Assembly (NCBI GenBank): GCA_001577215.1
Contig: LSCC01000029.1
Span: 1 to 63,134 of the forward strand
Direction: 5' to 3'
DNA length: 63,134 nucleotides
Source: Fidelibacterota bacterium TCS52
GTDB lineage: Bacteria > Fidelibacterota > Fidelibacteria > Fidelibacterales > Fidelibacteraceae
A program made the translations under genes and the position numbers. The notes beneath the pieces are model-generated. The model saw only the letters and a program-made list of their open reading frames with translations. It was not told the origin of the DNA and did no database searches. Positions 1 through 63,134 of the stretch are shown here, piece after piece. Every line of letters begins with the position of its first letter. The first letter of the stretch is position 1.

Positions 1-1043
1 ATCATTATTGCTGCTTTTACCATATCCTGACCTTTTATTGAACCAAGTAGTTTTGGATCTTTACCTAAATATGCACTTGCAGCAAAAAATTCCTCTCCTA
101 TGAGTGTATAATCACAAGCTGTAATAAAAAATGGCAATTGAGCTTGCGAACCGGTTCCGGCAATTTGAATAGCACCAATAGAGTTTCCCGTTTCGGCTAA
201 GATCAGTGATTCGGCGTAAAATTTACCTTGCATAAATATTGCTGCCGGTTTCTCTCTTAACATAATTCCATTCACTCCTGCAGCGTATGCAAATTGATCA
301 TCTGTCAAGTAGTGAACCATATCAGAATTAAATTGGTCCGGTCTTCCTTGACTCATATACGATTCTCTTACAATTTCTCTTCCTGCTTCCATAACAATAG
401 AACGAGCCACAGGAACATTTAGATCTGTTTCATATTTTGCAGTCATTTTAGATATATGACCAAGAATAATTATTCCCGAAATTGTTTCAACTTGATCTAA
501 ATCCATTATTCCGGGAACAAATAACACAGATTTACCCATTTCTGTAGCTCTTCCAACAGCCTCTTCAAATGCTTTCAAACCAGCTATTGGACGCAAATAA
601 ATATCTTCTTTCTTTTTTGCTTTTCTAATAAAAAATAATATTAGAGCAGAAGTAACTAATAAAAATATAAATCTTGCAAGTCGAGATGTATTGAACCATT
701 TTGCTTGTGTGGTAAAAGGTTTTGAAATCGTTTCTGTAATAATTTCTCCATTATCATCATAAGTTACAATTTTTAATATTGTTGAAATATCATTTTTAAC
801 AAAAATTTTTGATGATAATTTGTTAATGCTCTTTAATTCTATCCATTGGGAATCTTCACCTAATTTTTTAAATACTTTAAAATTAGTTTCATTATTAACA
901 CCTGTAATTACCATATTTACAAGTTGTCCCTCAGCTTCTGTTTTATCTACTTCTACATTAATATTTATTTCATTTCCGAGAGCAAAATTAAATAATAACA
1001 TAGAGAGTAAAAATATTTTCACCCATATTACTTTATTTTTCAT
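1..1043 (-). CDS. Partial single-pass membrane protein of unknown function; the C-terminus runs off the window start. It has a signal peptide, a ~110-aa outer domain, a TM helix and a large conserved domain. It resembles the uncharacterised DUF6754-type family (recollection, unverified).
   Basis: Absent from the ORF track because its stop lies outside the window. I translated the reverse complement of 1043..601 by hand and found no stop: MKNKVIWVKIFLLSMLLFNFALGNEININVEVDK...ARFIFLLVTSALILFFIRKAKKKED. A quicker, unchecked hand translation of 600..1 also appears open. GGAGG (plus-strand cctcc, 1049-1053) lies 5 nt upstream of the ATG at 1043. It is co-directional with the two ORFs upstream. Confidence 0.6.
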   Translation of the reverse strand, partial: MKNKVIWVKIFLLSMLLFNFALGNEININVEVDKTEAEGQLVNMVITGVNNETNFKVFKKLGEDSQWIELKSINKLSSKIFVKNDISTILKIVTYDDNGEIITETISKPFTTQAKWFNTSRLARFIFLLVTSALILFFIRKAKKKEDIYLRPIAGLKAFEEAVGRATEMGKSVLFVPGIMDLDQVETISGIIILGHISKMTAKYETDLNVPVARSIVMEAGREIVRESYMSQGRPDQFNSDMVHYLTDDQFAYAAGVNGIMLREKPAAIFMQGKFYAESLILAETGNSIGAIQIAGTGSQAQLPFFITACDYTLIGEEFFAASAYLGKDPKLLGSIKGQDMVKAAIM

Positions 1044-1116
1044 TCTATCCTCCAATTAAGTATCAAAATATACAAATTATTTTATTAATATCTAATAAAA
1101 AATAATATTAATTTTT

Positions 1117-1431
1117 TTATGAAGCCATTTTGTTATTTTTTTCACTTTTTTTCTCATTTTCCATTTTCTCAATTTCAATTAATATTTTTTCTATATTTTC
1201 TCGTTTTTCCAACATTTTTGTATATTTATAAAATTGCCCTTTAGAAAAAAATGGTTCAATAAAAGGTCCAAAAAAATTAAGAAATTGTGCACCAATAAAA
1301 TTTAGCGGTTTTGTAATATCCAAAAATAATATTGAAGGAACTGATAAATGCCTATCAACGATTTTTTTTGCTGTTAATTTTATCAATTCTTCTTCATTGT
1401 AATTTTTATTTTTTTGAATTTGTTTTTTCAT
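1117..1431 (-). CDS. Hypothetical 104-aa protein with a central hydrophobic/amphipathic segment and a K/E-rich tail
   Basis: ORF-track ORF. Its ATG overlaps the stop of the upstream ORF by 4 nt (ATGA at 1428-1431), suggesting translational coupling. I recognise no family motif. Confidence 0.5.
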   Translation of the reverse strand: MKKQIQKNKNYNEEELIKLTAKKIVDRHLSVPSILFLDITKPLNFIGAQFLNFFGPFIEPFFSKGQFYKYTKMLEKRENIEKILIEIEKMENEKKSEKNNKMAS

Positions 1432-1862
1432 TTTTCTATTTTTCTTTTCACTATTTCTATTACTTGTTCACGATTATTATTAAATATTAAATTAAAAGAT
1501 CTATAATTATCTAATCGAGAAGCTTTCAAAGATGTAAATATCTTAATCACTTTTTTATCATAATCAAATCTTCTGAAATATTCCCACTTTTGTTCTTTTT
1601 TTAAAAATGCATTTTGTATAATTATTTTTTTTTCTGTTAATATAAATTTTGTTGAAAAATAATAGGGTAATAATACAAATATAAAGAAAACTATTAAAAT
1701 AATAAAAGAAAATAGGATGCTATTCATTAACATACCCGAATAAATTGAAACCATTAGAATAAAAATTCCAGCAACTATTCCCTTTAATGGGTTTTTTTTA
1801 AATGGATAAATTTGCCATTGAAGTAATGTATGGTTATTATAATTTATTTTTCCATTTTTCAT
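1428..1862 (-). CDS. Small membrane protein: two TM helices followed by a bacterial PH-like (bPH/DUF304-like) domain
   Basis: ORF-track ORF. Hydrophobic stretches are GIVAGIFILMVSIYSGML and ILFSFIILIVFFIFVLLPYYF, followed by a ~70-aa soluble tail. It is the first gene of a minus-strand three-gene unit. Confidence 0.55.
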   Translation of the reverse strand: MKNGKINYNNHTLLQWQIYPFKKNPLKGIVAGIFILMVSIYSGMLMNSILFSFIILIVFFIFVLLPYYFSTKFILTEKKIIIQNAFLKKEQKWEYFRRFDYDKKVIKIFTSLKASRLDNYRSFNLIFNNNREQVIEIVKRKIEK

Positions 1863-1932
1863 AATGACATTAATATATAAAATAATATTCCTAAAAGAAA
1901 TAAAAAAAAATATAAATTTAGTGATATTTTTT

Positions 1933-1961
1933 TTGGATATAACTAATACTTTTATTAATAT
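1933..1961 (+). promoter_or_regulatory. Sigma70-like promoter candidate for glgC (TTGGAT-N17-TAATAT)
   Basis: TTGGAT at 1933-1938, a 17-nt spacer, TAATAT at 1956-1961. It lies about 30 nt upstream of the glgC ATG and its AGGAAGGAAG RBS. The AT-rich background makes chance matches common. Confidence 0.35.
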
Positions 1962-1992
1962 ATTATAAAAGAAAAAAATAGGAAGGAAGTAT

Positions 1993-3228
1993 ATGAGAAA
2001 TGTAATGACACTTATTCTTGGAGGGGGGCAAGGGACAAGATTAGCACCTCTAACAATTGTAAGAGCAAAACCAGCAGTGCCAATAGGAGGAAAATATCGA
2101 CTTATTGATATTCCAATTAGTAATTGTTTGAATTCAGATATTAGAAAAATTTATATTTTAACTCAGTTTAATAGTGAATCGTTACATAGACATATTAGCC
2201 AAACATATAGATTTGATTATTTTACTAATGGCTTTTTAGAAGTTCTCGCCGCTTCTCAAACTTTGGATAATTTAGGATGGTATCAGGGAACCGCTGATGC
2301 CGTAAGACATAATATTCATCATTTTGAATCGTATGATTTTGATCAATATTTGATTCTTGCTGGTGATCATTTGTATAGAATGAATTATAAAAATTTTGTT
2401 CAACAACACAGAGATAAAAAATCAGATATTACTGTTTCTGTAAAACCAGTGACTCGAGAAGAAGCAAAATCATTTGGTATATTGAAAGTTGATAATAATG
2501 GAAGAATAATTGATTTTGCAGAAAAACCCAACAAGGATGAATTATTGGACAAGATGAAAAGTGATACCGGTATTCCTGAAAAACCATTTTGGGGATCAAT
2601 GGGAATATATGTATTTGATAAAGATATATTGGTTTTGCAATTAAAAAACATAAAAGAAGATGATTTCGGTGGTAACATTATTCCGGGTTCTATAAAGGAG
2701 TTTAAAGTAGACGCTTATTTTTTTGATGGATATTGGGAGGATATTGGTACTATAGATGCATTTTATCAAGCGAATTTATCTTTGACAGATATGAGCCCAC
2801 CATTTAAATTTAATGACCATTCATTTCCTGTTTATACACATGCCAGAATGCTACAGGGATCTCGCATCGGTGATACGAAGATATTTCATTCTATAATAAA
2901 TGACGGATGCTTTATTGGTGCGAAATCTATTAAAAATTCAATTATTGGTATTAGAAGTGTTATTGGTGATAATACTATAATTAATGATAGCATTATTATG
3001 GGGAATGATTTTTTTAGTGATAAAAAATGCAATGGAATATATTTAGGACTTGGGAGAAATTGTAAGATCCAAAAAGCTATTATTGATAAAAATGTTTGTA
3101 TTGGTGATAATGTTAAAATTATTAATAAAGACAATAAAGAATTTGAAGAAGCAGAAAATTATTGGATAAAAGATGGAATCGTAGTTATTAAAAAGGAAGC
3201 AATAATTCCAAATAATACAATAATATAA
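1993..3228 (+). CDS. glgC: Glucose-1-phosphate adenylyltransferase
   Basis: N-terminal LILGGGQGTRLAPLT...AKPAVPIGGKYRLIDIPISNC nucleotidyltransferase signature, WYQGTADAV motif and a C-terminal left-handed beta-helix repeat region. 411 aa. Confidence 0.9.
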   Translation: MRNVMTLILGGGQGTRLAPLTIVRAKPAVPIGGKYRLIDIPISNCLNSDIRKIYILTQFNSESLHRHISQTYRFDYFTNGFLEVLAASQTLDNLGWYQGTADAVRHNIHHFESYDFDQYLILAGDHLYRMNYKNFVQQHRDKKSDITVSVKPVTREEAKSFGILKVDNNGRIIDFAEKPNKDELLDKMKSDTGIPEKPFWGSMGIYVFDKDILVLQLKNIKEDDFGGNIIPGSIKEFKVDAYFFDGYWEDIGTIDAFYQANLSLTDMSPPFKFNDHSFPVYTHARMLQGSRIGDTKIFHSIINDGCFIGAKSIKNSIIGIRSVIGDNTIINDSIIMGNDFFSDKKCNGIYLGLGRNCKIQKAIIDKNVCIGDNVKIINKDNKEFEEAENYWIKDGIVVIKKEAIIPNNTII

Positions 3229-3241
3229 ATTTGGAGGAAGA

Positions 3242-4633
3242 GTGAAAGAAGACAAAAAAACAATTAGTAGAAAAATTTCAGAATTTGCTATAAGTTTTCA
3301 ATATGAAGATTTACCAAAAAAAGTTGTAGAACAGACAAAACGATTTTTATATGATTCAATAGGATGCGCTTATGGAAGTATGAATACAAAAGATGTAAAT
3401 ATAATAAAAGACATCTATACTGAAATTGGTGGTAAAGAAGAAGCAACAATTATTGGATTTGGTAAAAAAATTCCGGCTGTAAATGCTTCATTTTTAAATT
3501 CTTTAATGATCAGATCATTGGATTTTAATGATATTTATTGGAAAGAAGATCCTTCACATCCATCTGATATAATTTCTGCTGCATTATCATTAGGTGAAAA
3601 AGTAAATGCTTCAATGAAAGAAGTAATTGTTGCTATTGTTTTAGGATATGAATTTGAGCAGCGGTTATGTGAATTTGCTAAACCGGGATTAAGAGAAAGA
3701 AAATGGCATCACGCTACAATAACTCAATTTGTTTCACCTATTGTTGCAGGAAAAGTTCTAAATTTAAGTGTTGAGCAAATGGTAAATGCAATTGGTATTA
3801 GCGGAAGTCATAATCATACAATTGGTTGTCCTACTGCAGGAAAATTAACAATGATGAAAAATACAGTTGATCCAATGGCAGTTCAATCCGGAGTGTTTGC
3901 TGCTTTAATGGCAGAAAAGGGTTATACCGGCACAGAAGCAATATTTGAAGGGAAAGAAGGATTGATGGATGTATATGGACCCGATTGGGATTTAAATGTC
4001 CTGTTTGCGGACTTGGGGGAAAAATTTAAAATAATGGAATGTTCGATGAAAGCATTTCCAACTGAGGCATTAACACATACACATATAAGTGCTACATTAG
4101 AATTAGTAAGGGAAAACTCCATTGATTATAATAATGTGGAAAATGTCATAATTACTACAATAGCAAGAGCTGCTGATATTTTATTTGATCCTGAAAAATA
4201 TAAACCGGATTCACGAGAGACAGCAGATCATAGTTTACCATATTGTATTGCGTGTGCAATAATTGACAAAAAAATCACAAAAGAATCGTTTGCTGACGTC
4301 AATATTAGACGGAAAGAAATAAAGGAAGTAATAAATAAAATAAAAGGTAAAGCATCTAAAGATTTTGAGAAAATATTTCCGGAAAAACAACCATCTTGCG
4401 TTAAAATAAAGATGAAAAATGGGCAAGTTTATGAAAAATATTTAGAATATCCCAAAGGAGATCCTCGAGAACCGATGAATTTAGAAGATTTGAGAATAAA
4501 ATTCAATTCATTAATAGATAGTAATATTGAAATAAACAAGTTAAAAGAGGTTGAAAATACGATTTTAAGCTGTGAAAAGAATAATTTTGTAAATAATTTT
4601 ATGAAAAAGTTAATTATTTTAAAAAAAAAATAA
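3242..4633 (+). CDS. MmgE/PrpD-family protein (2-methylcitrate dehydratase-like fold; substrate unknown)
   Basis: 463 aa with a GTG start and a GGAGGAAG RBS. Family-typical blocks such as FLYDSIGCAYGS and DHSLPYCIACAI. No prpB or prpC nearby. Confidence 0.8.
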   Translation: MKEDKKTISRKISEFAISFQYEDLPKKVVEQTKRFLYDSIGCAYGSMNTKDVNIIKDIYTEIGGKEEATIIGFGKKIPAVNASFLNSLMIRSLDFNDIYWKEDPSHPSDIISAALSLGEKVNASMKEVIVAIVLGYEFEQRLCEFAKPGLRERKWHHATITQFVSPIVAGKVLNLSVEQMVNAIGISGSHNHTIGCPTAGKLTMMKNTVDPMAVQSGVFAALMAEKGYTGTEAIFEGKEGLMDVYGPDWDLNVLFADLGEKFKIMECSMKAFPTEALTHTHISATLELVRENSIDYNNVENVIITTIARAADILFDPEKYKPDSRETADHSLPYCIACAIIDKKITKESFADVNIRRKEIKEVINKIKGKASKDFEKIFPEKQPSCVKIKMKNGQVYEKYLEYPKGDPREPMNLEDLRIKFNSLIDSNIEINKLKEVENTILSCEKNNFVNNFMKKLIILKKK

Positions 4634-4640
4634 AAAAAAC

Positions 4641-4669
4641 TTGCATGTTAAAAATTAAATGATTAATAT
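4641..4669 (+). promoter_or_regulatory. Sigma70-like promoter candidate (TTGCAT-N17-TAATAT)
   Basis: TTGCAT at 4641-4646, a 17-nt spacer, TAATAT at 4664-4669, upstream of the OMP gene at 4726. Confidence 0.35.
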
Positions 4670-4725
4670 GGTGAGGTAATGAAATAAAAGTGATTTTAAA
4701 TAGAAAATAATTAGGAGGAATTAGC

Positions 4726-5499
4726 ATGAAGAATTTTTTGAAACTTTTGTTTGTTTTATCATTGGTGTTTTCTTTTTCGTTTTTGTTTGCGCAAGAAGAA
4801 ACAGATAGTGATGAAGAATTTCAAAAACTCTTAGAAGAGGAAAATGTTGACACTGAGGAAACAGAAGCAGTCGAGGAAGAGAGAAGTTTTCTTGATAAGG
4901 TTTCTGATACTGAGGAAGAAGAAGTAGCTGTAGAAGAAACTGCTGATGTAGATACTTGGGGTATTAAAGCTTATGTAAATGTCGGCGCAGTTGAACCTTG
5001 GGGCGAAACTGGGGGAATATTTGATATGGGTTTTCATTTTGGCGGTGGTGCAATTTTTAAGCTTTCTAATTTTTTAGACTTACCATTAGCATTAGAGCCG
5101 TTAAATGTAGAAGGTTTAATAAGCTATACAAGTTTTGCACAAAAAGATGATGGCGATGGAACAGCTAGTGTTATTGGAGTTGGAATAACACCTCGTTATG
5201 ATGCAAGTGATTTGATTTATGATGCACTTGATGTTGAACCTATCGTTGGTGTTTTTGGATTGTTAGGGCTACGATATAACAATCATTCTTGGGATAGTTA
5301 TGATGTTTTGGAAGATGAAAGTGGTTCATCTTTTGGTCTTGATATTGGCGTAGGAGTTAGATATGATATTAACGAATCTGTTGGATTGGATTTAAGATTT
5401 ACACAAGGTCTATATATAATGTCAGAACTTGATAATTATGAAGACTATTCACATTCAGAAAATGGATTTCTTTTAGGTGTCACTTTTAAAATACAATAG
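4726..5499 (+). CDS. Secreted small beta-barrel outer-membrane protein with a highly acidic N-terminal linker
   Basis: AGGAGG RBS. Signal peptide MKNFLKLLFVLSLVFSFSFLFAQ, then ~55 aa rich in D/E, then alternating hydrophobic beta-strand patterns (GLDIGVGVRYDI, GLDLRFTQGLYI, GFLLGVTFKIQ). Confidence 0.7.
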   Translation: MKNFLKLLFVLSLVFSFSFLFAQEETDSDEEFQKLLEEENVDTEETEAVEEERSFLDKVSDTEEEEVAVEETADVDTWGIKAYVNVGAVEPWGETGGIFDMGFHFGGGAIFKLSNFLDLPLALEPLNVEGLISYTSFAQKDDGDGTASVIGVGITPRYDASDLIYDALDVEPIVGVFGLLGLRYNNHSWDSYDVLEDESGSSFGLDIGVGVRYDINESVGLDLRFTQGLYIMSELDNYEDYSHSENGFLLGVTFKIQ

Positions 5500-5520
5500 T
5501 TATTAAATCTAAATAATTTT

Positions 5521-5556
5521 AAAAAAGCTCTCAATTTATATGAGAGCTTTTTTTTG
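5521..5556. terminator. Bidirectional intrinsic terminator between convergent genes
   Basis: Stem AGCTCTCA (5526-5533) / TGAGAGCT (5541-5548), flanked by an A-run on the 5' side and a T-run on the 3' side. It lies between the OMP gene (+) and the HemC-like gene (-). Confidence 0.7.
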
Positions 5557-5574
5557 TTACCTATGTTTTATTTT

Positions 5575-6492
5575 TTATATGGGTAATATTTTTTTAATTT
5601 TATCGTTTTTCAAAAATGTGGTGGCTAATTTATTTCCTATAGATTTACTATTATCCCTAAATGTTTTTGTAACACTATCTTTGATGAAGATATCACCTTC
5701 ATTATCTGATAAAAATGCAGTTAAAGAAAGTTCTTTATCTATCATTTCTGCATAAACACCAACAGGATAATTATTATTAATATTTAATTTTGAAATAAAT
5801 GCTCTTTCCGCAGTAACTGTATTATATGTATCCTTGTCTAATATCGGTTGAAGTAATTCTATTATATCAAATCTATGACTTTGGGTTACTAATGCTGTAG
5901 CACCTTGTCCTGCTGTAGGAATAAATTTGTCTTTTGGTAAATCTTCAGAGGGTGTTTTTGAAATATTTAATCGCTTAAGCATTATTTTATTAAGAATAAC
6001 TCCGCTGAATTTTAAATTTTTTAATTTGAAAATACGGGATTTTACATCGCCATTCAAAATAACTAATTTTATATTCGGATAATATTTTCTCATTAATACA
6101 AAATTTCTTAAATTACTAACACCAACAATAAACTTTGGTAGGTCATCATCTATTTTTATATTATTAAATGTTACGAATACGTCTTCAGAATAGTCCCTTT
6201 TTATGTAACCGGCAATTATCAAACCGGGATCAATTGTATATGATAAATGTTTGACATTGTGAACTGCTAACTGAATATCATTATTCAATAATTGTTCTTC
6301 TATTTCTAAACTGTAAGGGATATCTACAATTTCATCATTTAGTTGAAAATCATTATTATTTTGATGATTTGTTTTAATAATTTTAATACGAATATTTAGT
6401 TGAGGATATTGTGATTTTAACAATTCTTTAATATGATTTGTTTGCCAGATAGCTAATTTGTTTTCATTAGTTGCAATTATTATGCTTTTCAT
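5575..6492 (-). CDS. Hydroxymethylbilane synthase (porphobilinogen deaminase)-like protein with degenerate active-site residues
   Basis: 305 aa, colinear with E. coli HemC: IIIATNENKLAIWQ vs LRIATRQSPLALWQ, AVHNVKHLS vs AVHSMKDVP, PTAGQGA vs PAVGQGA, TAERAF vs TAERAM. Several catalytic positions differ (see findings). Confidence 0.75.
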   Translation of the reverse strand: MKSIIIATNENKLAIWQTNHIKELLKSQYPQLNIRIKIIKTNHQNNNDFQLNDEIVDIPYSLEIEEQLLNNDIQLAVHNVKHLSYTIDPGLIIAGYIKRDYSEDVFVTFNNIKIDDDLPKFIVGVSNLRNFVLMRKYYPNIKLVILNGDVKSRIFKLKNLKFSGVILNKIMLKRLNISKTPSEDLPKDKFIPTAGQGATALVTQSHRFDIIELLQPILDKDTYNTVTAERAFISKLNINNNYPVGVYAEMIDKELSLTAFLSDNEGDIFIKDSVTKTFRDNSKSIGNKLATTFLKNDKIKKILPI

Positions 6493-6617
6493 TTTTACTC
6501 CTGTTCATTATACTATTATATATAATGAAATCAAAAAATTATATTACATTACTATAATCATAATTTAATATAATAAAAAAAACTGTTAAAATCTACTAAA
6601 ATATTATAAAAATTAAT

Positions 6618-6646
6618 AAAAAGGAAGTATTTAATACTTCCTTTTT
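6618..6646 (-). terminator. Intrinsic terminator downstream of dnaK
   Basis: Stem GGAAGTAT (6623-6630) / ATACTTCC (6634-6641) with a 3-nt loop, flanked by A5 and T5. On the minus strand a T-run follows, about 25 nt after the dnaK stop. Confidence 0.7.
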
Positions 6647-6670
6647 ATATTAATATGATAAGAAATATTG

Positions 6671-8581
6671 TTATTTCTTATCTTCGTCCACTACTTCATA
6701 GTCCGCATCTTCAACATCATCTTTTGATTTTGAATTTTTTGATTCAGAATTTGACTGTGTTTGTTCTTTTGCTTGATCTGTTTGTGTGTTTTTATACATT
6801 TTTTCAGAAATTTTTGAAAAAGCTTGAGTAACTGCTTCTATTTTTGATTTTATCTCATTTGCATCTTTGCTATCTTTAACTTTTTCTAATTCTTCTAATG
6901 CATCTTCAACAGGTTTTCTATCTTCATCAGAAATTTTATCTTTGAGTTCATCAAGTTGTTTCTTTGTAGAAAATATCATTTGTTCGGCTTGATTGTGAGC
7001 ATCAATTGTTTCTTTCCATTTTTTATCTTCTTTTTCATGTTCTTCAGCGTCTTTTTTCATATTTTCAATTTCGCTTTCCTTAAGTCCGCTTGACGATTCA
7101 ATTGTAATATGTTGTTCTTTACTGGTTGCTTTATCTTTTGCAGAAACATTTAAGATACCATTTGCATCAATATCAAATGAAACTTCTATTTGTGGTACTC
7201 CTCTTGGAGAAGGTGGAATTCCATCCAATGTAAATCTTCCAAGCGTTCTATTACTTGTAGCTTGTGATCTTTCTCCTTGTAGAACATGTATTTCAACTGC
7301 AGGTTGATTGTCTGCAGCGGTGCTGAATATTTCTGTTTTTTTAGCCGGTATGGTTGTGTTTTTATCTAACAATTTTGTAGATACTCCACCCAAAGTTTCT
7401 ATTCCCAATGATAGTGGTATCACATCCAATAATAATACATCTTTAACATCACCTTGTAGTACTCCTCCTTGAATTGCCGCTCCTAAAGCAACAACTTCGT
7501 CCGGATTAACTGTTTTATTTGATTCTTTACCAAATATTTCTTTAACTAATTTTTGTACAGCAGGTATTCTCGTTGAACCTCCAACTAAAATAATTTCATC
7601 AATTTCACCTTTAGAAATACTAGCATCTTTCATAGCATTTATACAAGGTTGTTTTGTTCTTTTTACTAGATCTTCTGTTAGTTGATCAAATTTAGCTCTG
7701 GAGATAGTAATATTTAAATGTTTTGGACCATTAGAATCTGCTGTTAAATATGGAAGATTAATTTCTGTCTGTTTTGATGAGGATAATTCAATTTTCGCTT
7801 TTTCAGCAGAATCTTTTAATCTTTGAACAACCATTGGATCTTTGGAAATATCAATTCCCTCTTGTTTTTTGTATTCTTTGATCAAATAATCAATCAATCG
7901 TTTGTCAAAATCATCTCCACCCAAATGGCCATCACCATTTGTGGATTTTACTTCAAATACGCCTTCACCAATTTCAAGTATTGAAATATCAAAAGTTCCA
8001 CCTCCAAGATCAAAAACCGCTATTTTTTCATCTTTCTTTTTGTCTAAACCATAAGCTAAAGAAGCAGCTGTTGGTTCATTTATTATTCTTTTTACTTTTA
8101 AGCCGGCAATCTTTCCTGCATCTTTTGTTGCTTGTCTTTGTGAATCATTGAAATAAGCTGGCACAGTAATAACTGCTTCATCAACTTTTTCACCAAGATA
8201 TTCTTCTGCAATTTGTTTTGCTTTTTGTAATATCATTGCACTAATTTCCGGTGGAGAGTACTTTTTGTTATTTACATTAACTCGCACATCTCCGTTTGAT
8301 CCTTTTTCAACTTTGAATGGAACTTCTTCTATTTCTTGATCGACTTCATTATACATTCGTCCCATAAATCTTTTAATACTTGATATAGTGTTGTTTGGAT
8401 TGGTAATTGCCTGTCTTTTTGCACCTGTCCCAACTAACCTCTCACCATCTTTTTTGAATGCAATAATTGACGGAGTAGTTCTTCCGCCTTCTGAACTTAA
8501 TAATATTTTTGGTTCCTTACCTTCCATTATTGCTACACAAGAATTGGTGGTACCTAAATCAATTCCTATTATTTTTCCCAT
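6671..8581 (-). CDS. dnaK: Chaperone DnaK (Hsp70)
   Basis: [22 protein letters not shown] and VGGSTRIP motifs. The ORF-track start at 8593 (MEEKM...) is probably too early: the GGAGG at 8591-8587 lies inside those codons, 5 nt before the ATG at 8581 ([10 protein letters not shown]). Confidence 0.97.
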
Positions 8582-8738
8582 TTTTTCCTCCATTTTATTT
8601 TCATTGATATATAATGCAAATATTATGCCAATATAATAATTGTCGATATTGCAATATATAATGCCATAATGACAATACTTAAAAAATATTATTATATAGT
8701 AAAATATTTTTTATAATATAAAGTTTTTATAATTGCAA

Positions 8739-8757
8739 AATAATAATAATTATATTA
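8739..8757 (+). promoter_or_regulatory. Weak Fur-box-like AT-rich element upstream of feoA
   Basis: AATAATAATAATTATATTA matches about 13 of 19 positions of GATAATGATAATCATTATC, about 35 nt before the feoA ATG. Specificity is low in this AT-rich DNA. Confidence 0.15.
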
Positions 8758-8789
8758 ACTTTCAAGATAATTAAAAATGGATTTAAGTT

Positions 8790-9014
8790 ATGAATTTGAA
8801 AGAAATAAAAATTGGTCAAAAAGTAAAAATAATTAAATTGGATGGTGGTCTAATGTTTATAAAAAGAGCAGAAGAGTTAGGGATAAGAATAGGATTACTA
8901 GTAGAAAAAAAATCCGCACAATTTATGAATGGTCCAATTACGATAAAAATTGGTAACACAAATATTGCATTGGGTATTGGTATGGCAGAAAAAATTATTG
9001 TGGAAGAGTTATAA
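8790..9014 (+). CDS. feoA: Ferrous iron transport protein A (FeoA)
   Basis: 74-aa SH3-like FeoA pattern (KIGQKVKIIKL...LGIRIGLLVE...IKIGNTNIALG). It lies immediately upstream of feoB. Confidence 0.8.
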   Translation: MNLKEIKIGQKVKIIKLDGGLMFIKRAEELGIRIGLLVEKKSAQFMNGPITIKIGNTNIALGIGMAEKIIVEEL

Positions 9015-9049
9015 AGTCAAAATAAAAGATCTTTATTAAGGTATGGCTT

Positions 9050-10813
9050 ATGAATGATAAACTAAATAAAAAGAAATTAATGCTGATTGGTAATCCCAAT
9101 GTTGGTAAAAGTGCCATATTTTCAAGATTAACAGGAGTTAAAGTAATTGCATCAAATTATCACGGAACTACTGTCGAATATACAAAAGGTTTTCTAAAGT
9201 TAGGTAATGAAAAAATGGAGATAGTGGATATTCCCGGAATATATTCACTTGAGCCAACAATGAAAGCGGAAGAAGTAGCAGTAAAGATTTTTAAAGATGC
9301 TGTGAAAGAAAAAAATGAAAATATATTTATAAATATAATTGATTCTACAAATTTGGAAAGGAATCTTAATCTTACTTATGAGTTGATAAAGAGAAATATT
9401 CCTTTAATAGTAGTATTAAATTTTTGGGATGAAGCCGGTCATACTGGTGTGAATATTAATAGGGAAAAATTAGAGAATATTTTAGGTGTTCCTGTGATAA
9501 CCACCTGTGGAATTACTGGTGAAGGAATAAAAAATCTTGTTGATAATTTACATAATGCTACAGAAAGCAATTTTTTAAGTAAGAATTTTACAAAAGATAC
9601 TACTGAGAAAAACAAATGGGAGCGAATAGGTGAAATTGTTGAGCAAGTTCAGGAATTAAAACATAAGCATCATACAATTGGTGAAAAACTTAGCGATTTG
9701 TCAATTCATCCATTAAGTGGTTTATTAGTTGCCACAATAGTTTTAGGATTATCTTTTTCAATAATTCGAATAATTGGTGAATCATTAATTGCATATTTGC
9801 TTGAACCAATGTTTAATAAGTTTTGGACCCCTGTTCTCTTAAAAATATCCGCATTATTTAATGGAAGTGGATTTATTCACGATATTTTAATTGGTAAAAT
9901 AATTGATGGTGAAATTAGTTATTTAGATTCTATGGGAATGCTTTCTACTGGATTATTTGTTCCAATAGCGATGATATTACCGTATATAACTGCGTTTTAT
10001 TTTGTTTTAAGTTTTCTAGAAGATTCTGGTTATTTACCTCGCTTAGGAATACTTGTTGATAATTTGATGCATAAATTGGGAATACATGGATTAGCAATAA
10101 TACCGATGTTATTGGGAATTGGCTGTAATGTTCCTGGTGCATTATCGACAAGGATGTTGGAAACACGCAGAGAAAAATTTATTGCAAGCACATTAATGGC
10201 AATTGCGGTCCCTTGTATGGCACAGATTGCAATGATTTTTGGATTATTAGGACGGTATGGATTAAAAGCAATAATCGTAGTTTTTGGAATTTTATTTATT
10301 GTTTGGATAATTTTAGGTCTGTTAATGAATAAATTGGTTAAAGGAACAAGTCCGGAAATATTCACAGAAATTCCACCTTATAGAATACCATATTTTAAAT
10401 CGCTATTGAAAAAATTATTGATGAGAATTATATGGTTTATAAAAGAGGCAGTTCCTTATGTTTTATTAGGTGTTTTGGTTATCAACATTTTATATGTTTT
10501 ACACATTATTGATTTTATTGGTAATTTAGCAAGTCCAATATTTACTGGATTGATGGGATTGCCAAAAGAAACAGTTGGCGCATTGATTGTTGGATTTTTA
10601 AGAAAAGATGTAGCAGTTGGAATGTTAGTCCCTTTGGGATTATCTATGAAACAGATGATAATTTCTTCTGTAATTTTGACAATGTATTTTCCATGTATTG
10701 CAACATTTACGGTGTTACTAAAAGAGTTGGGTGCTAAAGATATGGCAAAATCTGCAGCGATTATGATGATATCTACATTAGTTGTTGGTAGTATATTAAA
10801 TTTAATTTTGTAA
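9050..10813 (+). CDS. feoB: Ferrous iron transport protein B (FeoB)
   Basis: N-terminal G-domain (LIGNPNVGKSAIFSRLTG, DIPG, NFWD) followed by a polytopic membrane domain. 587 aa. Confidence 0.95.
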   Translation: MNDKLNKKKLMLIGNPNVGKSAIFSRLTGVKVIASNYHGTTVEYTKGFLKLGNEKMEIVDIPGIYSLEPTMKAEEVAVKIFKDAVKEKNENIFINIIDSTNLERNLNLTYELIKRNIPLIVVLNFWDEAGHTGVNINREKLENILGVPVITTCGITGEGIKNLVDNLHNATESNFLSKNFTKDTTEKNKWERIGEIVEQVQELKHKHHTIGEKLSDLSIHPLSGLLVATIVLGLSFSIIRIIGESLIAYLLEPMFNKFWTPVLLKISALFNGSGFIHDILIGKIIDGEISYLDSMGMLSTGLFVPIAMILPYITAFYFVLSFLEDSGYLPRLGILVDNLMHKLGIHGLAIIPMLLGIGCNVPGALSTRMLETRREKFIASTLMAIAVPCMAQIAMIFGLLGRYGLKAIIVVFGILFIVWIILGLLMNKLVKGTSPEIFTEIPPYRIPYFKSLLKKLLMRIIWFIKEAVPYVLLGVLVINILYVLHIIDFIGNLASPIFTGLMGLPKETVGALIVGFLRKDVAVGMLVPLGLSMKQMIISSVILTMYFPCIATFTVLLKELGAKDMAKSAAIMMISTLVVGSILNLIL

Positions 10814-10829
10814 AAGTATAGAAAATTGG

Positions 10830-10858
10830 TTGGATTTATTTGAAAAATAAGTTATTAT
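10830..10858 (+). promoter_or_regulatory. Sigma70-like promoter candidate for tRNA-Arg (TTGGAT-N17-TATTAT)
   Basis: TTGGAT at 10830-10835, a 17-nt spacer, TATTAT at 10853-10858. The mature tRNA 5' end is 14 nt downstream of the -10 element. Confidence 0.45.
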
Positions 10859-10871
10859 TAGGTGAAATTTA

Positions 10872-10945
10872 GCCCCTGTAGCTCAGGTGGATAGAGCACA
10901 GCTTTCCTAAAGCTGTTGTCGCCCGTTCAAGTCGGGCCAGGGGTA
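10872..10945 (+). tRNA. tRNA-Arg (anticodon CCT)
   Basis: Hand-folded cloverleaf: acceptor GCCCCTG/CAGGGGT, D-stem GCTC/GAGC, anticodon stem CAGCT/AGCTG with loop TTCCTAA, T-stem GCCCG/CGGGC with loop TTCAAGT. No encoded CCA. Confidence 0.9.
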
Positions 10946-10964
10946 CTTAAAAAAAAGGAGAGAT

Positions 10965-11651
10965 ATGTTAAAAGCTAAGAAAAAGATAAAAAAGAAAGAA
11001 TTGAAAAAAGATCCATTTTTTGAAAAGATAGATGAATCATTTAGATTTTATAAACAAAATCAGCAAATTATCATAATATCTTTATTGGTTATTATTTTAG
11101 CGATATTGATTGGCTGGTATTATTTTAATTCACAGAATAAGAAAAATGAATCAGCAGCTGGACAATTTGGTATTGCTCAATTTTATTTAAGTAGTCAACA
11201 ATATGAAAATGCTACTGAAAAATTTGAAGAAGTAAATGAATTATTTCCTGGCACAAAATACAGTGAGCTCACATTATATTATTTAGGGTATATAAATTAT
11301 AATCAAAACAAGTTTGATGAAGCGACCAAATATTTTAACGATTATTTAGATAAAAAATGTAGTGACGAAGTAATTAATGGTGCTGCATATAATGGTTTAG
11401 CAAAAATATATGAAGATAATGAAAATTTTCTTGAAGCAGGGATAAATTATAGAAGTGCATATGAAGTCACACTATTAGAATTTAAAAAAAATGAGTATGC
11501 ATTTAAGTCAATTGAATGCTTGGTAAAAGCAAAAGAATATGGAATGGCAAATAAGTTAATAGAAAAAATTGAAAATAAACATGAATTAAATGATTTGCAG
11601 AATGATAAAATTAAATCATTTAAGCTGATATTAGAATTGAAAAATAATTAA
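10965..11651 (+). CDS. N-terminally anchored TPR-like protein (YfgM/UPF0070-like)
   Basis: AAGGAGAG RBS. K-rich N-terminus, one TM helix (IIIISLLVIILAILIGWYYF), then TPR-like helical repeats. Confidence 0.65.
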   Translation: MLKAKKKIKKKELKKDPFFEKIDESFRFYKQNQQIIIISLLVIILAILIGWYYFNSQNKKNESAAGQFGIAQFYLSSQQYENATEKFEEVNELFPGTKYSELTLYYLGYINYNQNKFDEATKYFNDYLDKKCSDEVINGAAYNGLAKIYEDNENFLEAGINYRSAYEVTLLEFKKNEYAFKSIECLVKAKEYGMANKLIEKIENKHELNDLQNDKIKSFKLILELKNN

Positions 11652-11660
11652 ATAAAATAT

Positions 11661-11690
11661 TTGGATATTTAAAAATAATTTGTATATTAT
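11661..11690 (+). promoter_or_regulatory. Sigma70-like promoter candidate for the rimP-nusA-infB operon (TTGGAT-N18-TATTAT)
   Basis: TTGGAT at 11661-11666, an 18-nt spacer, TATTAT at 11685-11690. Confidence 0.35.
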
Positions 11691-11696
11691 ATAATG

Positions 11697-11726
11697 AAAG
11701 TGGGAGTTATCCCACTTTTGTTGTTT
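11697..11726 (+). terminator. Intrinsic-terminator-like hairpin. It is either the terminator of the upstream TPR gene or a 5' leader attenuator of rimP-nusA.
   Basis: 9-bp stem AAAGTGGGA (11697-11705) / TCCCACTTT (11710-11718), loop GTTA, followed by TGTTGTTT. Confidence 0.6.
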
Positions 11727-11735
11727 GAGGGATGT

Positions 11736-12185
11736 ATGAAGGATAAAATTAGAGAAGTAAGCAATAAAATAGCGGAGAAAATGGGAATAATTATTAATGA
11801 AGTAATTATCGATAATACTGGTAATATGATAAAAATCACTGCTGATAAAGAGGAAGGTATAAAACTAGAAGATCTAACAAGTTTTTCTCATGCTTTATCG
11901 AATAATGAAAATTTTGATAATATCATTGGTGATAAATTTAATTATGAAATAACATCTCCTGGTCTAAATAGTAAAATGAAAAAACCGTATCAATTTATTC
12001 GTAATATTGGTTATAATGTAAAAATATTTTTTAAAGATCAAAATATTGGAAGTTCAATAAAAGGCAAACTAATAGAAGCTGATAATGAAAAAATATTAAT
12101 AGAAGCAAAAAACAAAAAGAAAAAAGAGATAGTAAAATTAAACTATGATAAAATTAAATATGGAAAATTAAAATTAAAATGGTAA
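11736..12185 (+). CDS. rimP: Ribosome maturation factor RimP
   Basis: Sits in the conserved position upstream of nusA. The ORF-track start at 11694 would translate through the hairpin. The ATG at 11736 follows a GAGGGA RBS and gives MKDKIREVSNKIAEKMG. Confidence 0.8.
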   Translation: MKDKIREVSNKIAEKMGIIINEVIIDNTGNMIKITADKEEGIKLEDLTSFSHALSNNENFDNIIGDKFNYEITSPGLNSKMKKPYQFIRNIGYNVKIFFKDQNIGSSIKGKLIEADNEKILIEAKNKKKKEIVKLNYDKIKYGKLKLKW

Positions 12186-12200
12186 ATAGGAGTTGTCGTT

Positions 12201-13505
12201 TTGAATCAAAAAGAACTTATTGAAGCATTTATATTACTTGCAAAAGAAAAAAATATGGCAAGGGCAGAAGTTGGTAATATTATTGAAAATGTAATAGAAT
12301 CACTAATAAGGAAGAAATTTGGTGATGTTGACAATTTTGATATTATTGTTAATACGAAAATGGGAGAGATAGAAATATATCAAGAACTAGAAGTGGTTGC
12401 TGATGAAGATATGGATGATGAAGTATCACAAATATCGTTTTCTGATGCAAAAAAAATGCCTGATTCTGAAGATATAGAAATTGGAGAAGTTGTTGTAAAA
12501 ATAATTGAACCATCAATTTTTGGAAGAAGGTCAATTTCTGCAGCTAAGCAAATATTAAATCAAAGGATTATTGAAATAGAAAGAGAACAGATATTTAATG
12601 AATATAAAAAACGTGTTGGGGAAATTGTTGTAGGTAATATTCATCAGGCAAGGCGAAATGGTACTGTATTTATAAATAATGATAAGATAGAATTAAAAAT
12701 GCCAAGGAGTGAACAAATTCCTACTGAAAGATACTATCGTGGTTATACAATAAAAGCCGTAATAAAAGATGTCCAGATTAATACTAAAGGACCAGAAATA
12801 ATAATATCGAGATCAGATGAATTATTTTTAAGGCGACTTTTTGAATTAGAAGTACCTGAAATTTATGATGGTATTGTAGAAATTAAAACAATTGCTAGAA
12901 TACCAGGACGAAGAAGTAAAATAATTGTTACGACCAATGACAAAAGAATTGATCCTGTTGGGGCTTGTGTTGGAATTAAGGGAAATAGAATAAAGACAAT
13001 AGTGAATGAGATAGGTGGTGAAAACATTGATATTATTAATTATAGCATTGAATCAGAACTATTGATCTCGAGAGCTCTATCACCTGCGAAACCATCTTTT
13101 ATTGAAATCGATGAAGAGCGAAAATATGCTTTAGCCGTTTTTGAAGATGAAGAAATTGCTACTGCTATTGGAACAGGTGGTGTAAATATAAATCTTACTT
13201 CACGAGTAACCGGTTATGAAATTGACGCTATTCGCCAATCAGAATATAATCGTTTAGAAGGTGATGACATTTTTCTGGAGGATATTGATGCAATTACTGC
13301 TACTCAAGCAAAAACCTTTCAAAATGAAGAAATTGAGACAGTTGCTGATTTTTTAAATACTGATACTGAAAAATTATTAAATATTAAGGGAATTGGCGAG
13401 AAAACATTTGAGAAATTAGAATTAATAATACAAAATGCATTAGAAAATAAGAGAGAAGAAGAGAAAGAAAAGGAATTAGATCTGGATCATGATCTGAATA
13501 TTTAA
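12201..13505 (+). CDS. nusA: Transcription termination/antitermination factor NusA
   Basis: TTG start after a TAGGAG RBS. S1 and KH regions (PVGACVGIKGNRIKTIVNE, GTGGVNINLTSRVTG) and a C-terminal HhH-like tail. 434 aa. Confidence 0.95.
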   Translation: MNQKELIEAFILLAKEKNMARAEVGNIIENVIESLIRKKFGDVDNFDIIVNTKMGEIEIYQELEVVADEDMDDEVSQISFSDAKKMPDSEDIEIGEVVVKIIEPSIFGRRSISAAKQILNQRIIEIEREQIFNEYKKRVGEIVVGNIHQARRNGTVFINNDKIELKMPRSEQIPTERYYRGYTIKAVIKDVQINTKGPEIIISRSDELFLRRLFELEVPEIYDGIVEIKTIARIPGRRSKIIVTTNDKRIDPVGACVGIKGNRIKTIVNEIGGENIDIINYSIESELLISRALSPAKPSFIEIDEERKYALAVFEDEEIATAIGTGGVNINLTSRVTGYEIDAIRQSEYNRLEGDDIFLEDIDAITATQAKTFQNEEIETVADFLNTDTEKLLNIKGIGEKTFEKLELIIQNALENKREEEKEKELDLDHDLNI

Positions 13506-13537
13506 AATTAGAATGTGTATAAACTAGGAGCTTCTTA

Positions 13538-16111
13538 ATGCCAACGACTAAAAATAAAAAGCGAATAAAAATATTTCAATTAGCAAAGCAATTGAATATA
13601 TCTCATAAAGATATAATTACATATTTGAGATCACAAAAAATTAAAACTTCAATTAATAAACCATTAAATGAAGATATTATTAAAATTGTTTTGGATGAGT
13701 TTGGTAAAGATCTTAAAGATGATTCTAGTAATTTACAAATAGACGAAAAATTTACGACTACTTTGCAAGATAAACAGGCAACTGAGGAAAAAAAGAGACT
13801 AAAAGAAGATGCAGCAAGAGAAAAGGCAGAAGCAGCACGAGAAATGGAATTAAAAAATGCTAAGAAAGTTGAAGAAGAAGAAATTTTAGAAAAAAAGCAA
13901 AAAAAAGAAAAAGAAAAAGAAGAGAAAATAAAGAGAAAAAAAGCCGAAGCAGAAGCAAAAAAGTTATTGGAAAAAGAAGAAAAATTAAAGACCAAATCCA
14001 AAAAATCTAAGAAAAAGAAAAAGGTAATTAAAAAAACAGACGAAGATATTAAAAAAGATAAAATAAATGAAAAGTTAAAAAAATTAAAGGAAAAACATAA
14101 GAGAACCAGTAAGAGAATACAAGTATCTCCATTGAAATCTCGTCTAAAGAAATTGAAAGCAAGAAAGGGCAGTAAAGATAAACAGGATGAAAAGAGTAAT
14201 AAAAGATTTAGAAAAAACAGGAAAAAAGTTGACCAAAATGTTGTAGATAAAAATTTAAAGGCAACACTTGCTAAGATAGATAAAAGCAAATCGAAAAAAA
14301 AGAGAAAAAGAAAAAAAGAAAATGAAGTGATTTCCGAAGAAGAAAATAATATTGTTGAATTGACTGAATTTATTAGTGTAGATGATTTAAGTAAACGTTT
14401 AGATGTCACTGCCAATGAAATCATTACCAAATGTATGGAAATGGGAATAATGGTTTCTATTAATCAAAGGTTGGATTGGGATACAATTGAGCTTTTATGT
14501 TCTGAATTTGATTTTGAAGCAAAAAAACTGGAAGAATATACCGAAGAAGTTATAGAGGAAAAAAAGGATATAGATGATGAATCTTTAGAAGAAAGAGGAC
14601 CGATAGTATCTGTAATGGGACATGTTGATCATGGAAAAACCTCGATTTTAGATTATATAAGAAATGCAAATGTGGCTGATAAAGAATCTGGAGGAATTAC
14701 CCAGCACATTGGTGCTTATAAAGTTAAATTAGAAAAAGGTAAAGAAATAACTTTTATTGATACTCCGGGTCACGAAGCTTTTACTGCAATGAGAGCGAGG
14801 GGTGCACAGATAACGGATATTGCAGTTATTGTTGTAGCTGCTGATGATGGGGTGATGCCACAGACAAAAGAAGCAATTAGTCATGCTGAAGCTTCTGGAG
14901 TTTCAATTATTATTGCAATCAATAAAATTGATAAGCCAAATGCCGATATTGATAAAGTGAAAAGAGAACTTTCAGAAAATAGAATATTAGTTGAGGATTG
15001 GGGAGGGAAGATACAATCAGTTGAAGTATCAGCAAAAAAAGGAATCAATATTGATAAATTATTGGAAGCTATCGCATTAGAAGCAGAAATTCTTGAATTA
15101 AAATCAACAAAGAAAGGAAACGCAAAAGGTAATGTAGTAGAATCCAAATTGGATAAGGGGTTAGGAGCAGTTGCGACAGTATTAATTAATCAAGGAACTT
15201 TAAAAATCGGTGCCCCTTTTATTTGTGGTCGTTCTTCAGGGAGAGTTAGAGCAATGCTCAACGATAAAAATGAAAAACTTCAGGTTGCATATCCAAGTGA
15301 TTCTATCCAAATTCAAGGTTTTGACAATGTGCCACAAGCCGGAGATAATTTTATTTGTTTAGCTGATGAAAAAGCTGTAAGGAGAATTGCTAGTGAAAGA
15401 CAAAAAATTCATAGAGAACAAGAATTTAGGGCTCAATCAATAATAACTCTTGATGAAATAGGTAAACAAATAGCTGAAGGAAAAACAAGAGAGCTTGCAA
15501 TAATCATTAAAGGTGATGCAGATGGTTCCATTGAAGCACTTGCTGATTCTTTTATGAAATTATCAACAAAAGAAGTTGCAGTTAAAATTGTTCATAAAGG
15601 TCTAGGAATGATAACCGAAACTGATATTAATTTAGCATCGGCTTCAAAAGCAATAATAATTGGATTTCATGTAAATGCCACTTCTCAAGCAAATGATTTA
15701 GCAAAAGAATTAAATGTTGAAATTAGAAATTATACAATTATTTATGATGCAGTTGAAGAAATTAAATTAGCTTTGGAAGGGATGTTAGAACCAGATAGAT
15801 TCCATCAAGAAGTAGGAAAAGCCGAAGTACGTGATATTATTAAGATTTCTCGTATTGGTGAAGTTGCCGGTTGTGCTGTTATCTCAGGCAAAATGATCAA
15901 AAATACTCAAATTAATATTTTACGAGATGGAAACAAAATATTTTCAGGATATTTATCAAGTTTAAAAAGATTTAAAAATGATGTAAAAGAAGTTACAGAA
16001 GGATACGAATGTGGAATAACTATTGATGGATTTGATGATATAAAAATTGATGATATAATTGAATGTTTTGTTGAAAAAGCTGTTAAAAGAAAATTGGAAA
16101 AAAATAAATAG
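13538..16111 (+). CDS. infB: Translation initiation factor IF-2
   Basis: GTPase motifs VMGHVDHGKTS, DTPGHEAF and NKID. Long K/E-rich low-complexity N-terminal region. 857 aa. Confidence 0.97.
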   Translation: MPTTKNKKRIKIFQLAKQLNISHKDIITYLRSQKIKTSINKPLNEDIIKIVLDEFGKDLKDDSSNLQIDEKFTTTLQDKQATEEKKRLKEDAAREKAEAAREMELKNAKKVEEEEILEKKQKKEKEKEEKIKRKKAEAEAKKLLEKEEKLKTKSKKSKKKKKVIKKTDEDIKKDKINEKLKKLKEKHKRTSKRIQVSPLKSRLKKLKARKGSKDKQDEKSNKRFRKNRKKVDQNVVDKNLKATLAKIDKSKSKKKRKRKKENEVISEEENNIVELTEFISVDDLSKRLDVTANEIITKCMEMGIMVSINQRLDWDTIELLCSEFDFEAKKLEEYTEEVIEEKKDIDDESLEERGPIVSVMGHVDHGKTSILDYIRNANVADKESGGITQHIGAYKVKLEKGKEITFIDTPGHEAFTAMRARGAQITDIAVIVVAADDGVMPQTKEAISHAEASGVSIIIAINKIDKPNADIDKVKRELSENRILVEDWGGKIQSVEVSAKKGINIDKLLEAIALEAEILELKSTKKGNAKGNVVESKLDKGLGAVATVLINQGTLKIGAPFICGRSSGRVRAMLNDKNEKLQVAYPSDSIQIQGFDNVPQAGDNFICLADEKAVRRIASERQKIHREQEFRAQSIITLDEIGKQIAEGKTRELAIIIKGDADGSIEALADSFMKLSTKEVAVKIVHKGLGMITETDINLASASKAIIIGFHVNATSQANDLAKELNVEIRNYTIIYDAVEEIKLALEGMLEPDRFHQEVGKAEVRDIIKISRIGEVAGCAVISGKMIKNTQINILRDGNKIFSGYLSSLKRFKNDVKEVTEGYECGITIDGFDDIKIDDIIECFVEKAVKRKLEKNK

Positions 16112-16112
16112 A

Positions 16113-16460
16113 ATGAGTATTAGGCAAAAAAAAGTTAGTGAAGAAATAAAACGTGTAGTTAGTGAATTCTTTGTAAGAAATACATTTAACAAATGTGAAA
16201 AATCATTTATTACTTTAACTAAAGTTGATATTTCGCCAGATTTAAGGTATGCAAAAATTTATATTAGTATTCTTAATTTACAAACTGATATTGAGCAGAA
16301 AGAATGTTTAAAATCGGTAATAAAAAACCGAAATCGTATTAAAAAAGAGATATCAGATAATATAATTTTAAGAAATGTTCCGGAAATAATAATTGAAAAA
16401 GATGAGTCATTTAAAAAAGCAGATAGAATTAAAAAAATATTGCGAGATATTAAAAAATAA
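16113..16460 (+). CDS. rbfA: Ribosome-binding factor A
   Basis: MSIRQKKVSEEIKRVVSEFF is a typical RbfA N-terminus. The ATG at 16113 is 1 nt after the infB stop. The ORF-track start at 16059 lies inside infB. Confidence 0.9.
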   Translation: MSIRQKKVSEEIKRVVSEFFVRNTFNKCEKSFITLTKVDISPDLRYAKIYISILNLQTDIEQKECLKSVIKNRNRIKKEISDNIILRNVPEIIIEKDESFKKADRIKKILRDIKK

Positions 16461-16470
16461 AATCATTGGT

Positions 16471-17127
16471 ATGACTATTCCTGTAAACAAACCAAAAGAT
16501 TGGACTTCATTTGATGTTGTAAAAAAAATAAGAGGTATAACAAAATTCAAAAAAGTCGGACATGCTGGTACTTTAGATCCATTTGCTACAGGATTATTAG
16601 TATTGGGTTTTGGAAAACATACAAAGAAATTAGATAATTATCAAAATGCAAAGAAAGAATATTTTGTCGATATTGCATTGGGAAGCTCAACGGATACAAT
16701 GGATAGAACCGGTAAAATAATAAAGGAAAATAATATTACTTCTAAATATTCTATGATACAAATTCAAGATGTAATTAAATCTTTTATTGGTGAAATTAAA
16801 CAGATTCCCCCAATGTATTCTGCAAAAAAAATTAAAGGGAAAAAGTTATATCAATATGCAAGAAAAGGCATTAAAATAAAAAGGAAACCAATAGAAATAA
16901 ACATTTATAATATTGAATTTTTAAGTTATATTAATAATATTTTAAAGTTAAAAGTTGAATGTTCAAAAGGAACTTATATTAGAGTGTTAGCAAATGACAT
17001 TGGTGAAAAATTAGGATGTGGGGGGCATGCTAATGAATTATTGAGAAGTAAAATAGGAGAATATTCGATAGATAATAGTTTTAAAATTGAAGAGTTTGAA
17101 GATCAATGGAAATCATTAATAATATAA
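16471..17127 (+). CDS. truB: tRNA pseudouridine-55 synthase TruB
   Basis: NKPKDWTSFDVV and the catalytic GHAGTLDPFATGLL motif. The ATG at 16471 follows the rbfA stop. The ORF-track start at 16393 overlaps rbfA. Confidence 0.9.
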   Translation: MTIPVNKPKDWTSFDVVKKIRGITKFKKVGHAGTLDPFATGLLVLGFGKHTKKLDNYQNAKKEYFVDIALGSSTDTMDRTGKIIKENNITSKYSMIQIQDVIKSFIGEIKQIPPMYSAKKIKGKKLYQYARKGIKIKRKPIEINIYNIEFLSYINNILKLKVECSKGTYIRVLANDIGEKLGCGGHANELLRSKIGEYSIDNSFKIEEFEDQWKSLII

Positions 17128-18065
17128 ATAATATTAAAAATAAAGTCGCTGCAGTTGTAACAGTTGGAAATTTTGATGGGATTCATTTGGGACATCAAAA
17201 GGTTATTGATTCTTTATTAGAAGAGTCAAAACGATTAGATGCGAAAAGTATTTTGATAACTTTTAATCCATCACCTAAGGAATTTTTTCGATCTGAAAAA
17301 AAAGATATGAAACTTATAACTACATTAAATGAAAAAAAGAAAATACTTTCTGAAACAAAATTAGACATGCTGATAATCCAGTTATTTAATAAAGAATTTG
17401 CTGAAAAATCCCCAAAGGACTTTATTGAAAAAATAATATTAAAATATATTGATGTTAAAGAAATTATTTTAGGTTCTACACATACTTTTGGAAAGAATAA
17501 TGATGGTGATGCGAAATTATTAAATGAATTAAGCAGAAAACATGAATTTGGAATAAAAGTTATTGATAAATTGAAAAATAATGGTTATAATATAAGTAGT
17601 ACAAATCTAAGACGCCTATTAGCCACCGGTGAAATAGATAAAATGAATTATATTCTAGGAAGAAAATATGCCTTAAAAGGTAAAATTATTTCTGGAAAAC
17701 AAAGAGGAAGGAATTTAGGTTTTCCTACATTAAATTTGCAACCGATATCATCCAAAAAGATAATTCCAAAGGTAGGAGCATATTGTGTTGGAATATCAAT
17801 TAATAATGACGTCTATAATTATAATGGAATGTGTAATATTGGTTACAATCCAACATTTAATGATAAAGATCTGTCAGTAGAAGTTCATAGCATTAATGGA
17901 AATATTAAAAATATCAGTGGTGAAGAAGTTGAAATTAAATTTCATTCTTGGTTACGAAATGAAAATAAATTTGAAAATGAAGAAAAATTAATTGAGCAAT
18001 TAAAAAAAGATAAAAGTGATTGCGAGAAATATTTTATTCAAAAAAACAACCCTATTAAAAGTTAA
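17106..18065 (+). CDS. ribF: Bifunctional riboflavin kinase / FMN adenylyltransferase
   Basis: GNFDGIHLGHQ adenylyltransferase motif. C-terminal riboflavin kinase block (GRNLGFPTLNL, GYNPTF). Confidence 0.9.
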   Translation: MEIINNINNIKNKVAAVVTVGNFDGIHLGHQKVIDSLLEESKRLDAKSILITFNPSPKEFFRSEKKDMKLITTLNEKKKILSETKLDMLIIQLFNKEFAEKSPKDFIEKIILKYIDVKEIILGSTHTFGKNNDGDAKLLNELSRKHEFGIKVIDKLKNNGYNISSTNLRRLLATGEIDKMNYILGRKYALKGKIISGKQRGRNLGFPTLNLQPISSKKIIPKVGAYCVGISINNDVYNYNGMCNIGYNPTFNDKDLSVEVHSINGNIKNISGEEVEIKFHSWLRNENKFENEEKLIEQLKKDKSDCEKYFIQKNNPIKS

Positions 18066-18123
18066 AATTGTATTAATATTCAAATACAGAAAACTTTTAT
18101 CGGAAAAAACAAAGGAGTTTTAA

Positions 18124-18396
18124 ATGACAACATTAACAAAAGCACAAAAAGAAGAAATGGTAAAAGAATACGGAGAAAAAGATGGCGATACTGGTAGCGC
18201 AGAAGTTCAAATTGCGATGTTAACTCAACGTATAAAAGATTTATCAGCGCATTTAAAGAAAAATAAAAAAGATAATCATAATCGTAGGGCTTTATTGATA
18301 TTAATTGGTAAAAGAAAAAGATTATTGAAATATGTGATGAAAAAAGGACAGAACGAATATAACAAATTAATTAAAAAATTAGGTATAAGAAAATAA
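18124..18396 (+). CDS. rpsO: 30S ribosomal protein S15
   Basis: AAGGAG RBS. GDTGSAEVQIAMLTQRIKDLSAHLKKNKKDNHNRRALL is the S15 signature. 90 aa. Confidence 0.95.
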   Translation: MTTLTKAQKEEMVKEYGEKDGDTGSAEVQIAMLTQRIKDLSAHLKKNKKDNHNRRALLILIGKRKRLLKYVMKKGQNEYNKLIKKLGIRK

Positions 18397-18402
18397 AAAA
18401 CA

Positions 18403-18428
18403 GTAAAATTATTAATTAATAATTTTAC
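18403..18428 (+). terminator. Perfect 26-nt palindrome/hairpin in the rpsO-pnp spacer (rpsO attenuator or pnp leader hairpin)
   Basis: GTAAAATTATTAA/TTAATAATTTTAC is self-complementary and followed by TTATGCTTT. The stem is AT-rich, so stability is modest. Confidence 0.4.
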
Positions 18429-18451
18429 TTATGCTTTAAGAAGGAGAAATT

Positions 18452-20590
18452 TTGATAAAAAAACAAAAAGAGATTAATGGAAAATTGATTTCACTTGAAA
18501 CTGGGAAAATGGCAAAACAAGCAGATGGCACTATTCTAGCTCAAGCAGGTGAAACAATTGTGATGGCAACTGTAGTAGCAGATAATACAATGAGAGAAGG
18601 AGCCGATTTTGTTCCGTTGTCTGTTGACTATAGAGAAAAATTTTATGCCGGTGGAAAAATTCCCGGCGGATTTATAAAGAGAGAAGGAAGACCTTCAGAA
18701 AGAGAGGTTTTAAGTGCAAGATTAATAGATAGACAGATAAGACCACTTTTACCAAAAAATTGGTATTATGAAACTCAGGTAATGGTAAGTATTTTATCTT
18801 ATGACGGTTCAAATCAACCTGATGTCTTGGGAGCAATTGCTGCTACTACCGCATTATCTATTTCTGATATTCCATTTGATGGTCCTGTATCTACAGTAAG
18901 AATGGGAAGAAAAGATGGCAAATTGATTGTAAATCCAATGTTTGATGAAATCGAAGAAGGTGATGTTGAAATGATAATTGCAGGATCTCGTGATTCCATA
19001 AATATGGTTGAAGGGGAAGCGAAAGAAATTTCAGAAAAAGAATTTACAGAAGTAATGAAAGAAGCTCATAATTCCATAGTTGATACGATCGATCTACAAG
19101 AAGAATTGATTGCTGAAATTAATCCTGAAAAAAGAGAAAAACCTGAGCTCATAGAAGATGATGAATTAAAGAAAGAAGTTCTTGAAATTGCGGAAAGTCA
19201 GATCGATAAATTAATTCAAAATGACAATAAAAATGAAAGAGTTGAATTAACACAAAAAATATTTGATGAATTAGAAGAGAAATATGGTGAAGATTATGAA
19301 GAAAAAAACTCGGAAATAAAAAATATTGTCAATGATAGAGTTAAAGAAAAAGTTAGAACAAGAATATTAAAAGATAAGATCAGAATCGATAGTAGAAAAC
19401 CTAATGAAATAAGGAAAATTACTTCTGAAGTATCAATTTTACCACGTACACATGGTTCTGCACTATTTACTCGTGGTGAAACACAAGCACTTGTAGTTAC
19501 AACTTTAGGATCAACTAAAGATACACAAATGTTAGATAATATTGATGGTTCAGCTGATAAGCAATACATGTTACAATATAATTTTCCACCATTTGCAACC
19601 GGTGAAACAAGAATGAGATTCAGTGTTAGTCGTAGAGAGATCGGACATGGAAATTTAGCTGAAAGAGCATTAAAGTATATGATTCCCAACAAGGATAAAT
19701 TTCCTTATACAATTCGTGTTGTCAGTGATATTTTAGAATCAAATGGTTCTTCATCAATGGCGTCGGTTTGTGGTGGATGTCTATCTTTAATGGATGCTGG
19801 AATAAATATAAAGAAAATGGTGAGCGGAATTGCAATGGGAATGATCACTGATGGTGATGATTTTGTAGTATTATCCGATATTCTTGGCGAGGAAGATCAT
19901 TATGGAGATATGGATTTCAAAGTTACCGGAACTGAAGATGGAATTACAGCGATCCAAATGGATTTAAAAATCAAAGGATTGTCTTTTGAAAGAATGGAAG
20001 CTGCTTTGGAACAAGCTCGTGAAGGCAGAATGCATATTCTTAATAAAATGAAGGAAGCATTGACTGAACCGAGAAAAGAATTGAATAAATATGCTCCAAG
20101 AATTAAATCAATTAAAGTTCCTGTAGATAAAATTGGTGCAATTATTGGTCCATCCGGTAAAATGATCAAGGAAATTGTTAATAAGACCGGTGTTGAAATA
20201 GATATAGATCAAGATGAAAATGAAGGAAACGTAAATATATTTTCTAACGATAGTAAAGCAGCAAAAGAAGCAGAAGATATGATATTAGCAATTATTGAAG
20301 AACCGGAAATAGGTAAAACCTATGAAGGCGAAGTTAAAAATATTTTAGATTTTGGTGCTTTTGTGGAAATCTTACCTGGTGTTGAGGGATTGGTTCATAT
20401 CTCAGAATTAAAATGGGAACGAGTTGAAAAAGTTACGGATGTTTTAAAAATCGGAGATAAAGTTAAAGTAAAATTATTCGACACAAACCCACAAGGGAAA
20501 TTAAAATTAAGTATAAAACGATTAACTGAAAAACCGGAAGGATTTGGAGATAAGAGAAAAAGTTTTAACAGAGATAGAAATCGTAGATAA
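18452..20590 (+). CDS. pnp: Polyribonucleotide nucleotidyltransferase (PNPase)
   Basis: TTG start after an AAGGAGA RBS. Two RNase PH domains (HGSALFTRGETQAL, GSSSMASVCG), a KH domain (GPSGKMIKEI) and an S1 domain (GAFVEILPGVEGLVHISEL). Confidence 0.97.
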   Translation: MIKKQKEINGKLISLETGKMAKQADGTILAQAGETIVMATVVADNTMREGADFVPLSVDYREKFYAGGKIPGGFIKREGRPSEREVLSARLIDRQIRPLLPKNWYYETQVMVSILSYDGSNQPDVLGAIAATTALSISDIPFDGPVSTVRMGRKDGKLIVNPMFDEIEEGDVEMIIAGSRDSINMVEGEAKEISEKEFTEVMKEAHNSIVDTIDLQEELIAEINPEKREKPELIEDDELKKEVLEIAESQIDKLIQNDNKNERVELTQKIFDELEEKYGEDYEEKNSEIKNIVNDRVKEKVRTRILKDKIRIDSRKPNEIRKITSEVSILPRTHGSALFTRGETQALVVTTLGSTKDTQMLDNIDGSADKQYMLQYNFPPFATGETRMRFSVSRREIGHGNLAERALKYMIPNKDKFPYTIRVVSDILESNGSSSMASVCGGCLSLMDAGINIKKMVSGIAMGMITDGDDFVVLSDILGEEDHYGDMDFKVTGTEDGITAIQMDLKIKGLSFERMEAALEQAREGRMHILNKMKEALTEPRKELNKYAPRIKSIKVPVDKIGAIIGPSGKMIKEIVNKTGVEIDIDQDENEGNVNIFSNDSKAAKEAEDMILAIIEEPEIGKTYEGEVKNILDFGAFVEILPGVEGLVHISELKWERVEKVTDVLKIGDKVKVKLFDTNPQGKLKLSIKRLTEKPEGFGDKRKSFNRDRNRR

Positions 20591-20613
20591 ATAAAATAAT
20601 TTTATATTATTAG

Positions 20614-20650
20614 ACTTCCGAAGTTTTGAAATCTTCGGAAGTTTAGTTTA
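20614..20650 (+). terminator. Intrinsic terminator after pnp
   Basis: 10-bp stem ACTTCCGAAG (20614-20623) / CTTCGGAAGT (20633-20642), followed by a T-rich tail TTAGTTTA. Confidence 0.65.
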
Positions 20651-20654
20651 TATA

Positions 20655-20683
20655 TTGAAATTAGACAATAAATTTTGTAAAAT
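20655..20683 (+). promoter_or_regulatory. Sigma70-like promoter candidate (TTGAAA-N17-TAAAAT) upstream of rluD
   Basis: TTGAAA at 20655-20660, a 17-nt spacer, TAAAAT at 20678-20683. Confidence 0.3.
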
Positions 20684-20727
20684 ACTTAACAATGAAAGAA
20701 AAGAAAAAATATTAATTATACAAATAA

Positions 20728-21741
20728 ATGAATTTAAAAAATCTGCTTTATCAAGAGACAGTAGAAACTCAGACTTTTAAGATAATAGTGCCCAAAAAAG
20801 CAAAAATAATGCGTATTGATACATTTATTAAATCGCAGATCAGTGGTATTTCACGCACAAAAGTTCAAGAATTAATTGAACGAAATTTAATAATAAGAAA
20901 TGATGAAAATATAAAAAAAGCTTCAACAAAAATTAAGAAAGATGATATTATAACTGTTAAAATACCACGATTGAAAAGATTGCGAGTTGAACCAGAAAAT
21001 ATTCCATTAGAATTTATTTATGAAGATGATGATCTAATTGTAATAAACAAACCTCCAGGTTTAGTCGTTCATCCCGGAATAGGAAATCGTACGGGAACTT
21101 TGGTAAATGCACTGGCTCATCATTGTATAACTTTATCTAATGTAGGAGGAGAATATCGCCCGGGAATCGTTCATCGATTAGATAAAAATACTTCTGGAAT
21201 TATTATTGCTGTAAAGAATAATATTGCTCACAATTTGATGGCGAAAAAATTTGAGAAAAGAGAAATAAAGAAATATTATCTTGCTTTGGTTTGGGGAAAA
21301 TTAAAAGAGAAATCCGGTAAAATAATTAATAAAATTGGAAGAAGTAAATCCAATAGGCAAAAATTTTCAGTTGTCTTTAATAGGGCAAATAAAGGCAAAT
21401 ATGCAGAGACACATTATGAAGTATTAGAAGAATATGATTTTATGAGTTTAGTAAAAATACGGATTATTACAGGTAGAACTCATCAAATTCGTGTTCATTT
21501 TTCAGATATAAATCATCCGGTTCTCGGCGATACAGATTATGGCGGTAGAATCAAACGCTTAAAAACACTTAACGAGAGACATAGAAAAATTGCCAATAAA
21601 GTAATGGATAATATTAAAAGACAGGCATTACATAGTTATCAGATGGAATTTATTCATCCGACAACTGACAAAGTTATGAAATTAATTGCTCCGATTCCCG
21701 ATGATATTAAAAATGTTATTTCGATTATAAAAAAAGAATAA
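20728..21741 (+). CDS. rluD: RluA-family 23S rRNA pseudouridine synthase (RluD-like, with an N-terminal S4 domain)
   Basis: Catalytic HRLDKNTSGIII motif. GRTHQIRVH and HS...F.HP blocks. Confidence 0.88.
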   Translation: MNLKNLLYQETVETQTFKIIVPKKAKIMRIDTFIKSQISGISRTKVQELIERNLIIRNDENIKKASTKIKKDDIITVKIPRLKRLRVEPENIPLEFIYEDDDLIVINKPPGLVVHPGIGNRTGTLVNALAHHCITLSNVGGEYRPGIVHRLDKNTSGIIIAVKNNIAHNLMAKKFEKREIKKYYLALVWGKLKEKSGKIINKIGRSKSNRQKFSVVFNRANKGKYAETHYEVLEEYDFMSLVKIRIITGRTHQIRVHFSDINHPVLGDTDYGGRIKRLKTLNERHRKIANKVMDNIKRQALHSYQMEFIHPTTDKVMKLIAPIPDDIKNVISIIKKE

Positions 21742-21830
21742 ATTTAGTTGAATTTGGATTTAAAAAATTATAATTTAAAATATGATTATAAAATTTATTA
21801 AATGATTCAGAGGATTTATAGAATATTCAA

Positions 21831-22739
21831 ATGAATTTTAATAAAGTAAAAGAGAAATTTATAAAATATCTAAAAAATGTGAGGAAATACTCACCTTATA
21901 CTCAAAATTCTTATGATGAAGATTTAAATCAATTCTATTTATTTTGTACAGAATATTTCTCAAAAGCGAAAATTTCAATTAAAGATATTGATAAGTTGGC
22001 AGTTAGACATTTTTTGGGAATGTTATCTGAAAAAAAATATACAGCGAGATCAATTGCGAGGAAATTAGCCACTTTAAAATCATTTTTTAAATTTGTCATA
22101 AAAAATGAATGGATAAAAATTAATCCTTGTTATTCAATAAGGTCACCAAAAATATCAAAATCGTTACCAACCGGATTGAGTGAAGAGCAAACAAAGGAAA
22201 TTTTTGAGATAAATAAGGCGGATAATTTTATCCATAGCCGAGATCTTGCAATTATTGAAGTGTTTTATAGTTCGGGAATTCGACTTAGTGAATTAGTTAA
22301 TTTGAATATTAATGATTTAAATTTCCATAATGGATTGATTACTGTTATTGGCAAGGGAAACAAGGAAAGAGTATTGCCACTAGGCAAACATGCAATAGAA
22401 GCAATTGAAAAATATTTCATGTTTAGAAAGGAAAAATACGGAAAATTCACAAATGGAAGTCCACTATTTATTTCATCACGAAATAGGAGAATTACAAATC
22501 GCTCGGTTCAATATAGAATAGAGAAATATTTAAAGATCGTGTCAAAGGGAAGCAAAAAAAATAGTCCACATGTGTTGCGCCACTCATTTGCTACACAATT
22601 ATTGGATAATGGCGCAGATTTAGAATCGGTGAGAGCTTTACTTGGTCATTCAAGTTTATCATCAACCCAAATTTATACTCATATTAAAATGAAACATTTA
22701 TTAAAATCCTACAAACAAGCTCATCCACGAGCAGATTAA
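21831..22739 (+). CDS. Tyrosine recombinase, XerC/XerD type
   Basis: SAM-like N-terminal domain. Catalytic blocks GIRLSELVNL, HVLRHSFATQLL and LGHSSLSSTQIYTH. Housekeeping context with no flanking phage or IS genes. Confidence 0.85.
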   Translation: MNFNKVKEKFIKYLKNVRKYSPYTQNSYDEDLNQFYLFCTEYFSKAKISIKDIDKLAVRHFLGMLSEKKYTARSIARKLATLKSFFKFVIKNEWIKINPCYSIRSPKISKSLPTGLSEEQTKEIFEINKADNFIHSRDLAIIEVFYSSGIRLSELVNLNINDLNFHNGLITVIGKGNKERVLPLGKHAIEAIEKYFMFRKEKYGKFTNGSPLFISSRNRRITNRSVQYRIEKYLKIVSKGSKKNSPHVLRHSFATQLLDNGADLESVRALLGHSSLSSTQIYTHIKMKHLLKSYKQAHPRAD

Positions 22740-22836
22740 TAAATTAAATAGAGATTAATAGAATAATAATTGTTATATTATAGCAGTTAAGGAATTGCAA
22801 AAGTAATGAAAATCAATAAAAAACATGGAGGAGAAG

Positions 22837-23124
22837 ATGAGAGTTGAAATAACCGCAAGACATATCGATTTATCCCAGAATTTAAAAGAATATATTGAAA
22901 GTGAGTTGGAACGATTGTCAAAAATTTATGATAGGATTATAGATGTTCAAGTAATTTTTGAGACTGAAGCACATTCTCAATATGGTGTTGAAATAATTAT
23001 TAATGTCCCAAAGAAACAATTGGTTATTAAACAAAAAGCAGACAATGAAACGAAAGCAATAGATGAAGCAATAGAGAAAATGGTAAGACAATTAAAAAAA
23101 TATAAAGAAAAATTAAGACAATAA
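22837..23124 (+). CDS. hpf: Ribosome hibernation promoting factor (HPF/RaiA family, short form)
   Basis: MRVEITARHIDLSQNLKEYIESELERL is the family-typical N-terminus. GGAGGAG at 22827-22833 serves as the RBS for the ATG at 22837. The ORF-track start at 22825 is probably too early. Confidence 0.85.
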   Translation: MRVEITARHIDLSQNLKEYIESELERLSKIYDRIIDVQVIFETEAHSQYGVEIIINVPKKQLVIKQKADNETKAIDEAIEKMVRQLKKYKEKLRQ

Positions 23125-23127
23125 ATT

Positions 23128-24111
23128 ATGAGTAAAAAATTAGATATTCAAAAATTTTATGATAATATGAAAAATAGGACTAATTTAAAATACATAAATA
23201 GTCCTTTAGGAGCGAATACCGTTATCTCATCTCCAAAATTGAATATTCCCGGATTGGAGTTGACAGGATATTGGGAGAATTTTTCAACTGATAATATACA
23301 GATGATAAGTGAAAAGGAATTAAAATATTTAGTTTCTATTTCTCCAATGGCGATACAGTCAGTTTTTGAGAGAATGTTTTCTTTTCATATCCCATGTATA
23401 GTTTTTATTGAAGTAAATGAAATTCCCCCAATAATAATAGAAATTGCTAATAAGTATAAAGTTCCTGTAATGAAAACTCAAATGAAGATGATGCGTTTTA
23501 TGAAATTGGTCGGTTCTTACTTATATAAGGAATTAGCTCCTCGAACTATATTTCATGGAGGGCTTATTGATGTTTACGGTGCCGGAATATTGCTTACAGG
23601 TAAAAGTGGTATTGGTAAAAGTGAAATCGCTCTTGATCTTGTTGAACGCGGGCATAGATTAGTTGCCGATGATGTTGTCAATATAGAAAAAACAGATGAC
23701 AGGATAATAATGGGTTATGGAGAAGAACTGTTACAGAATACGCTTGAAATCAGAGGACTTGGCATAGTAAATGTAAGAAAAGCATTTGGGATCAGGGCAG
23801 TCAGAGCAAGAAAAAGAATTGAACAACATGTTGAATTATATCGTTGGGATGTAAATAAAGAATATGAAAGATTTGGACTACAGGATGAATATAGTGATAT
23901 TTTAGGTATCAAAGTTCCTTTCATAAAGCTGCCGATCTATCCCGGAAAAAATATTACAGTAATTATAGAAGCGATTGCATTGAGATATTTGCAAAAGTTA
24001 TATGGAGAAAACCCTTCTAAAGAATTACAGGAAAAATTAAAAAATAAAATGAAACCAAAGAAAAATGTTTCAACAATGAATGATGAACGATTTAAAGGTG
24101 ATTATGAATAA
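23128..24111 (+). CDS. hprK: HPr kinase/phosphorylase
   Basis: Walker A GKSGIGKSEIALDLVERGHRLVADDVV and the LEIRGLGIVNV signature. 327 aa. Confidence 0.92.
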   Translation: MSKKLDIQKFYDNMKNRTNLKYINSPLGANTVISSPKLNIPGLELTGYWENFSTDNIQMISEKELKYLVSISPMAIQSVFERMFSFHIPCIVFIEVNEIPPIIIEIANKYKVPVMKTQMKMMRFMKLVGSYLYKELAPRTIFHGGLIDVYGAGILLTGKSGIGKSEIALDLVERGHRLVADDVVNIEKTDDRIIMGYGEELLQNTLEIRGLGIVNVRKAFGIRAVRARKRIEQHVELYRWDVNKEYERFGLQDEYSDILGIKVPFIKLPIYPGKNITVIIEAIALRYLQKLYGENPSKELQEKLKNKMKPKKNVSTMNDERFKGDYE

Positions 24112-24138
24112 ATATTCTGGAAATAATAGGAGAAAAAT

Positions 24139-25125
24139 ATGAAGGCAATAATTCCTGCTGCTGGTGTCGGAACAAGATTAAGACCGCATACATTTACAAA
24201 TCCTAAAGTCATGTTGAATGTTGCCGGAAAACCGATCATTAGTCATATTGTTGACAGATTGATTGAAGCTGGAATAACAGAATTGTCAATTATTGTCGGA
24301 TATATGAGTCAAATAGTTGAAGATTATTTTAAAGAAAATTATTCAATCCAATGTGAATTTCCAGTACAAAAGGAAATGAAAGGTTTGGGTCATGCAATAT
24401 TACAAGGATTAGATGATAGTAATGAACCTGCATTAATTATTTTGGGTGATACAGTAATTGAAACGGATTTTAGGAAATTTGTTTTAAAAGATGAAAATAT
24501 TTTAGCTGTAGTAAAAGTTAACAACCCTAAAAGATTTGGGATTGTAGAGACAGATTCAGAAGATAATATCACAAAAATGGTTGAAAAACCTGATGATCCA
24601 CAAAGCGATCTTGCTATTGCAGGCATTTATTTAGTTCGTAGCCAAAAAGTTTTAAAATTAGCTATAGAAAAATTAATAAGTGATAATATTAAAACTCGGG
24701 GAGAATATCAAATTACTGATGCTCTTCAAATAATGATAAATAACGGTGAAAAAATTCAAGCTTTAAAGATAGATGATTGGTATGATTGTGGTACAAAAGA
24801 AACATTGTTATCAACAAATAAACACTTGTTATCTAAAATTAGTAAGACAGAGAAAAAATTTCCAAATTCAATTATAAAAGATAATGTTTTTATTGGTGAA
24901 AATGTAAAAATTAAAGATTCTATAATTGGGCCAAATGTGTCATTAGGAAGTGGAACTAAAATTGATAAGAGTATTATTTCAAACACGATCATTAATAAAA
25001 ATACAACAATATCTAACAAATTGATAGCTGATTCAATTATTGGAGAATCGGTAATAGTTAAAGGAGAATTATCTTCATTAAATATTGGAAAAGATTCGAT
25101 AATTTCAAATCAAACAAGATATTAA
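24139..25125 (+). CDS. Sugar-1-phosphate nucleotidyltransferase with a C-terminal left-handed beta-helix domain
   Basis: AAGVGTRLRPHTFTNPKVML signature, a GDT motif, and hexapeptide-like repeats at the C-terminus. Sugar specificity cannot be determined from sequence. Confidence 0.8.
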   Translation: MKAIIPAAGVGTRLRPHTFTNPKVMLNVAGKPIISHIVDRLIEAGITELSIIVGYMSQIVEDYFKENYSIQCEFPVQKEMKGLGHAILQGLDDSNEPALIILGDTVIETDFRKFVLKDENILAVVKVNNPKRFGIVETDSEDNITKMVEKPDDPQSDLAIAGIYLVRSQKVLKLAIEKLISDNIKTRGEYQITDALQIMINNGEKIQALKIDDWYDCGTKETLLSTNKHLLSKISKTEKKFPNSIIKDNVFIGENVKIKDSIIGPNVSLGSGTKIDKSIISNTIINKNTTISNKLIADSIIGESVIVKGELSSLNIGKDSIISNQTRY

Positions 25126-25140
25126 TAAAGGAATTAAAAA

Positions 25141-26292
25141 ATGAGTAAATATTATTTTACTTCGGAATCGGTTACAGAAGGGCATCCTGATAAGGTGTGT
25201 GATAAAATTTCAGATGCAGTTTTAGATGAGATATTAAAAGAAGATCCAAGTGGACGAGTAGCTTGTGAAACATTAGCAACTACAGGAATGATAATGGTAG
25301 TAGGTGAAATTACTACAAAATGTTATGTTCCGATAAATGATATTGTTCGTAAGACATTAGATGAAATTGGTTATAATAATGGGGATGCAGGTTTAGATAG
25401 CGCAAATTGTTCAGTAGTTGTTTCTATTGATGCTCAATCACCTAATATTAAACAGGGAGTAGATGAAAAGAAAGATCATGAACAAGGAGCCGGTGATCAA
25501 GGACTGATGTTTGGATTTGCTTGTGATGAGACAAAAGAATTAATGCCGTTACCAATTATACTTGCTCATAAACTGTCATATAGATTAACAGAAATAAGAA
25601 AAAAGAAAATAGTTGAATGGGCATTACCGGATGGAAAATCAGAGGTTACTGTAGAATATGAAAATGGTATTCCCAAAAGAGTTAGTTCTGTAGTTATAGC
25701 AATTCATCATAAAAGAAATATTTCATTAGAAGATTTACGAAAAGATGTTAAGAAACATGTAATCGAACCCATTTTAGGTAATTGGATTGATAAAGATACA
25801 AAATTATACATTAATGGTACGGGCAGGTTTGTTATCGGTGGCCCATTAGCAGATTCCGGTTTAACCGGAAGAAAAATTATCGTTGATACTTATGGAGGAT
25901 ATTCTCGTCACGGTGGTGGAGCATTTTCAGGTAAAGATCCATCAAAAGTTGACAGATCGGCAGCATACATGGCTAGATATATTGCGAAAAATATTGTAGC
26001 AAGCGGAATTGCAAAAAAATGTGAAGTTGAGGTTGCATATTCTATTGGTAAAGCAGAACCTGTATCACTATTTGTAGAAACTTTTGGTACCAGTAAAATT
26101 GATAATTATAAATTATCTGAAATAATTAAAAAAGAATTTCCTTTAAAACCAAGTGAAATAATAAAGCATCTCGATTTAAAAAAACCTATATATATAAAAA
26201 CTGCTGCATATGGACATTTTGGAAGAATTGATGAAAATTTTTCCTGGGAAAAGATAGATAAAGCAGATGATTTGAAAAAATATTTGAAATAA
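25141..26292 (+). CDS. metK: S-adenosylmethionine synthetase
   Basis: [28 protein letters not shown] and [16 protein letters not shown] motifs. Confidence 0.97.
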
Positions 26293-26306
26293 TATTGTAA
26301 ACTTTA

Positions 26307-26891
26307 ATGAATTATATTTCCAAAATATTTTTGTTTTTGATATTGACCTTGATGCTTTCATGTGATTCATTACTTAGAGATAGTGAAAAACCTATTGATC
26401 CATCTGATACTCATTGGGAAATGCCAACAGAATCAAATGTTGTTTTTGAAAATATGATAAATGCTTTTCAATATAGAGAATATGAAAGCTATATCAAATG
26501 TTACTCTGATTCAACAACGAATAATGGTAAAAAATTCATTTTTATTCCAACTGTAACGGTAGATTATCCGGAGAAATTTGAAAATTGGGGGAGATCTGAA
26601 GAACTTGTTTATTTTCAAAATATGTTGTCATCTTGTTCGATCGATTCTACTTTAGAATTTAATATTTTAGAAGAAGAGGAAATAAATAATGTTGGTGATT
26701 CAATTCAATATCAGATTAATTATGAAATAAAAGTGCATCATAATCTCGATAATTTAAATAATAAATTTGTTGGGTCTGCAAATATATGGCTAATGAAAAA
26801 TCCTCAGAATTATTGGATTATTTATTATTTTGAAGATATCTCTACTTCTGATGAATTACCAAATTGGACTGATCTAAAAGAGTATTATTAA
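26307..26891 (+). CDS. Lipoprotein of unknown function (paralog of the next gene)
   Basis: Signal peptide plus lipobox LMLSC. Shares motifs with the downstream ORF (see findings). Confidence 0.6.
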   Translation: MNYISKIFLFLILTLMLSCDSLLRDSEKPIDPSDTHWEMPTESNVVFENMINAFQYREYESYIKCYSDSTTNNGKKFIFIPTVTVDYPEKFENWGRSEELVYFQNMLSSCSIDSTLEFNILEEEEINNVGDSIQYQINYEIKVHHNLDNLNNKFVGSANIWLMKNPQNYWIIYYFEDISTSDELPNWTDLKEYY

Positions 26892-26901
26892 ATATTTTGT
26901 T

Positions 26902-27471
26902 ATGAAAAAAGAAACAAAAATATTATTATCTTGTTTTATGTTATTATTTAATATAAGTAGTTGTAAAAATATCTTTGCTCCCAAATTAGAGAATTTTACT
27001 GGTGGACAATCACTTTTTAATAGGGTTTTAAATACACCAACAGATGTTTTGGAAAATTTTCGCTATGCATATATATATCGTGATAGTTTAGCGTACTCAA
27101 GTTTAATTGATAGTGATTTTGTTTTCATTTATTACAATGCCGATGATGAAGGTGGTAGTGGACATTATGATTCCTGGCTAAGGGAAGTGGAGTTACGCAC
27201 TACAGGAAGAATTTTTAGAGCTTTTTCGCATATTGATTTAACTTGGAATTCTACATTGGATAGTAGTTTTTCATATTATAGTGGAGATTCATTAGTAATT
27301 CAACAAGACGATATTTTTGAAGAAGCTAATAATGCAAATATTTCAAAATCATTTGAATTGAATTTGGGGTATGAAATAATAATTGAAGGAACTGCGAAAT
27401 TTGATTTTATTAAGAATAAAAATGATGAATGGCAAATTTGTAAATGGCGTGATGAATCAAACTCTTATTAA
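26902..27471 (+). CDS. Lipoprotein of unknown function (paralog of the previous gene)
   Basis: Signal peptide plus lipobox ISSC. Shares motifs with the upstream ORF. Confidence 0.6.
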   Translation: MKKETKILLSCFMLLFNISSCKNIFAPKLENFTGGQSLFNRVLNTPTDVLENFRYAYIYRDSLAYSSLIDSDFVFIYYNADDEGGSGHYDSWLREVELRTTGRIFRAFSHIDLTWNSTLDSSFSYYSGDSLVIQQDDIFEEANNANISKSFELNLGYEIIIEGTAKFDFIKNKNDEWQICKWRDESNSY

Positions 27472-27489
27472 AAAAATACAGAGATATTA

Positions 27490-28596
27490 TTGCATATAAA
27501 ATATTTTAAAAATAATTTTCCCGTTGTAAAAAAGATTTTGTTTATCATTGTAATTATATTTGCAGTAATTACTTTTTTGATAGTTAATATAATAAATAAT
27601 AGAATTGAAAAACAACACAAAAACATTGAACTTAGGTCACTTGTTTATGAAAAAATTATTCCATCACTTAATTCAAAATTATTTGATTTTAAATTGCAAA
27701 GTTCACGAATGGACAGTGTCAATAATATTAAATATTATAGTTATATTTACAAAAGTGATTCCACAGGTATTGAAAATATTAATAAATTAATAAAATATTT
27801 AAATATAAAAAATTTGGCTTTCAAATATTGTGAATTAAAAAAATGTAAATATATTATTAAAATTCTTGATAATAAGAATGAACCATTTGTAATAATAAGA
27901 TTAAGTACATCCAAAAAAGTAAAGGGAAAAATAGCTCTAATTATTGATGATTTTGGATATTTTGACAATGATTTATCTGATAGTTTTTTCAATTTGCCAA
28001 AGGAAATAACCTTTTCAGTTATTCCAGGACATCAATTTTCAAAAATATTAGCAAGAAAAATAGATAAGTTAAATCATAATTTATTGATTCATTTACCAAT
28101 GGAACCAATAGATTATAAAGGCGACGAAAAACAATATATCATTATGACTGAAATGAATAGTTATGAAATAGAAAATAGAATAGATAAAGCAATTAATGAT
28201 TTACCTCAGGCAATTGGTATTAATAATCATATGGGTTCAAAATCAACTTCAGATTTAGTAACAATGAATAAAGTTGCTAATACTATTAAAAACAAAGATT
28301 TATTATTTGTTGATTCTTTTACATTTAAAAATTCTATTGCATATAAAGTTATGAAAAAACATGATATTCCAACCGCTAAAAGAGATATTTTTATTGATAA
28401 TGAAAATGATTCAGAATATATTTCCCAACAGATAGATAAATTGGTTCAGCTTGCTATTAAAAATGGGAAAGCGATTGGAATTGGACATGGAAGAAAAAAT
28501 ACTTTATTAATGTTACAGAAAAAAATACCTGATATTATTTCAAATGGTATAGTATTGGTATCAATATCGGAATATCTATATAAAACTGCGAATTAA
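27490..28596 (+). CDS. Divergent polysaccharide deacetylase (YibQ-like), N-terminally membrane-anchored
   Basis: TTG start. TM helix ILFIIVIIFAVITFLIV. KIALIIDDFGY...ITFSVIPG...LIHLPMEP...GINNHMGS blocks are typical of the YibQ family. Confidence 0.8.
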   Translation: MHIKYFKNNFPVVKKILFIIVIIFAVITFLIVNIINNRIEKQHKNIELRSLVYEKIIPSLNSKLFDFKLQSSRMDSVNNIKYYSYIYKSDSTGIENINKLIKYLNIKNLAFKYCELKKCKYIIKILDNKNEPFVIIRLSTSKKVKGKIALIIDDFGYFDNDLSDSFFNLPKEITFSVIPGHQFSKILARKIDKLNHNLLIHLPMEPIDYKGDEKQYIIMTEMNSYEIENRIDKAINDLPQAIGINNHMGSKSTSDLVTMNKVANTIKNKDLLFVDSFTFKNSIAYKVMKKHDIPTAKRDIFIDNENDSEYISQQIDKLVQLAIKNGKAIGIGHGRKNTLLMLQKKIPDIISNGIVLVSISEYLYKTAN

Positions 28597-28676
28597 TAAA
28601 AATTACTTGACAAAGTTGAAAAATATTATTAACTTAAATTAGTAAAATAGAATTTAGTGTAAAATGAGAAAAAGTT

Positions 28677-29594
28677 ATGAGTAATAAGAAATATATTTTG
28701 TTTATTGAAAATGGTTCTGAAATGCAAGAAATGCATTTAAATTGGAAACATTTTATTAGTATTTTCATTGTAATTTTTGTTTTGCTTTCAATTTCTGTAT
28801 TTGGGGTGTCCAAAATATTTTCAAAATTTCAATATCAAAAAAAAATTGCTAAAGCGTATAAAGAAAATGACAATTTAGAATTGTCGTTAAATTTAATGCA
28901 AAAAAAAGTATCTGAACTAAATAAGAAGATCAATAATATTAAAGAAAAAGATAAAGCAATTCGTCTTTACTCAAATTTACCTGAAAACGACATTAATATT
29001 GATGAATTAGGAACAGGTGGTAGGGTTAATAGAAAATTATTTGTTGGAAACGAAAATTCACAAAAAGCAACGAAATTGGTAAATGTTGATAAAAGTCTAA
29101 CTCGAATATCAAAAGAACTACAATCTGCATTAATTAGTTACGAAAATCTTACGGAAATTTTAAAAAGAAAAAAACAAAAACTTGATGCTACACCGACAAT
29201 TGCTCCGTTAAAAAATAATGCCTATATTTCTTCTTCTTATGGGAAAAGAGTGGATCCATTTACTGGGCGTATAGGAATGCATGATGGAATTGATTTTGCT
29301 ACAAGAAGTGGTAATTCAATTTATGCTACTGCAGATGGAAAAGTGAAATATGCCAAATATATTGGGGGATATGGATATACTGTCAAAATTATTAATGGAT
29401 TTGGTTATAGTACAATTTTTGGTCATATGAGTAAAATGAAAGTGAAAAAAGGACAGAGTGTAAAACGAGGTGATCTTATAGGATATGTTGGTAATACAGG
29501 TAGATCTACCGGTCCACATTTACATTATGAAATAAGATATAAAAGCCAATCAGTAAATCCAATAAAGTATATGTGGATTAGAAAAAAACTATAA
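28677..29594 (+). CDS. M23-family metallopeptidase (intact LytM active site), membrane-anchored with a coiled coil
   Basis: HxxxD (MHDGID) and HxH (GPHLHYEI) zinc ligands are present. N-terminal TM helix. Confidence 0.85.
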   Translation: MSNKKYILFIENGSEMQEMHLNWKHFISIFIVIFVLLSISVFGVSKIFSKFQYQKKIAKAYKENDNLELSLNLMQKKVSELNKKINNIKEKDKAIRLYSNLPENDINIDELGTGGRVNRKLFVGNENSQKATKLVNVDKSLTRISKELQSALISYENLTEILKRKKQKLDATPTIAPLKNNAYISSSYGKRVDPFTGRIGMHDGIDFATRSGNSIYATADGKVKYAKYIGGYGYTVKIINGFGYSTIFGHMSKMKVKKGQSVKRGDLIGYVGNTGRSTGPHLHYEIRYKSQSVNPIKYMWIRKKL

Positions 29595-29620
29595 ATTAAA
29601 TTTTTATGAATATTATTTTT

Positions 29621-29652
29621 AATGCTTGTAAAGATCTTTGCAAGCATTTTTT
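29621..29652 (+). terminator. Intrinsic terminator after the M23 peptidase gene
   Basis: Near-perfect inverted repeat AATGCTTGTAAAGA/TCTTTGCAAGCATT (one G-U pair), followed by TTTTTTAATTTT. Confidence 0.75.
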
Positions 29653-29670
29653 AATTTTAAAAAATAGGTA

Positions 29671-30729
29671 ATGATGTTAAGATCAATTAGAATTATTTTA
29701 CTTTTAAATTTTGTATTATCTCAAATATTATTTGCTATACAAAAAGATGCATCGTTATCCGATAGTAATTTCACATTCACTGTAAGTTGTGTTGGTGATA
29801 TTATGTTAGGAACCTCATTCCCACAGAATTATTTACCACCCAATGATGGAAAAGATATACTCAGAAATGTAACAAAAATTATAGATAATAGTGATATTGC
29901 GATTGGCAATTTAGAAGGGTGTATAGCTGATAGCGGTAAAACAACAAAATGCGATAGTAGTGAAAATTGTTATGTGTTTAGAATGCCAATAAAATATGGA
30001 GATTTGCTGAAAAGGGCGGGATTTGATTTGCTATCCATTGCAAATAATCATATTAATGATTTTGGTGTTTATGGTCGTAAATCTACAATTAACGCATTAG
30101 ATAATTTAAATATTGGATGGTCCGGTCCACCAAAAACTTATGCAGAATTACAAAATGCAGATGTTAAAGTTGCTTTTATTGCCTTTTGTCCATATAGTCA
30201 TTCTAATGATCTAAGAAAAATAGAACAATCAAAAAAAATAATTAAAAATTTATCACAAAAATATGATGTGATAATTGTATCTTTTCACGGTGGAGCCGAA
30301 GGTGAAGATGCTTTGAGAGTTTCTGATACAACTGAATATTATTATGAAGAAAATCGTGGAAACTTGAAAAAATTCACTCATGCTGTAATCGATGCCGGAG
30401 CTGATCTTATTTTTGGGCATGGTCCGCATGTATTGAGAGGAATGGAAGTATATAAAAGTAGATTAATTGCATATTCACTTGGTAATTTTGCAACATATAA
30501 GAGATTTGATCTTGATGGTAATTTGGGTAAATCAGCAATTTTAAAAGTATCTTTAGATAAGAATGGGCGACTTGTATCAGGAAAAATTATTCCAATAAAG
30601 CAAAATTATCCGGGAATTCCTGTAATCGATAGATCAAATTATTCATTAAAATTAATAAATAAATTGTCTAATGATGATTTCCCAAATAGTGGAATAAAAA
30701 TAGATTCTAATGGAATATTTATTAAATAA
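29671..30729 (+). CDS. CapA-family protein (PGA_cap metallophosphatase-like), secreted
   Basis: Signal peptide. VGDIMLG..., ANNH, HGG.E and GHGPH motifs characteristic of the CapA/PgsA family. Confidence 0.85.
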   Translation: MMLRSIRIILLLNFVLSQILFAIQKDASLSDSNFTFTVSCVGDIMLGTSFPQNYLPPNDGKDILRNVTKIIDNSDIAIGNLEGCIADSGKTTKCDSSENCYVFRMPIKYGDLLKRAGFDLLSIANNHINDFGVYGRKSTINALDNLNIGWSGPPKTYAELQNADVKVAFIAFCPYSHSNDLRKIEQSKKIIKNLSQKYDVIIVSFHGGAEGEDALRVSDTTEYYYEENRGNLKKFTHAVIDAGADLIFGHGPHVLRGMEVYKSRLIAYSLGNFATYKRFDLDGNLGKSAILKVSLDKNGRLVSGKIIPIKQNYPGIPVIDRSNYSLKLINKLSNDDFPNSGIKIDSNGIFIK

Positions 30730-30791
30730 TATAATTTGTTATTTTATCGCAGATGTACTGAAAAACTGTCCTTTTATCTCGATCTCTTGAC

Positions 30792-31400
30792 TCAAAAAAA
30801 TAACCAGTTCTCTTTAATTATCTTCCCAAACAAATCAGAACACTTTTTTAAATTTTTATTGAATGAATTAGTAGCATTATCATTTGCATTGTCAGAAATA
30901 ATTTTAATAATATTAATAGGTATTTTTTTCTTAATTGCTTTTTCTGTAATAAAATAACCTTCCATATCTACAACATCATATTTATTTTGATTATTAATTG
31001 TATCCTTTACAGTATTATTAATTATCGGTTTTGCAACTGTTAACAAGTTAACATTTTTACCATTAATATTATTGTAAATCGAAATATCGAATGATTTCAA
31101 ATTATTTTCAAGAAATATATTTTTTACATTTACAATTCCTAATATTTTTAAATAATCTTTTAATGCACCAACTGTACCAAAATTATAGATAAATTCAGGA
31201 GTATATTTTTGTAGATAATAATCTAAAGCTTTGACAGTTGAATCTCTTCCGATTCCGGTTTGTAATAAATGTAATTTTTTATTTTTAAATTCCAATTCCA
31301 TTAGTAGAATATTTTTATCAACATTATCTGTTTTAATAATTTTTGTAAAACTTAAAATATTTTTATATTCTGATTTGTGGGCAAATGTTAATAATTTCAT
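30792..31400 (-). CDS. Nucleoside phosphorylase-superfamily protein (MTA/SAH nucleosidase- or futalosine hydrolase-like)
   Basis: LLQTGIGRDSTVKAL, NFGTVGAL, VVDMEGYFI and IIKIISDNAND align with the E. coli MtnN blocks LLKSGIGKVAAA, NTGSAGGL, AVEMEATAI and VVRAISDVAD. Confidence 0.7.
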   Translation of the reverse strand: MKLLTFAHKSEYKNILSFTKIIKTDNVDKNILLMELEFKNKKLHLLQTGIGRDSTVKALDYYLQKYTPEFIYNFGTVGALKDYLKILGIVNVKNIFLENNLKSFDISIYNNINGKNVNLLTVAKPIINNTVKDTINNQNKYDVVDMEGYFITEKAIKKKIPINIIKIISDNANDNATNSFNKNLKKCSDLFGKIIKENWLFF

Positions 31401-31537
31401 TTTAGATTTTCTATATACTTTTTCATTTATACTCTTCTATTTTAATACAATATAATTTATGAATATTTCTATAAGAGTGAAATAAAAATAATAGATAAAA
31501 TTCTTGAATATTATATAATGAACAAGTAAATTTAGGT

Positions 31538-32731
31538 ATGAATTGGATGCGATTATTAATAGGAATAGTTTTACTGTCTATTTCACAATCAATATTTTGT
31601 GAAAGTATATCTGATTATAACCGTAAGATTAAAAATAGAAATAGGGAATTACAGAATATTGAAAATGAGATCAGCATATTAAGACAAGGTATTCAAAATG
31701 AAAGACAAGCAGAGAGTTCATTATTTGAGCAATTGAATCAGACAGAGCGTGAAATATCATTAACAAATAAAAAAATTACTACCCAAAAGGAAAAATTAGA
31801 ATTACAAAAGAATAAGTTAAAAGCATTGAAATCAAAAAAAAACTATCAAGTAGTTCAAAAAGAAAATTTGAAAGAAAGGTATAAGAATAGAGTTAGACGT
31901 TTTTATAAGAATTATAATGATGATGTTTATTCATTTATTTTTAATTCGGATAATATGAATGAATTATTTTATCGTTTAAAGTATTTTCAAATCATTAATG
32001 AGATAGATAAGAAATTATATGATAAAATAAAATTTTTAATAAGTGATATTGAAAATAAAACAGTTCAAATCTATGATGGGAAAAAAGAGATAATAAAAAC
32101 AATAAATGAATTAAAATATGAAGATGTTAATCTTCAAAGAATGAAAAGTAAACGTACCAATAGTTTGGCTAAAGTTAAGAAAAATCGATTAGCATTAATG
32201 GAATCGTTAAAGAATAAAGAAGAATCTCTTCAGAAAATAAAGGATATGATAAGTAAAATTGAAAAAAACAAAGAAAAGTATTTAGCAGAATTAAAAAGAC
32301 AAAGGGAATTAGAAGCGAGAAAGAGAAAAAAAAGTTATGCAAAAGGACAAATACCCTGGCCCGTTTATGGTCCTGTAATAAGTAAATTTGGAAAGGAAGT
32401 ACATCCTGGATTAAAAACCGTTACAGAAAATCCGGGTATTGATATTCAAGCAAAGAAAGGAACAGGTGTAATATCTGTAATGGATGGAATGGTAACATCA
32501 GTTACATGGTTACGTGGATATGGAAATACAGTTATTATTTTTCATGAAAATGGTTTTTTTACAGTATACTCTCATGTTGATGGAATTAAAATAAAAGAAA
32601 ACGACTATGTAAAATCCGGCCAAACAATAGCAGAAGTAAGTGATAGTGGATCTGTAAAAGGTGATATGCTTCATTTTGAAATATGGGATGAAAAACAAAA
32701 TTTAAATCCGGAAACTTGGTTAAAAAGATAG
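31538..32731 (+). CDS. EnvC-like murein hydrolase activator (coiled coil plus a degenerate LytM/M23 domain)
   Basis: Signal peptide, a ~250-aa coiled coil, and a C-terminal M23 fold. The zinc ligands are replaced (NPGID in place of HxxxD; MLHFE in place of HxH), as in E. coli EnvC. Confidence 0.8.
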   Translation: MNWMRLLIGIVLLSISQSIFCESISDYNRKIKNRNRELQNIENEISILRQGIQNERQAESSLFEQLNQTEREISLTNKKITTQKEKLELQKNKLKALKSKKNYQVVQKENLKERYKNRVRRFYKNYNDDVYSFIFNSDNMNELFYRLKYFQIINEIDKKLYDKIKFLISDIENKTVQIYDGKKEIIKTINELKYEDVNLQRMKSKRTNSLAKVKKNRLALMESLKNKEESLQKIKDMISKIEKNKEKYLAELKRQRELEARKRKKSYAKGQIPWPVYGPVISKFGKEVHPGLKTVTENPGIDIQAKKGTGVISVMDGMVTSVTWLRGYGNTVIIFHENGFFTVYSHVDGIKIKENDYVKSGQTIAEVSDSGSVKGDMLHFEIWDEKQNLNPETWLKR

Positions 32732-32765
32732 AAATATTAATAAAAGATAAATAATAGGTAAAGTA

Positions 32766-34193
32766 GTGAAAGAAAAAACAAGACAAATATTAATTAAAAT
32801 TTATGAAAAACAATTTAAAGAAAAAGTAAAAAATATTTCAAAATTAGCTCGTTCTGGTTCTAATAGGGAATATTATCGTATAAGAAGTGATAACAATTCG
32901 GCAATTGGTGTTTATAATTCTGATAAAAAAGAAAATATTGCTTTTATTGAATTCACAAAACATTTTTTAGAAAACGATTTAAATGCTCCGAAAATCTATC
33001 AATCTGATTTGAAGAAAAATGTTTATCTTGAGGAAGATCTGGGTGATAAAACACTTTTCGAATTTTTGTCTAATGTCTATCAAAAGGGAATATTTCCACA
33101 AAATTTAATTGATCTTTATAAAAACATTTTAACCATACTTCCAAAAATTCAGATAAATGTTGATAAAAAAATAGATTATTCTAAATGCTATCCTCGCAAG
33201 TCATTTGACCGTCAATCTATGATGTGGGATCTAAATTATTTTAAATATTATTTTTTAAAATTAGTAAAAGTTTCATTTGATGAACAATTATTAGAGGATG
33301 ATTTTCAAAAGTTTTGTGATTATTTATTAGATGTTGAAAATAATTTCTTTTTATATAGGGATTTCCAATCGCGAAACATTATGTTGAAAGATAACAAAAT
33401 TTATTTTATTGATTATCAAGGTGGTAGAAAAGGAGCATTGCAATATGATGTTGCATCTTTACTTTATGATGCAAAGGCAAATATTCCAGATCATATTCGT
33501 GAAGAATTATTGAAACATTATATTAATAAATTACAGAATTATGTTAAAATTGATGAACAAAAATTTGTTAAGCAATATTACGGATATGTTTTAATAAGAA
33601 TAATGCAGGCAATGGGTGCTTATGGATTTAGAGGATTTTATGAACGAAAAGAACACTTTTTGAAAAGTATTCCTTATGCAATAAAAAACTTGAAATTCAT
33701 TTTAAAAAATATTGACTTACCGATTGAAATACCAATTTTGATGGAAGCATTGAATAATGTAGTAGAATCAAAATATCTAAAAAAAATTGGTAATAAAAAA
33801 AATAATTTACAAGTTCGTATAAATAGTTTTGCATATAAAAAAGGGATTCCCGGAGATGCAAAAGGCAATGGTGGCGGATTTGTTTTTGATTGTAGGGGAA
33901 TTTTAAATCCCGGAAGAATTGATGAATATAAAAATATGATCGGGAAAGATAAAATTGTACAAGAGTTTTTAGAAAATGAAACTGAGATAAATGATTTTCT
34001 AACAAATGCTTTTGTTTTAGTGGATAAAACAGTTGAAAATTATATAAGTAGAAATTTTACAGATTTGCTAGTTAATTTTGGTTGTACAGGAGGGCAACAT
34101 CGTTCTGTTTATTGTGCTGAAAAATTATCAAAACATTTGGAAAATAAATTTGATATCTCAGTAAATTTAAATCATAGAGAACTCGAGAGTTAA
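32766..34193 (+). CDS. Fusion protein: APH-fold sugar kinase domain (AmgK-like MurNAc/GlcNAc anomeric kinase) plus a RapZ-type C-terminal domain
   Basis: GTG start. Kinase motifs YRDFQSRNIML, FIDYQGG and YDVASLLYDA. From about residue 347, FAYKKGIP, FVFDCRGILNPG and FGCTGGQHRSVYCAEKL match the RapZ/YvcJ C-terminal blocks. There is no Walker A motif. Confidence 0.8.
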   Translation: MKEKTRQILIKIYEKQFKEKVKNISKLARSGSNREYYRIRSDNNSAIGVYNSDKKENIAFIEFTKHFLENDLNAPKIYQSDLKKNVYLEEDLGDKTLFEFLSNVYQKGIFPQNLIDLYKNILTILPKIQINVDKKIDYSKCYPRKSFDRQSMMWDLNYFKYYFLKLVKVSFDEQLLEDDFQKFCDYLLDVENNFFLYRDFQSRNIMLKDNKIYFIDYQGGRKGALQYDVASLLYDAKANIPDHIREELLKHYINKLQNYVKIDEQKFVKQYYGYVLIRIMQAMGAYGFRGFYERKEHFLKSIPYAIKNLKFILKNIDLPIEIPILMEALNNVVESKYLKKIGNKKNNLQVRINSFAYKKGIPGDAKGNGGGFVFDCRGILNPGRIDEYKNMIGKDKIVQEFLENETEINDFLTNAFVLVDKTVENYISRNFTDLLVNFGCTGGQHRSVYCAEKLSKHLENKFDISVNLNHRELES

Positions 34194-34200
34194 TAATTAT

Positions 34201-34947
34201 ATGAAAGCAATGATATTAGCAGCTGGCTATGGTACTCGACTAAAACCGATTACAAATAATATTCCCAAAGCACTGGTTGAAGTTAATAATATTACCCTTT
34301 TGGAAAATGCAATAAAAACGATCACAAAATTTGATTTTAATGATATAATAATTAATGTTCATCACTTTGCTGAAAAAATGAGAACATTTATAAGTGAAAA
34401 TAATTTTTCTGCAAACATTTCAATTTCAGATGAGGATGAGATATTGTTGGATACAGGTGGTGGTTTAAAAAATGTTCATTGGTTTTTTGATAAAGAACCA
34501 TTTTTGTTATTTAATGTTGATGTTGTATCTGATATAAATTTAAGTAAAATGATGAAATTTCATAAAAGATCGGATGCCTTAGTTACATTAGCTATTCGAA
34601 AACGAAGATCATCGAAATATTTGTTGTTTAATGAAGGTAACAAATTAGTTGGTTGGAAAAATCAGAAAAATGGTGAAGAGAAAATTGTAAAGGAAATGAA
34701 GAACTTTTTGAAGGAAATGGCATTTAGTGGGATTCATATTATTGAACCAAAAATATTTGAATTAATGCCAAAAGAAAACAAATTTTCTATCATTGAATTA
34801 TATTTAAATTTAGCAAATAATTATTTGATACAAGGTTTTGACCATTCCGATTCACAGTGGATAGATGCAGGGAAAAAGCATGGGTTGATTCAAGCAAGGG
34901 AAATGATGGTTAATAGCAATGAACGAAAAATGAACAATATAAAATAG
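34201..34947 (+). CDS. murU: MurU-like N-acetylmuramate-1-phosphate uridylyltransferase (sugar-1-P nucleotidyltransferase)
   Basis: ILAAGYGTRLKPITNNIPKALV signature. ~250 aa with no beta-helix tail. It is 7 nt downstream of the AmgK-like gene, which is the canonical amgK-murU pairing. Specificity is inferred from context. Confidence 0.7.
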   Translation: MKAMILAAGYGTRLKPITNNIPKALVEVNNITLLENAIKTITKFDFNDIIINVHHFAEKMRTFISENNFSANISISDEDEILLDTGGGLKNVHWFFDKEPFLLFNVDVVSDINLSKMMKFHKRSDALVTLAIRKRRSSKYLLFNEGNKLVGWKNQKNGEEKIVKEMKNFLKEMAFSGIHIIEPKIFELMPKENKFSIIELYLNLANNYLIQGFDHSDSQWIDAGKKHGLIQAREMMVNSNERKMNNIK

Positions 34948-35020
34948 ATATTAGTAAAACAAGGAAGCATGCTTCATTTTCAAAGAACAAAAGAGAAAAA
35001 TTTATAAAAGGTGATAAAAT

Positions 35021-36052
35021 ATGAAAATAATTGATTTGAGAAGTGATACCGTTACTCAACCGACAAAAGCAATGCGAAAAGTAATTGCAAATGCAGTTGT
35101 TGGTGATGATGTTTTGGGAGATGATATTACTGTTAATAATTTGCAAGATCGAATTGCTCGAATGTTTGAAATGGAAGCAGGTCTTTTTATGGCAAGTGGA
35201 ACGATGAGCAATCAAATAGCAATTGCAATTCAAACACAACCGGGAACTGAAATTATTTGTGATAAAAATGCTCATATTTATGTTTATGAAAGTGCTGCTC
35301 CATCAATAATATCTGGTGTGCAAATCAAACCGTTAGATTGTGGAGATGAAATTTTCAATCTGGAAATGCTTGAAAAAAATATATCAAAATGGGATGATAT
35401 TCATCATGCACCCACAACCTTAATTGCAGTTGAAAATACAAATAATAAAGCCGGTGGCATTATTCTTTCTTTGGAAAAATTAAAAGGTATAAAAAAAATT
35501 GCAGATAAAAATAATATACCTTTGCATCTTGACGGAGCGAGAATTTGGAATGCTCATATAAGCACCGGAGTTTCATTTAAAGAATATGGAAAATATTTTG
35601 ATACAATAAGTGTGTGTTTTAGTAAAGGATTGGGAGCACCGGTCGGGTCAATGTTGTTAGGAACAAAAAGACATATAGAAAAAGCATTGAGAAAACGAAA
35701 ACAACTTGGTGGGGGAATGCGACAAATTGGTTTGTTAGCTGCAGCAGTGGATTATGCACTTAATAATAATTTAGAAAAGATGAAAGATGATCATAGGCAT
35801 GCAAGGTATTTTGCTGAAGAGGTTAATAAAATATCCGGTTTTGAAATCAATTTAAAAAATGTTCAATCCAATATTGTGATAATAAAAGTTGGTAAAGATA
35901 ATGCAGAAAAAATTACTAATAAATTAGAAAAATTTGGTTTGAAGTCGTTATCATTAAGTGATTCAATTATTAGAGTCGTTTTTCATCTTCACATAAATGA
36001 TGATGATACAGAAGATGCTATAAAAATATTTAAAAAAATAAAAAATATATAG
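35021..36052 (+). CDS. ltaE: Low-specificity L-threonine aldolase (PLP-dependent, beta-eliminating lyase family)
   Basis: [13 protein letters not shown]-terminus, [19 protein letters not shown] and the [11 protein letters not shown] (PLP Lys) blocks. Confidence 0.85.
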
Positions 36053-36060
36053 AGGAAAAG

Positions 36061-36888
36061 ATGAATAAAAAATTAATTAATAGAATTTTTGTTTCTGTAA
36101 TTTCGGTACCGATATTAATTTTATTGGTTTATATTGGTAAAATTTATTATTTGGTATTTATTATTATTGTTATTGGATTGTCATTATGGGAATTATTAAA
36201 ATTAACAAAATTTCCATCAATATTTTTAAAAATCAGCACTATTCTTATTGCTTCACTGAGTGTTGTTTCACTTTATTATAATAAATTCGAATATGTAGTT
36301 TTATTAATGTTACTTTTATTTTCGATAAATTCCATAATTTTAATGCTTTTTTATAAGAAAAATTTTATTAATAATTTATATTTGGGAATTGGTGCTTTTA
36401 TTTATCCCGCGTTAAGTATTAGTGCCTTGGTTTTAATTAGAGAATTTCCAAAATTGATCTCTGTTCCTTATAATACAGGTTGGTTACTGGGAATTCTATT
36501 GTTCCTCGGTATTTGGATTTGTGATTGTTGTGCATATTTCTTTGGAATGGCTTATGGGAAAAATAAAATTTATCCTTCTGTTAGTCCAAATAAATCTTGG
36601 GAAGGTACAATTGCTGGAATTTTTGGAAGTTTAATTGTTTATCTAATTGCATTTAAATTTAATGTGATAAATTTCTTTAATTTTTGGGATTATCTAGCAA
36701 TGGCATTAATTACAGGTATTTTTGGTCAATTAGGAGATTTTGTAGAATCGAAAATAAAGAGAACTATCGATGTAAAAGATTCGTCTAATTTATTAATGGA
36801 GCATGGAGGAGTTTTAGATAGATTCGATTCTTTAGCTTTAGCAGCTCCGATATTTTTGTTATATTTATATTTGCGATTTGTAAATTAA
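36061..36888 (+). CDS. cdsA: Phosphatidate cytidylyltransferase
   Basis: Polytopic membrane protein. C-terminal signature SKIKRTIDVKDSSNLLMEHGGVLDRFDS. Confidence 0.9.
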   Translation: MNKKLINRIFVSVISVPILILLVYIGKIYYLVFIIIVIGLSLWELLKLTKFPSIFLKISTILIASLSVVSLYYNKFEYVVLLMLLLFSINSIILMLFYKKNFINNLYLGIGAFIYPALSISALVLIREFPKLISVPYNTGWLLGILLFLGIWICDCCAYFFGMAYGKNKIYPSVSPNKSWEGTIAGIFGSLIVYLIAFKFNVINFFNFWDYLAMALITGIFGQLGDFVESKIKRTIDVKDSSNLLMEHGGVLDRFDSLALAAPIFLLYLYLRFVN

Positions 36889-36936
36889 TTGTTTAAATTA
36901 CGCATGAGTTTTTGACAAAATAATTGAGGTGTTAAA

Positions 36937-38757
36937 GTGATAAAAAAAGAAATTCGTTCAATATTAGCAACCGATTGTGGTAGCACTACTACAAAAGCAA
37001 TTCTAATTGAAAAAAGGGATGATGTCTATCGATTGGTTACAAGAGGTGAAGCTCCAACAACCGTAGAGGCGCCTTTTGAAGATGTAACACGTGGTGTGTT
37101 GAATAGTGTAAAGGAGGTTGAAGAACTTCGCGAAAGACAGCTGATGGATGGTGATAAGATTATTTCTCCTCAAAAAGATGATAAAGGAGTAGATATCTAT
37201 ATCTCTACAAGTTCTGCGGGTGGTGGATTACAGATGATGGTAGCTGGATTAGTGATGGCTATGAGTGCTGAATCAGCAGAAAGAGCAGCACTTGGAGCTG
37301 GTGCAATTGTGATGGATATTATTGCTGCAAATGATGGGAGATTGGCACACGAAAAAATATCCAGGATTAGACATTTACGACCGGATATGATACTTCTATC
37401 CGGAGGTACTGACAGAGGTAATATAAAGACAGTTGTGGAATTATCAGAATTAATCAAAGCTGCGAATCCTCAACCTAGGTTAGGAATGAATTATAAATTG
37501 CCGGTTATTTATGCAGGTAATAAAAAAGCATCCGGAGAAGTTGAGAAAAATTTAGATAAAATTAGTGATTTAAGTGTTGTCTCAAATTTGCGTCCTACAT
37601 TAGAAAGTGAAAATCTTGGTCCGGCTCGTGATAAAATTCATGATTTGTTTATGGAACATGTAATGGCACAAGCACCGGGATATAAAAAATTAATGGCTAT
37701 GACAGATGCAGATATTATGCCTACTCCCGGAGCAGTTGGATATATCATGCAAGTAATTGCAAGGAATGAAAACATAACTGTTGTTGGTGTTGATATTGGT
37801 GGTGCTACTACGGATATATTTTCAGTTTTTAAAGATCTTGAATCAAAAAAACCTGTATTTAATAGAACTGTAAGTGCAAATCTAGGAATGAGTTATTCTA
37901 TCTCAAACGTATTAGCAGAAGCCACATTGCCAAATATTCAAAGATGGGTTCCATTTGAAATTAATGAAGTGGAGTTAAGAAACCGTATTGGGAATAAAAT
38001 GATACGTCCAACCACAATTCCTCAATCATTAGAAGAATTGAAACTTGAACAGGCAATTGCGAGAGAAGCATTGAGATTATCATTCAAACAACATAAATCA
38101 TTTGCTGTTGGACTTAAAGGAGTGCAAAGAGAAAGAACTATTTCCGATGCATTTGAACAGACAGCTTCCGGTGTTACATTAGTGGATATGATGGATTTAG
38201 ATCTAATGGTTGGAAGTGGGGGAGTTTTGTCACATGCACCAAGGAGAAATCAAGCTGCAAAAATGATGATAGATGCATTTTTACCAGAAGGTGTTACTCA
38301 AATTGCAGTAGATTCAATTTTTATGATGCCACATTTAGGCGTTTTAGCAAGTGTAAATGAACACGCTGCTACTGAAGTTTTTAATAAAGATTGTTTAATT
38401 CGCTTAGGAACATGCATCGCTCCAGTAGGGAAATCAAAATATGGTAAAGATTATATTAAAGTTGAATTGGATTTGCCAGATGGTACAAAATTTGACAGGA
38501 CAATGAAATACGGTGAATTTCTACTTATAGAAGCACCTTATACTGCAATTCCTGCAACAATAACTCCAGCTTCAAGAAAAATCGATGTTGGTTCAGGTCC
38601 CGGTGAAGTTGTAAATACAAAAGTTTATGGAGGATCTGTGGGAATAATAATTGATGCAAGGGGAAGGCGACCTTTTATTATTCCAGAAGATCCAAAAGAG
38701 AGAGTTGAGAAATTACAGGAATGGAGTAAAGCAATAAAAGAATTTGATGAAAATTAA
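36937..38757 (+). CDS. GlmL/MutL-like double ASKHA-fold ATPase (glutamate mutase accessory-protein family)
   Basis: GTG start after a GAGG RBS. ILATDCGSTTTKAILIE and VVGVDIGGATTDIFS phosphate-binding motifs, plus SGGTDRGN. 606 aa. Confidence 0.75.
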   Translation: MIKKEIRSILATDCGSTTTKAILIEKRDDVYRLVTRGEAPTTVEAPFEDVTRGVLNSVKEVEELRERQLMDGDKIISPQKDDKGVDIYISTSSAGGGLQMMVAGLVMAMSAESAERAALGAGAIVMDIIAANDGRLAHEKISRIRHLRPDMILLSGGTDRGNIKTVVELSELIKAANPQPRLGMNYKLPVIYAGNKKASGEVEKNLDKISDLSVVSNLRPTLESENLGPARDKIHDLFMEHVMAQAPGYKKLMAMTDADIMPTPGAVGYIMQVIARNENITVVGVDIGGATTDIFSVFKDLESKKPVFNRTVSANLGMSYSISNVLAEATLPNIQRWVPFEINEVELRNRIGNKMIRPTTIPQSLEELKLEQAIAREALRLSFKQHKSFAVGLKGVQRERTISDAFEQTASGVTLVDMMDLDLMVGSGGVLSHAPRRNQAAKMMIDAFLPEGVTQIAVDSIFMMPHLGVLASVNEHAATEVFNKDCLIRLGTCIAPVGKSKYGKDYIKVELDLPDGTKFDRTMKYGEFLLIEAPYTAIPATITPASRKIDVGSGPGEVVNTKVYGGSVGIIIDARGRRPFIIPEDPKERVEKLQEWSKAIKEFDEN

Positions 38758-38813
38758 TAATATATTCAATAATAAAAAGTAATGATTTATTTTTGAGACA
38801 ATAGGAGGATAAA

Positions 38814-39941
38814 ATGGCACATGCTTATATTCCGGGTTTAAAAGTGGTACCAAATACAACAGTAAAGAAAGCAAGACAATTACCGATCAAGGGTGAAATA
38901 TTAAGAAAAGTAGGAGAAAATGTAGCTGCAGTTGATGAAGTAGCAAAGACACATTTACCTGGTAACATAATTCCTACAAATATTGCAAATAAATTAAATA
39001 TAGAACCGGCTGATATAAATGATTTTATGAAAAAAGAAGAGGGTGATCCAATAAAAGAAGGTGAGGTAATTGCTGAAACGAATGGAATATTTGGACTGTT
39101 TAAAAGTTCTGTACAAGCTCCTATTGATGGAACATTAGAATCATTTTCACATATTACCGGTCAAGCGATTTTACGAGAAAGTCCAATTCCTGTAGCAGTA
39201 AATGCTTATGTTAATGGTGTTGTTGATGAAATTATTGCAGATGAAGGAGTAGTTGTAAAAACTCAAGCAGCATTTATTCAAGGGGTTTTTGGTATTGGTG
39301 GAGAGCAAAGAGGAAAAATAAAAATTGTTACTTCTATGCAAGATGATCCTATTGAAGAAAAAATGATAGATGAAAGTTGTAAAGATAAAATTATTGTTGG
39401 TGGAGCATTTTTAACGCATTCAGCTTTCAAAAAAGCATTAAAAATGAAAGTGAAAGGAATTGTTGTTGGTGGATTTAACTACAATGATATTAAAAAAATA
39501 ATTGGGTACGATATCGGTGTAGCAATAACCGGACAGGAAGATGTTAATACAACATTGATTTTAACTGAGGGATTTGGTGAAATTCATATGGCAAAACAGA
39601 CATTTGAATTACTGAAAAAACATGAAGGAGATGTTGCGTCCATTAATGGTGCGACTCAGATTCGTGCAGGTGTGATTCGTCCGGAAGTGATTATTCCAGT
39701 AAAAGCAGACTTAAAAAAAGACTCTCCTAAACAAGAAATAATTGGAATGGATATTGGTACAGAGGTAAGAATAATTCGTGCACCATATTTTGGAATGATA
39801 GGGAGTGTATCCGGACTTCCACATAAATTACAAAAATTAGAATCAGGTTCTTTAGCTCGTGTTGCAAAAATAAAAATATGGGAAACTAAAAAAGAAGTAT
39901 TATTACCACGAGCAAACTTAGAGATGATTGAAAATAAATAA
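38814..39941 (+). CDS. Hypothetical protein with a barrel-sandwich-hybrid (lipoyl/RnfC-N-like) segment
   Basis: TAGGAGGA RBS. KEGDPIKEGEVIAETNG...VQAPIDGTLESF is a hybrid-barrel hairpin pattern. I do not recognise the rest. 375 aa. Confidence 0.55.
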   Translation: MAHAYIPGLKVVPNTTVKKARQLPIKGEILRKVGENVAAVDEVAKTHLPGNIIPTNIANKLNIEPADINDFMKKEEGDPIKEGEVIAETNGIFGLFKSSVQAPIDGTLESFSHITGQAILRESPIPVAVNAYVNGVVDEIIADEGVVVKTQAAFIQGVFGIGGEQRGKIKIVTSMQDDPIEEKMIDESCKDKIIVGGAFLTHSAFKKALKMKVKGIVVGGFNYNDIKKIIGYDIGVAITGQEDVNTTLILTEGFGEIHMAKQTFELLKKHEGDVASINGATQIRAGVIRPEVIIPVKADLKKDSPKQEIIGMDIGTEVRIIRAPYFGMIGSVSGLPHKLQKLESGSLARVAKIKIWETKKEVLLPRANLEMIENK

Positions 39942-39962
39942 TAATAATTGATTAGGAATATT

Positions 39963-40364
39963 ATGTATTTTACAAGTAAATATTTTAATGATACAATACT
40001 ATTTAAGGCAAAGGATATAGTACTAAGCGATTTGGGAATTGTTCAATATAAAAGAGGTCTTGCATCTGCATTATCTAAACAAGATGTGAAAAATATTATT
40101 TTAGATTTCAAACGAGTAAAAATTAATAATAGTAATGGACTAAGCACATTATTATTGGCAAAAAGGTATTCTCAAGGTAAAGGAGGAAAATGTACCTTAG
40201 CATTTCCTCAACCCAAAGTTGTTAGTTGTATGAAAAAAGCAGGTATTTATAAGCTCTTTGGAATCATTGATGATAAGAATGAATATCAAAATATGATGAA
40301 GAAATTCAAGAAAGTGAATGAAGTAGAAAAACCATCAAATAACAAAACTATCAATAAAAAATAA
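39963..40364 (+). CDS. STAS-domain protein (anti-sigma-factor-antagonist-like)
   Basis: ILDFKRVKINNSNGLSTLLLA resembles the SpoIIAA DLS.V..IDSSGL block. The ATG at 39963 follows AGGA. The ORF-track TTG start at 39948 is an alternative. Confidence 0.55.
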   Translation: MYFTSKYFNDTILFKAKDIVLSDLGIVQYKRGLASALSKQDVKNIILDFKRVKINNSNGLSTLLLAKRYSQGKGGKCTLAFPQPKVVSCMKKAGIYKLFGIIDDKNEYQNMMKKFKKVNEVEKPSNNKTINKK

Positions 40365-40384
40365 AATATGTTTTTTGTGTTATA

Positions 40385-41002
40385 GTGATTTTATTTTTAC
40401 AAAACATTGATTATCAACTATTTATTTTAGTTAATCAAAAATTAATACATCCTATATTGGATGTATTTTTTGTATTAATAACAGGAAAAATATTTTGGAT
40501 TGCTCCTTTATTAGCTTTTTCCGTTTTTGCTATTTTCTTTGACAAAAAAAGAGGAAAGATTGTTTTTATTTTAATGATATTGGCGGTTAGTTTTTCCGAT
40601 TATTCTGCTTATAATTGGTTGAAACCAAATATAAAAAGAGTCAGACCTTCAAGAGCTATGAAATATTATGAAGATATTAGTCCGGGATTGAATAGAGCAT
40701 TAGAAGATATTAGAATATTAACAGGGAGAGGCGGAAAATGGTCAATGCCATCAAATCACGCATCCAATTTTTTTGCTGTCGCAACTCTTTTGGCGATTTT
40801 TTATTTTAGATATAGATATTTATATTTTATTGTTGCATTTTTAGTAGGATATTCTCGTATTTATGTAGGGAAACATTATCCGTTTGATATTTTTATAGGA
40901 ATGATCTACGGAATATTTATTGCATTATTGTTTTATTATTTTTGGGTTATGATAAGAGTGAAATTAGAAAAAAAGGAAAATTATTTACTTACGATAAAAT
41001 AG
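40385..41002 (+). CDS. PAP2-family lipid phosphatase (undecaprenyl-diphosphate / phosphatidate phosphatase type)
   Basis: The three PAP2 motifs KPNIKRVRPS, PSNH and SRIYVGKHYPFD. Polytopic membrane protein. Confidence 0.85.
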   Translation: MILFLQNIDYQLFILVNQKLIHPILDVFFVLITGKIFWIAPLLAFSVFAIFFDKKRGKIVFILMILAVSFSDYSAYNWLKPNIKRVRPSRAMKYYEDISPGLNRALEDIRILTGRGGKWSMPSNHASNFFAVATLLAIFYFRYRYLYFIVAFLVGYSRIYVGKHYPFDIFIGMIYGIFIALLFYYFWVMIRVKLEKKENYLLTIK

Positions 41003-41004
41003 CT

Positions 41005-41718
41005 TTATTTTATTTTTAAATTACCATTACGAATTTTCATAACTTTTTTATTTATTTTTTTCATAAATAATTTTTTATAAAGTATCCTTCTTATTCCAGT
41101 CAAAGTTTGTTTATAATATTCAAAAAAATCATCTGGGGAATTATATATATCCAAATATTCGACAATTCCTCCTCTTTGAACAAATGTGTTTTGTTCATTC
41201 CAAGAGTTATTAATTTTATTTTGATCAATTAACGCAATTCCATACCCATTAAATTCCTTTTCTCTTTTTGGATACATTGATAGAATTTTATTTAAGTAAT
41301 TATTATCAACTGTAACACCCTCTAGAACAACCCACTGATCCTTATAAAATACTTCTGCCCAACCATGAATCATTTTTTGTGGAAATAATAAATAAGCGAT
41401 ACCTTTGACCGCTCCATTATGGATATTTTTTTTAATTTTCAATCCCTTGAATTTGCAAGAAACCCCATTTGAGCGTAATAGTGCCATGAGTAATATAGAT
41501 TTTGTTATTCCATTTCCATATTTTTTTTCTAAAACATCAGATGCTTTTACATTATCAGATTCAGGATAACCAAACAAAATTTCGTTTTGAACAAAGTTGT
41601 AAATTTGCTTAATTTTTTCATATTTAGTTAAATGTGCCCATTTTTTTTTGAAGTTTAGATCTTCAATAATTTTATGGTTATAATTTAACAATTTTGTTTT
41701 TTGTAAGAATCTGTCCAT
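41005..41718 (-). CDS. Transglutaminase-like domain protein (possibly lacking the catalytic Cys)
   Basis: GNGITKSILLMALLRSNGV and HGWAEVFYKDQWVVLEG resemble the transglutaminase-core G.C...-helix and H.W.EV blocks. Confidence 0.65.
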   Translation of the reverse strand: MDRFLQKTKLLNYNHKIIEDLNFKKKWAHLTKYEKIKQIYNFVQNEILFGYPESDNVKASDVLEKKYGNGITKSILLMALLRSNGVSCKFKGLKIKKNIHNGAVKGIAYLLFPQKMIHGWAEVFYKDQWVVLEGVTVDNNYLNKILSMYPKREKEFNGYGIALIDQNKINNSWNEQNTFVQRGGIVEYLDIYNSPDDFFEYYKQTLTGIRRILYKKLFMKKINKKVMKIRNGNLKIK

Positions 41719-41932
41719 TTATTTGTTTTCTCTTTTTCCCATAAAATAATATAAGAAATATTTGTTGAATATGAAATAGTATTTTTTAATACACATCTAT
41801 AATTACTACTATTTTTTAGTAGATAGAATATGATTTTATAACAAAATATTTCTATTATTTAAATTAAAAAATTAGTTAAAATAATTCTTTTTTTTAGTGA
41901 TTATTTAATATATTTTTGTTAAATTATACATA

Positions 41933-42208
41933 ATGAAAAAGATGGATAATATATATTGGGATATTGTTAAAAGTGTAGCAGATGAAAGTGCAATTGATGA
42001 ATATAAAGCGTTAAAAATGTGGACAAAAATAGTTGGGAAAAGGGTTGCAAATGTAACGACGCCTATTAAAATAATAAGTGGGAAAATGATTGTCAAGGTG
42101 AAAAATAGTGTTTGGAGAAATGAGTTAGTAATGTTAAAAGAAGAAATAATAAGAAAATATGAAAATAAATTAGGAAACAAAATTATTAAAGATATTAAAT
42201 TTGTGTAA
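41933..42208 (+). CDS. DUF721 (DciA-like) protein
   Basis: 91 aa. W..IVG..VA..T.P..I..G.L.V.V.NS.W..EL pattern, in the classic position immediately upstream of gyrB. Confidence 0.7.
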   Translation: MKKMDNIYWDIVKSVADESAIDEYKALKMWTKIVGKRVANVTTPIKIISGKMIVKVKNSVWRNELVMLKEEIIRKYENKLGNKIIKDIKFV

Positions 42209-42211
42209 TAA

Positions 42212-44161
<1,950 letters not shown>

Positions 44162-44185
44162 AATTAAAATTATAAAGGTGTAATT

Positions 44186-46627
44186 TTGGCGAATGAAAGA
44201 ATATTTCAAATTGATATTGAGGAAGAATTACGAGACGCTTATTTAGATTATTCTATGTCGGTTATTGTCTCACGAGCACTTCCGGATGTAAGAGATGGGT
44301 TAAAACCTGTACACAGGAGAATACTTTATGGTATGCACGAATTAGGTTTACAACATAATAAAATATATAAAAAGTCAGCTCGTATAGTTGGAGAAGTACT
44401 TGGAAAGTATCATCCGCATGGTGACACATCAGTTTACTTTGCTATGGTGCGTATGGCTCAAGAATTTGCAATGCGCTATTTAATTGTTGATGGGCAAGGA
44501 AATTTTGGTTCAATTGATGGTGACAATGCCGCTGCAATGAGATATACAGAAGCTAAAATGCAAAAAGTTGCCAGTGATATGTTAAATGATATTGATAAAG
44601 ATACGGTGAAATTTGTTCCGAATTTTGATGATTCATTGACAGAACCGACAGTACTACCCACTAAGGTGCCAAATTTATTGATCAATGGTGCTTCTGGAAT
44701 TGCTGTTGGAATGGCAACAAATATCCCACCGCATAATTTAAGTGAAATAATTGATGCACTTATTGCTTTGATCGAAAATCCAGAACTTGATATTTCTCAA
44801 ATCAGAGAATATGTTAAAGGACCTGATTTTCCTACAGGTGGATTGGCTTTTGGATCAATGGGATTAAAATCTGCATATGAAACCGGAAAAGGAAAAATTA
44901 CCATAAGAGCAAGAGCAAGTGTGGAGCAGGTTCGAAATAATAGAGAGCAAGTTGTGGTTACCGAAATTCCATTTCAAGTTAATAAAAGCAAACTCTTAGA
45001 GAAAACAGCTCAATTGATCAGAGATAAAGTTCTTGAGGATATAAGTGATTTACGAGATGAATCAGATAAAGATGGTATCAGAATTGTATTTGAATTGAAA
45101 AAAGGTGCAATTCCTGAAGTGGTGATAAATAATCTTTATAAACACACACAGTTGCAAGGTACTTTTGGTATAATTTTATTGGCTTTAGTGAATGGAATCC
45201 CAAAGGTATTGTCATTGAAAGAGACCTTAATGCATTTTATTGATTATCGACATGAAATTATTGTAAAACGAACAAAATATGATTTGAAAAAAGCAGAAGC
45301 CGATGCTCATATTTTGGAAGGATTGAAAATTGCATTAGATAATATTGATGAAGTTATTGCAATAATAAAAAAATCTGCAAGTGCCTCAGATGCTAAGAAT
45401 AATTTAGTAAAAAGATTTGCTTTATCAATGATCCAAGCTCAAGCTATTCTTGATATGAAATTGCAAAAATTAACCGGTTTGGAAAGGGAAAAAATTGTTC
45501 AACAGTATTTGGAATTGTTAAAATTAATTGAAAAGTTGAATTTTATTTTAGATAACAGATCTAAACGAATGGAAATAATGACCGATGAATTTAAAGAAAT
45601 AAAGAAAAAATATGGTGATGAAAGACGAACAGAAATGATGGCAGATAGTGAAGATTTTACCGTGGAAGATATGATCGCTGATGAAGATATGGCAATAACT
45701 ATCACGCATAAGGGATACATAAAAAGAACCGCTGTTAGTGGCTATAGAGCTCAAAGAAGAGGAGGAGTTGGTAAACGCGGTGCCGGAATGAAAGATGAAG
45801 ATTTCGTAGAGGATCTATTTATTGCTTCTACTCATGAATATTTACTATTTTTTACAAATTTTGGTAAAGTATATTGGTTAAAAGTTCATAAAATTCCATT
45901 GTCAGGTAGAGCAACTCGTGGTAGAGCAATTGTAAATTTATTACAATCTGAAAAGGGTGAAAAAGTTAGGGCTTTTCTAAATGTAAGAGAATTCTCAGAA
46001 GATAAAAATATTGTTATGGCAACTAAGAATGGAACGATAAAAAAGACAGCATTATCTGCTTACGGTAATCCTAGAGTTAATGGAATTATTGCAATTAATC
46101 TTCGTGAAGGCGATGATCTTGTTGATGTGAAAATAACCGATGGACACCAAGATATTCTATTAGGATCAAGGGAAGGAAAGGCAATTCGTTTTCACGAGAA
46201 AGATGTGCGTGAAGTTGGTAGAAATTCTACCGGTGTTAAAGGTATTACATTAGCTGGACAAGATGATGTTGTCATTGATATGGTAACTATAAGTCGTGAA
46301 GATGTAACTGTTCTTGCTGTTAGTGAAAATGGTTTGGGAAAACGTACAGAAATAAAAGATTATCGTGCTCAACATCGTGGTGGAAAAGGTGTAATAACAC
46401 TGAAAACGAATAAAAAAGTTGGTAAAATGATCGCATTAAAAGAAGTGGTTGAGAAAGACGATCTGATGTTAATTTCTAATAAAGGATTGATGATCAGAAT
46501 GCCAATAAATAAGATAAGCACTTATTCAAGAAATACACAAGGCGTAAAACTAATCAACTTAAAGGAAGATGACAATTTGAGTTCTGTTGCTTATGTTGCC
46601 GAAAAGGAAGATGAAGAAGGTGAATGA
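44186..46627 (+). CDS. gyrA: DNA gyrase subunit A
   Basis: TTG start. [16 protein letters not shown], the AAMRYTE active-site Tyr block, and C-terminal beta-pinwheel repeats. Confidence 0.97.
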
Positions 46628-47304
46628 CAATGTCATTACAGAATTACATTGATAGAATAAATGTAATAAATGAAAATATTCATAAATTCAGTCAGAATCC
46701 GAAAAAAATTAAACTTATCGGTGTTACCAAGACATTTAGTGTTGAAAAAATTAAAACGGCTATTAATGCAGGTGTAAAAATAATTGGTGAAAATAAAGTA
46801 CAGGATGCACTTGCTAAATTTAAAGAAGAAAGCTTTCCGGGGATTGAAAGACATTATATAGGAAAACTACAATCTAATAAGGTTAATAAAGTGCTTGATA
46901 ATTTTCACTTTATTCACAGTTTGGATAGAGAAAAAATCGTTAAAAAAATTGATAATTCTAAATCGCAAATTAAATGTTTAATAGAAGTTAATACTTCAGG
47001 TGAAAAAAGTAAAGGTGGTGTTGATCCTGAAAAATTAGAGAATTTTATTTTAGAATTACACAAGTATAAAAATATACAGATAGTTGGTTTAATGACGATC
47101 AGTCCGTTAACAGAAAATAAAAATGAGATTAGAAAATCTTTTAAACAATTGAAAGGACTTTTAGAAGTAAATAAAAAAAATGAAACGGATAATATTCATT
47201 TTAATGAATTGTCAATGGGAATGACAAATGATTATACAATTGCACTTCAAGAAGGAGCGACAATGATAAGGATTGGCAGAGGCATTTTTGGAAGTAGAAA
47301 ATAA
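46624..47304 (+). CDS. yggS: YggS-family pyridoxal-phosphate homeostasis protein
   Basis: LIGVTKTFS (PLP Lys), [19 protein letters not shown] and RIGRGIFG blocks. The ATG overlaps the gyrA stop (ATGA). Confidence 0.9.
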
Positions 47305-47342
47305 TTATTAGAAATATTTTAATTAATAAAATATAATATAAA

Positions 47343-47861
47343 ATGACAAAAAATAAATACTACTGGATACATATTACAGAAAAAAATTTGCAAGAAATAC
47401 CAAATTTGCCAGATAATTGGAAATTTTATCAGGTTAATAAATATTTAAATTCGAAAAAGTATTTCAATATAACAAAAAATAGTGAAAATGTTATTATTAC
47501 TGAAGAAAATGATAAGGTAAGAGAACATGAGATATTTTGGGTTAAGGATCACATTAACTATTCTGGCTCTAATCCGTTAATTGGTAAGAACAATGAAAAA
47601 TATGGACAACGATTTCCGGATATGTCTTTTCCTTATGTAGTTGATGACAGAATAAAAGAAGTGATAAATATTAATTCATCGAAAAAAATCGTTATTGCTG
47701 CTGGAATAGTAAATTACGATAGTGCAATTTTATTAAATACTCCCAATATGGTTTATCAGGCAATAATTGCTAATCATCAGGAAAAAACTTTTTACGGATT
47801 TATTATTTCAAACAACAATGGAATAAACAATTTTCTTAAATTGATAAAAACAAATTATTAA
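47343..47861 (+). CDS. Truncated/degenerate purine-nucleoside-phosphorylase-like protein (172 aa)
   Basis: KDHINYSGSNPLIGKNNEKYGQRFPDMSFPY matches the most conserved PNP/MTAP block. The N-terminal phosphate-binding half of the fold is absent. Confidence 0.55.
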   Translation: MTKNKYYWIHITEKNLQEIPNLPDNWKFYQVNKYLNSKKYFNITKNSENVIITEENDKVREHEIFWVKDHINYSGSNPLIGKNNEKYGQRFPDMSFPYVVDDRIKEVININSSKKIVIAAGIVNYDSAILLNTPNMVYQAIIANHQEKTFYGFIISNNNGINNFLKLIKTNY

Positions 47862-47881
47862 TAAATTAATAGGGGGATAAT

Positions 47882-48301
47882 ATGCATAAGAATTCAATGA
47901 ACAAAGTGATATTAGTGGGGCATTTAGGACAAGATCCTGAGCTTAAATCAACTTCTTCTAATATACATGTTGTGAATATTAGTGTTGCAACTAATCAGAT
48001 ATTCAAAAGAAAGGAAGATACTGAATATACAGAAAAAACGGAATGGCATCGATGCGTTGCATTTGGTAAAACTGCAGATTATATTAGTAATTACATTTCA
48101 AAAGGCCGTTTGGTTTATATTGATGGCCGATTACAAACTCGGAAATGGCAAGATAAAGATGGAAACGACAGATATACAACTGATGTAATGATAGAGACAA
48201 TAACAATGTTAGGAAAAGGTGATAGTTCTCAACAAAATTATTCGAAACAGAAAGCAAAACCTGATGATAATCAAAATGAGGATGATGATCTGCCGTTTTA
48301 A
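47882..48301 (+). CDS. ssb: Single-stranded DNA-binding protein
   Basis: GGGGGA RBS. MNKVILVGHLGQDPEL OB-fold start, TEWHRCVAFG, and the acidic tail DDDLPF. Confidence 0.93.
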   Translation: MHKNSMNKVILVGHLGQDPELKSTSSNIHVVNISVATNQIFKRKEDTEYTEKTEWHRCVAFGKTADYISNYISKGRLVYIDGRLQTRKWQDKDGNDRYTTDVMIETITMLGKGDSSQQNYSKQKAKPDDNQNEDDDLPF

Positions 48302-48321
48302 TTAAAATGTTTTGAATTAAA

Positions 48322-48783
48322 ATGACTAAAATTATAACTCGCGTTATTGATTGTTGGGTAATAAATCGTAGTTTTTCAGAAATTAGATTTTTGATAATGA
48401 AACGCAATGTTGGATTGCAATATGAAGGAATTTATCATTGTGTTCATGGAAAAATTAAAAAAAATGAAACCGCTTGGAAAGCAGCATTGAGAGAATTAAA
48501 AGAGGAAACAGGTCTAATTCCAAATGATCTTTATGTAACAGATTTTACAAGTAATTTTTATGAGGTGAAACAGGATCGTTTTAATCTTGTTCCGGTGTTC
48601 GTAGCTGATGTTAAAAACACTTCTGTGAAATTAAGTAAAGAACATAGTGAATTTAATTGGTTGACTTTTGAAGAAGCAATAGAACAAGTTGCTTGGGAAA
48701 ACCATAAAAAGGCGATAGAAATAATAAATAAAATGTTTACAACCGATTTTCCACAGAAAAAATGGTTAAAAATTAAATTTTAA
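48322..48783 (+). CDS. NUDIX hydrolase
   Basis: Nudix box GKIKKNETAWKAALRELKEETGL (G-x5-E-x7-REUxEExGU). Confidence 0.8.
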   Translation: MTKIITRVIDCWVINRSFSEIRFLIMKRNVGLQYEGIYHCVHGKIKKNETAWKAALRELKEETGLIPNDLYVTDFTSNFYEVKQDRFNLVPVFVADVKNTSVKLSKEHSEFNWLTFEEAIEQVAWENHKKAIEIINKMFTTDFPQKKWLKIKF

Positions 48784-48837
48784 ATTTTTATTAATTAAAA
48801 AAAATCATTAAATTTTATTAAATTATCTTGGTAATAT

Positions 48838-49512
48838 ATGGAAAATGAAGAAAATAATATTCTATGTCCGATTTGTGGCAATAGGATTACAAATAATCCA
48901 AAAGATAATGTTTTTCAAATTGAATCTATTGACTCGGATTTTAGAATCCATACAACTCAAGATGATCTTTTAGATGATTGGTTATTAATATGTCACAATT
49001 GCTATTATATTGATCACGATTTTTCTATTGTACCCGACAATTTAAATGAAGTTAAAAACTATATTGAATCAACGGATTATTTAACAAACTTTACAGATAA
49101 TAATCCAACTACTTATGACTTATTTGAAAATTATTTAAAAATATTAAACGTAAAAGAAAGTTCTGCATTCTTACTTGCTGATTGTAATTTAAGAATTGCG
49201 TGGTTATATGATGATAATAATTTACCAGATAAAGCTAATGAATATAGAGAGAATGCTATTCAATATTTTGGCAGAACTTTGCTAGAAAGTAAAAAATCTA
49301 ATAAAAATAGATCAATGTTATATTATTATATTGCTGAATTAAGTCGTAGAAAAGGTGAATTTGGTAGGGCGAAGAAAGCTTTAAAAAACCTGGATAAATC
49401 TATTGAAGAAATTAGCAAATTATTCGAATTTCAGAAAAAATTAATAGAAGATGAAAATTCAAGTAATGTCAAATTACCAAAGGGAGTAAAAAGTTATGAA
49501 ACGTTATCCTGA
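48838..49512 (+). CDS. Zinc-ribbon plus TPR-like protein (DUF2225-like)
   Basis: CPICG...(38 aa)...CHNC four-Cys ribbon with D.DFR between the knuckles, followed by a helical-repeat C-terminal half. Confidence 0.5.
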   Translation: MENEENNILCPICGNRITNNPKDNVFQIESIDSDFRIHTTQDDLLDDWLLICHNCYYIDHDFSIVPDNLNEVKNYIESTDYLTNFTDNNPTTYDLFENYLKILNVKESSAFLLADCNLRIAWLYDDNNLPDKANEYRENAIQYFGRTLLESKKSNKNRSMLYYYIAELSRRKGEFGRAKKALKNLDKSIEEISKLFEFQKKLIEDENSSNVKLPKGVKSYETLS

Positions 49513-50344
49513 ATTTGAAGCGCTTTTAATGGAACAAGAAGCAGGTGCTACAACTTTATTATTTAAATATATTCATGTTTTAAAGAGATTCTTTACTGAA
49601 AATAAAAATTTGTCTTTAAAAGCAAAAAAAGAAAATATGAATTATTTTTATAAGAAAGTTATTAAGGCACATCCATTAGTGGCACTTTTTCCAAATCTTA
49701 ATCATTATATTAATAACAATAAAGGTAATTTAATAAAATTGTTAAATGATTTTGAGGAAAAAATAAATGAAAACATTGAATTAACTATTAAAGAATCATT
49801 AAAATTAATTAAAAAAAATAATAAAATATTTACATTTAGTCATAGTTCAATTGTAAGAAAATTAATTATGAATGCAGTAGAACAGGAAATTCCAATTTCC
49901 GTTGCAACAACAGAAGCTCGTCCAGTTTGTGAGGGAACGGCGCTTGCGAAATTTTTATCAACCACAGACATTCCGGTTTCTTTATATACAGATGCTGCAA
50001 TGGAGCTCGCGATTGATTCGAGTGATATTGTATTTGTTGGTGCTGATTGGTATTGGGAAGGTGGTTTTGTAAATAAGATCGGCACACATTCTGCATTAAG
50101 AATCGCCTATGAGAGAGAAGTTCCATTTTATATACTTGCAGATTCCAGTAAAGCAATGAATATTGCTCCATCGGATTGGTCAAAAGATAAACATAGTTCA
50201 ACAGATATTTTAAAGGAGTCAAAAGAAAATATTCATGTTTTTAATCCTTATTTTGAATCAATATGGTATAGAGGAGTTACTGGAATTATCATTGATGGTA
50301 AAGTGAAAAATTTTGATAAAAACGGTAAGTTGAAGTTATCATAA
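49496..50344 (+). CDS. eIF-2B alpha/beta/delta-like family protein (short form)
   Basis: TFSHSSIV, TEARPVCEGTALAKFL, VGADWYWEGGFVNKIGT and FYILADSSK align with the IF-2B / MtnA / ribose-1,5-bisphosphate isomerase family blocks. It overlaps the upstream ORF by 17 nt. Confidence 0.7.
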   Translation: MKRYPEFEALLMEQEAGATTLLFKYIHVLKRFFTENKNLSLKAKKENMNYFYKKVIKAHPLVALFPNLNHYINNNKGNLIKLLNDFEEKINENIELTIKESLKLIKKNNKIFTFSHSSIVRKLIMNAVEQEIPISVATTEARPVCEGTALAKFLSTTDIPVSLYTDAAMELAIDSSDIVFVGADWYWEGGFVNKIGTHSALRIAYEREVPFYILADSSKAMNIAPSDWSKDKHSSTDILKESKENIHVFNPYFESIWYRGVTGIIIDGKVKNFDKNGKLKLS

Positions 50345-50449
50345 TGAATGAATTCTTTTAAGGTTTGTTCAATTGTTTAGAAAAATGTTTTTATTTATTA
50401 AAAATAAGTTATTTTGGTAATTTATTTTCCAAGTTAGGAGGAATTATTT

Positions 50450-51439
50450 ATGATACAAAAAAATAAATTAAGAACAATAAAAGAGTACGAGAATCAGGAT
50501 GAAGTGTGGAGTTATTTATTACTTAAAAGTAAAAATTTGAGATTAACTCGTGGCAACAAATTATATTTGGATATTTTTTTAAGTGATGCAACTGGAATGA
50601 TCTCAGGTAAAATTTGGGATAATGCCAAAAAGATAAATGATAAAATTGATGTCGGTATGGCAGTTGGTGTTAAAGCAATTGTTGAAGAATATAACGCAAA
50701 AAATCAATTAAATATTGAAAAGATAGTAGGAATAAAAGAATCAGAATTTGCCGATAAAGGATTCTCTTGGAAGTTACTTTTACCAACTACAGAAAAAAAT
50801 GTTGACCAATTATGGCAAAATATTCAAAAGGCAATTGAAAATATAAGCAATCCATTTTTAAAGGAACTAGTTAAAAAAATATATTATCAGAACAAAGATG
50901 ATATTTTGAAATTTCCGGCAAGTATGAAATTGCATCATGCTTTTGTTGGAGGTTTTATTGAGCATATTGAATCGGTATTAAGAATGGGGCTTATTGCTAT
51001 TAAAAATTATGAAGTAGACAAAGATTTAATAGTAACCGGAATTCTGCTTCATGATATTGGTAAATTAAAAGAATTAAGTGGTTTTCCTAATAATATTTAC
51101 ACAGATGAGGGGAATTTTTTAGGTCATATTGTGATTGGTTATTCAATGATTCAAAACATGATAAAAAAGATTGACGATTTTCCTGAAGAATTGGCTTTCA
51201 AAATTGAACATATCATACTTTCTCATCAAGGTAAATACGAATATCAATCTCCAAAGAAACCGGCATTTCCGGAAGCAATTATTGTCCATTATCTTGACGA
51301 ATTAGATGCTCGAATGAATATGTATAATCAAGCTGTAGAAAATGATATTGGTGATAATAATTGGACTTCACTTAGTAATTATTTTAGAGTTCCGCTTTAC
51401 AAGAAAAATCATAAAGAGAATGAAAAAGAAAGAAAATAG
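50450..51439 (+). CDS. YhaM-like 3'-5' exoribonuclease (OB-fold plus HD domain)
   Basis: AGGAGG RBS. N-terminal OB-fold region. HD motif block HHAFVGGFIEHIESV...GILLHDIGK. Confidence 0.75.
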   Translation: MIQKNKLRTIKEYENQDEVWSYLLLKSKNLRLTRGNKLYLDIFLSDATGMISGKIWDNAKKINDKIDVGMAVGVKAIVEEYNAKNQLNIEKIVGIKESEFADKGFSWKLLLPTTEKNVDQLWQNIQKAIENISNPFLKELVKKIYYQNKDDILKFPASMKLHHAFVGGFIEHIESVLRMGLIAIKNYEVDKDLIVTGILLHDIGKLKELSGFPNNIYTDEGNFLGHIVIGYSMIQNMIKKIDDFPEELAFKIEHIILSHQGKYEYQSPKKPAFPEAIIVHYLDELDARMNMYNQAVENDIGDNNWTSLSNYFRVPLYKKNHKENEKERK

Positions 51440-52034
51440 AATATTTGAAATATTTCAAGATAATAAAAAAATCAGTGAAGTGGGAATATTTCTTGCATTA
51501 TTTTGGGGACTTGGATTTGCATTTTTATATGTTCCTAATGTCGAATTTATTACACTTATTACTTTTTTATCCGGATTGCTTTTTGGATTGAAACGAGGGT
51601 TAATTGTAGCGATAATAGGAGAAATCGTCTTTAGTTCATTGAATCCTCTTGGGAGCAGCTTAGCTTTTCCTCCATTATTATTAGCTCAAGTTGTGGGTTT
51701 TACTATTATTGCAGTTGCTGGGAATATTTTTAGAGGTTTTATGCCATTTTTTCCTAATAATAAAATTTTGTTTAGCATATTATACGGTGCAACGGGATTA
51801 TTATTGACGTTCATTTATGATTCATTGACAACACTTGCATTTCCAATTGCTTCAGGATTTGGTTTTAAACAAATTGTTGCAACTTATATTGCCGGAATTC
51901 CATTTAATTTAATCCATATTGTAGCTAACACTTTAATATTTTTCATTATTTTACCAAAAATATTGGAATATGTGATTCAACATTTACCAGAATATTTTCC
52001 TACAATTAATAATTATAATTCAACAATTGGATAA
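51420..52034 (+). CDS. Polytopic membrane protein of unknown function (ECF S-component-like topology)
   Basis: 5-6 predicted TM helices. The ATG at 51420 (MKKKENRIFEIF) overlaps the end of the preceding gene by 20 nt. The ORF-track start at 51342 lies deep inside the yhaM-like gene. The family is not recognised. Confidence 0.55.
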   Translation: MKKKENRIFEIFQDNKKISEVGIFLALFWGLGFAFLYVPNVEFITLITFLSGLLFGLKRGLIVAIIGEIVFSSLNPLGSSLAFPPLLLAQVVGFTIIAVAGNIFRGFMPFFPNNKILFSILYGATGLLLTFIYDSLTTLAFPIASGFGFKQIVATYIAGIPFNLIHIVANTLIFFIILPKILEYVIQHLPEYFPTINNYNSTIG

Positions 52035-52042
52035 AATTAAAA

Positions 52043-53521
52043 ATGTTCAAAATAATACTAAAAAAAATATTTATTCCATTATTTGCTTATGTATTATTTT
52101 TTAACACTTTATTTTCACAAGAATTAGGTATTGATACTTATTCAAAATATTTAACATTTTCTCCATATGAGAAAGAAATGAATACAATTTATCCCATGAA
52201 CTGGATCTCTTTTGGAAAGTGTGAATTCCCAAAGGATTTTGATTCGACATACACTTTTTTGAAATGGACTCAAGCAGATTATGCTTCATCTGAAGTATTA
52301 GTAAAATACAGGCCGGTAACCAAAAATAAAAAATTAATGATAGCAAGTGAATGGATCAATTATGAAGGGGCTTCGCCAACTGATAGATTTGGTTTTGTGG
52401 GAAAATTAGTAACCGAAAAATCTGTATTAAATTATTCGAGAATAAATTTTAAACAAGAAATTCAATTATCAACCAATCGTGCAAAATATGACTTAATAAC
52501 TCATGATTTGGTCTTTAATCACAACTATGGGAATAATCATTTAAATTTATTTGGTTCATTAAAAATCATTGATGCGAATAAAAAAAATATAGATTCAACA
52601 TTACTTGGTCATCATTTTTACTCAATTTCAAAATTAGGAAATTCATTTTTATTTGGAAATTTGAAATTTAATATATTAGGTAAAAATATTGATTATTGGT
52701 ATGATGATAATTATGAACATTTGTGGAATATTAAGTCCGGTATTACAATTGATCTTGGAAGGATAACAGCAAATGCTTTTGCAAAATATTATTCCAATGA
52801 TAAAATTTATCCCCAAATGAATATTATTTTTGAAACACGACCTTTAAAAATTAACCTGTTTTATCAAACTAAGAAAACACCATTTGAGTTAAATAGATAT
52901 TTTTCTAATATCAATTTTATGGATAAAATGATCGGTGGGAAAATTAAATTAAATATTTCTAATAGAATTTTTGACATTAAGTATTCGGGATCTATTTACT
53001 CACAATTAAATAATTCAAATTCAATATTTTATCAGAGTGATTCTTTAATATTAATTGAAGAAAATGGAGGTTTATTTTCTAATGGAGAGTTATTTGCAGG
53101 TATAAATTTTAATTATTTCAAGATATTTTCACAATTGAATTATAATTTTGCAAGTGATTTTAATTATAATTTTTATCATCCTGATATTTTAGATTTTCAT
53201 ACAGGAATAAAAAGTAAATTTAAATTATTTGATAACAATTTATTATTAGATACCAAGGTTGAAGGAATATATCAATATCATAAGAATTCAAATGAGGTGA
53301 AATTTAATTCGGCTCTGTTACGATATATTCCAATTTATCAATCCGGTGATTTCTACACAGGTAATTGGACAATGAATGCTTCTATTAGTGGAACAGTTCA
53401 AACATTTACTATAGAATTGCAGATGATAAATATTTTAGATAGTTATGTTTACTCTGCTCAAAATGTTTTTCCAAATCAAAGATTTACTAAAGTTACTGTT
53501 TATTGGAGTTGGATGAAGTAA
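52043..53521 (+). CDS. Putative outer-membrane beta-barrel protein
   Basis: Signal peptide MFKIILKKIFIPLFAYVLFFNTLFSQ. Aromatic- and Asn-rich alternating strands throughout. 492 aa. No recognised family. Confidence 0.55.
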   Translation: MFKIILKKIFIPLFAYVLFFNTLFSQELGIDTYSKYLTFSPYEKEMNTIYPMNWISFGKCEFPKDFDSTYTFLKWTQADYASSEVLVKYRPVTKNKKLMIASEWINYEGASPTDRFGFVGKLVTEKSVLNYSRINFKQEIQLSTNRAKYDLITHDLVFNHNYGNNHLNLFGSLKIIDANKKNIDSTLLGHHFYSISKLGNSFLFGNLKFNILGKNIDYWYDDNYEHLWNIKSGITIDLGRITANAFAKYYSNDKIYPQMNIIFETRPLKINLFYQTKKTPFELNRYFSNINFMDKMIGGKIKLNISNRIFDIKYSGSIYSQLNNSNSIFYQSDSLILIEENGGLFSNGELFAGINFNYFKIFSQLNYNFASDFNYNFYHPDILDFHTGIKSKFKLFDNNLLLDTKVEGIYQYHKNSNEVKFNSALLRYIPIYQSGDFYTGNWTMNASISGTVQTFTIELQMINILDSYVYSAQNVFPNQRFTKVTVYWSWMK

Positions 53522-53556
53522 AATGAAAATAATTATTAAAAAATAAAATAATTTAC

Positions 53557-53585
53557 TTGTATAAAAAGATTTATTTTTATATTAT
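53557..53585 (+). promoter_or_regulatory. Sigma70-like promoter candidate for tRNA-Val (TTGTAT-N17-TATTAT)
   Basis: TTGTAT at 53557-53562, a 17-nt spacer, TATTAT at 53580-53585. The tRNA 5' end is 22 nt downstream of the -10 element. Confidence 0.4.
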
Positions 53586-53606
53586 TTAGGGCTTTTAGAA
53601 ATGCGA

Positions 53607-53681
53607 GGGCGCTTAACTCAGTTGGTTCAGAGTACCTGCCTTACAAGCAGGGAGTCATTGGTTCAAGTCCAATAGTGCCCA
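53607..53681 (+). tRNA. tRNA-Val (anticodon TAC)
   Basis: Hand-folded cloverleaf: acceptor GGGCGCT/AGTGCCC, D-stem ACTC/GAGT, anticodon stem CCTGC/GCAGG with loop CTTACAA, T-stem ATTGG/CCAAT with loop TTCAAGT. No encoded CCA. Confidence 0.9.
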
Positions 53682-53828
53682 CAAAGAATAAATAGATAAA
53701 TAAAATGATATGTTTAATAATTAAAGGTATAAATTACAAATTTTGTTATGTTTTGTTACTATTTCTTTGAAAAATTATTAACAAAAACTATATAAAGATT
53801 ATAAATTTTAATCGAACTGTGAAATATT

Positions 53829-54323
53829 TTAACTTTTCGCTATTTGATTTAACTTTTTATTCAATAATTTTTTCTTTACAAAGCTTAATCTGTCAGTAAA
53901 GAAAATGCCATTTAAATGATCGGTTTCATGCTGAATAACTCTTGCCGGTAGATCAACAAATTTCTTTGTAATGGTTTTTAAATTTAAATCTTGATATTCT
54001 AAAACAATTTCTTTTGATCTGTTTACCTTTTCTCTAATATCCGGTATAGATAGGCATCCTTCTTCTTCAAATGTCTTTTCATCCGAGTATTCTATGATTT
54101 TTGGATTAATAATGATCAAGTCATTTTCTGATTCAAGTGCATGTTTACCTATTATTGCTAATGACAAGTCAAATCCAACTTGGTTAGCCGAAAGCCCAAT
54201 TCCATCGTCTTTGTACATTGTGTCAGTCATATCATCGATCAACTGTTTGGTATCAGAAGAAATTGATTTTATAAATTGACATTTATTTCTTAGGATCTGT
54301 GAACCATATTTGTAAATTTTCAA
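53829..54323 (-). CDS. def: Peptide deformylase
   Basis: GIGLSANQVG, EGCLSIP and HETDHLNG motifs. Confidence 0.93.
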   Translation of the reverse strand: MKIYKYGSQILRNKCQFIKSISSDTKQLIDDMTDTMYKDDGIGLSANQVGFDLSLAIIGKHALESENDLIIINPKIIEYSDEKTFEEEGCLSIPDIREKVNRSKEIVLEYQDLNLKTITKKFVDLPARVIQHETDHLNGIFFTDRLSFVKKKLLNKKLNQIAKS

Positions 54324-54338
54324 GATTATATCTCAAGT

Positions 54339-54653
54339 TTATTTTTTTGTTTTTTCCAATTCCGGTTTTGAAGCAATGGCAGATTTTTTAACTTCAATTT
54401 TTGTCTCTTTACCAATTTTTAAAACTACAATATTACCTTTGACAGAATCAACTTCACCATAAATCCCACCAATTGTTACAACTTTATCATGTGGTTTTAA
54501 TTCCTCTAACATCTTTTTTGTTTCTTTCTGTTTTTTGGCTTGTGGACGCATCATAAAGAACCAAATAACGACAAAAATTAATATAAATGGTAGTAAACTT
54601 AACAGATCGAATCCTCCATTACCGCCCTGTTGTGCAAAAATTTCTAATAACAT
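54339..54653 (-). CDS. yajC: Preprotein translocase subunit YajC
   Basis: Single TM helix (LLPFILIFVVIWFFMMRPQ), then KKQKE...L..GD.V.T.GGI.G pattern. 104 aa. Confidence 0.88.
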   Translation of the reverse strand: MLLEIFAQQGGNGGFDLLSLLPFILIFVVIWFFMMRPQAKKQKETKKMLEELKPHDKVVTIGGIYGEVDSVKGNIVVLKIGKETKIEVKKSAIASKPELEKTKK

Positions 54654-54839
54654 ATTATCTCCTTTTTTTATAACATAAGATACAAAAAATAATATTATTA
54701 GTCAACGATAAGAAAAAAAATATAATGTATTTAAATAGAATTTTATGTGAATAATTTTAAAAAATAAGTAGAGAAAAATAGCTAATAAAAAAAAGAGCTA
54801 TAATTTAAACAGGTTTTTTTAATTTGTATGGAAACTTTA

Positions 54840-55058
54840 TTATTTCAAATTATAATAAGTAATGTTCCCTTTTTTTGTTACATCTAATTTATCTTCTTTA
54901 AGTAACCATCCAATAGCCATTAAAATTTGATTTTTCTTTTCTGATGTTTTCTTTGTTAAGCCGTTAATAGTCATTTTACCATTCATATTTAGCATTTTCC
55001 ATACTTTTCCTGCTATTGTTCCAATATTTTTCACTTTTCTCCTTTCAATTTTAGGCAA
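54840..55058 (-). CDS. Small winged-helix protein (DUF2582-like)
   Basis: 72 aa. IAGKVWKMLNMNGKMTINGLTKKT...ILMAIGWLLKEDKL matches my recollection of the DUF2582 wHTH pattern. Confidence 0.6.
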   Translation of the reverse strand: MPKIERRKVKNIGTIAGKVWKMLNMNGKMTINGLTKKTSEKKNQILMAIGWLLKEDKLDVTKKGNITYYNLK

Positions 55059-55110
55059 AATATAAAACCCAAAAATTCAATAAACAAATAAAATATTTAA
55101 TTATAAATTT

Positions 55111-56937
55111 TTATTCATATAATAAATTTATTTCATTTTTATATTTATCTTCAACAACTTTTCGTTTGATTTTCATACTTGGAGTCAAGTTGCCATTTTC
55201 TATTGAAAATGCTTTGTCAATAAGAATAAATTTTTTAATTTGTTCATAACGAGCTAGATCTGTTTGATATTTTTTTAGATCATTTTCTACTATTTCGTAA
55301 GTAGAAAATTTTTCTAATAATTCTTTATAGTTATTATATGAAATGTGATGAGAGGAGGCTAATACTTCAATATTTTCACGAACTGGGACAATTACTGCTA
55401 TTAAAAAATTACGATTATCTCCCAGTACAATTATCTGATCAATTAGTGGTGATTTGGATAATTGTTGTTCAATATTAGCCGGAGCAATATTTTTTCCACT
55501 TGAAGTTACAATAATATTTTTTATCCTATCAGTAATTTGCAAGTTTCCATCTCCATCAATTATTCCAATATCTCCGGAATGAAGCCAGCCATCGCTATCA
55601 ATTACTTCCTTTGTAGCTTTTGGATTTTTGTAATATCCCTTCATAATATTTGGGCCTTTAAAAAGTATCTCTCCATCTTTTGCAATTTTCATCTCGACAT
55701 CAGGAATCGTTGGTCCAACTTTTCCAAATTTAATATTATCTAATAATGTTGCATTTGTAATCGGAGTTGTTTCCGTTAAACCAAATCCTTCTAATATTAT
55801 TATTCCCGCAGCAGCAAAAAATTCACCAATAACTTTTGGTAAAGGTGCACCTCCTGAAATTCCAAACAGAAATTCGCCACCAAGTGCGGAACTAATTTTA
55901 TTAAACACCATTTTTTTTGCAAGTTGATATTTTATATTAAGCATACCTTTTGGTTTTTTATTTTTTTGAATATATTTTTTTGAAACCTCACTACCAATTG
56001 CTTTCGCCCAATAGAAGATTTTTTGTTTTGCTGGAGAAGCTTTATTAACGCCATCAAGTATTTTTGCATAAATTTTCTCATAAATCCTTGGTACCGATAC
56101 AATATGATGTGGCTTCGCATCTTTTAAATTTTCACCTATTTTTTCTAAGCTTTCCGCAAAATAAATAGTTGATCCCAACCAAAAATTCAATTGGGAAGCC
56201 ACCCTCTCTAAACTATGACTTAATGGTAAAAATGATAACCATCTTCTATTTGGTTCAAAATTAATTACTGATTGAGCAGATTGTATATTTGTTGCAACAT
56301 TAAAATGTGTGAGCATTACTCCTTTTGGATCACCAGTTGTTCCGGAAGTATAGATTAGAGTCCACAAATCCTCTTTTTTCCTTTTTTTCCCTTCGTCTTC
56401 CAAAGAATAATTAATTTTTTTCTTATGTTTGTCACCAATCTCAAGTAATTCAGAATAATTAATAATCCATTCTTGTGGGTAATTAATGTTACTATCAAAA
56501 ACGATCATTTGTTTAATTCTATGTAATGAGTGTGAATGGGTTAATTGTTTTTTTATTTTAATGATTTTCTCTGCCTGTTCTTGATTTGATACAAAAATTA
56601 GCTTTGCTCCGGAATTTTTAATTATATATGAAATTTGTTTTGGTATCAAAGTAGAATAGATAGGTGTCGTAACAAATCCAAAATGTGCACATGCAAAATC
56701 TGTCATAATCCATTCAGGACGATTTTCAGATAATATCCCAATCCTATCGCCTTTTTGATAACCGAGTTTTTCTAGCCCCATAGCAATATCTTCGATTTTA
56801 TCACGAGCTTGCTTATAAGTTGTCCCTATCCATTCACCACCTTTTTTTTCGTAAAAGGCGACAATATCTCTATTCTTTTTAACTGTTTCCTCAAATAATA
56901 AAGGTATTGTTTCTAAATAATTTAATTTATACTTCAT
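55111..56937 (-). CDS. Long-chain-fatty-acid--CoA ligase (AMP-binding enzyme)
   Basis: GGAGGG RBS. YTSGTTGDPKGV AMP-binding motif, GFGLTET and GWLHSGDIG blocks. 608 aa. Confidence 0.9.
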   Translation of the reverse strand: MKYKLNYLETIPLLFEETVKKNRDIVAFYEKKGGEWIGTTYKQARDKIEDIAMGLEKLGYQKGDRIGILSENRPEWIMTDFACAHFGFVTTPIYSTLIPKQISYIIKNSGAKLIFVSNQEQAEKIIKIKKQLTHSHSLHRIKQMIVFDSNINYPQEWIINYSELLEIGDKHKKKINYSLEDEGKKRKKEDLWTLIYTSGTTGDPKGVMLTHFNVATNIQSAQSVINFEPNRRWLSFLPLSHSLERVASQLNFWLGSTIYFAESLEKIGENLKDAKPHHIVSVPRIYEKIYAKILDGVNKASPAKQKIFYWAKAIGSEVSKKYIQKNKKPKGMLNIKYQLAKKMVFNKISSALGGEFLFGISGGAPLPKVIGEFFAAAGIIILEGFGLTETTPITNATLLDNIKFGKVGPTIPDVEMKIAKDGEILFKGPNIMKGYYKNPKATKEVIDSDGWLHSGDIGIIDGDGNLQITDRIKNIIVTSSGKNIAPANIEQQLSKSPLIDQIIVLGDNRNFLIAVIVPVRENIEVLASSHHISYNNYKELLEKFSTYEIVENDLKKYQTDLARYEQIKKFILIDKAFSIENGNLTPSMKIKRKVVEDKYKNEINLLYE

Positions 56938-57251
56938 GATTCCCTCCAGTTTTTTTAACGAGTTAAATTTAAACTATCTTATTTTAAAAAGCAAATAATT
57001 TAATTAAAAAAATATGGTGTATAAAAATTGAATGGTGAAATTTGAAATTGAAAAAAATCAACTCCATATGTTTATTGTTCAAAATTAAAGACGAAAAACT
57101 TAAAACTCATTATTTATGAGTTAATTTTGCTTATCTATGCTTTACTATGACTCAAAATTCGTAAAAAAATCAATTTTCAAAAACTTTTATCAAGTGAAAG
57201 CGATAACGGAATTAAGAAAACTATTATATGTTCTAACAATTTTTTATTTTT

Positions 57252-58193
57252 TTAATTCGTATTTTTTATCTTTTCTTTAATATAATCATTAGCAGATATT
57301 GCTGCAATTGTGCCTTCTCCACACGCAACATCTATCTGACGAACCTTTTTTGAACGTATATCACCTACAGCATATATACCAGGAATAGATGTTTCCATAT
57401 TTTCATTAGTGATAATATTTCCTAACTGATCTAATTTTACAACACCCTCTAAAAATTTAGAGTTAGGTAAAAAACCTGCGTATATGAAAATACCTGAAAC
57501 CTCAATCTTTTTTTCCTCATTAGTTTGACGATCTTTTACAGTCATAGAATTAACATCGTTGTTTCCATTTATAGAAATGAGTTCATGATTTAGTAAAAAG
57601 TTTGTTTTTTTATTTTTTTGTAATCTTTCTTGTAGTATACTTTCAGCAGTCATAGAAGGTAAAAATTCTATAAATGTCACACTTTTCACATAATTAAGAA
57701 GGGCTTCTCCTTCTTGCAACCCAGAATTCCCACAGCCTATAACAGCGACATCCTTATCTCTATATAGTGGGCCATCACATGTAGCACAATAAGAAACACC
57801 TTTACTTTCATACTTTTTCTCGCCGGGAACATTTAATTTTTTGGGAATACTACCTGAAGCTACTATTACGGTATAAGCATAATATTCTTCATCAGTTGTC
57901 AGTATTTTTATTTTTTTACCTACTGGTTCGATTTTTTTTACTTCCTTAAATTCAATAATATTAGTGCCAAATCTTAATGTTTGTTTCTTAAACTTTTCCA
58001 TTAATTCCATTCCATTTATTCCATCAGGAAAACCGGAATAATTCTCTATCAAATCGGTAGTTGCAGGTAATCCTCCGCATATGTTTTTTTCTAATAAAAT
58101 AGTATTAAGTCCACCTCTTGAGGTGTAGATTGCAGTTGATAAACCTCCAGGACCACCTCCTATAATAATCACATCAGCAGTATTTGTATTCAT
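57252..58193 (-). CDS. trxB: Thioredoxin-disulfide reductase
   Basis: FAD motif IIIGGGPGG, the redox-active CATCDG, NADPH motif VIGCGNSG, and GDIR near the C-terminus. Confidence 0.92.
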   Translation of the reverse strand: MNTNTADVIIIGGGPGGLSTAIYTSRGGLNTILLEKNICGGLPATTDLIENYSGFPDGINGMELMEKFKKQTLRFGTNIIEFKEVKKIEPVGKKIKILTTDEEYYAYTVIVASGSIPKKLNVPGEKKYESKGVSYCATCDGPLYRDKDVAVIGCGNSGLQEGEALLNYVKSVTFIEFLPSMTAESILQERLQKNKKTNFLLNHELISINGNNDVNSMTVKDRQTNEEKKIEVSGIFIYAGFLPNSKFLEGVVKLDQLGNIITNENMETSIPGIYAVGDIRSKKVRQIDVACGEGTIAAISANDYIKEKIKNTN

Positions 58194-58292
58194 TTTAAAA
58201 TTCTCCTTATTTTAAATTTAAATTTATGTTCTAATATTTTCAAAATCCTGTAAGATATAAAATATATTATTTAATACAAAAATATTTTTATT

Positions 58293-59162
58293 TTATTTTT
58301 TACTTTTTGCAAGCAATATTCCTCCAATAATTAAACCTGTTCCCAAAATTAAATTTAGTTGTAATGTTTCAAAACCCAGTAAAACAGAAAAAATTATTGT
58401 TGTTGGTGGTTGGGCAGAAATGAGTATTCCTACTTTAGAAGTCTCAATATGTCGTAGGATACTATAATAAAGCACATAAGATAAGGCAGTTGTAAATATT
58501 CCCATATAAACCAATCCTATCCAAGCGTTAATTGAAATTTGTGAAAATGGCAATTGAGTTATTCTATAAATTCCAAATGGGCTGTAAATAATAAATCCAA
58601 TTATTAATAAGATATAAGTTGTTTCAATAGGGCCGTATTTTTGAATGATCTTTTTACCGAATAATAAATAGAATGTCCAACAAGCAACGGCAAATAAAAG
58701 GATTCCATCACCAATTAAAATGTTTTTATTATATACGATCAAATTTTTTCCCAATACAATAATAACTCCAGTAATTGCAATGAAGGCAGAAAACATTATT
58801 TTTTTATCAATTTTTATTGAATGTTTTAAAGAGTTATACATTAAGATCCAAATAGGACAGGTTGAATATAAAAGTGGTGGGTGACTTGGAACAGTAAATT
58901 TTAAACCGGTAATAAATAATATTTGATTTAATACAATTCCACTAAGAGATAAACTTAAAAATATTTTCCAATCCCTACGATCAATTTTTATTTTTCTTTT
59001 TTTAGCAAATAGGATTATTTTTAAGGTAATAATTGCAATTATGTATCTCATAATTACAATAGCAAATGGATCAATTTCTATGACAGCTAATTTGCCTGCT
59101 ATTGGTGTTAAGCCAACTAAAATTGTAAGTAATACTATTTCGAATATAAGAGATTTTTTCAT
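58293..59162 (-). CDS. DMT-superfamily (EamA-like) transporter
   Basis: Ten hydrophobic helices in a 5+5 pattern. The ATG at 59162 (MKKSLIFEIV) follows a GGTGAG RBS. The ORF-track start at 59273 adds 37 atypical residues. Confidence 0.8.
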   Translation of the reverse strand: MKKSLIFEIVLLTILVGLTPIAGKLAVIEIDPFAIVIMRYIIAIITLKIILFAKKRKIKIDRRDWKIFLSLSLSGIVLNQILFITGLKFTVPSHPPLLYSTCPIWILMYNSLKHSIKIDKKIMFSAFIAITGVIIVLGKNLIVYNKNILIGDGILLFAVACWTFYLLFGKKIIQKYGPIETTYILLIIGFIIYSPFGIYRITQLPFSQISINAWIGLVYMGIFTTALSYVLYYSILRHIETSKVGILISAQPPTTIIFSVLLGFETLQLNLILGTGLIIGGILLAKSKK

Positions 59163-59418
59163 AAGTAACTCACCTAATAAATATATTAAAATGCATTTGT
59201 TAAAGAAAGGAAAAAGTGAGGGAGCTTGCTCATTGAGTAGGCAAGGAAAAGTGAAATAGGAATTTTTTAACAATAAAATAATTTAATTAGACACTTATAT
59301 TTCAATATTTTAAGATTTTTGTGGTAAAAAAAGAAAATTCTTGTAATATTAAAAATAATAAATTATATTAAAACAATTGAAATTATTGAATAATTGAAAA
59401 AATGATCGAGGAAATAAA

Positions 59419-59610
59419 ATGGGAAAAGCAAAAACATTCGGAGCAAAAATTGCTCACCGTGAAAAAAAAGAAAATAAATGTCCTGTATGTGGCGAAGCAA
59501 TTAATTATGTAAAACATTATTTCTCAGAAAAGAATAATAAACATAATGTAAAATATAAAAATAAAATGGAAGCAATTTGTAATTGTAATAGAGAAGATTT
59601 ATTTGGTTAA
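59419..59610 (+). CDS. Small basic zinc-ribbon protein (63 aa), unknown function
   Basis: GAGGAAA RBS 5 nt upstream. CPVC at residues 21-24 and CNC at residues 54-56. Its own terminator lies downstream. Confidence 0.5.
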   Translation: MGKAKTFGAKIAHREKKENKCPVCGEAINYVKHYFSEKNNKHNVKYKNKMEAICNCNREDLFG

Positions 59611-59633
59611 TTAATAATTAATATTATACTATT

Positions 59634-59660
59634 AAAACCTCATGGAAATGGGGTTTTTTT
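59634..59660 (+). terminator. Intrinsic terminator after the small zinc-ribbon gene
   Basis: Stem AAAACCTC (59634-59641) / GGGGTTTT (59650-59657) including one G-U pair. The T7 run 59654-59660 partly forms the 3' arm of the stem, leaving only three unpaired Ts (59658-59660). Confidence 0.55.
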
Positions 59661-59710
59661 ATTATATTTATTTTTTGGAAATTAAATAAAAAATATATAA
59701 ATTTATTTCT

Positions 59711-61333
59711 ATGAAAAAAACAATATTTATAATAATATCAACTTTTATTTTCTTTGCTTGTTCAGTAAATGAAGAAATAATTAAAGATCAGGAGAAAAGT
59801 GTTAATATTGAGGATTCAAATAAAGTCGTAAGCAGTTTTGATAATCGTTCTTATCCAACTATGGCTATGCAAATATTTTCAATTGCTGAAATTTATCGAA
59901 TTAATGGAAATTATTCAGGAGCTATTTTAGAATATCAGGAAGCTCTTAAATATGATACCAATTCTGTAACTATTTATAATTCAATTGGTGATGCATTTCT
60001 AAATTTATATAAATATGACAATGCAATAGATTATTATGCAAAATCCTTAAGATTAGATTCAACTCAATATGATCTTAAAAATAAATTAGCTGAAATTTAT
60101 TTAGTATCCGGTAATGTTCAAAATAGTATAGATTTATGGAAAGAATTAATTGAAAACAAACCTAAGTATTATGATGCATATTATAATTTAATTAATGCCT
60201 TTATAGCAAAAAAAGATACTACAAATGCCAAAAAAGTTTTAAAAATATATCAGCAGAGAGGTTCCAATGATATTAGTATTTTAAATAATGTAGTAATAAT
60301 ACTAAAAAAACTTGGTCAATATGATGAAGCAATATTTCTTACGAAAAGATTGATAAAATTAAGTAATGAAAATAAATATTATGATCTGTTAATTGAATTG
60401 TTATACATAAATAGGCAAGAAAATAAAGTTAATAAGGTTACATCTAAATGGATACAAGCAGATCCTACCGAATTGACTCCATATTATTATAAGATCAGTA
60501 ATTATATTGAGTCAGAAAAAATAGATTCAGCAAAAAAATATTTAAAAAAAATAGATTCTAGATGGAAAGAAAAATGGTGGATATCTAATTTCCAAGCGTT
60601 AATAAATATTAAGGAAGAATTAGCAGATAGTGTTAAATTTTATTACGACAGAGTTTTTAGTTTTGATAATATTCCTTCAATACCGTATAATAATTATGCG
60701 CTTTGGTTACTTGAAAATAAAAAGTATAATGATGGGATTGCAATTATTGATTCAGCATTGAAAGTATTTCCGGAAAATAATAATTTGAAATATATTGAAG
60801 CATTGATCTATGGTGAAATGAAGGATAGACAAAAGGCAATTCAAATATTTGAAATGTTACGATCTGAAAATAAAAATGATAAAGATATTTTACATAATTT
60901 AGCGATATTATATGACCAAAATTCTCAGTATGATAAATCTGATAAAATTTATGAAAAAATTATTAAAATTGACACAAATGATGCAATAGCATATAATAAT
61001 TATAGTTATTCCTTAGCTGAAAAAGGTGAAGAATTGCAAAAAGCACTTCAGATGTCTAAAAGATCTCTACAACTTGAGCCCCAAAATGGTACTTATTATG
61101 ACACGTTGGCATGGATATTATTTAAATTAGGAGATTATCAGAAAGCATTAGCTAAAATTGATAGTGCAATAAATTTAACAAAAGAAATGAATTCAGAAAT
61201 ATATTATCATAAAGGTGAGATACTTTTAAAACTTAATCATAAAAATGAATCTAAAAAATATTTTAAACAAGCATTAGAAATTGATCCTTCATTTTCTCTT
61301 GCAAAAGAAAGATTAGAGGAGATAAATAAATGA
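59711..61333 (+). CDS. TPR-repeat lipoprotein
   Basis: Signal peptide plus lipobox FFAC. At least 8 TPR-like 34-aa repeats (AI..Y..AL..D, Y.NLG patterns). 540 aa. Confidence 0.75.
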   Translation: MKKTIFIIISTFIFFACSVNEEIIKDQEKSVNIEDSNKVVSSFDNRSYPTMAMQIFSIAEIYRINGNYSGAILEYQEALKYDTNSVTIYNSIGDAFLNLYKYDNAIDYYAKSLRLDSTQYDLKNKLAEIYLVSGNVQNSIDLWKELIENKPKYYDAYYNLINAFIAKKDTTNAKKVLKIYQQRGSNDISILNNVVIILKKLGQYDEAIFLTKRLIKLSNENKYYDLLIELLYINRQENKVNKVTSKWIQADPTELTPYYYKISNYIESEKIDSAKKYLKKIDSRWKEKWWISNFQALINIKEELADSVKFYYDRVFSFDNIPSIPYNNYALWLLENKKYNDGIAIIDSALKVFPENNNLKYIEALIYGEMKDRQKAIQIFEMLRSENKNDKDILHNLAILYDQNSQYDKSDKIYEKIIKIDTNDAIAYNNYSYSLAEKGEELQKALQMSKRSLQLEPQNGTYYDTLAWILFKLGDYQKALAKIDSAINLTKEMNSEIYYHKGEILLKLNHKNESKKYFKQALEIDPSFSLAKERLEEINK

Positions 61334-62238
61334 TTGATGTGTCGTTGGTTATACCTGTATTCAATGAAGAAAAAACATTAATAGAATTAAAAGATAAAAT
61401 TATTGAGGTTTTTAAAAGAGAGAATTTTAATGGTGAAATAATTTTTATTAATGACGGTTCTTCAGATAATTCTGGGAAAATATTATCTGATCTTGAAAAT
61501 AAGAATAATGAAGTAAAACATATTGATTTTCGATTTAATAAGGGAAAGGCAGCTGCTTTACAATCAGGATTTAATATTGCAAAAGGGGAAGTTGTAATTA
61601 CAATGGATGCAGATCTGCAAGATGATCCTAATGAAATCCCAAATTTGATAAGTAAAATAAATGAAGGGTGGGATGTTGTTTCAGGTTGGAAGAAAAATAG
61701 AAAAGATCCAATCGGGAAAAGGTGGCCTTCTAAATTATTTAATTATACAACAAGATTATTTAGTGGAATAAAAATTCACGATTTTAATTGTGGTTTAAAA
61801 GCATATAGTAATAAAGTAGTAAAATCAATAAAGGTTTATGGAGAATTGCATCGATATATTCCTGTCTTGGCTGCTATGGAAGGATTTAAAATTACAGAAT
61901 TGGTTGTTAAGCATTATCCAAGAGAACATGGTGTAAGTAAATATGGATTCGGGCGTCTGTTTAAAGGATTGTTTGATTTAATAACTGTTTTGTTTTTAGA
62001 AAGATTTACAGTCAGACCAATGCACTTTTTCGGAATGATTGGTTTATTATCTTTCATAGCTGGTTTTGCTATAGAAATTTGGATGTTAGTTTTAAAATTT
62101 GTTTTTCATGAGTCGTTCGGTACACATATTGCAATGTTGATACTTGGTGTATTATTATTACTACTTGGTGTACAGTTAGTTTCTATCGGTTTGATCGGCG
62201 AAATGCTTGTCTATCAATCGAAAAAGAGGAATGAATAG
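61330..62238 (+). CDS. GT2 polyprenyl-phosphate glycosyltransferase (DPM1/ArnC/GtrB-like) with two C-terminal TM helices
   Basis: SLVIPVFNEE, INDGSSD, MDADLQDDP (DxD) and HRYIP blocks. The ATG overlaps the upstream stop (ATGA). Confidence 0.88.
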   Translation: MIDVSLVIPVFNEEKTLIELKDKIIEVFKRENFNGEIIFINDGSSDNSGKILSDLENKNNEVKHIDFRFNKGKAAALQSGFNIAKGEVVITMDADLQDDPNEIPNLISKINEGWDVVSGWKKNRKDPIGKRWPSKLFNYTTRLFSGIKIHDFNCGLKAYSNKVVKSIKVYGELHRYIPVLAAMEGFKITELVVKHYPREHGVSKYGFGRLFKGLFDLITVLFLERFTVRPMHFFGMIGLLSFIAGFAIEIWMLVLKFVFHESFGTHIAMLILGVLLLLLGVQLVSIGLIGEMLVYQSKKRNE

Positions 62239-62331
62239 TAGTTATTTCACGTAAAAAGGTTTAGTCACGAAAAAACACGAAAGTTGTGATTGAAAAGATA
62301 AAAAATATTGTTGCAATAATTAAGGAAAGGA

Positions 62332-63134
62332 ATGAATAGTTATAAATATATATTTTCAGTCATAATTCCAACTTATAATCGTTTTGATGAAATTCAGGAA
62401 TTGTTGGATTCATTAAAGTTACAAACAATAGAAAAAGAGAAATTTGAGATATTAATTATTGATGATGGTTCAACTGATGATACTGAAAAATATATTCAAT
62501 ATTTAGTTAAGGAAAGTGATTTAAATATTCGTTTTTTCAAACAGGATCATAAAGGACCCGGACCGGCTCGAAATTTAGGAATGGATAATGCACTTGGTGA
62601 ATATTTTATTTTTGTTGATAGTGATTGCATTGCAAATAAAAATTGGTTGACTGCTTATGAAAAAGTTGTAACTACAGAAAAAGTGGTTGGATTTGGCGGG
62701 CCAGATAAGGTACTTTCCAATTTTTCACCGTTACAGAAAGCTATTGATTATTCGATGACATCATTTATTACTACAGGTGGAATGAGAGGCCATTCAAAAA
62801 ATAAAATTTCAAAATATTATCCGCGAAGTTTTAATATGGGAGTAAGAGCAGATGTAGTAAAAAAAATTGGCGGAATGAACAAACTTCGTCATGGACAAGA
62901 TATTGAATTTGCTCATAGAATGATTTCAACGGGTGGAAAAGTTGTGAAAGTATTAGATGCGGTGGTTTATCATAAAAGACGATCTTCAATTAAAAAATTC
63001 TTCAAACAGGTTTTTAATTGGGGAGTTGCCAGAATAAATCTGTTTAAAATAGACAAGGGAATGTTAGAATTTATTCATTTTTTACCGTTGATCGGAACAT
63101 TAATTACGATACTTTTAATTGCATTAGCAATTGT
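62332..63134 (+). CDS. GT2-family glycosyltransferase, partial (3' end beyond the window)
   Basis: Not in the ORF track because no stop falls within the window. The ATG at 62332 follows AAGGAAAGGA. FSVIIPTYNRFDEI, IIDDGSTDDT and FVDSDC motifs. It remains open to the end of the window. Confidence 0.8.
   Translation, partial: MNSYKYIFSVIIPTYNRFDEIQELLDSLKLQTIEKEKFEILIIDDGSTDDTEKYIQYLVKESDLNIRFFKQDHKGPGPARNLGMDNALGEYFIFVDSDCIANKNWLTAYEKVVTTEKVVGFGGPDKVLSNFSPLQKAIDYSMTSFITTGGMRGHSKNKISKYYPRSFNMGVRADVVKKIGGMNKLRHGQDIEFAHRMISTGGKVVKVLDAVVYHKRRSSIKKFFKQVFNWGVARINLFKIDKGMLEFIHFLPLIGTLITILLIALAI

What the first reader, a model, noticed from the sequence alone, without database searches (positions are those of the whole stretch)
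32766..34947. AmgK-like sugar kinase fused to a RapZ C-terminal domain (no P-loop domain), coupled to a MurU-like uridylyltransferase
Seen in sequence:
- The 475-aa ORF has two parts. Residues ~1-340 carry APH/eukaryotic-like kinase signatures of the type used by the anomeric MurNAc/GlcNAc kinase AmgK: catalytic loop YRDFQSRNIML, metal-binding FIDYQGG, and YDVASLLYDA.
- Residues ~347-475 (nt ~33804-34190) align block for block with the C-terminal domain of E. coli RapZ as I recall it. LQVRINSFAYKKGIP matches LTVSILSFGFKYGIP. FVFDCRGILNPG matches YVFDVRFLPNPH. LLVNFGCTGGQHRSVYCAEKLSKHL matches [25 protein letters not shown].
- The Walker-A N-terminal domain that defines RapZ/YvcJ is absent. The APH-fold kinase appears to have taken its place.
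- Seven nt downstream starts a MurU-like nucleotidyltransferase (ILAAGYGTRLKPIT).

Established knowledge:
- AmgK plus MurU convert MurNAc to UDP-MurNAc in a peptidoglycan-salvage bypass.
- The RapZ C-terminal domain is the sugar-phosphate/RNA-binding module that controls glmS expression in enterobacteria.
- The Bacillus homolog YvcJ is linked to UDP-GlcNAc sensing.

Inference: the fusion may physically couple amino-sugar status sensing to cell-wall sugar salvage. Alternatively it may reuse the RapZ C-terminal fold as a sugar-phosphate-binding lid for the kinase. I do not know of a characterised protein with this architecture.
Basis: partly seen in the sequence, partly recalled or inferred. Interest (0 to 1): 0.7.

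Follow-up and report, generated by a model that had tools for sequence, protein, structure and literature searches.

The report
Salvage kinase carrying a RapZ domain
A likely cell-wall-sugar recycling kinase here carries an extra phosphate-binding domain otherwise studied only in the regulator RapZ, and this kinase / RapZ-domain / uridylyltransferase module is common in several bacterial phyla, yet I found no study of it.

Summary
ORF 32766-34193 (475 aa) has two parts. The N-terminal part is an APH-fold kinase whose best profile and structure matches are AmgK. The C-terminal part (aa 348-474) is a full-length RapZ C-terminal domain (Pfam PF22740, E=1e-33; model TM 0.91 to PDB 5o5s). No P-loop RapZ N-domain is present. 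Seven nt downstream lies a MurU-like nucleotidyltransferase.

It is not an artefact or a rarity. Thousands of ~475-aa homologues (50-64% identical) occur in Bacteroidota, Calditrichota, Ignavibacteria, Marinimicrobia, Acidobacteriota and Elusimicrobia.

New evidence concerns the gene arrangement. The MurU-like gene follows directly in 52 of 80 species. Many Bacteroidaceae fuse all three parts (kinase-RapZ_C-MurU, ~750 aa). Other lineages split them as kinase | RapZ_C-MurU. The RapZ-type domain is therefore an integral third part of the salvage module.

- Its phosphate cradle (C440-x5-R446, equivalent to E. coli C247...R253) is at least 98% conserved.
- The enterobacterial RNA-binding tail and several RNA-contact residues are missing.

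Most likely it binds an amino-sugar phosphate to couple or regulate the two enzymatic steps. A catalytic role is a live alternative. Public records mislabel it "RNase adapter RapZ". I found no paper on it. I could not establish whether the characterised Tannerella AmgK is a member.

The parts
32766..34193 (+). Whole 475-aa ORF: AmgK-like kinase fused to a RapZ C-terminal domain (K-Z)
32766..33665 (+). APH / protein-kinase-like fold kinase domain (aa ~1-300)
   Evidence: Pfam APH. Best NCBIfam kinase models are AmgK NF045759/NF045698 at ~45 bits. PDB 3csv E=4e-16. Foldseek top hit 3csv, TMt 0.75.
33354..33386 (+). Catalytic loop YRDFQSRNIML (D199, N204)
   Evidence: D199 and N204 are >=98% conserved in 311 family members; coordinates
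33405..33425 (+). Metal-binding FIDYQGG (D216, DFG-equivalent)
   Evidence: D216, Q218, G219, G220 are >=98% conserved; coordinates
33666..33806 (+). Helical linker (aa 301-347) between kinase and RapZ-type domain
   Evidence: Predicted helices 301-315, 323-334, 336-340. Mean column identity 0.58. In the split variants the separate kinase ORF ends in this region.
33807..34187 (+). RapZ C-terminal domain (aa 348-474), PF22740
   Evidence: Pfam E=1e-33, full length. Model TM 0.91 to 5o5s.
33864..33878 (+). Family-specific glycine-rich loop GNGGG (aa 367-371), part of a 5-residue insertion relative to E. coli RapZ
   Evidence: Alignment A2. G369-G371 are >=98% conserved.
34083..34106 (+). Phosphate cradle C440-T-G-G-Q-H-R446-S447 (CX5R[S/T]; equivalent to E. 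coli RapZ C247-S254)
   Evidence: Residue mapping. >=98% conserved. In E. coli these residues form the sulphate/malonate/GlcN6P pocket.
34201..34947 (+). MurU-like sugar-1-phosphate nucleotidyltransferase (248 aa), 7 nt downstream, same strand
   Evidence: Pfam NTP_transferase. Best NCBIfam model is MurU NF045761 at 120 bits. PDB MurU entries 8hhd and 4y7t are among the hits. Adjacent in 52/80 species.

Best explanation
The two genes encode a three-part amino-sugar salvage module (K-Z | U).

- Steps: an AmgK-type anomeric kinase phosphorylates a free cell-wall amino sugar at C1. MurNAc is the most likely substrate, possibly also GlcNAc. The MurU-like enzyme then converts the sugar-1-phosphate to the UDP-sugar for peptidoglycan synthesis.
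- Role of Z: the RapZ-type domain is not an RNase adaptor here. It is a conserved phosphate-binding module built into the pathway. Its C-x5-R cradle, plus a family-specific glycine-rich loop, most likely binds an amino-sugar phosphate. Candidates are the sugar-1-P intermediate, or an effector such as GlcN6P, MurNAc-6P or a UDP-sugar. Binding would couple or regulate the kinase and uridylyltransferase steps, probably within an oligomer formed through the domain.

Shown: domain identities, conservation, gene linkage and fusions.
Inferred: the substrate sugar, the ligand of the Z domain, and the coupling or regulatory effect.
For: 1. Domain identities.
2. 3csv, the closest structure, scores best as AmgK.
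3. Both halves are equally constrained. Mean column identity is 0.71 for the kinase and 0.70 for the RapZ-type domain in 311 members. Kinase catalytic residues and the C440..R446/S447 loop are >=98% conserved.
4. The MurU-like gene lies immediately downstream on the same strand in 52/80 species from at least 8 phyla. It is the only widely conserved neighbour.
5. Fusion evidence:
   - The ~720-790 aa proteins carry all three Pfam families; in the four checked residue by residue the order is APH, RapZ_C, NTP_transferase.
   - They are seen in independent assemblies.
   - They fill the top 120 hits of a profile search, with clusters of up to 185 members, labelled Bacteroidaceae.
   - Two other lineages instead have a separate ~335-aa kinase ORF followed by a RapZ_C-NTP_transferase fusion.
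6. The E. coli RapZ C-domain binds GlcN6P on its own. Its pocket (H190, T248, G249, H252, R253, with C247 nearby) binds sulphate or malonate (PMC5737377; PMC7073468; PMC9841335). T248, G249, H252, R253 and C247 are conserved here.
7. Khan et al. state that the putative metabolite site is conserved widely, whereas the RNA-binding tail is confined to Enterobacteriaceae.
8. One Bacteroidales locus has a GH20 hexosaminidase directly upstream.
Against: - AmgK and MurU equivalog scores are far below cut-off, so the sugar could be another one.
- No ligand or activity data exist for any family member that I could find.
- I had no access to model coordinates or PAE. I cannot say whether the pocket faces either active site.
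- H190 of the E. coli pocket is replaced by G383 (with R384 invariant), and a new G-rich loop is present. The ligand may therefore differ from GlcN6P.
- 25 of 80 species, mostly Prolixibacteraceae and other Bacteroidales, lack an adjacent MurU gene.
Confidence: 0.55

Rival explanations
1. The RapZ-type domain is itself an enzyme. It would be a cysteine-dependent phosphatase or transformer of an amino-sugar 6-phosphate, for example MurNAc-6P to MurNAc. That would be a functional analogue of the HAD phosphatase MupP, feeding the fused anomeric kinase. K-Z would then act as a two-step 6-P to 1-P 'mutase'.
For: - The invariant motif C440-T-G-G-Q-H-R446-S447 is a CX5R(S/T) signature. It lies between a predicted beta-strand (aa 433-440) and a helix (aa 446-461).
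- For E. coli RapZ, Islam et al. report that C247A and even C247S abolish activity, and say the -SH 'may fulfil a specialised catalytic function'. [quoted passage not shown]
- The known ligand of the domain is an amino-sugar 6-phosphate.
- In the Pseudomonas pathway the phosphatase step directly precedes AmgK (PMC8054146).
Against: - Foldseek finds no significant similarity to PTP or DUSP phosphatases (E~3-4, probability <=0.04).
- No phosphatase activity has been reported for RapZ or YvcJ in the papers read.
- No AnmK or other MurNAc-6P source is seen in the window or among conserved neighbours.
- In the fusions the domain sits between kinase and uridylyltransferase, not upstream of the kinase.
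Confidence: 0.17
2. The RapZ-type domain is only a structural oligomerisation or scaffold element that holds kinase and uridylyltransferase subunits together. It would have no ligand-binding role.
For: - The E. coli RapZ CTD dimerises on its own, and dimerisation is needed for function (PMC5737377; PMC7073468).
- Its position between the two enzymes in triple fusions fits a linker or scaffold.
Against: - The most conserved residues are those of the anion-binding cradle and an added glycine-rich loop (>=98% in 311 sequences). These are not surface patches expected for a mere interface.
- Overall conservation equals that of the catalytic kinase domain.
Confidence: 0.13
3. The pair salvages a sugar other than MurNAc, for example GlcNAc, GalNAc or another hexose-1-P route. 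The AmgK/MurU resemblance would then be only family-level.
For: - Scores are 45 bits against cut-offs of 500-550 for AmgK, and 120 against 250 for MurU.
- PDB hits of the nucleotidyltransferase to UTP-glucose-1-P and mannose-1-P transferases are as strong as those to MurU.
Against: - AmgK and MurU are nevertheless the top curated models for both genes, and also for the triple fusion.
- The kinase-then-minimal-nucleotidyltransferase operon layout is that of amgK-murU.
- Two M23 peptidoglycan peptidases lie upstream in the window.
- AmgK/MurU homologues are reported for Bacteroides and validated for Tannerella, although I could not confirm they are this family.
Confidence: 0.2
4. It is a RapZ orthologue with a swapped N-domain. 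It would still act as an RNA-binding adaptor or signalling protein controlling glmS, as the NCBI name 'RNase adapter RapZ' implies.
For: - The C-domain is homologous, and NCBI names near-identical proteins 'RNase adapter RapZ'.
- K170 and R184 equivalents are kept.
Against: - The basic C-terminal tail (KRKP) is absent.
- RNA-contact residues are replaced: R238 by F431, K251 by Q444, H190 by G383.
- The RNA-binding tail and GlmY/GlmZ are restricted to Enterobacteriaceae.
- There is no Rfam hit other than two tRNAs in the window.
- The RapZ model score is 107.7 against a cut-off of 244, and covers only the C-terminal half.
- The consistent fusion or operon with a nucleotidyltransferase points to metabolism.
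Confidence: 0.03

Closest known systems
AmgK / MurU anabolic MurNAc recycling pathway (Pseudomonas putida; also Caulobacter, Legionella, Tannerella forsythia)
   Same: - An APH-fold anomeric sugar kinase gene is followed by a minimal (~230-250 aa) sugar-1-P uridylyltransferase gene.
- AmgK and MurU are the best curated matches for the two genes.
- The closest solved structure, 3csv, is AmgK-like.
   Different: - Canonical AmgK is a single-domain protein (NCBIfam models of 324 and 360 positions). Here a 127-residue RapZ-type domain is appended.
- In other lineages this domain is fused to MurU, or to both enzymes.
- Sequence scores are far below the equivalog cut-offs.
- Activity is untested for this family, unless the Tannerella enzyme belongs to it.
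RapZ (YhbJ) of E. coli / YvcJ of Bacillus subtilis (UPF0042)
   Same: - The C-terminal domain is homologous: PF22740 full length, 36% identity, TM 0.91.
- It keeps C247, T248, G249, H252 and R253 of the sulphate/malonate/GlcN6P pocket.
   Different: - There is no P-loop N-terminal domain; an APH kinase occupies that position.
- There is no basic RNA-binding tail.
- H190 is replaced by Gly, and there is a 5-residue glycine-rich insertion.
- The genomic partner is a nucleotidyltransferase, not the rpoN/pts genes or glmR.
Bifunctional sugar kinase / nucleotidyltransferase salvage enzymes (e.g. Bacteroides Fkp, HldE). This comparison is from my own knowledge.
   Same: The triple-fusion relatives put a sugar-1-kinase and the matching NDP-sugar pyrophosphorylase on one polypeptide.
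   Different: The kinase fold differs (APH rather than GHMP or ribokinase), the domain order differs, and a RapZ-type domain lies between the two enzymes.

Membership tests
AmgK (N-acetylmuramate/N-acetylglucosamine 1-kinase; NCBIfam NF045759, NF045698) | APH / protein-kinase-like fold with catalytic Asp-x4-Asn loop and DFG-like Asp | tested here: met
   Pfam APH. Foldseek top hit 3csv, TMt 0.75. D199, N204 and D216 are >=98% conserved.
AmgK (N-acetylmuramate/N-acetylglucosamine 1-kinase; NCBIfam NF045759, NF045698) | Score at or above the curated equivalog cut-off | tested here: not met
   45.8 and 45.1 bits against cut-offs of 550 and 500. AmgK is still the best kinase model.
AmgK (N-acetylmuramate/N-acetylglucosamine 1-kinase; NCBIfam NF045759, NF045698) | Genomic pairing with a MurU-type uridylyltransferase | tested here: met
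   7-nt gap in the window. Adjacent in 52/80 species. Fused in many Bacteroidaceae.
AmgK (N-acetylmuramate/N-acetylglucosamine 1-kinase; NCBIfam NF045759, NF045698) | ATP-dependent phosphorylation of MurNAc/GlcNAc at C1 | not testable with these tools
   Needs an enzyme assay or fosfomycin/MurNAc rescue.
RapZ / YvcJ (RNase adapter, NCBIfam NF003828; UPF0042) | N-terminal P-loop (Walker A) kinase-like domain | tested here: not met
   The RapZ model aligns only over positions 142-278. tblastn of E. coli RapZ finds only residues 140-280 in the window. Pfam reports no RapZ N-domain.
RapZ / YvcJ (RNase adapter, NCBIfam NF003828; UPF0042) | C-terminal PF22740 domain with the metabolite/phosphate pocket | tested here: met
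   PF22740 E=1e-33. TM 0.91 to 5o5s. C247, T248, G249, H252 and R253 equivalents are conserved; H190 is replaced by G383.
RapZ / YvcJ (RNase adapter, NCBIfam NF003828; UPF0042) | Basic C-terminal RNA-binding tail and sRNA partners (enterobacterial RapZ) | tested here: not met
   The protein ends ...HRELES, without the KRKP tail. R238 is replaced by F and K251 by Q. Rfam finds only two tRNAs in the window.
RapZ / YvcJ (RNase adapter, NCBIfam NF003828; UPF0042) | Score at or above the curated cut-off | tested here: not met
   107.7 bits against a cut-off of 244.
MurU (MurNAc-alpha-1-P uridylyltransferase; NF045761, NF045697) | Minimal NTP_transferase fold with N-terminal G-x-G-T-R signature and no C-terminal left-handed beta-helix | tested here: met
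   248 aa. PF00483 covers aa 2-234. Begins MKAMILAAGYGTRLKPIT.
MurU (MurNAc-alpha-1-P uridylyltransferase; NF045761, NF045697) | Score at or above the curated cut-off | tested here: not met
   120 against 250, and 100.6 against 370. These are nevertheless the two best models.
MurU (MurNAc-alpha-1-P uridylyltransferase; NF045761, NF045697) | UTP + MurNAc-1-P to UDP-MurNAc activity | not testable with these tools
   Needs an enzyme assay.
Cys-based phosphatases (PTP/DUSP/LMW-PTP type CX5R P-loop); considered for the RapZ-type domain | CX5R(S/T) motif at a strand-to-helix junction | tested here: met
   C440-TGGQH-R446-S447. Predicted strand 433-440 and helix 446-461.
Cys-based phosphatases (PTP/DUSP/LMW-PTP type CX5R P-loop); considered for the RapZ-type domain | Overall fold similarity to a known Cys-phosphatase | tested here: not met
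   Foldseek hits to DUSP entries only at E~3-4, probability <=0.04.

The most novel reading that the evidence does not exclude
The RapZ C-terminal domain is in origin, and here still is, a catalytic cysteine-dependent amino-sugar-phosphate-processing domain. One candidate activity is a MurNAc-6P/GlcNAc-6P phosphatase. The K-Z-U module of Bacteroidota and allied phyla would then be a three-enzyme assembly line for UDP-MurNAc salvage. Enterobacterial RapZ would be a regulatory derivative of this enzyme domain. This would explain the puzzling C247S phenotype and the 'chemically transformed' GlcN6P density reported for E. coli RapZ.
Probability: 0.15. Interest if true: 0.85.

Novelty: new variant of a known kind. 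Interest (0 to 1): 0.6.

Why it matters
- RapZ/YvcJ is a widely conserved protein. Its metabolite-binding C-domain is understood only in the special enterobacterial sRNA circuit, and its primordial function is an open question that the RapZ literature itself raises.
- This family places the same domain inside a plain metabolic module for cell-wall sugar salvage. It is attached to the kinase, to the uridylyltransferase, or to both.
- That gives a simple biochemical setting in which to ask what the domain binds or does.
- It also shows that the AmgK/MurU bypass has a three-component form in Bacteroidota (including abundant host-associated Bacteroidaceae), Acidobacteriota, Elusimicrobia and others. 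The bypass is relevant to fosfomycin tolerance and to MurNAc-based cell-wall labelling tools.
- Many public records naming these proteins 'RNase adapter RapZ' are misleading.

Tried and rejected
1. Frameshift or assembly artefact: rejected. There are more than 8000 same-length homologues, and the identical protein occurs on 6 contigs.
2. Membership of Tannerella forsythia AmgK (validated in vivo):
   - The primary papers (PMC9464701, PMC11513787, Hottmann 2021) are not held.
   - A second homologue search seeded with a Bacteroidales protein returned only MAG names.
   - Literature searches for Tf_AmgK and for Tannerella plus RapZ found nothing.
   - Unresolved.
3. Literature on the architecture: searches for AmgK+RapZ, RapZ C-terminal domain+kinase, PF22740/PapZ_C/RapZ-like, and one oral-microbiome kinase survey found nothing.
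4. Other conserved neighbours (AnmK, MupP, NagZ, MurQ, GlmS, GlmR): clustering of 731 ORFs from 80 loci found none beyond MurU. The rest are lineage-specific: YebC and DUF218 in Prolixibacteraceae, and GH20 in one locus.
5. The window itself: no glmS, glmS ribozyme, murA/B, anmK, yvcK or P-loop rapZ within the 63 kb.
6. PTP-like fold for the domain: not supported by Foldseek.
7. Inter-domain geometry: model coordinates and PAE are not exposed, so I could not judge whether the pocket faces the kinase active site.
Full report
**What is there**

The window (about 28% G+C) carries an ORF at 32766-34193 (+, GTG start, 475 aa). After a 7-nt spacer comes an ORF at 34201-34947 (+, 248 aa). Close relatives have the same N-terminus and length. 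The start and the reading frame are therefore sound.

**Domain identities**

- Pfam places a full-length RapZ C-terminal domain (PF22740, model 1-121/121) on aa 348-474, with E=1e-33.
- Pfam gives a weak APH match on aa 167-257.
- NCBIfam's best kinase models are the two AmgK equivalogs. Scores are only ~45 bits against cut-offs of 500-550.
- The NCBIfam RapZ model matches only its C-terminal half, positions 142-278.
- phmmer against PDB finds 3csv (a putative aminoglycoside phosphotransferase) for aa 24-305, and E. coli RapZ residues 142-280 for aa 330-474.
- An AlphaFold model of the whole protein has pLDDT 88 and pTM 0.75. Its best PDB match is 3csv (TMt 0.75), and RapZ entries match at probability 1.0.
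- The part of 3csv I could reconstruct scores best as AmgK (236.8 bits).
- A model of aa 343-475 alone has pLDDT 92. It superposes on the RapZ-CTD crystal structure 5o5s with TM 0.91, rmsd 1.8 A and 36% identity. Nothing else in the PDB matches significantly.
- No P-loop RapZ N-domain exists in the protein or anywhere in the window.
- The downstream protein is a minimal NTP_transferase. Its two best curated models are MurU (120 and 100.6 bits), both below cut-off. PDB MurU entries are among its hits but are not uniquely best.

**How common it is**

- A protein search saturated at 8000 hits. The best 120 are essentially all 471-503 aa (one 324-aa fragment aside); all carry PF22740 and nearly all also PF01636, at 57-87% identity.
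- Named sources are Marinimicrobia, Ignavibacteria, Calditrichota, Cyclobacteriaceae and Vecturithrix.
- The nearest named relatives (79% identity; 90% cluster sibling MEA3500032.1) are Candidatus Marinimicrobia / Neomarinimicrobiota MAGs.
- A scan of one genome per species gave at least 531 confirmed loci. The best 80 also include Bacteroidales, Prolixibacteraceae, Acidobacteriota (Terriglobales), Elusimicrobia, and single MAGs labelled Lentisphaeria, Methylomirabilis and Deferribacteres.
- In 311 aligned members the kinase half and the RapZ-type half are equally conserved, with mean column identity 0.71 and 0.70.
- The following are all at least 98% conserved:
  - the kinase catalytic residues D199, N204 and D216;
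  - the loop C440-T-G-G-x-H445-R446-S447;
  - G369-G371, D375, R377 and N381-P382.

**Linkage to the nucleotidyltransferase**

- In 52 of the 80 loci a homologue of the MurU-like protein starts 3-376 nt downstream on the same strand.
- Three further loci are too short to judge.
- 25 loci lack it; these are mainly Prolixibacteraceae, Draconibacterium and other Bacteroidales.
- Clustering all 731 ORFs of these loci found no other widely conserved neighbour.

**Fusions and splits**

A profile of the RapZ-type domain was searched against 1.84 billion representative proteins. It returned 4954 clusters at E<=1e-3, of which 365 were at E<=1e-30. Besides the ~475-aa form, the top hits include other arrangements.

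- Triple fusion (K-Z-U). Proteins of 720-770 aa were checked with Pfam. Four of them (P0297, P0315, P0362, P0388) run APH, then RapZ_C, then NTP_transferase. A fifth long protein (P0264) is a different architecture, listed under 'Noticed'.
  - These occur identically in independent assemblies.
  - A profile built from them fills the top 120 hits with 717-789 aa proteins carrying all three domain families.
  - Some clusters have more than 180 members. Named ones are Bacteroidaceae.
- Split form (K | Z-U). Two further lineages have a separate ~335-aa kinase ORF ending in the linker region. A RapZ_C-NTP_transferase fusion follows 19-53 nt later.
- The window has the third arrangement, K-Z | U.

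A domain that can be attached to either enzyme, or to both, is a component of the pathway rather than an unrelated passenger.

**Anatomy of the RapZ-type domain compared with RapZ**

I aligned it with E. coli RapZ. The E. coli sequence was recalled from memory. Its length and the numbering of H190, C247, T248, G249, H252 and R253 agree with the papers and with the PDB alignment.

- Kept: C247, T248, G249, H252, R253 and S254, as C440, T441, G442, H445, R446 and S447.
- Changed: H190 becomes an invariant Gly followed by an invariant Arg (NPGR instead of NPHW).
- Added: a 5-residue insertion that gives a G(N/H)GGG loop.
- Missing: the basic tail. Several RNA-contact residues are also replaced, R238 by F and K251 by Q.

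Published work on E. coli RapZ bears on this.

- The pocket binds sulphate and malonate (PMC5737377).
- The isolated C-domain binds GlcN6P (PMC7073468).
- The putative metabolite site is conserved widely, while the RNA-binding tail is restricted to Enterobacteriaceae (PMC7073468).
- C247A and C247S abolish function. A CTD crystal grown with GlcN6P shows what looks like a chemically transformed product (PMC9841335).

**Most likely mechanism**

I read the locus as an AmgK/MurU-type amino-sugar salvage module with a built-in third part. The steps are: free MurNAc (possibly also GlcNAc), then sugar-1-phosphate made by the kinase, then UDP-sugar made by the MurU-like enzyme.

The RapZ-type domain contributes an anion cradle. 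It most likely binds an amino-sugar phosphate, and so couples or regulates the two steps. This probably happens in an oligomer, since the E. coli domain dimerises.

- Shown: the domain identities, the conservation pattern, and the three gene or fusion arrangements.
- Inferred: the sugar, the ligand, and the effect of binding.

I give this 0.55.

**Rivals**

- The domain is catalytic (0.17). It has a CX5R(S/T) motif at a predicted strand-helix junction. The E. coli C247S and 'transformed product' observations fit this. In Pseudomonas a MurNAc-6P phosphatase step directly precedes AmgK. Against it, Foldseek sees no phosphatase fold and no activity has been reported.
- It is a pure scaffold (0.13). 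This is disfavoured because the best-conserved residues are those of the ligand cradle.
- The sugar is not MurNAc (0.2). This is independent of the other rivals and rests on the sub-threshold equivalog scores.
- It is a true RNase adaptor (0.03). This is contradicted by the missing N-domain, missing tail and missing RNA-contact residues.

**Comparison with known systems, and novelty**

The module works like AmgK/MurU, but it fails the curated membership scores and has an extra domain. It shares only the C-domain with RapZ.

Domain databases and NCBI names already register the architecture. Examples are 'RapZ C-terminal domain-containing protein' and the misleading 'RNase adapter RapZ', which is applied to the window's own 90% cluster sibling MEA3500032.1.

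I found no paper describing or testing the architecture. AmgK/MurU homologues of Tannerella forsythia have been validated by expression in E. coli. They are reported by homology for Bacteroides. I could not obtain those sequences, so whether they carry the domain is open.

I therefore classify this as a new variant of a known kind, with interest 0.6. It is common and partly catalogued. It offers a direct experimental handle on the unresolved primordial function of the RapZ C-domain, and it reveals a three-part form of the MurNAc bypass.

**Window context**

- Upstream lie hpf-hprK, a second sugar-1-P nucleotidyltransferase with a beta-helix tail, metK, a YibQ-type deacetylase, two M23 peptidases, a CapA-like protein and an MTA-nucleosidase-like gene.
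- Downstream lie threonine aldolase, cdsA, a MutL-type protein (PF13941), PAP2, and gyrB/gyrA.
- No glmS, glmS ribozyme, murA/B, anmK, glmR or P-loop rapZ lies within the 63 kb.

Noticed in passing
window 22825-25125: hpf (Ribosomal_S30AE, 22825-23124) is followed 4 nt later by HPr kinase (23128-24111). Next comes a 328-aa NTP_transferase with a hexapeptide/beta-helix tail (24139-25125). Its best NCBIfam models are rmlA_long and archaeal GlmU, both below cut-off. From my own knowledge, many bacteria place the P-loop rapZ/yhbJ gene in this hpf/pts neighbourhood. Here a second sugar-1-P nucleotidyltransferase sits there and no P-loop rapZ is present.
   Followed up: partly
window 27490-32731: A cell-envelope cluster lies directly upstream of the kinase. 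It contains a YibQ-type divergent polysaccharide deacetylase (27490-28596), an M23 peptidase (28677-29594), a CapA/PGA_cap protein (29671-30729), a PNP_UDP_1 nucleosidase-like gene on the minus strand (30792-31400), and a second M23 peptidase with a long N-terminal extension ahead of the catalytic domain (31538-32731).
   Followed up: partly
P0510 (MEA3500032.1), 90% cluster of the window protein; also P0004, P0049, P0085, P0126, P0145: NCBI records name these two-domain proteins 'RNase adapter RapZ', although they lack the P-loop N-domain and the RNA-binding tail. Others are named 'phosphotransferase' or 'RapZ C-terminal domain-containing protein'. This is likely over-annotation from a partial model match.
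   Followed up: yes
P0288 (570 aa), P0264 (718 aa), P0330 (545 aa), P0347 (642 aa): Further architectures carry a fused-type RapZ C-domain. P0288 has HEAT repeats plus RapZ_C. P0264 has a 3'-5' exonuclease (DNA_pol_A_exo1), APH and RapZ_C. P0330 and P0347 have unannotated N-terminal extensions. I did not check whether these are real genes or gene-calling run-ons.
   Followed up: no
L043 3542-5962: In a MAG labelled Bacteroides sp., a GH20 beta-N-acetylhexosaminidase gene ends 38 nt upstream of the kinase-RapZ_C gene on the same strand. No MurU-like gene is adjacent there.
   Followed up: partly
L025 and other Prolixibacteraceae/Draconibacterium loci (e.g. L004, L010, L011): In these Bacteroidales the kinase-RapZ_C gene is not followed by MurU. 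It is flanked instead by a DUF218 gene (upstream, opposite strand) and a YebC/TACO1-family gene (downstream). Where their MurU-like gene lies is unknown.
   Followed up: partly
window 26307-27471, 38814-39941, 52043-53521: Four sizeable ORFs (194, 189, 375 and 492 aa) have no Pfam match at E<=1e-5. The 375-aa ORF sits between a MutL-type protein (PF13941, 36937-38757) and a STAS-domain protein (39948-40364).
   Followed up: no
window 21831-22739: A tyrosine recombinase of XerC/XerD type (Phage_integrase plus SAM-like N-domain) lies between a pseudouridine synthase and hpf. It is probably the housekeeping Xer recombinase rather than a mobile-element integrase.
   Followed up: no
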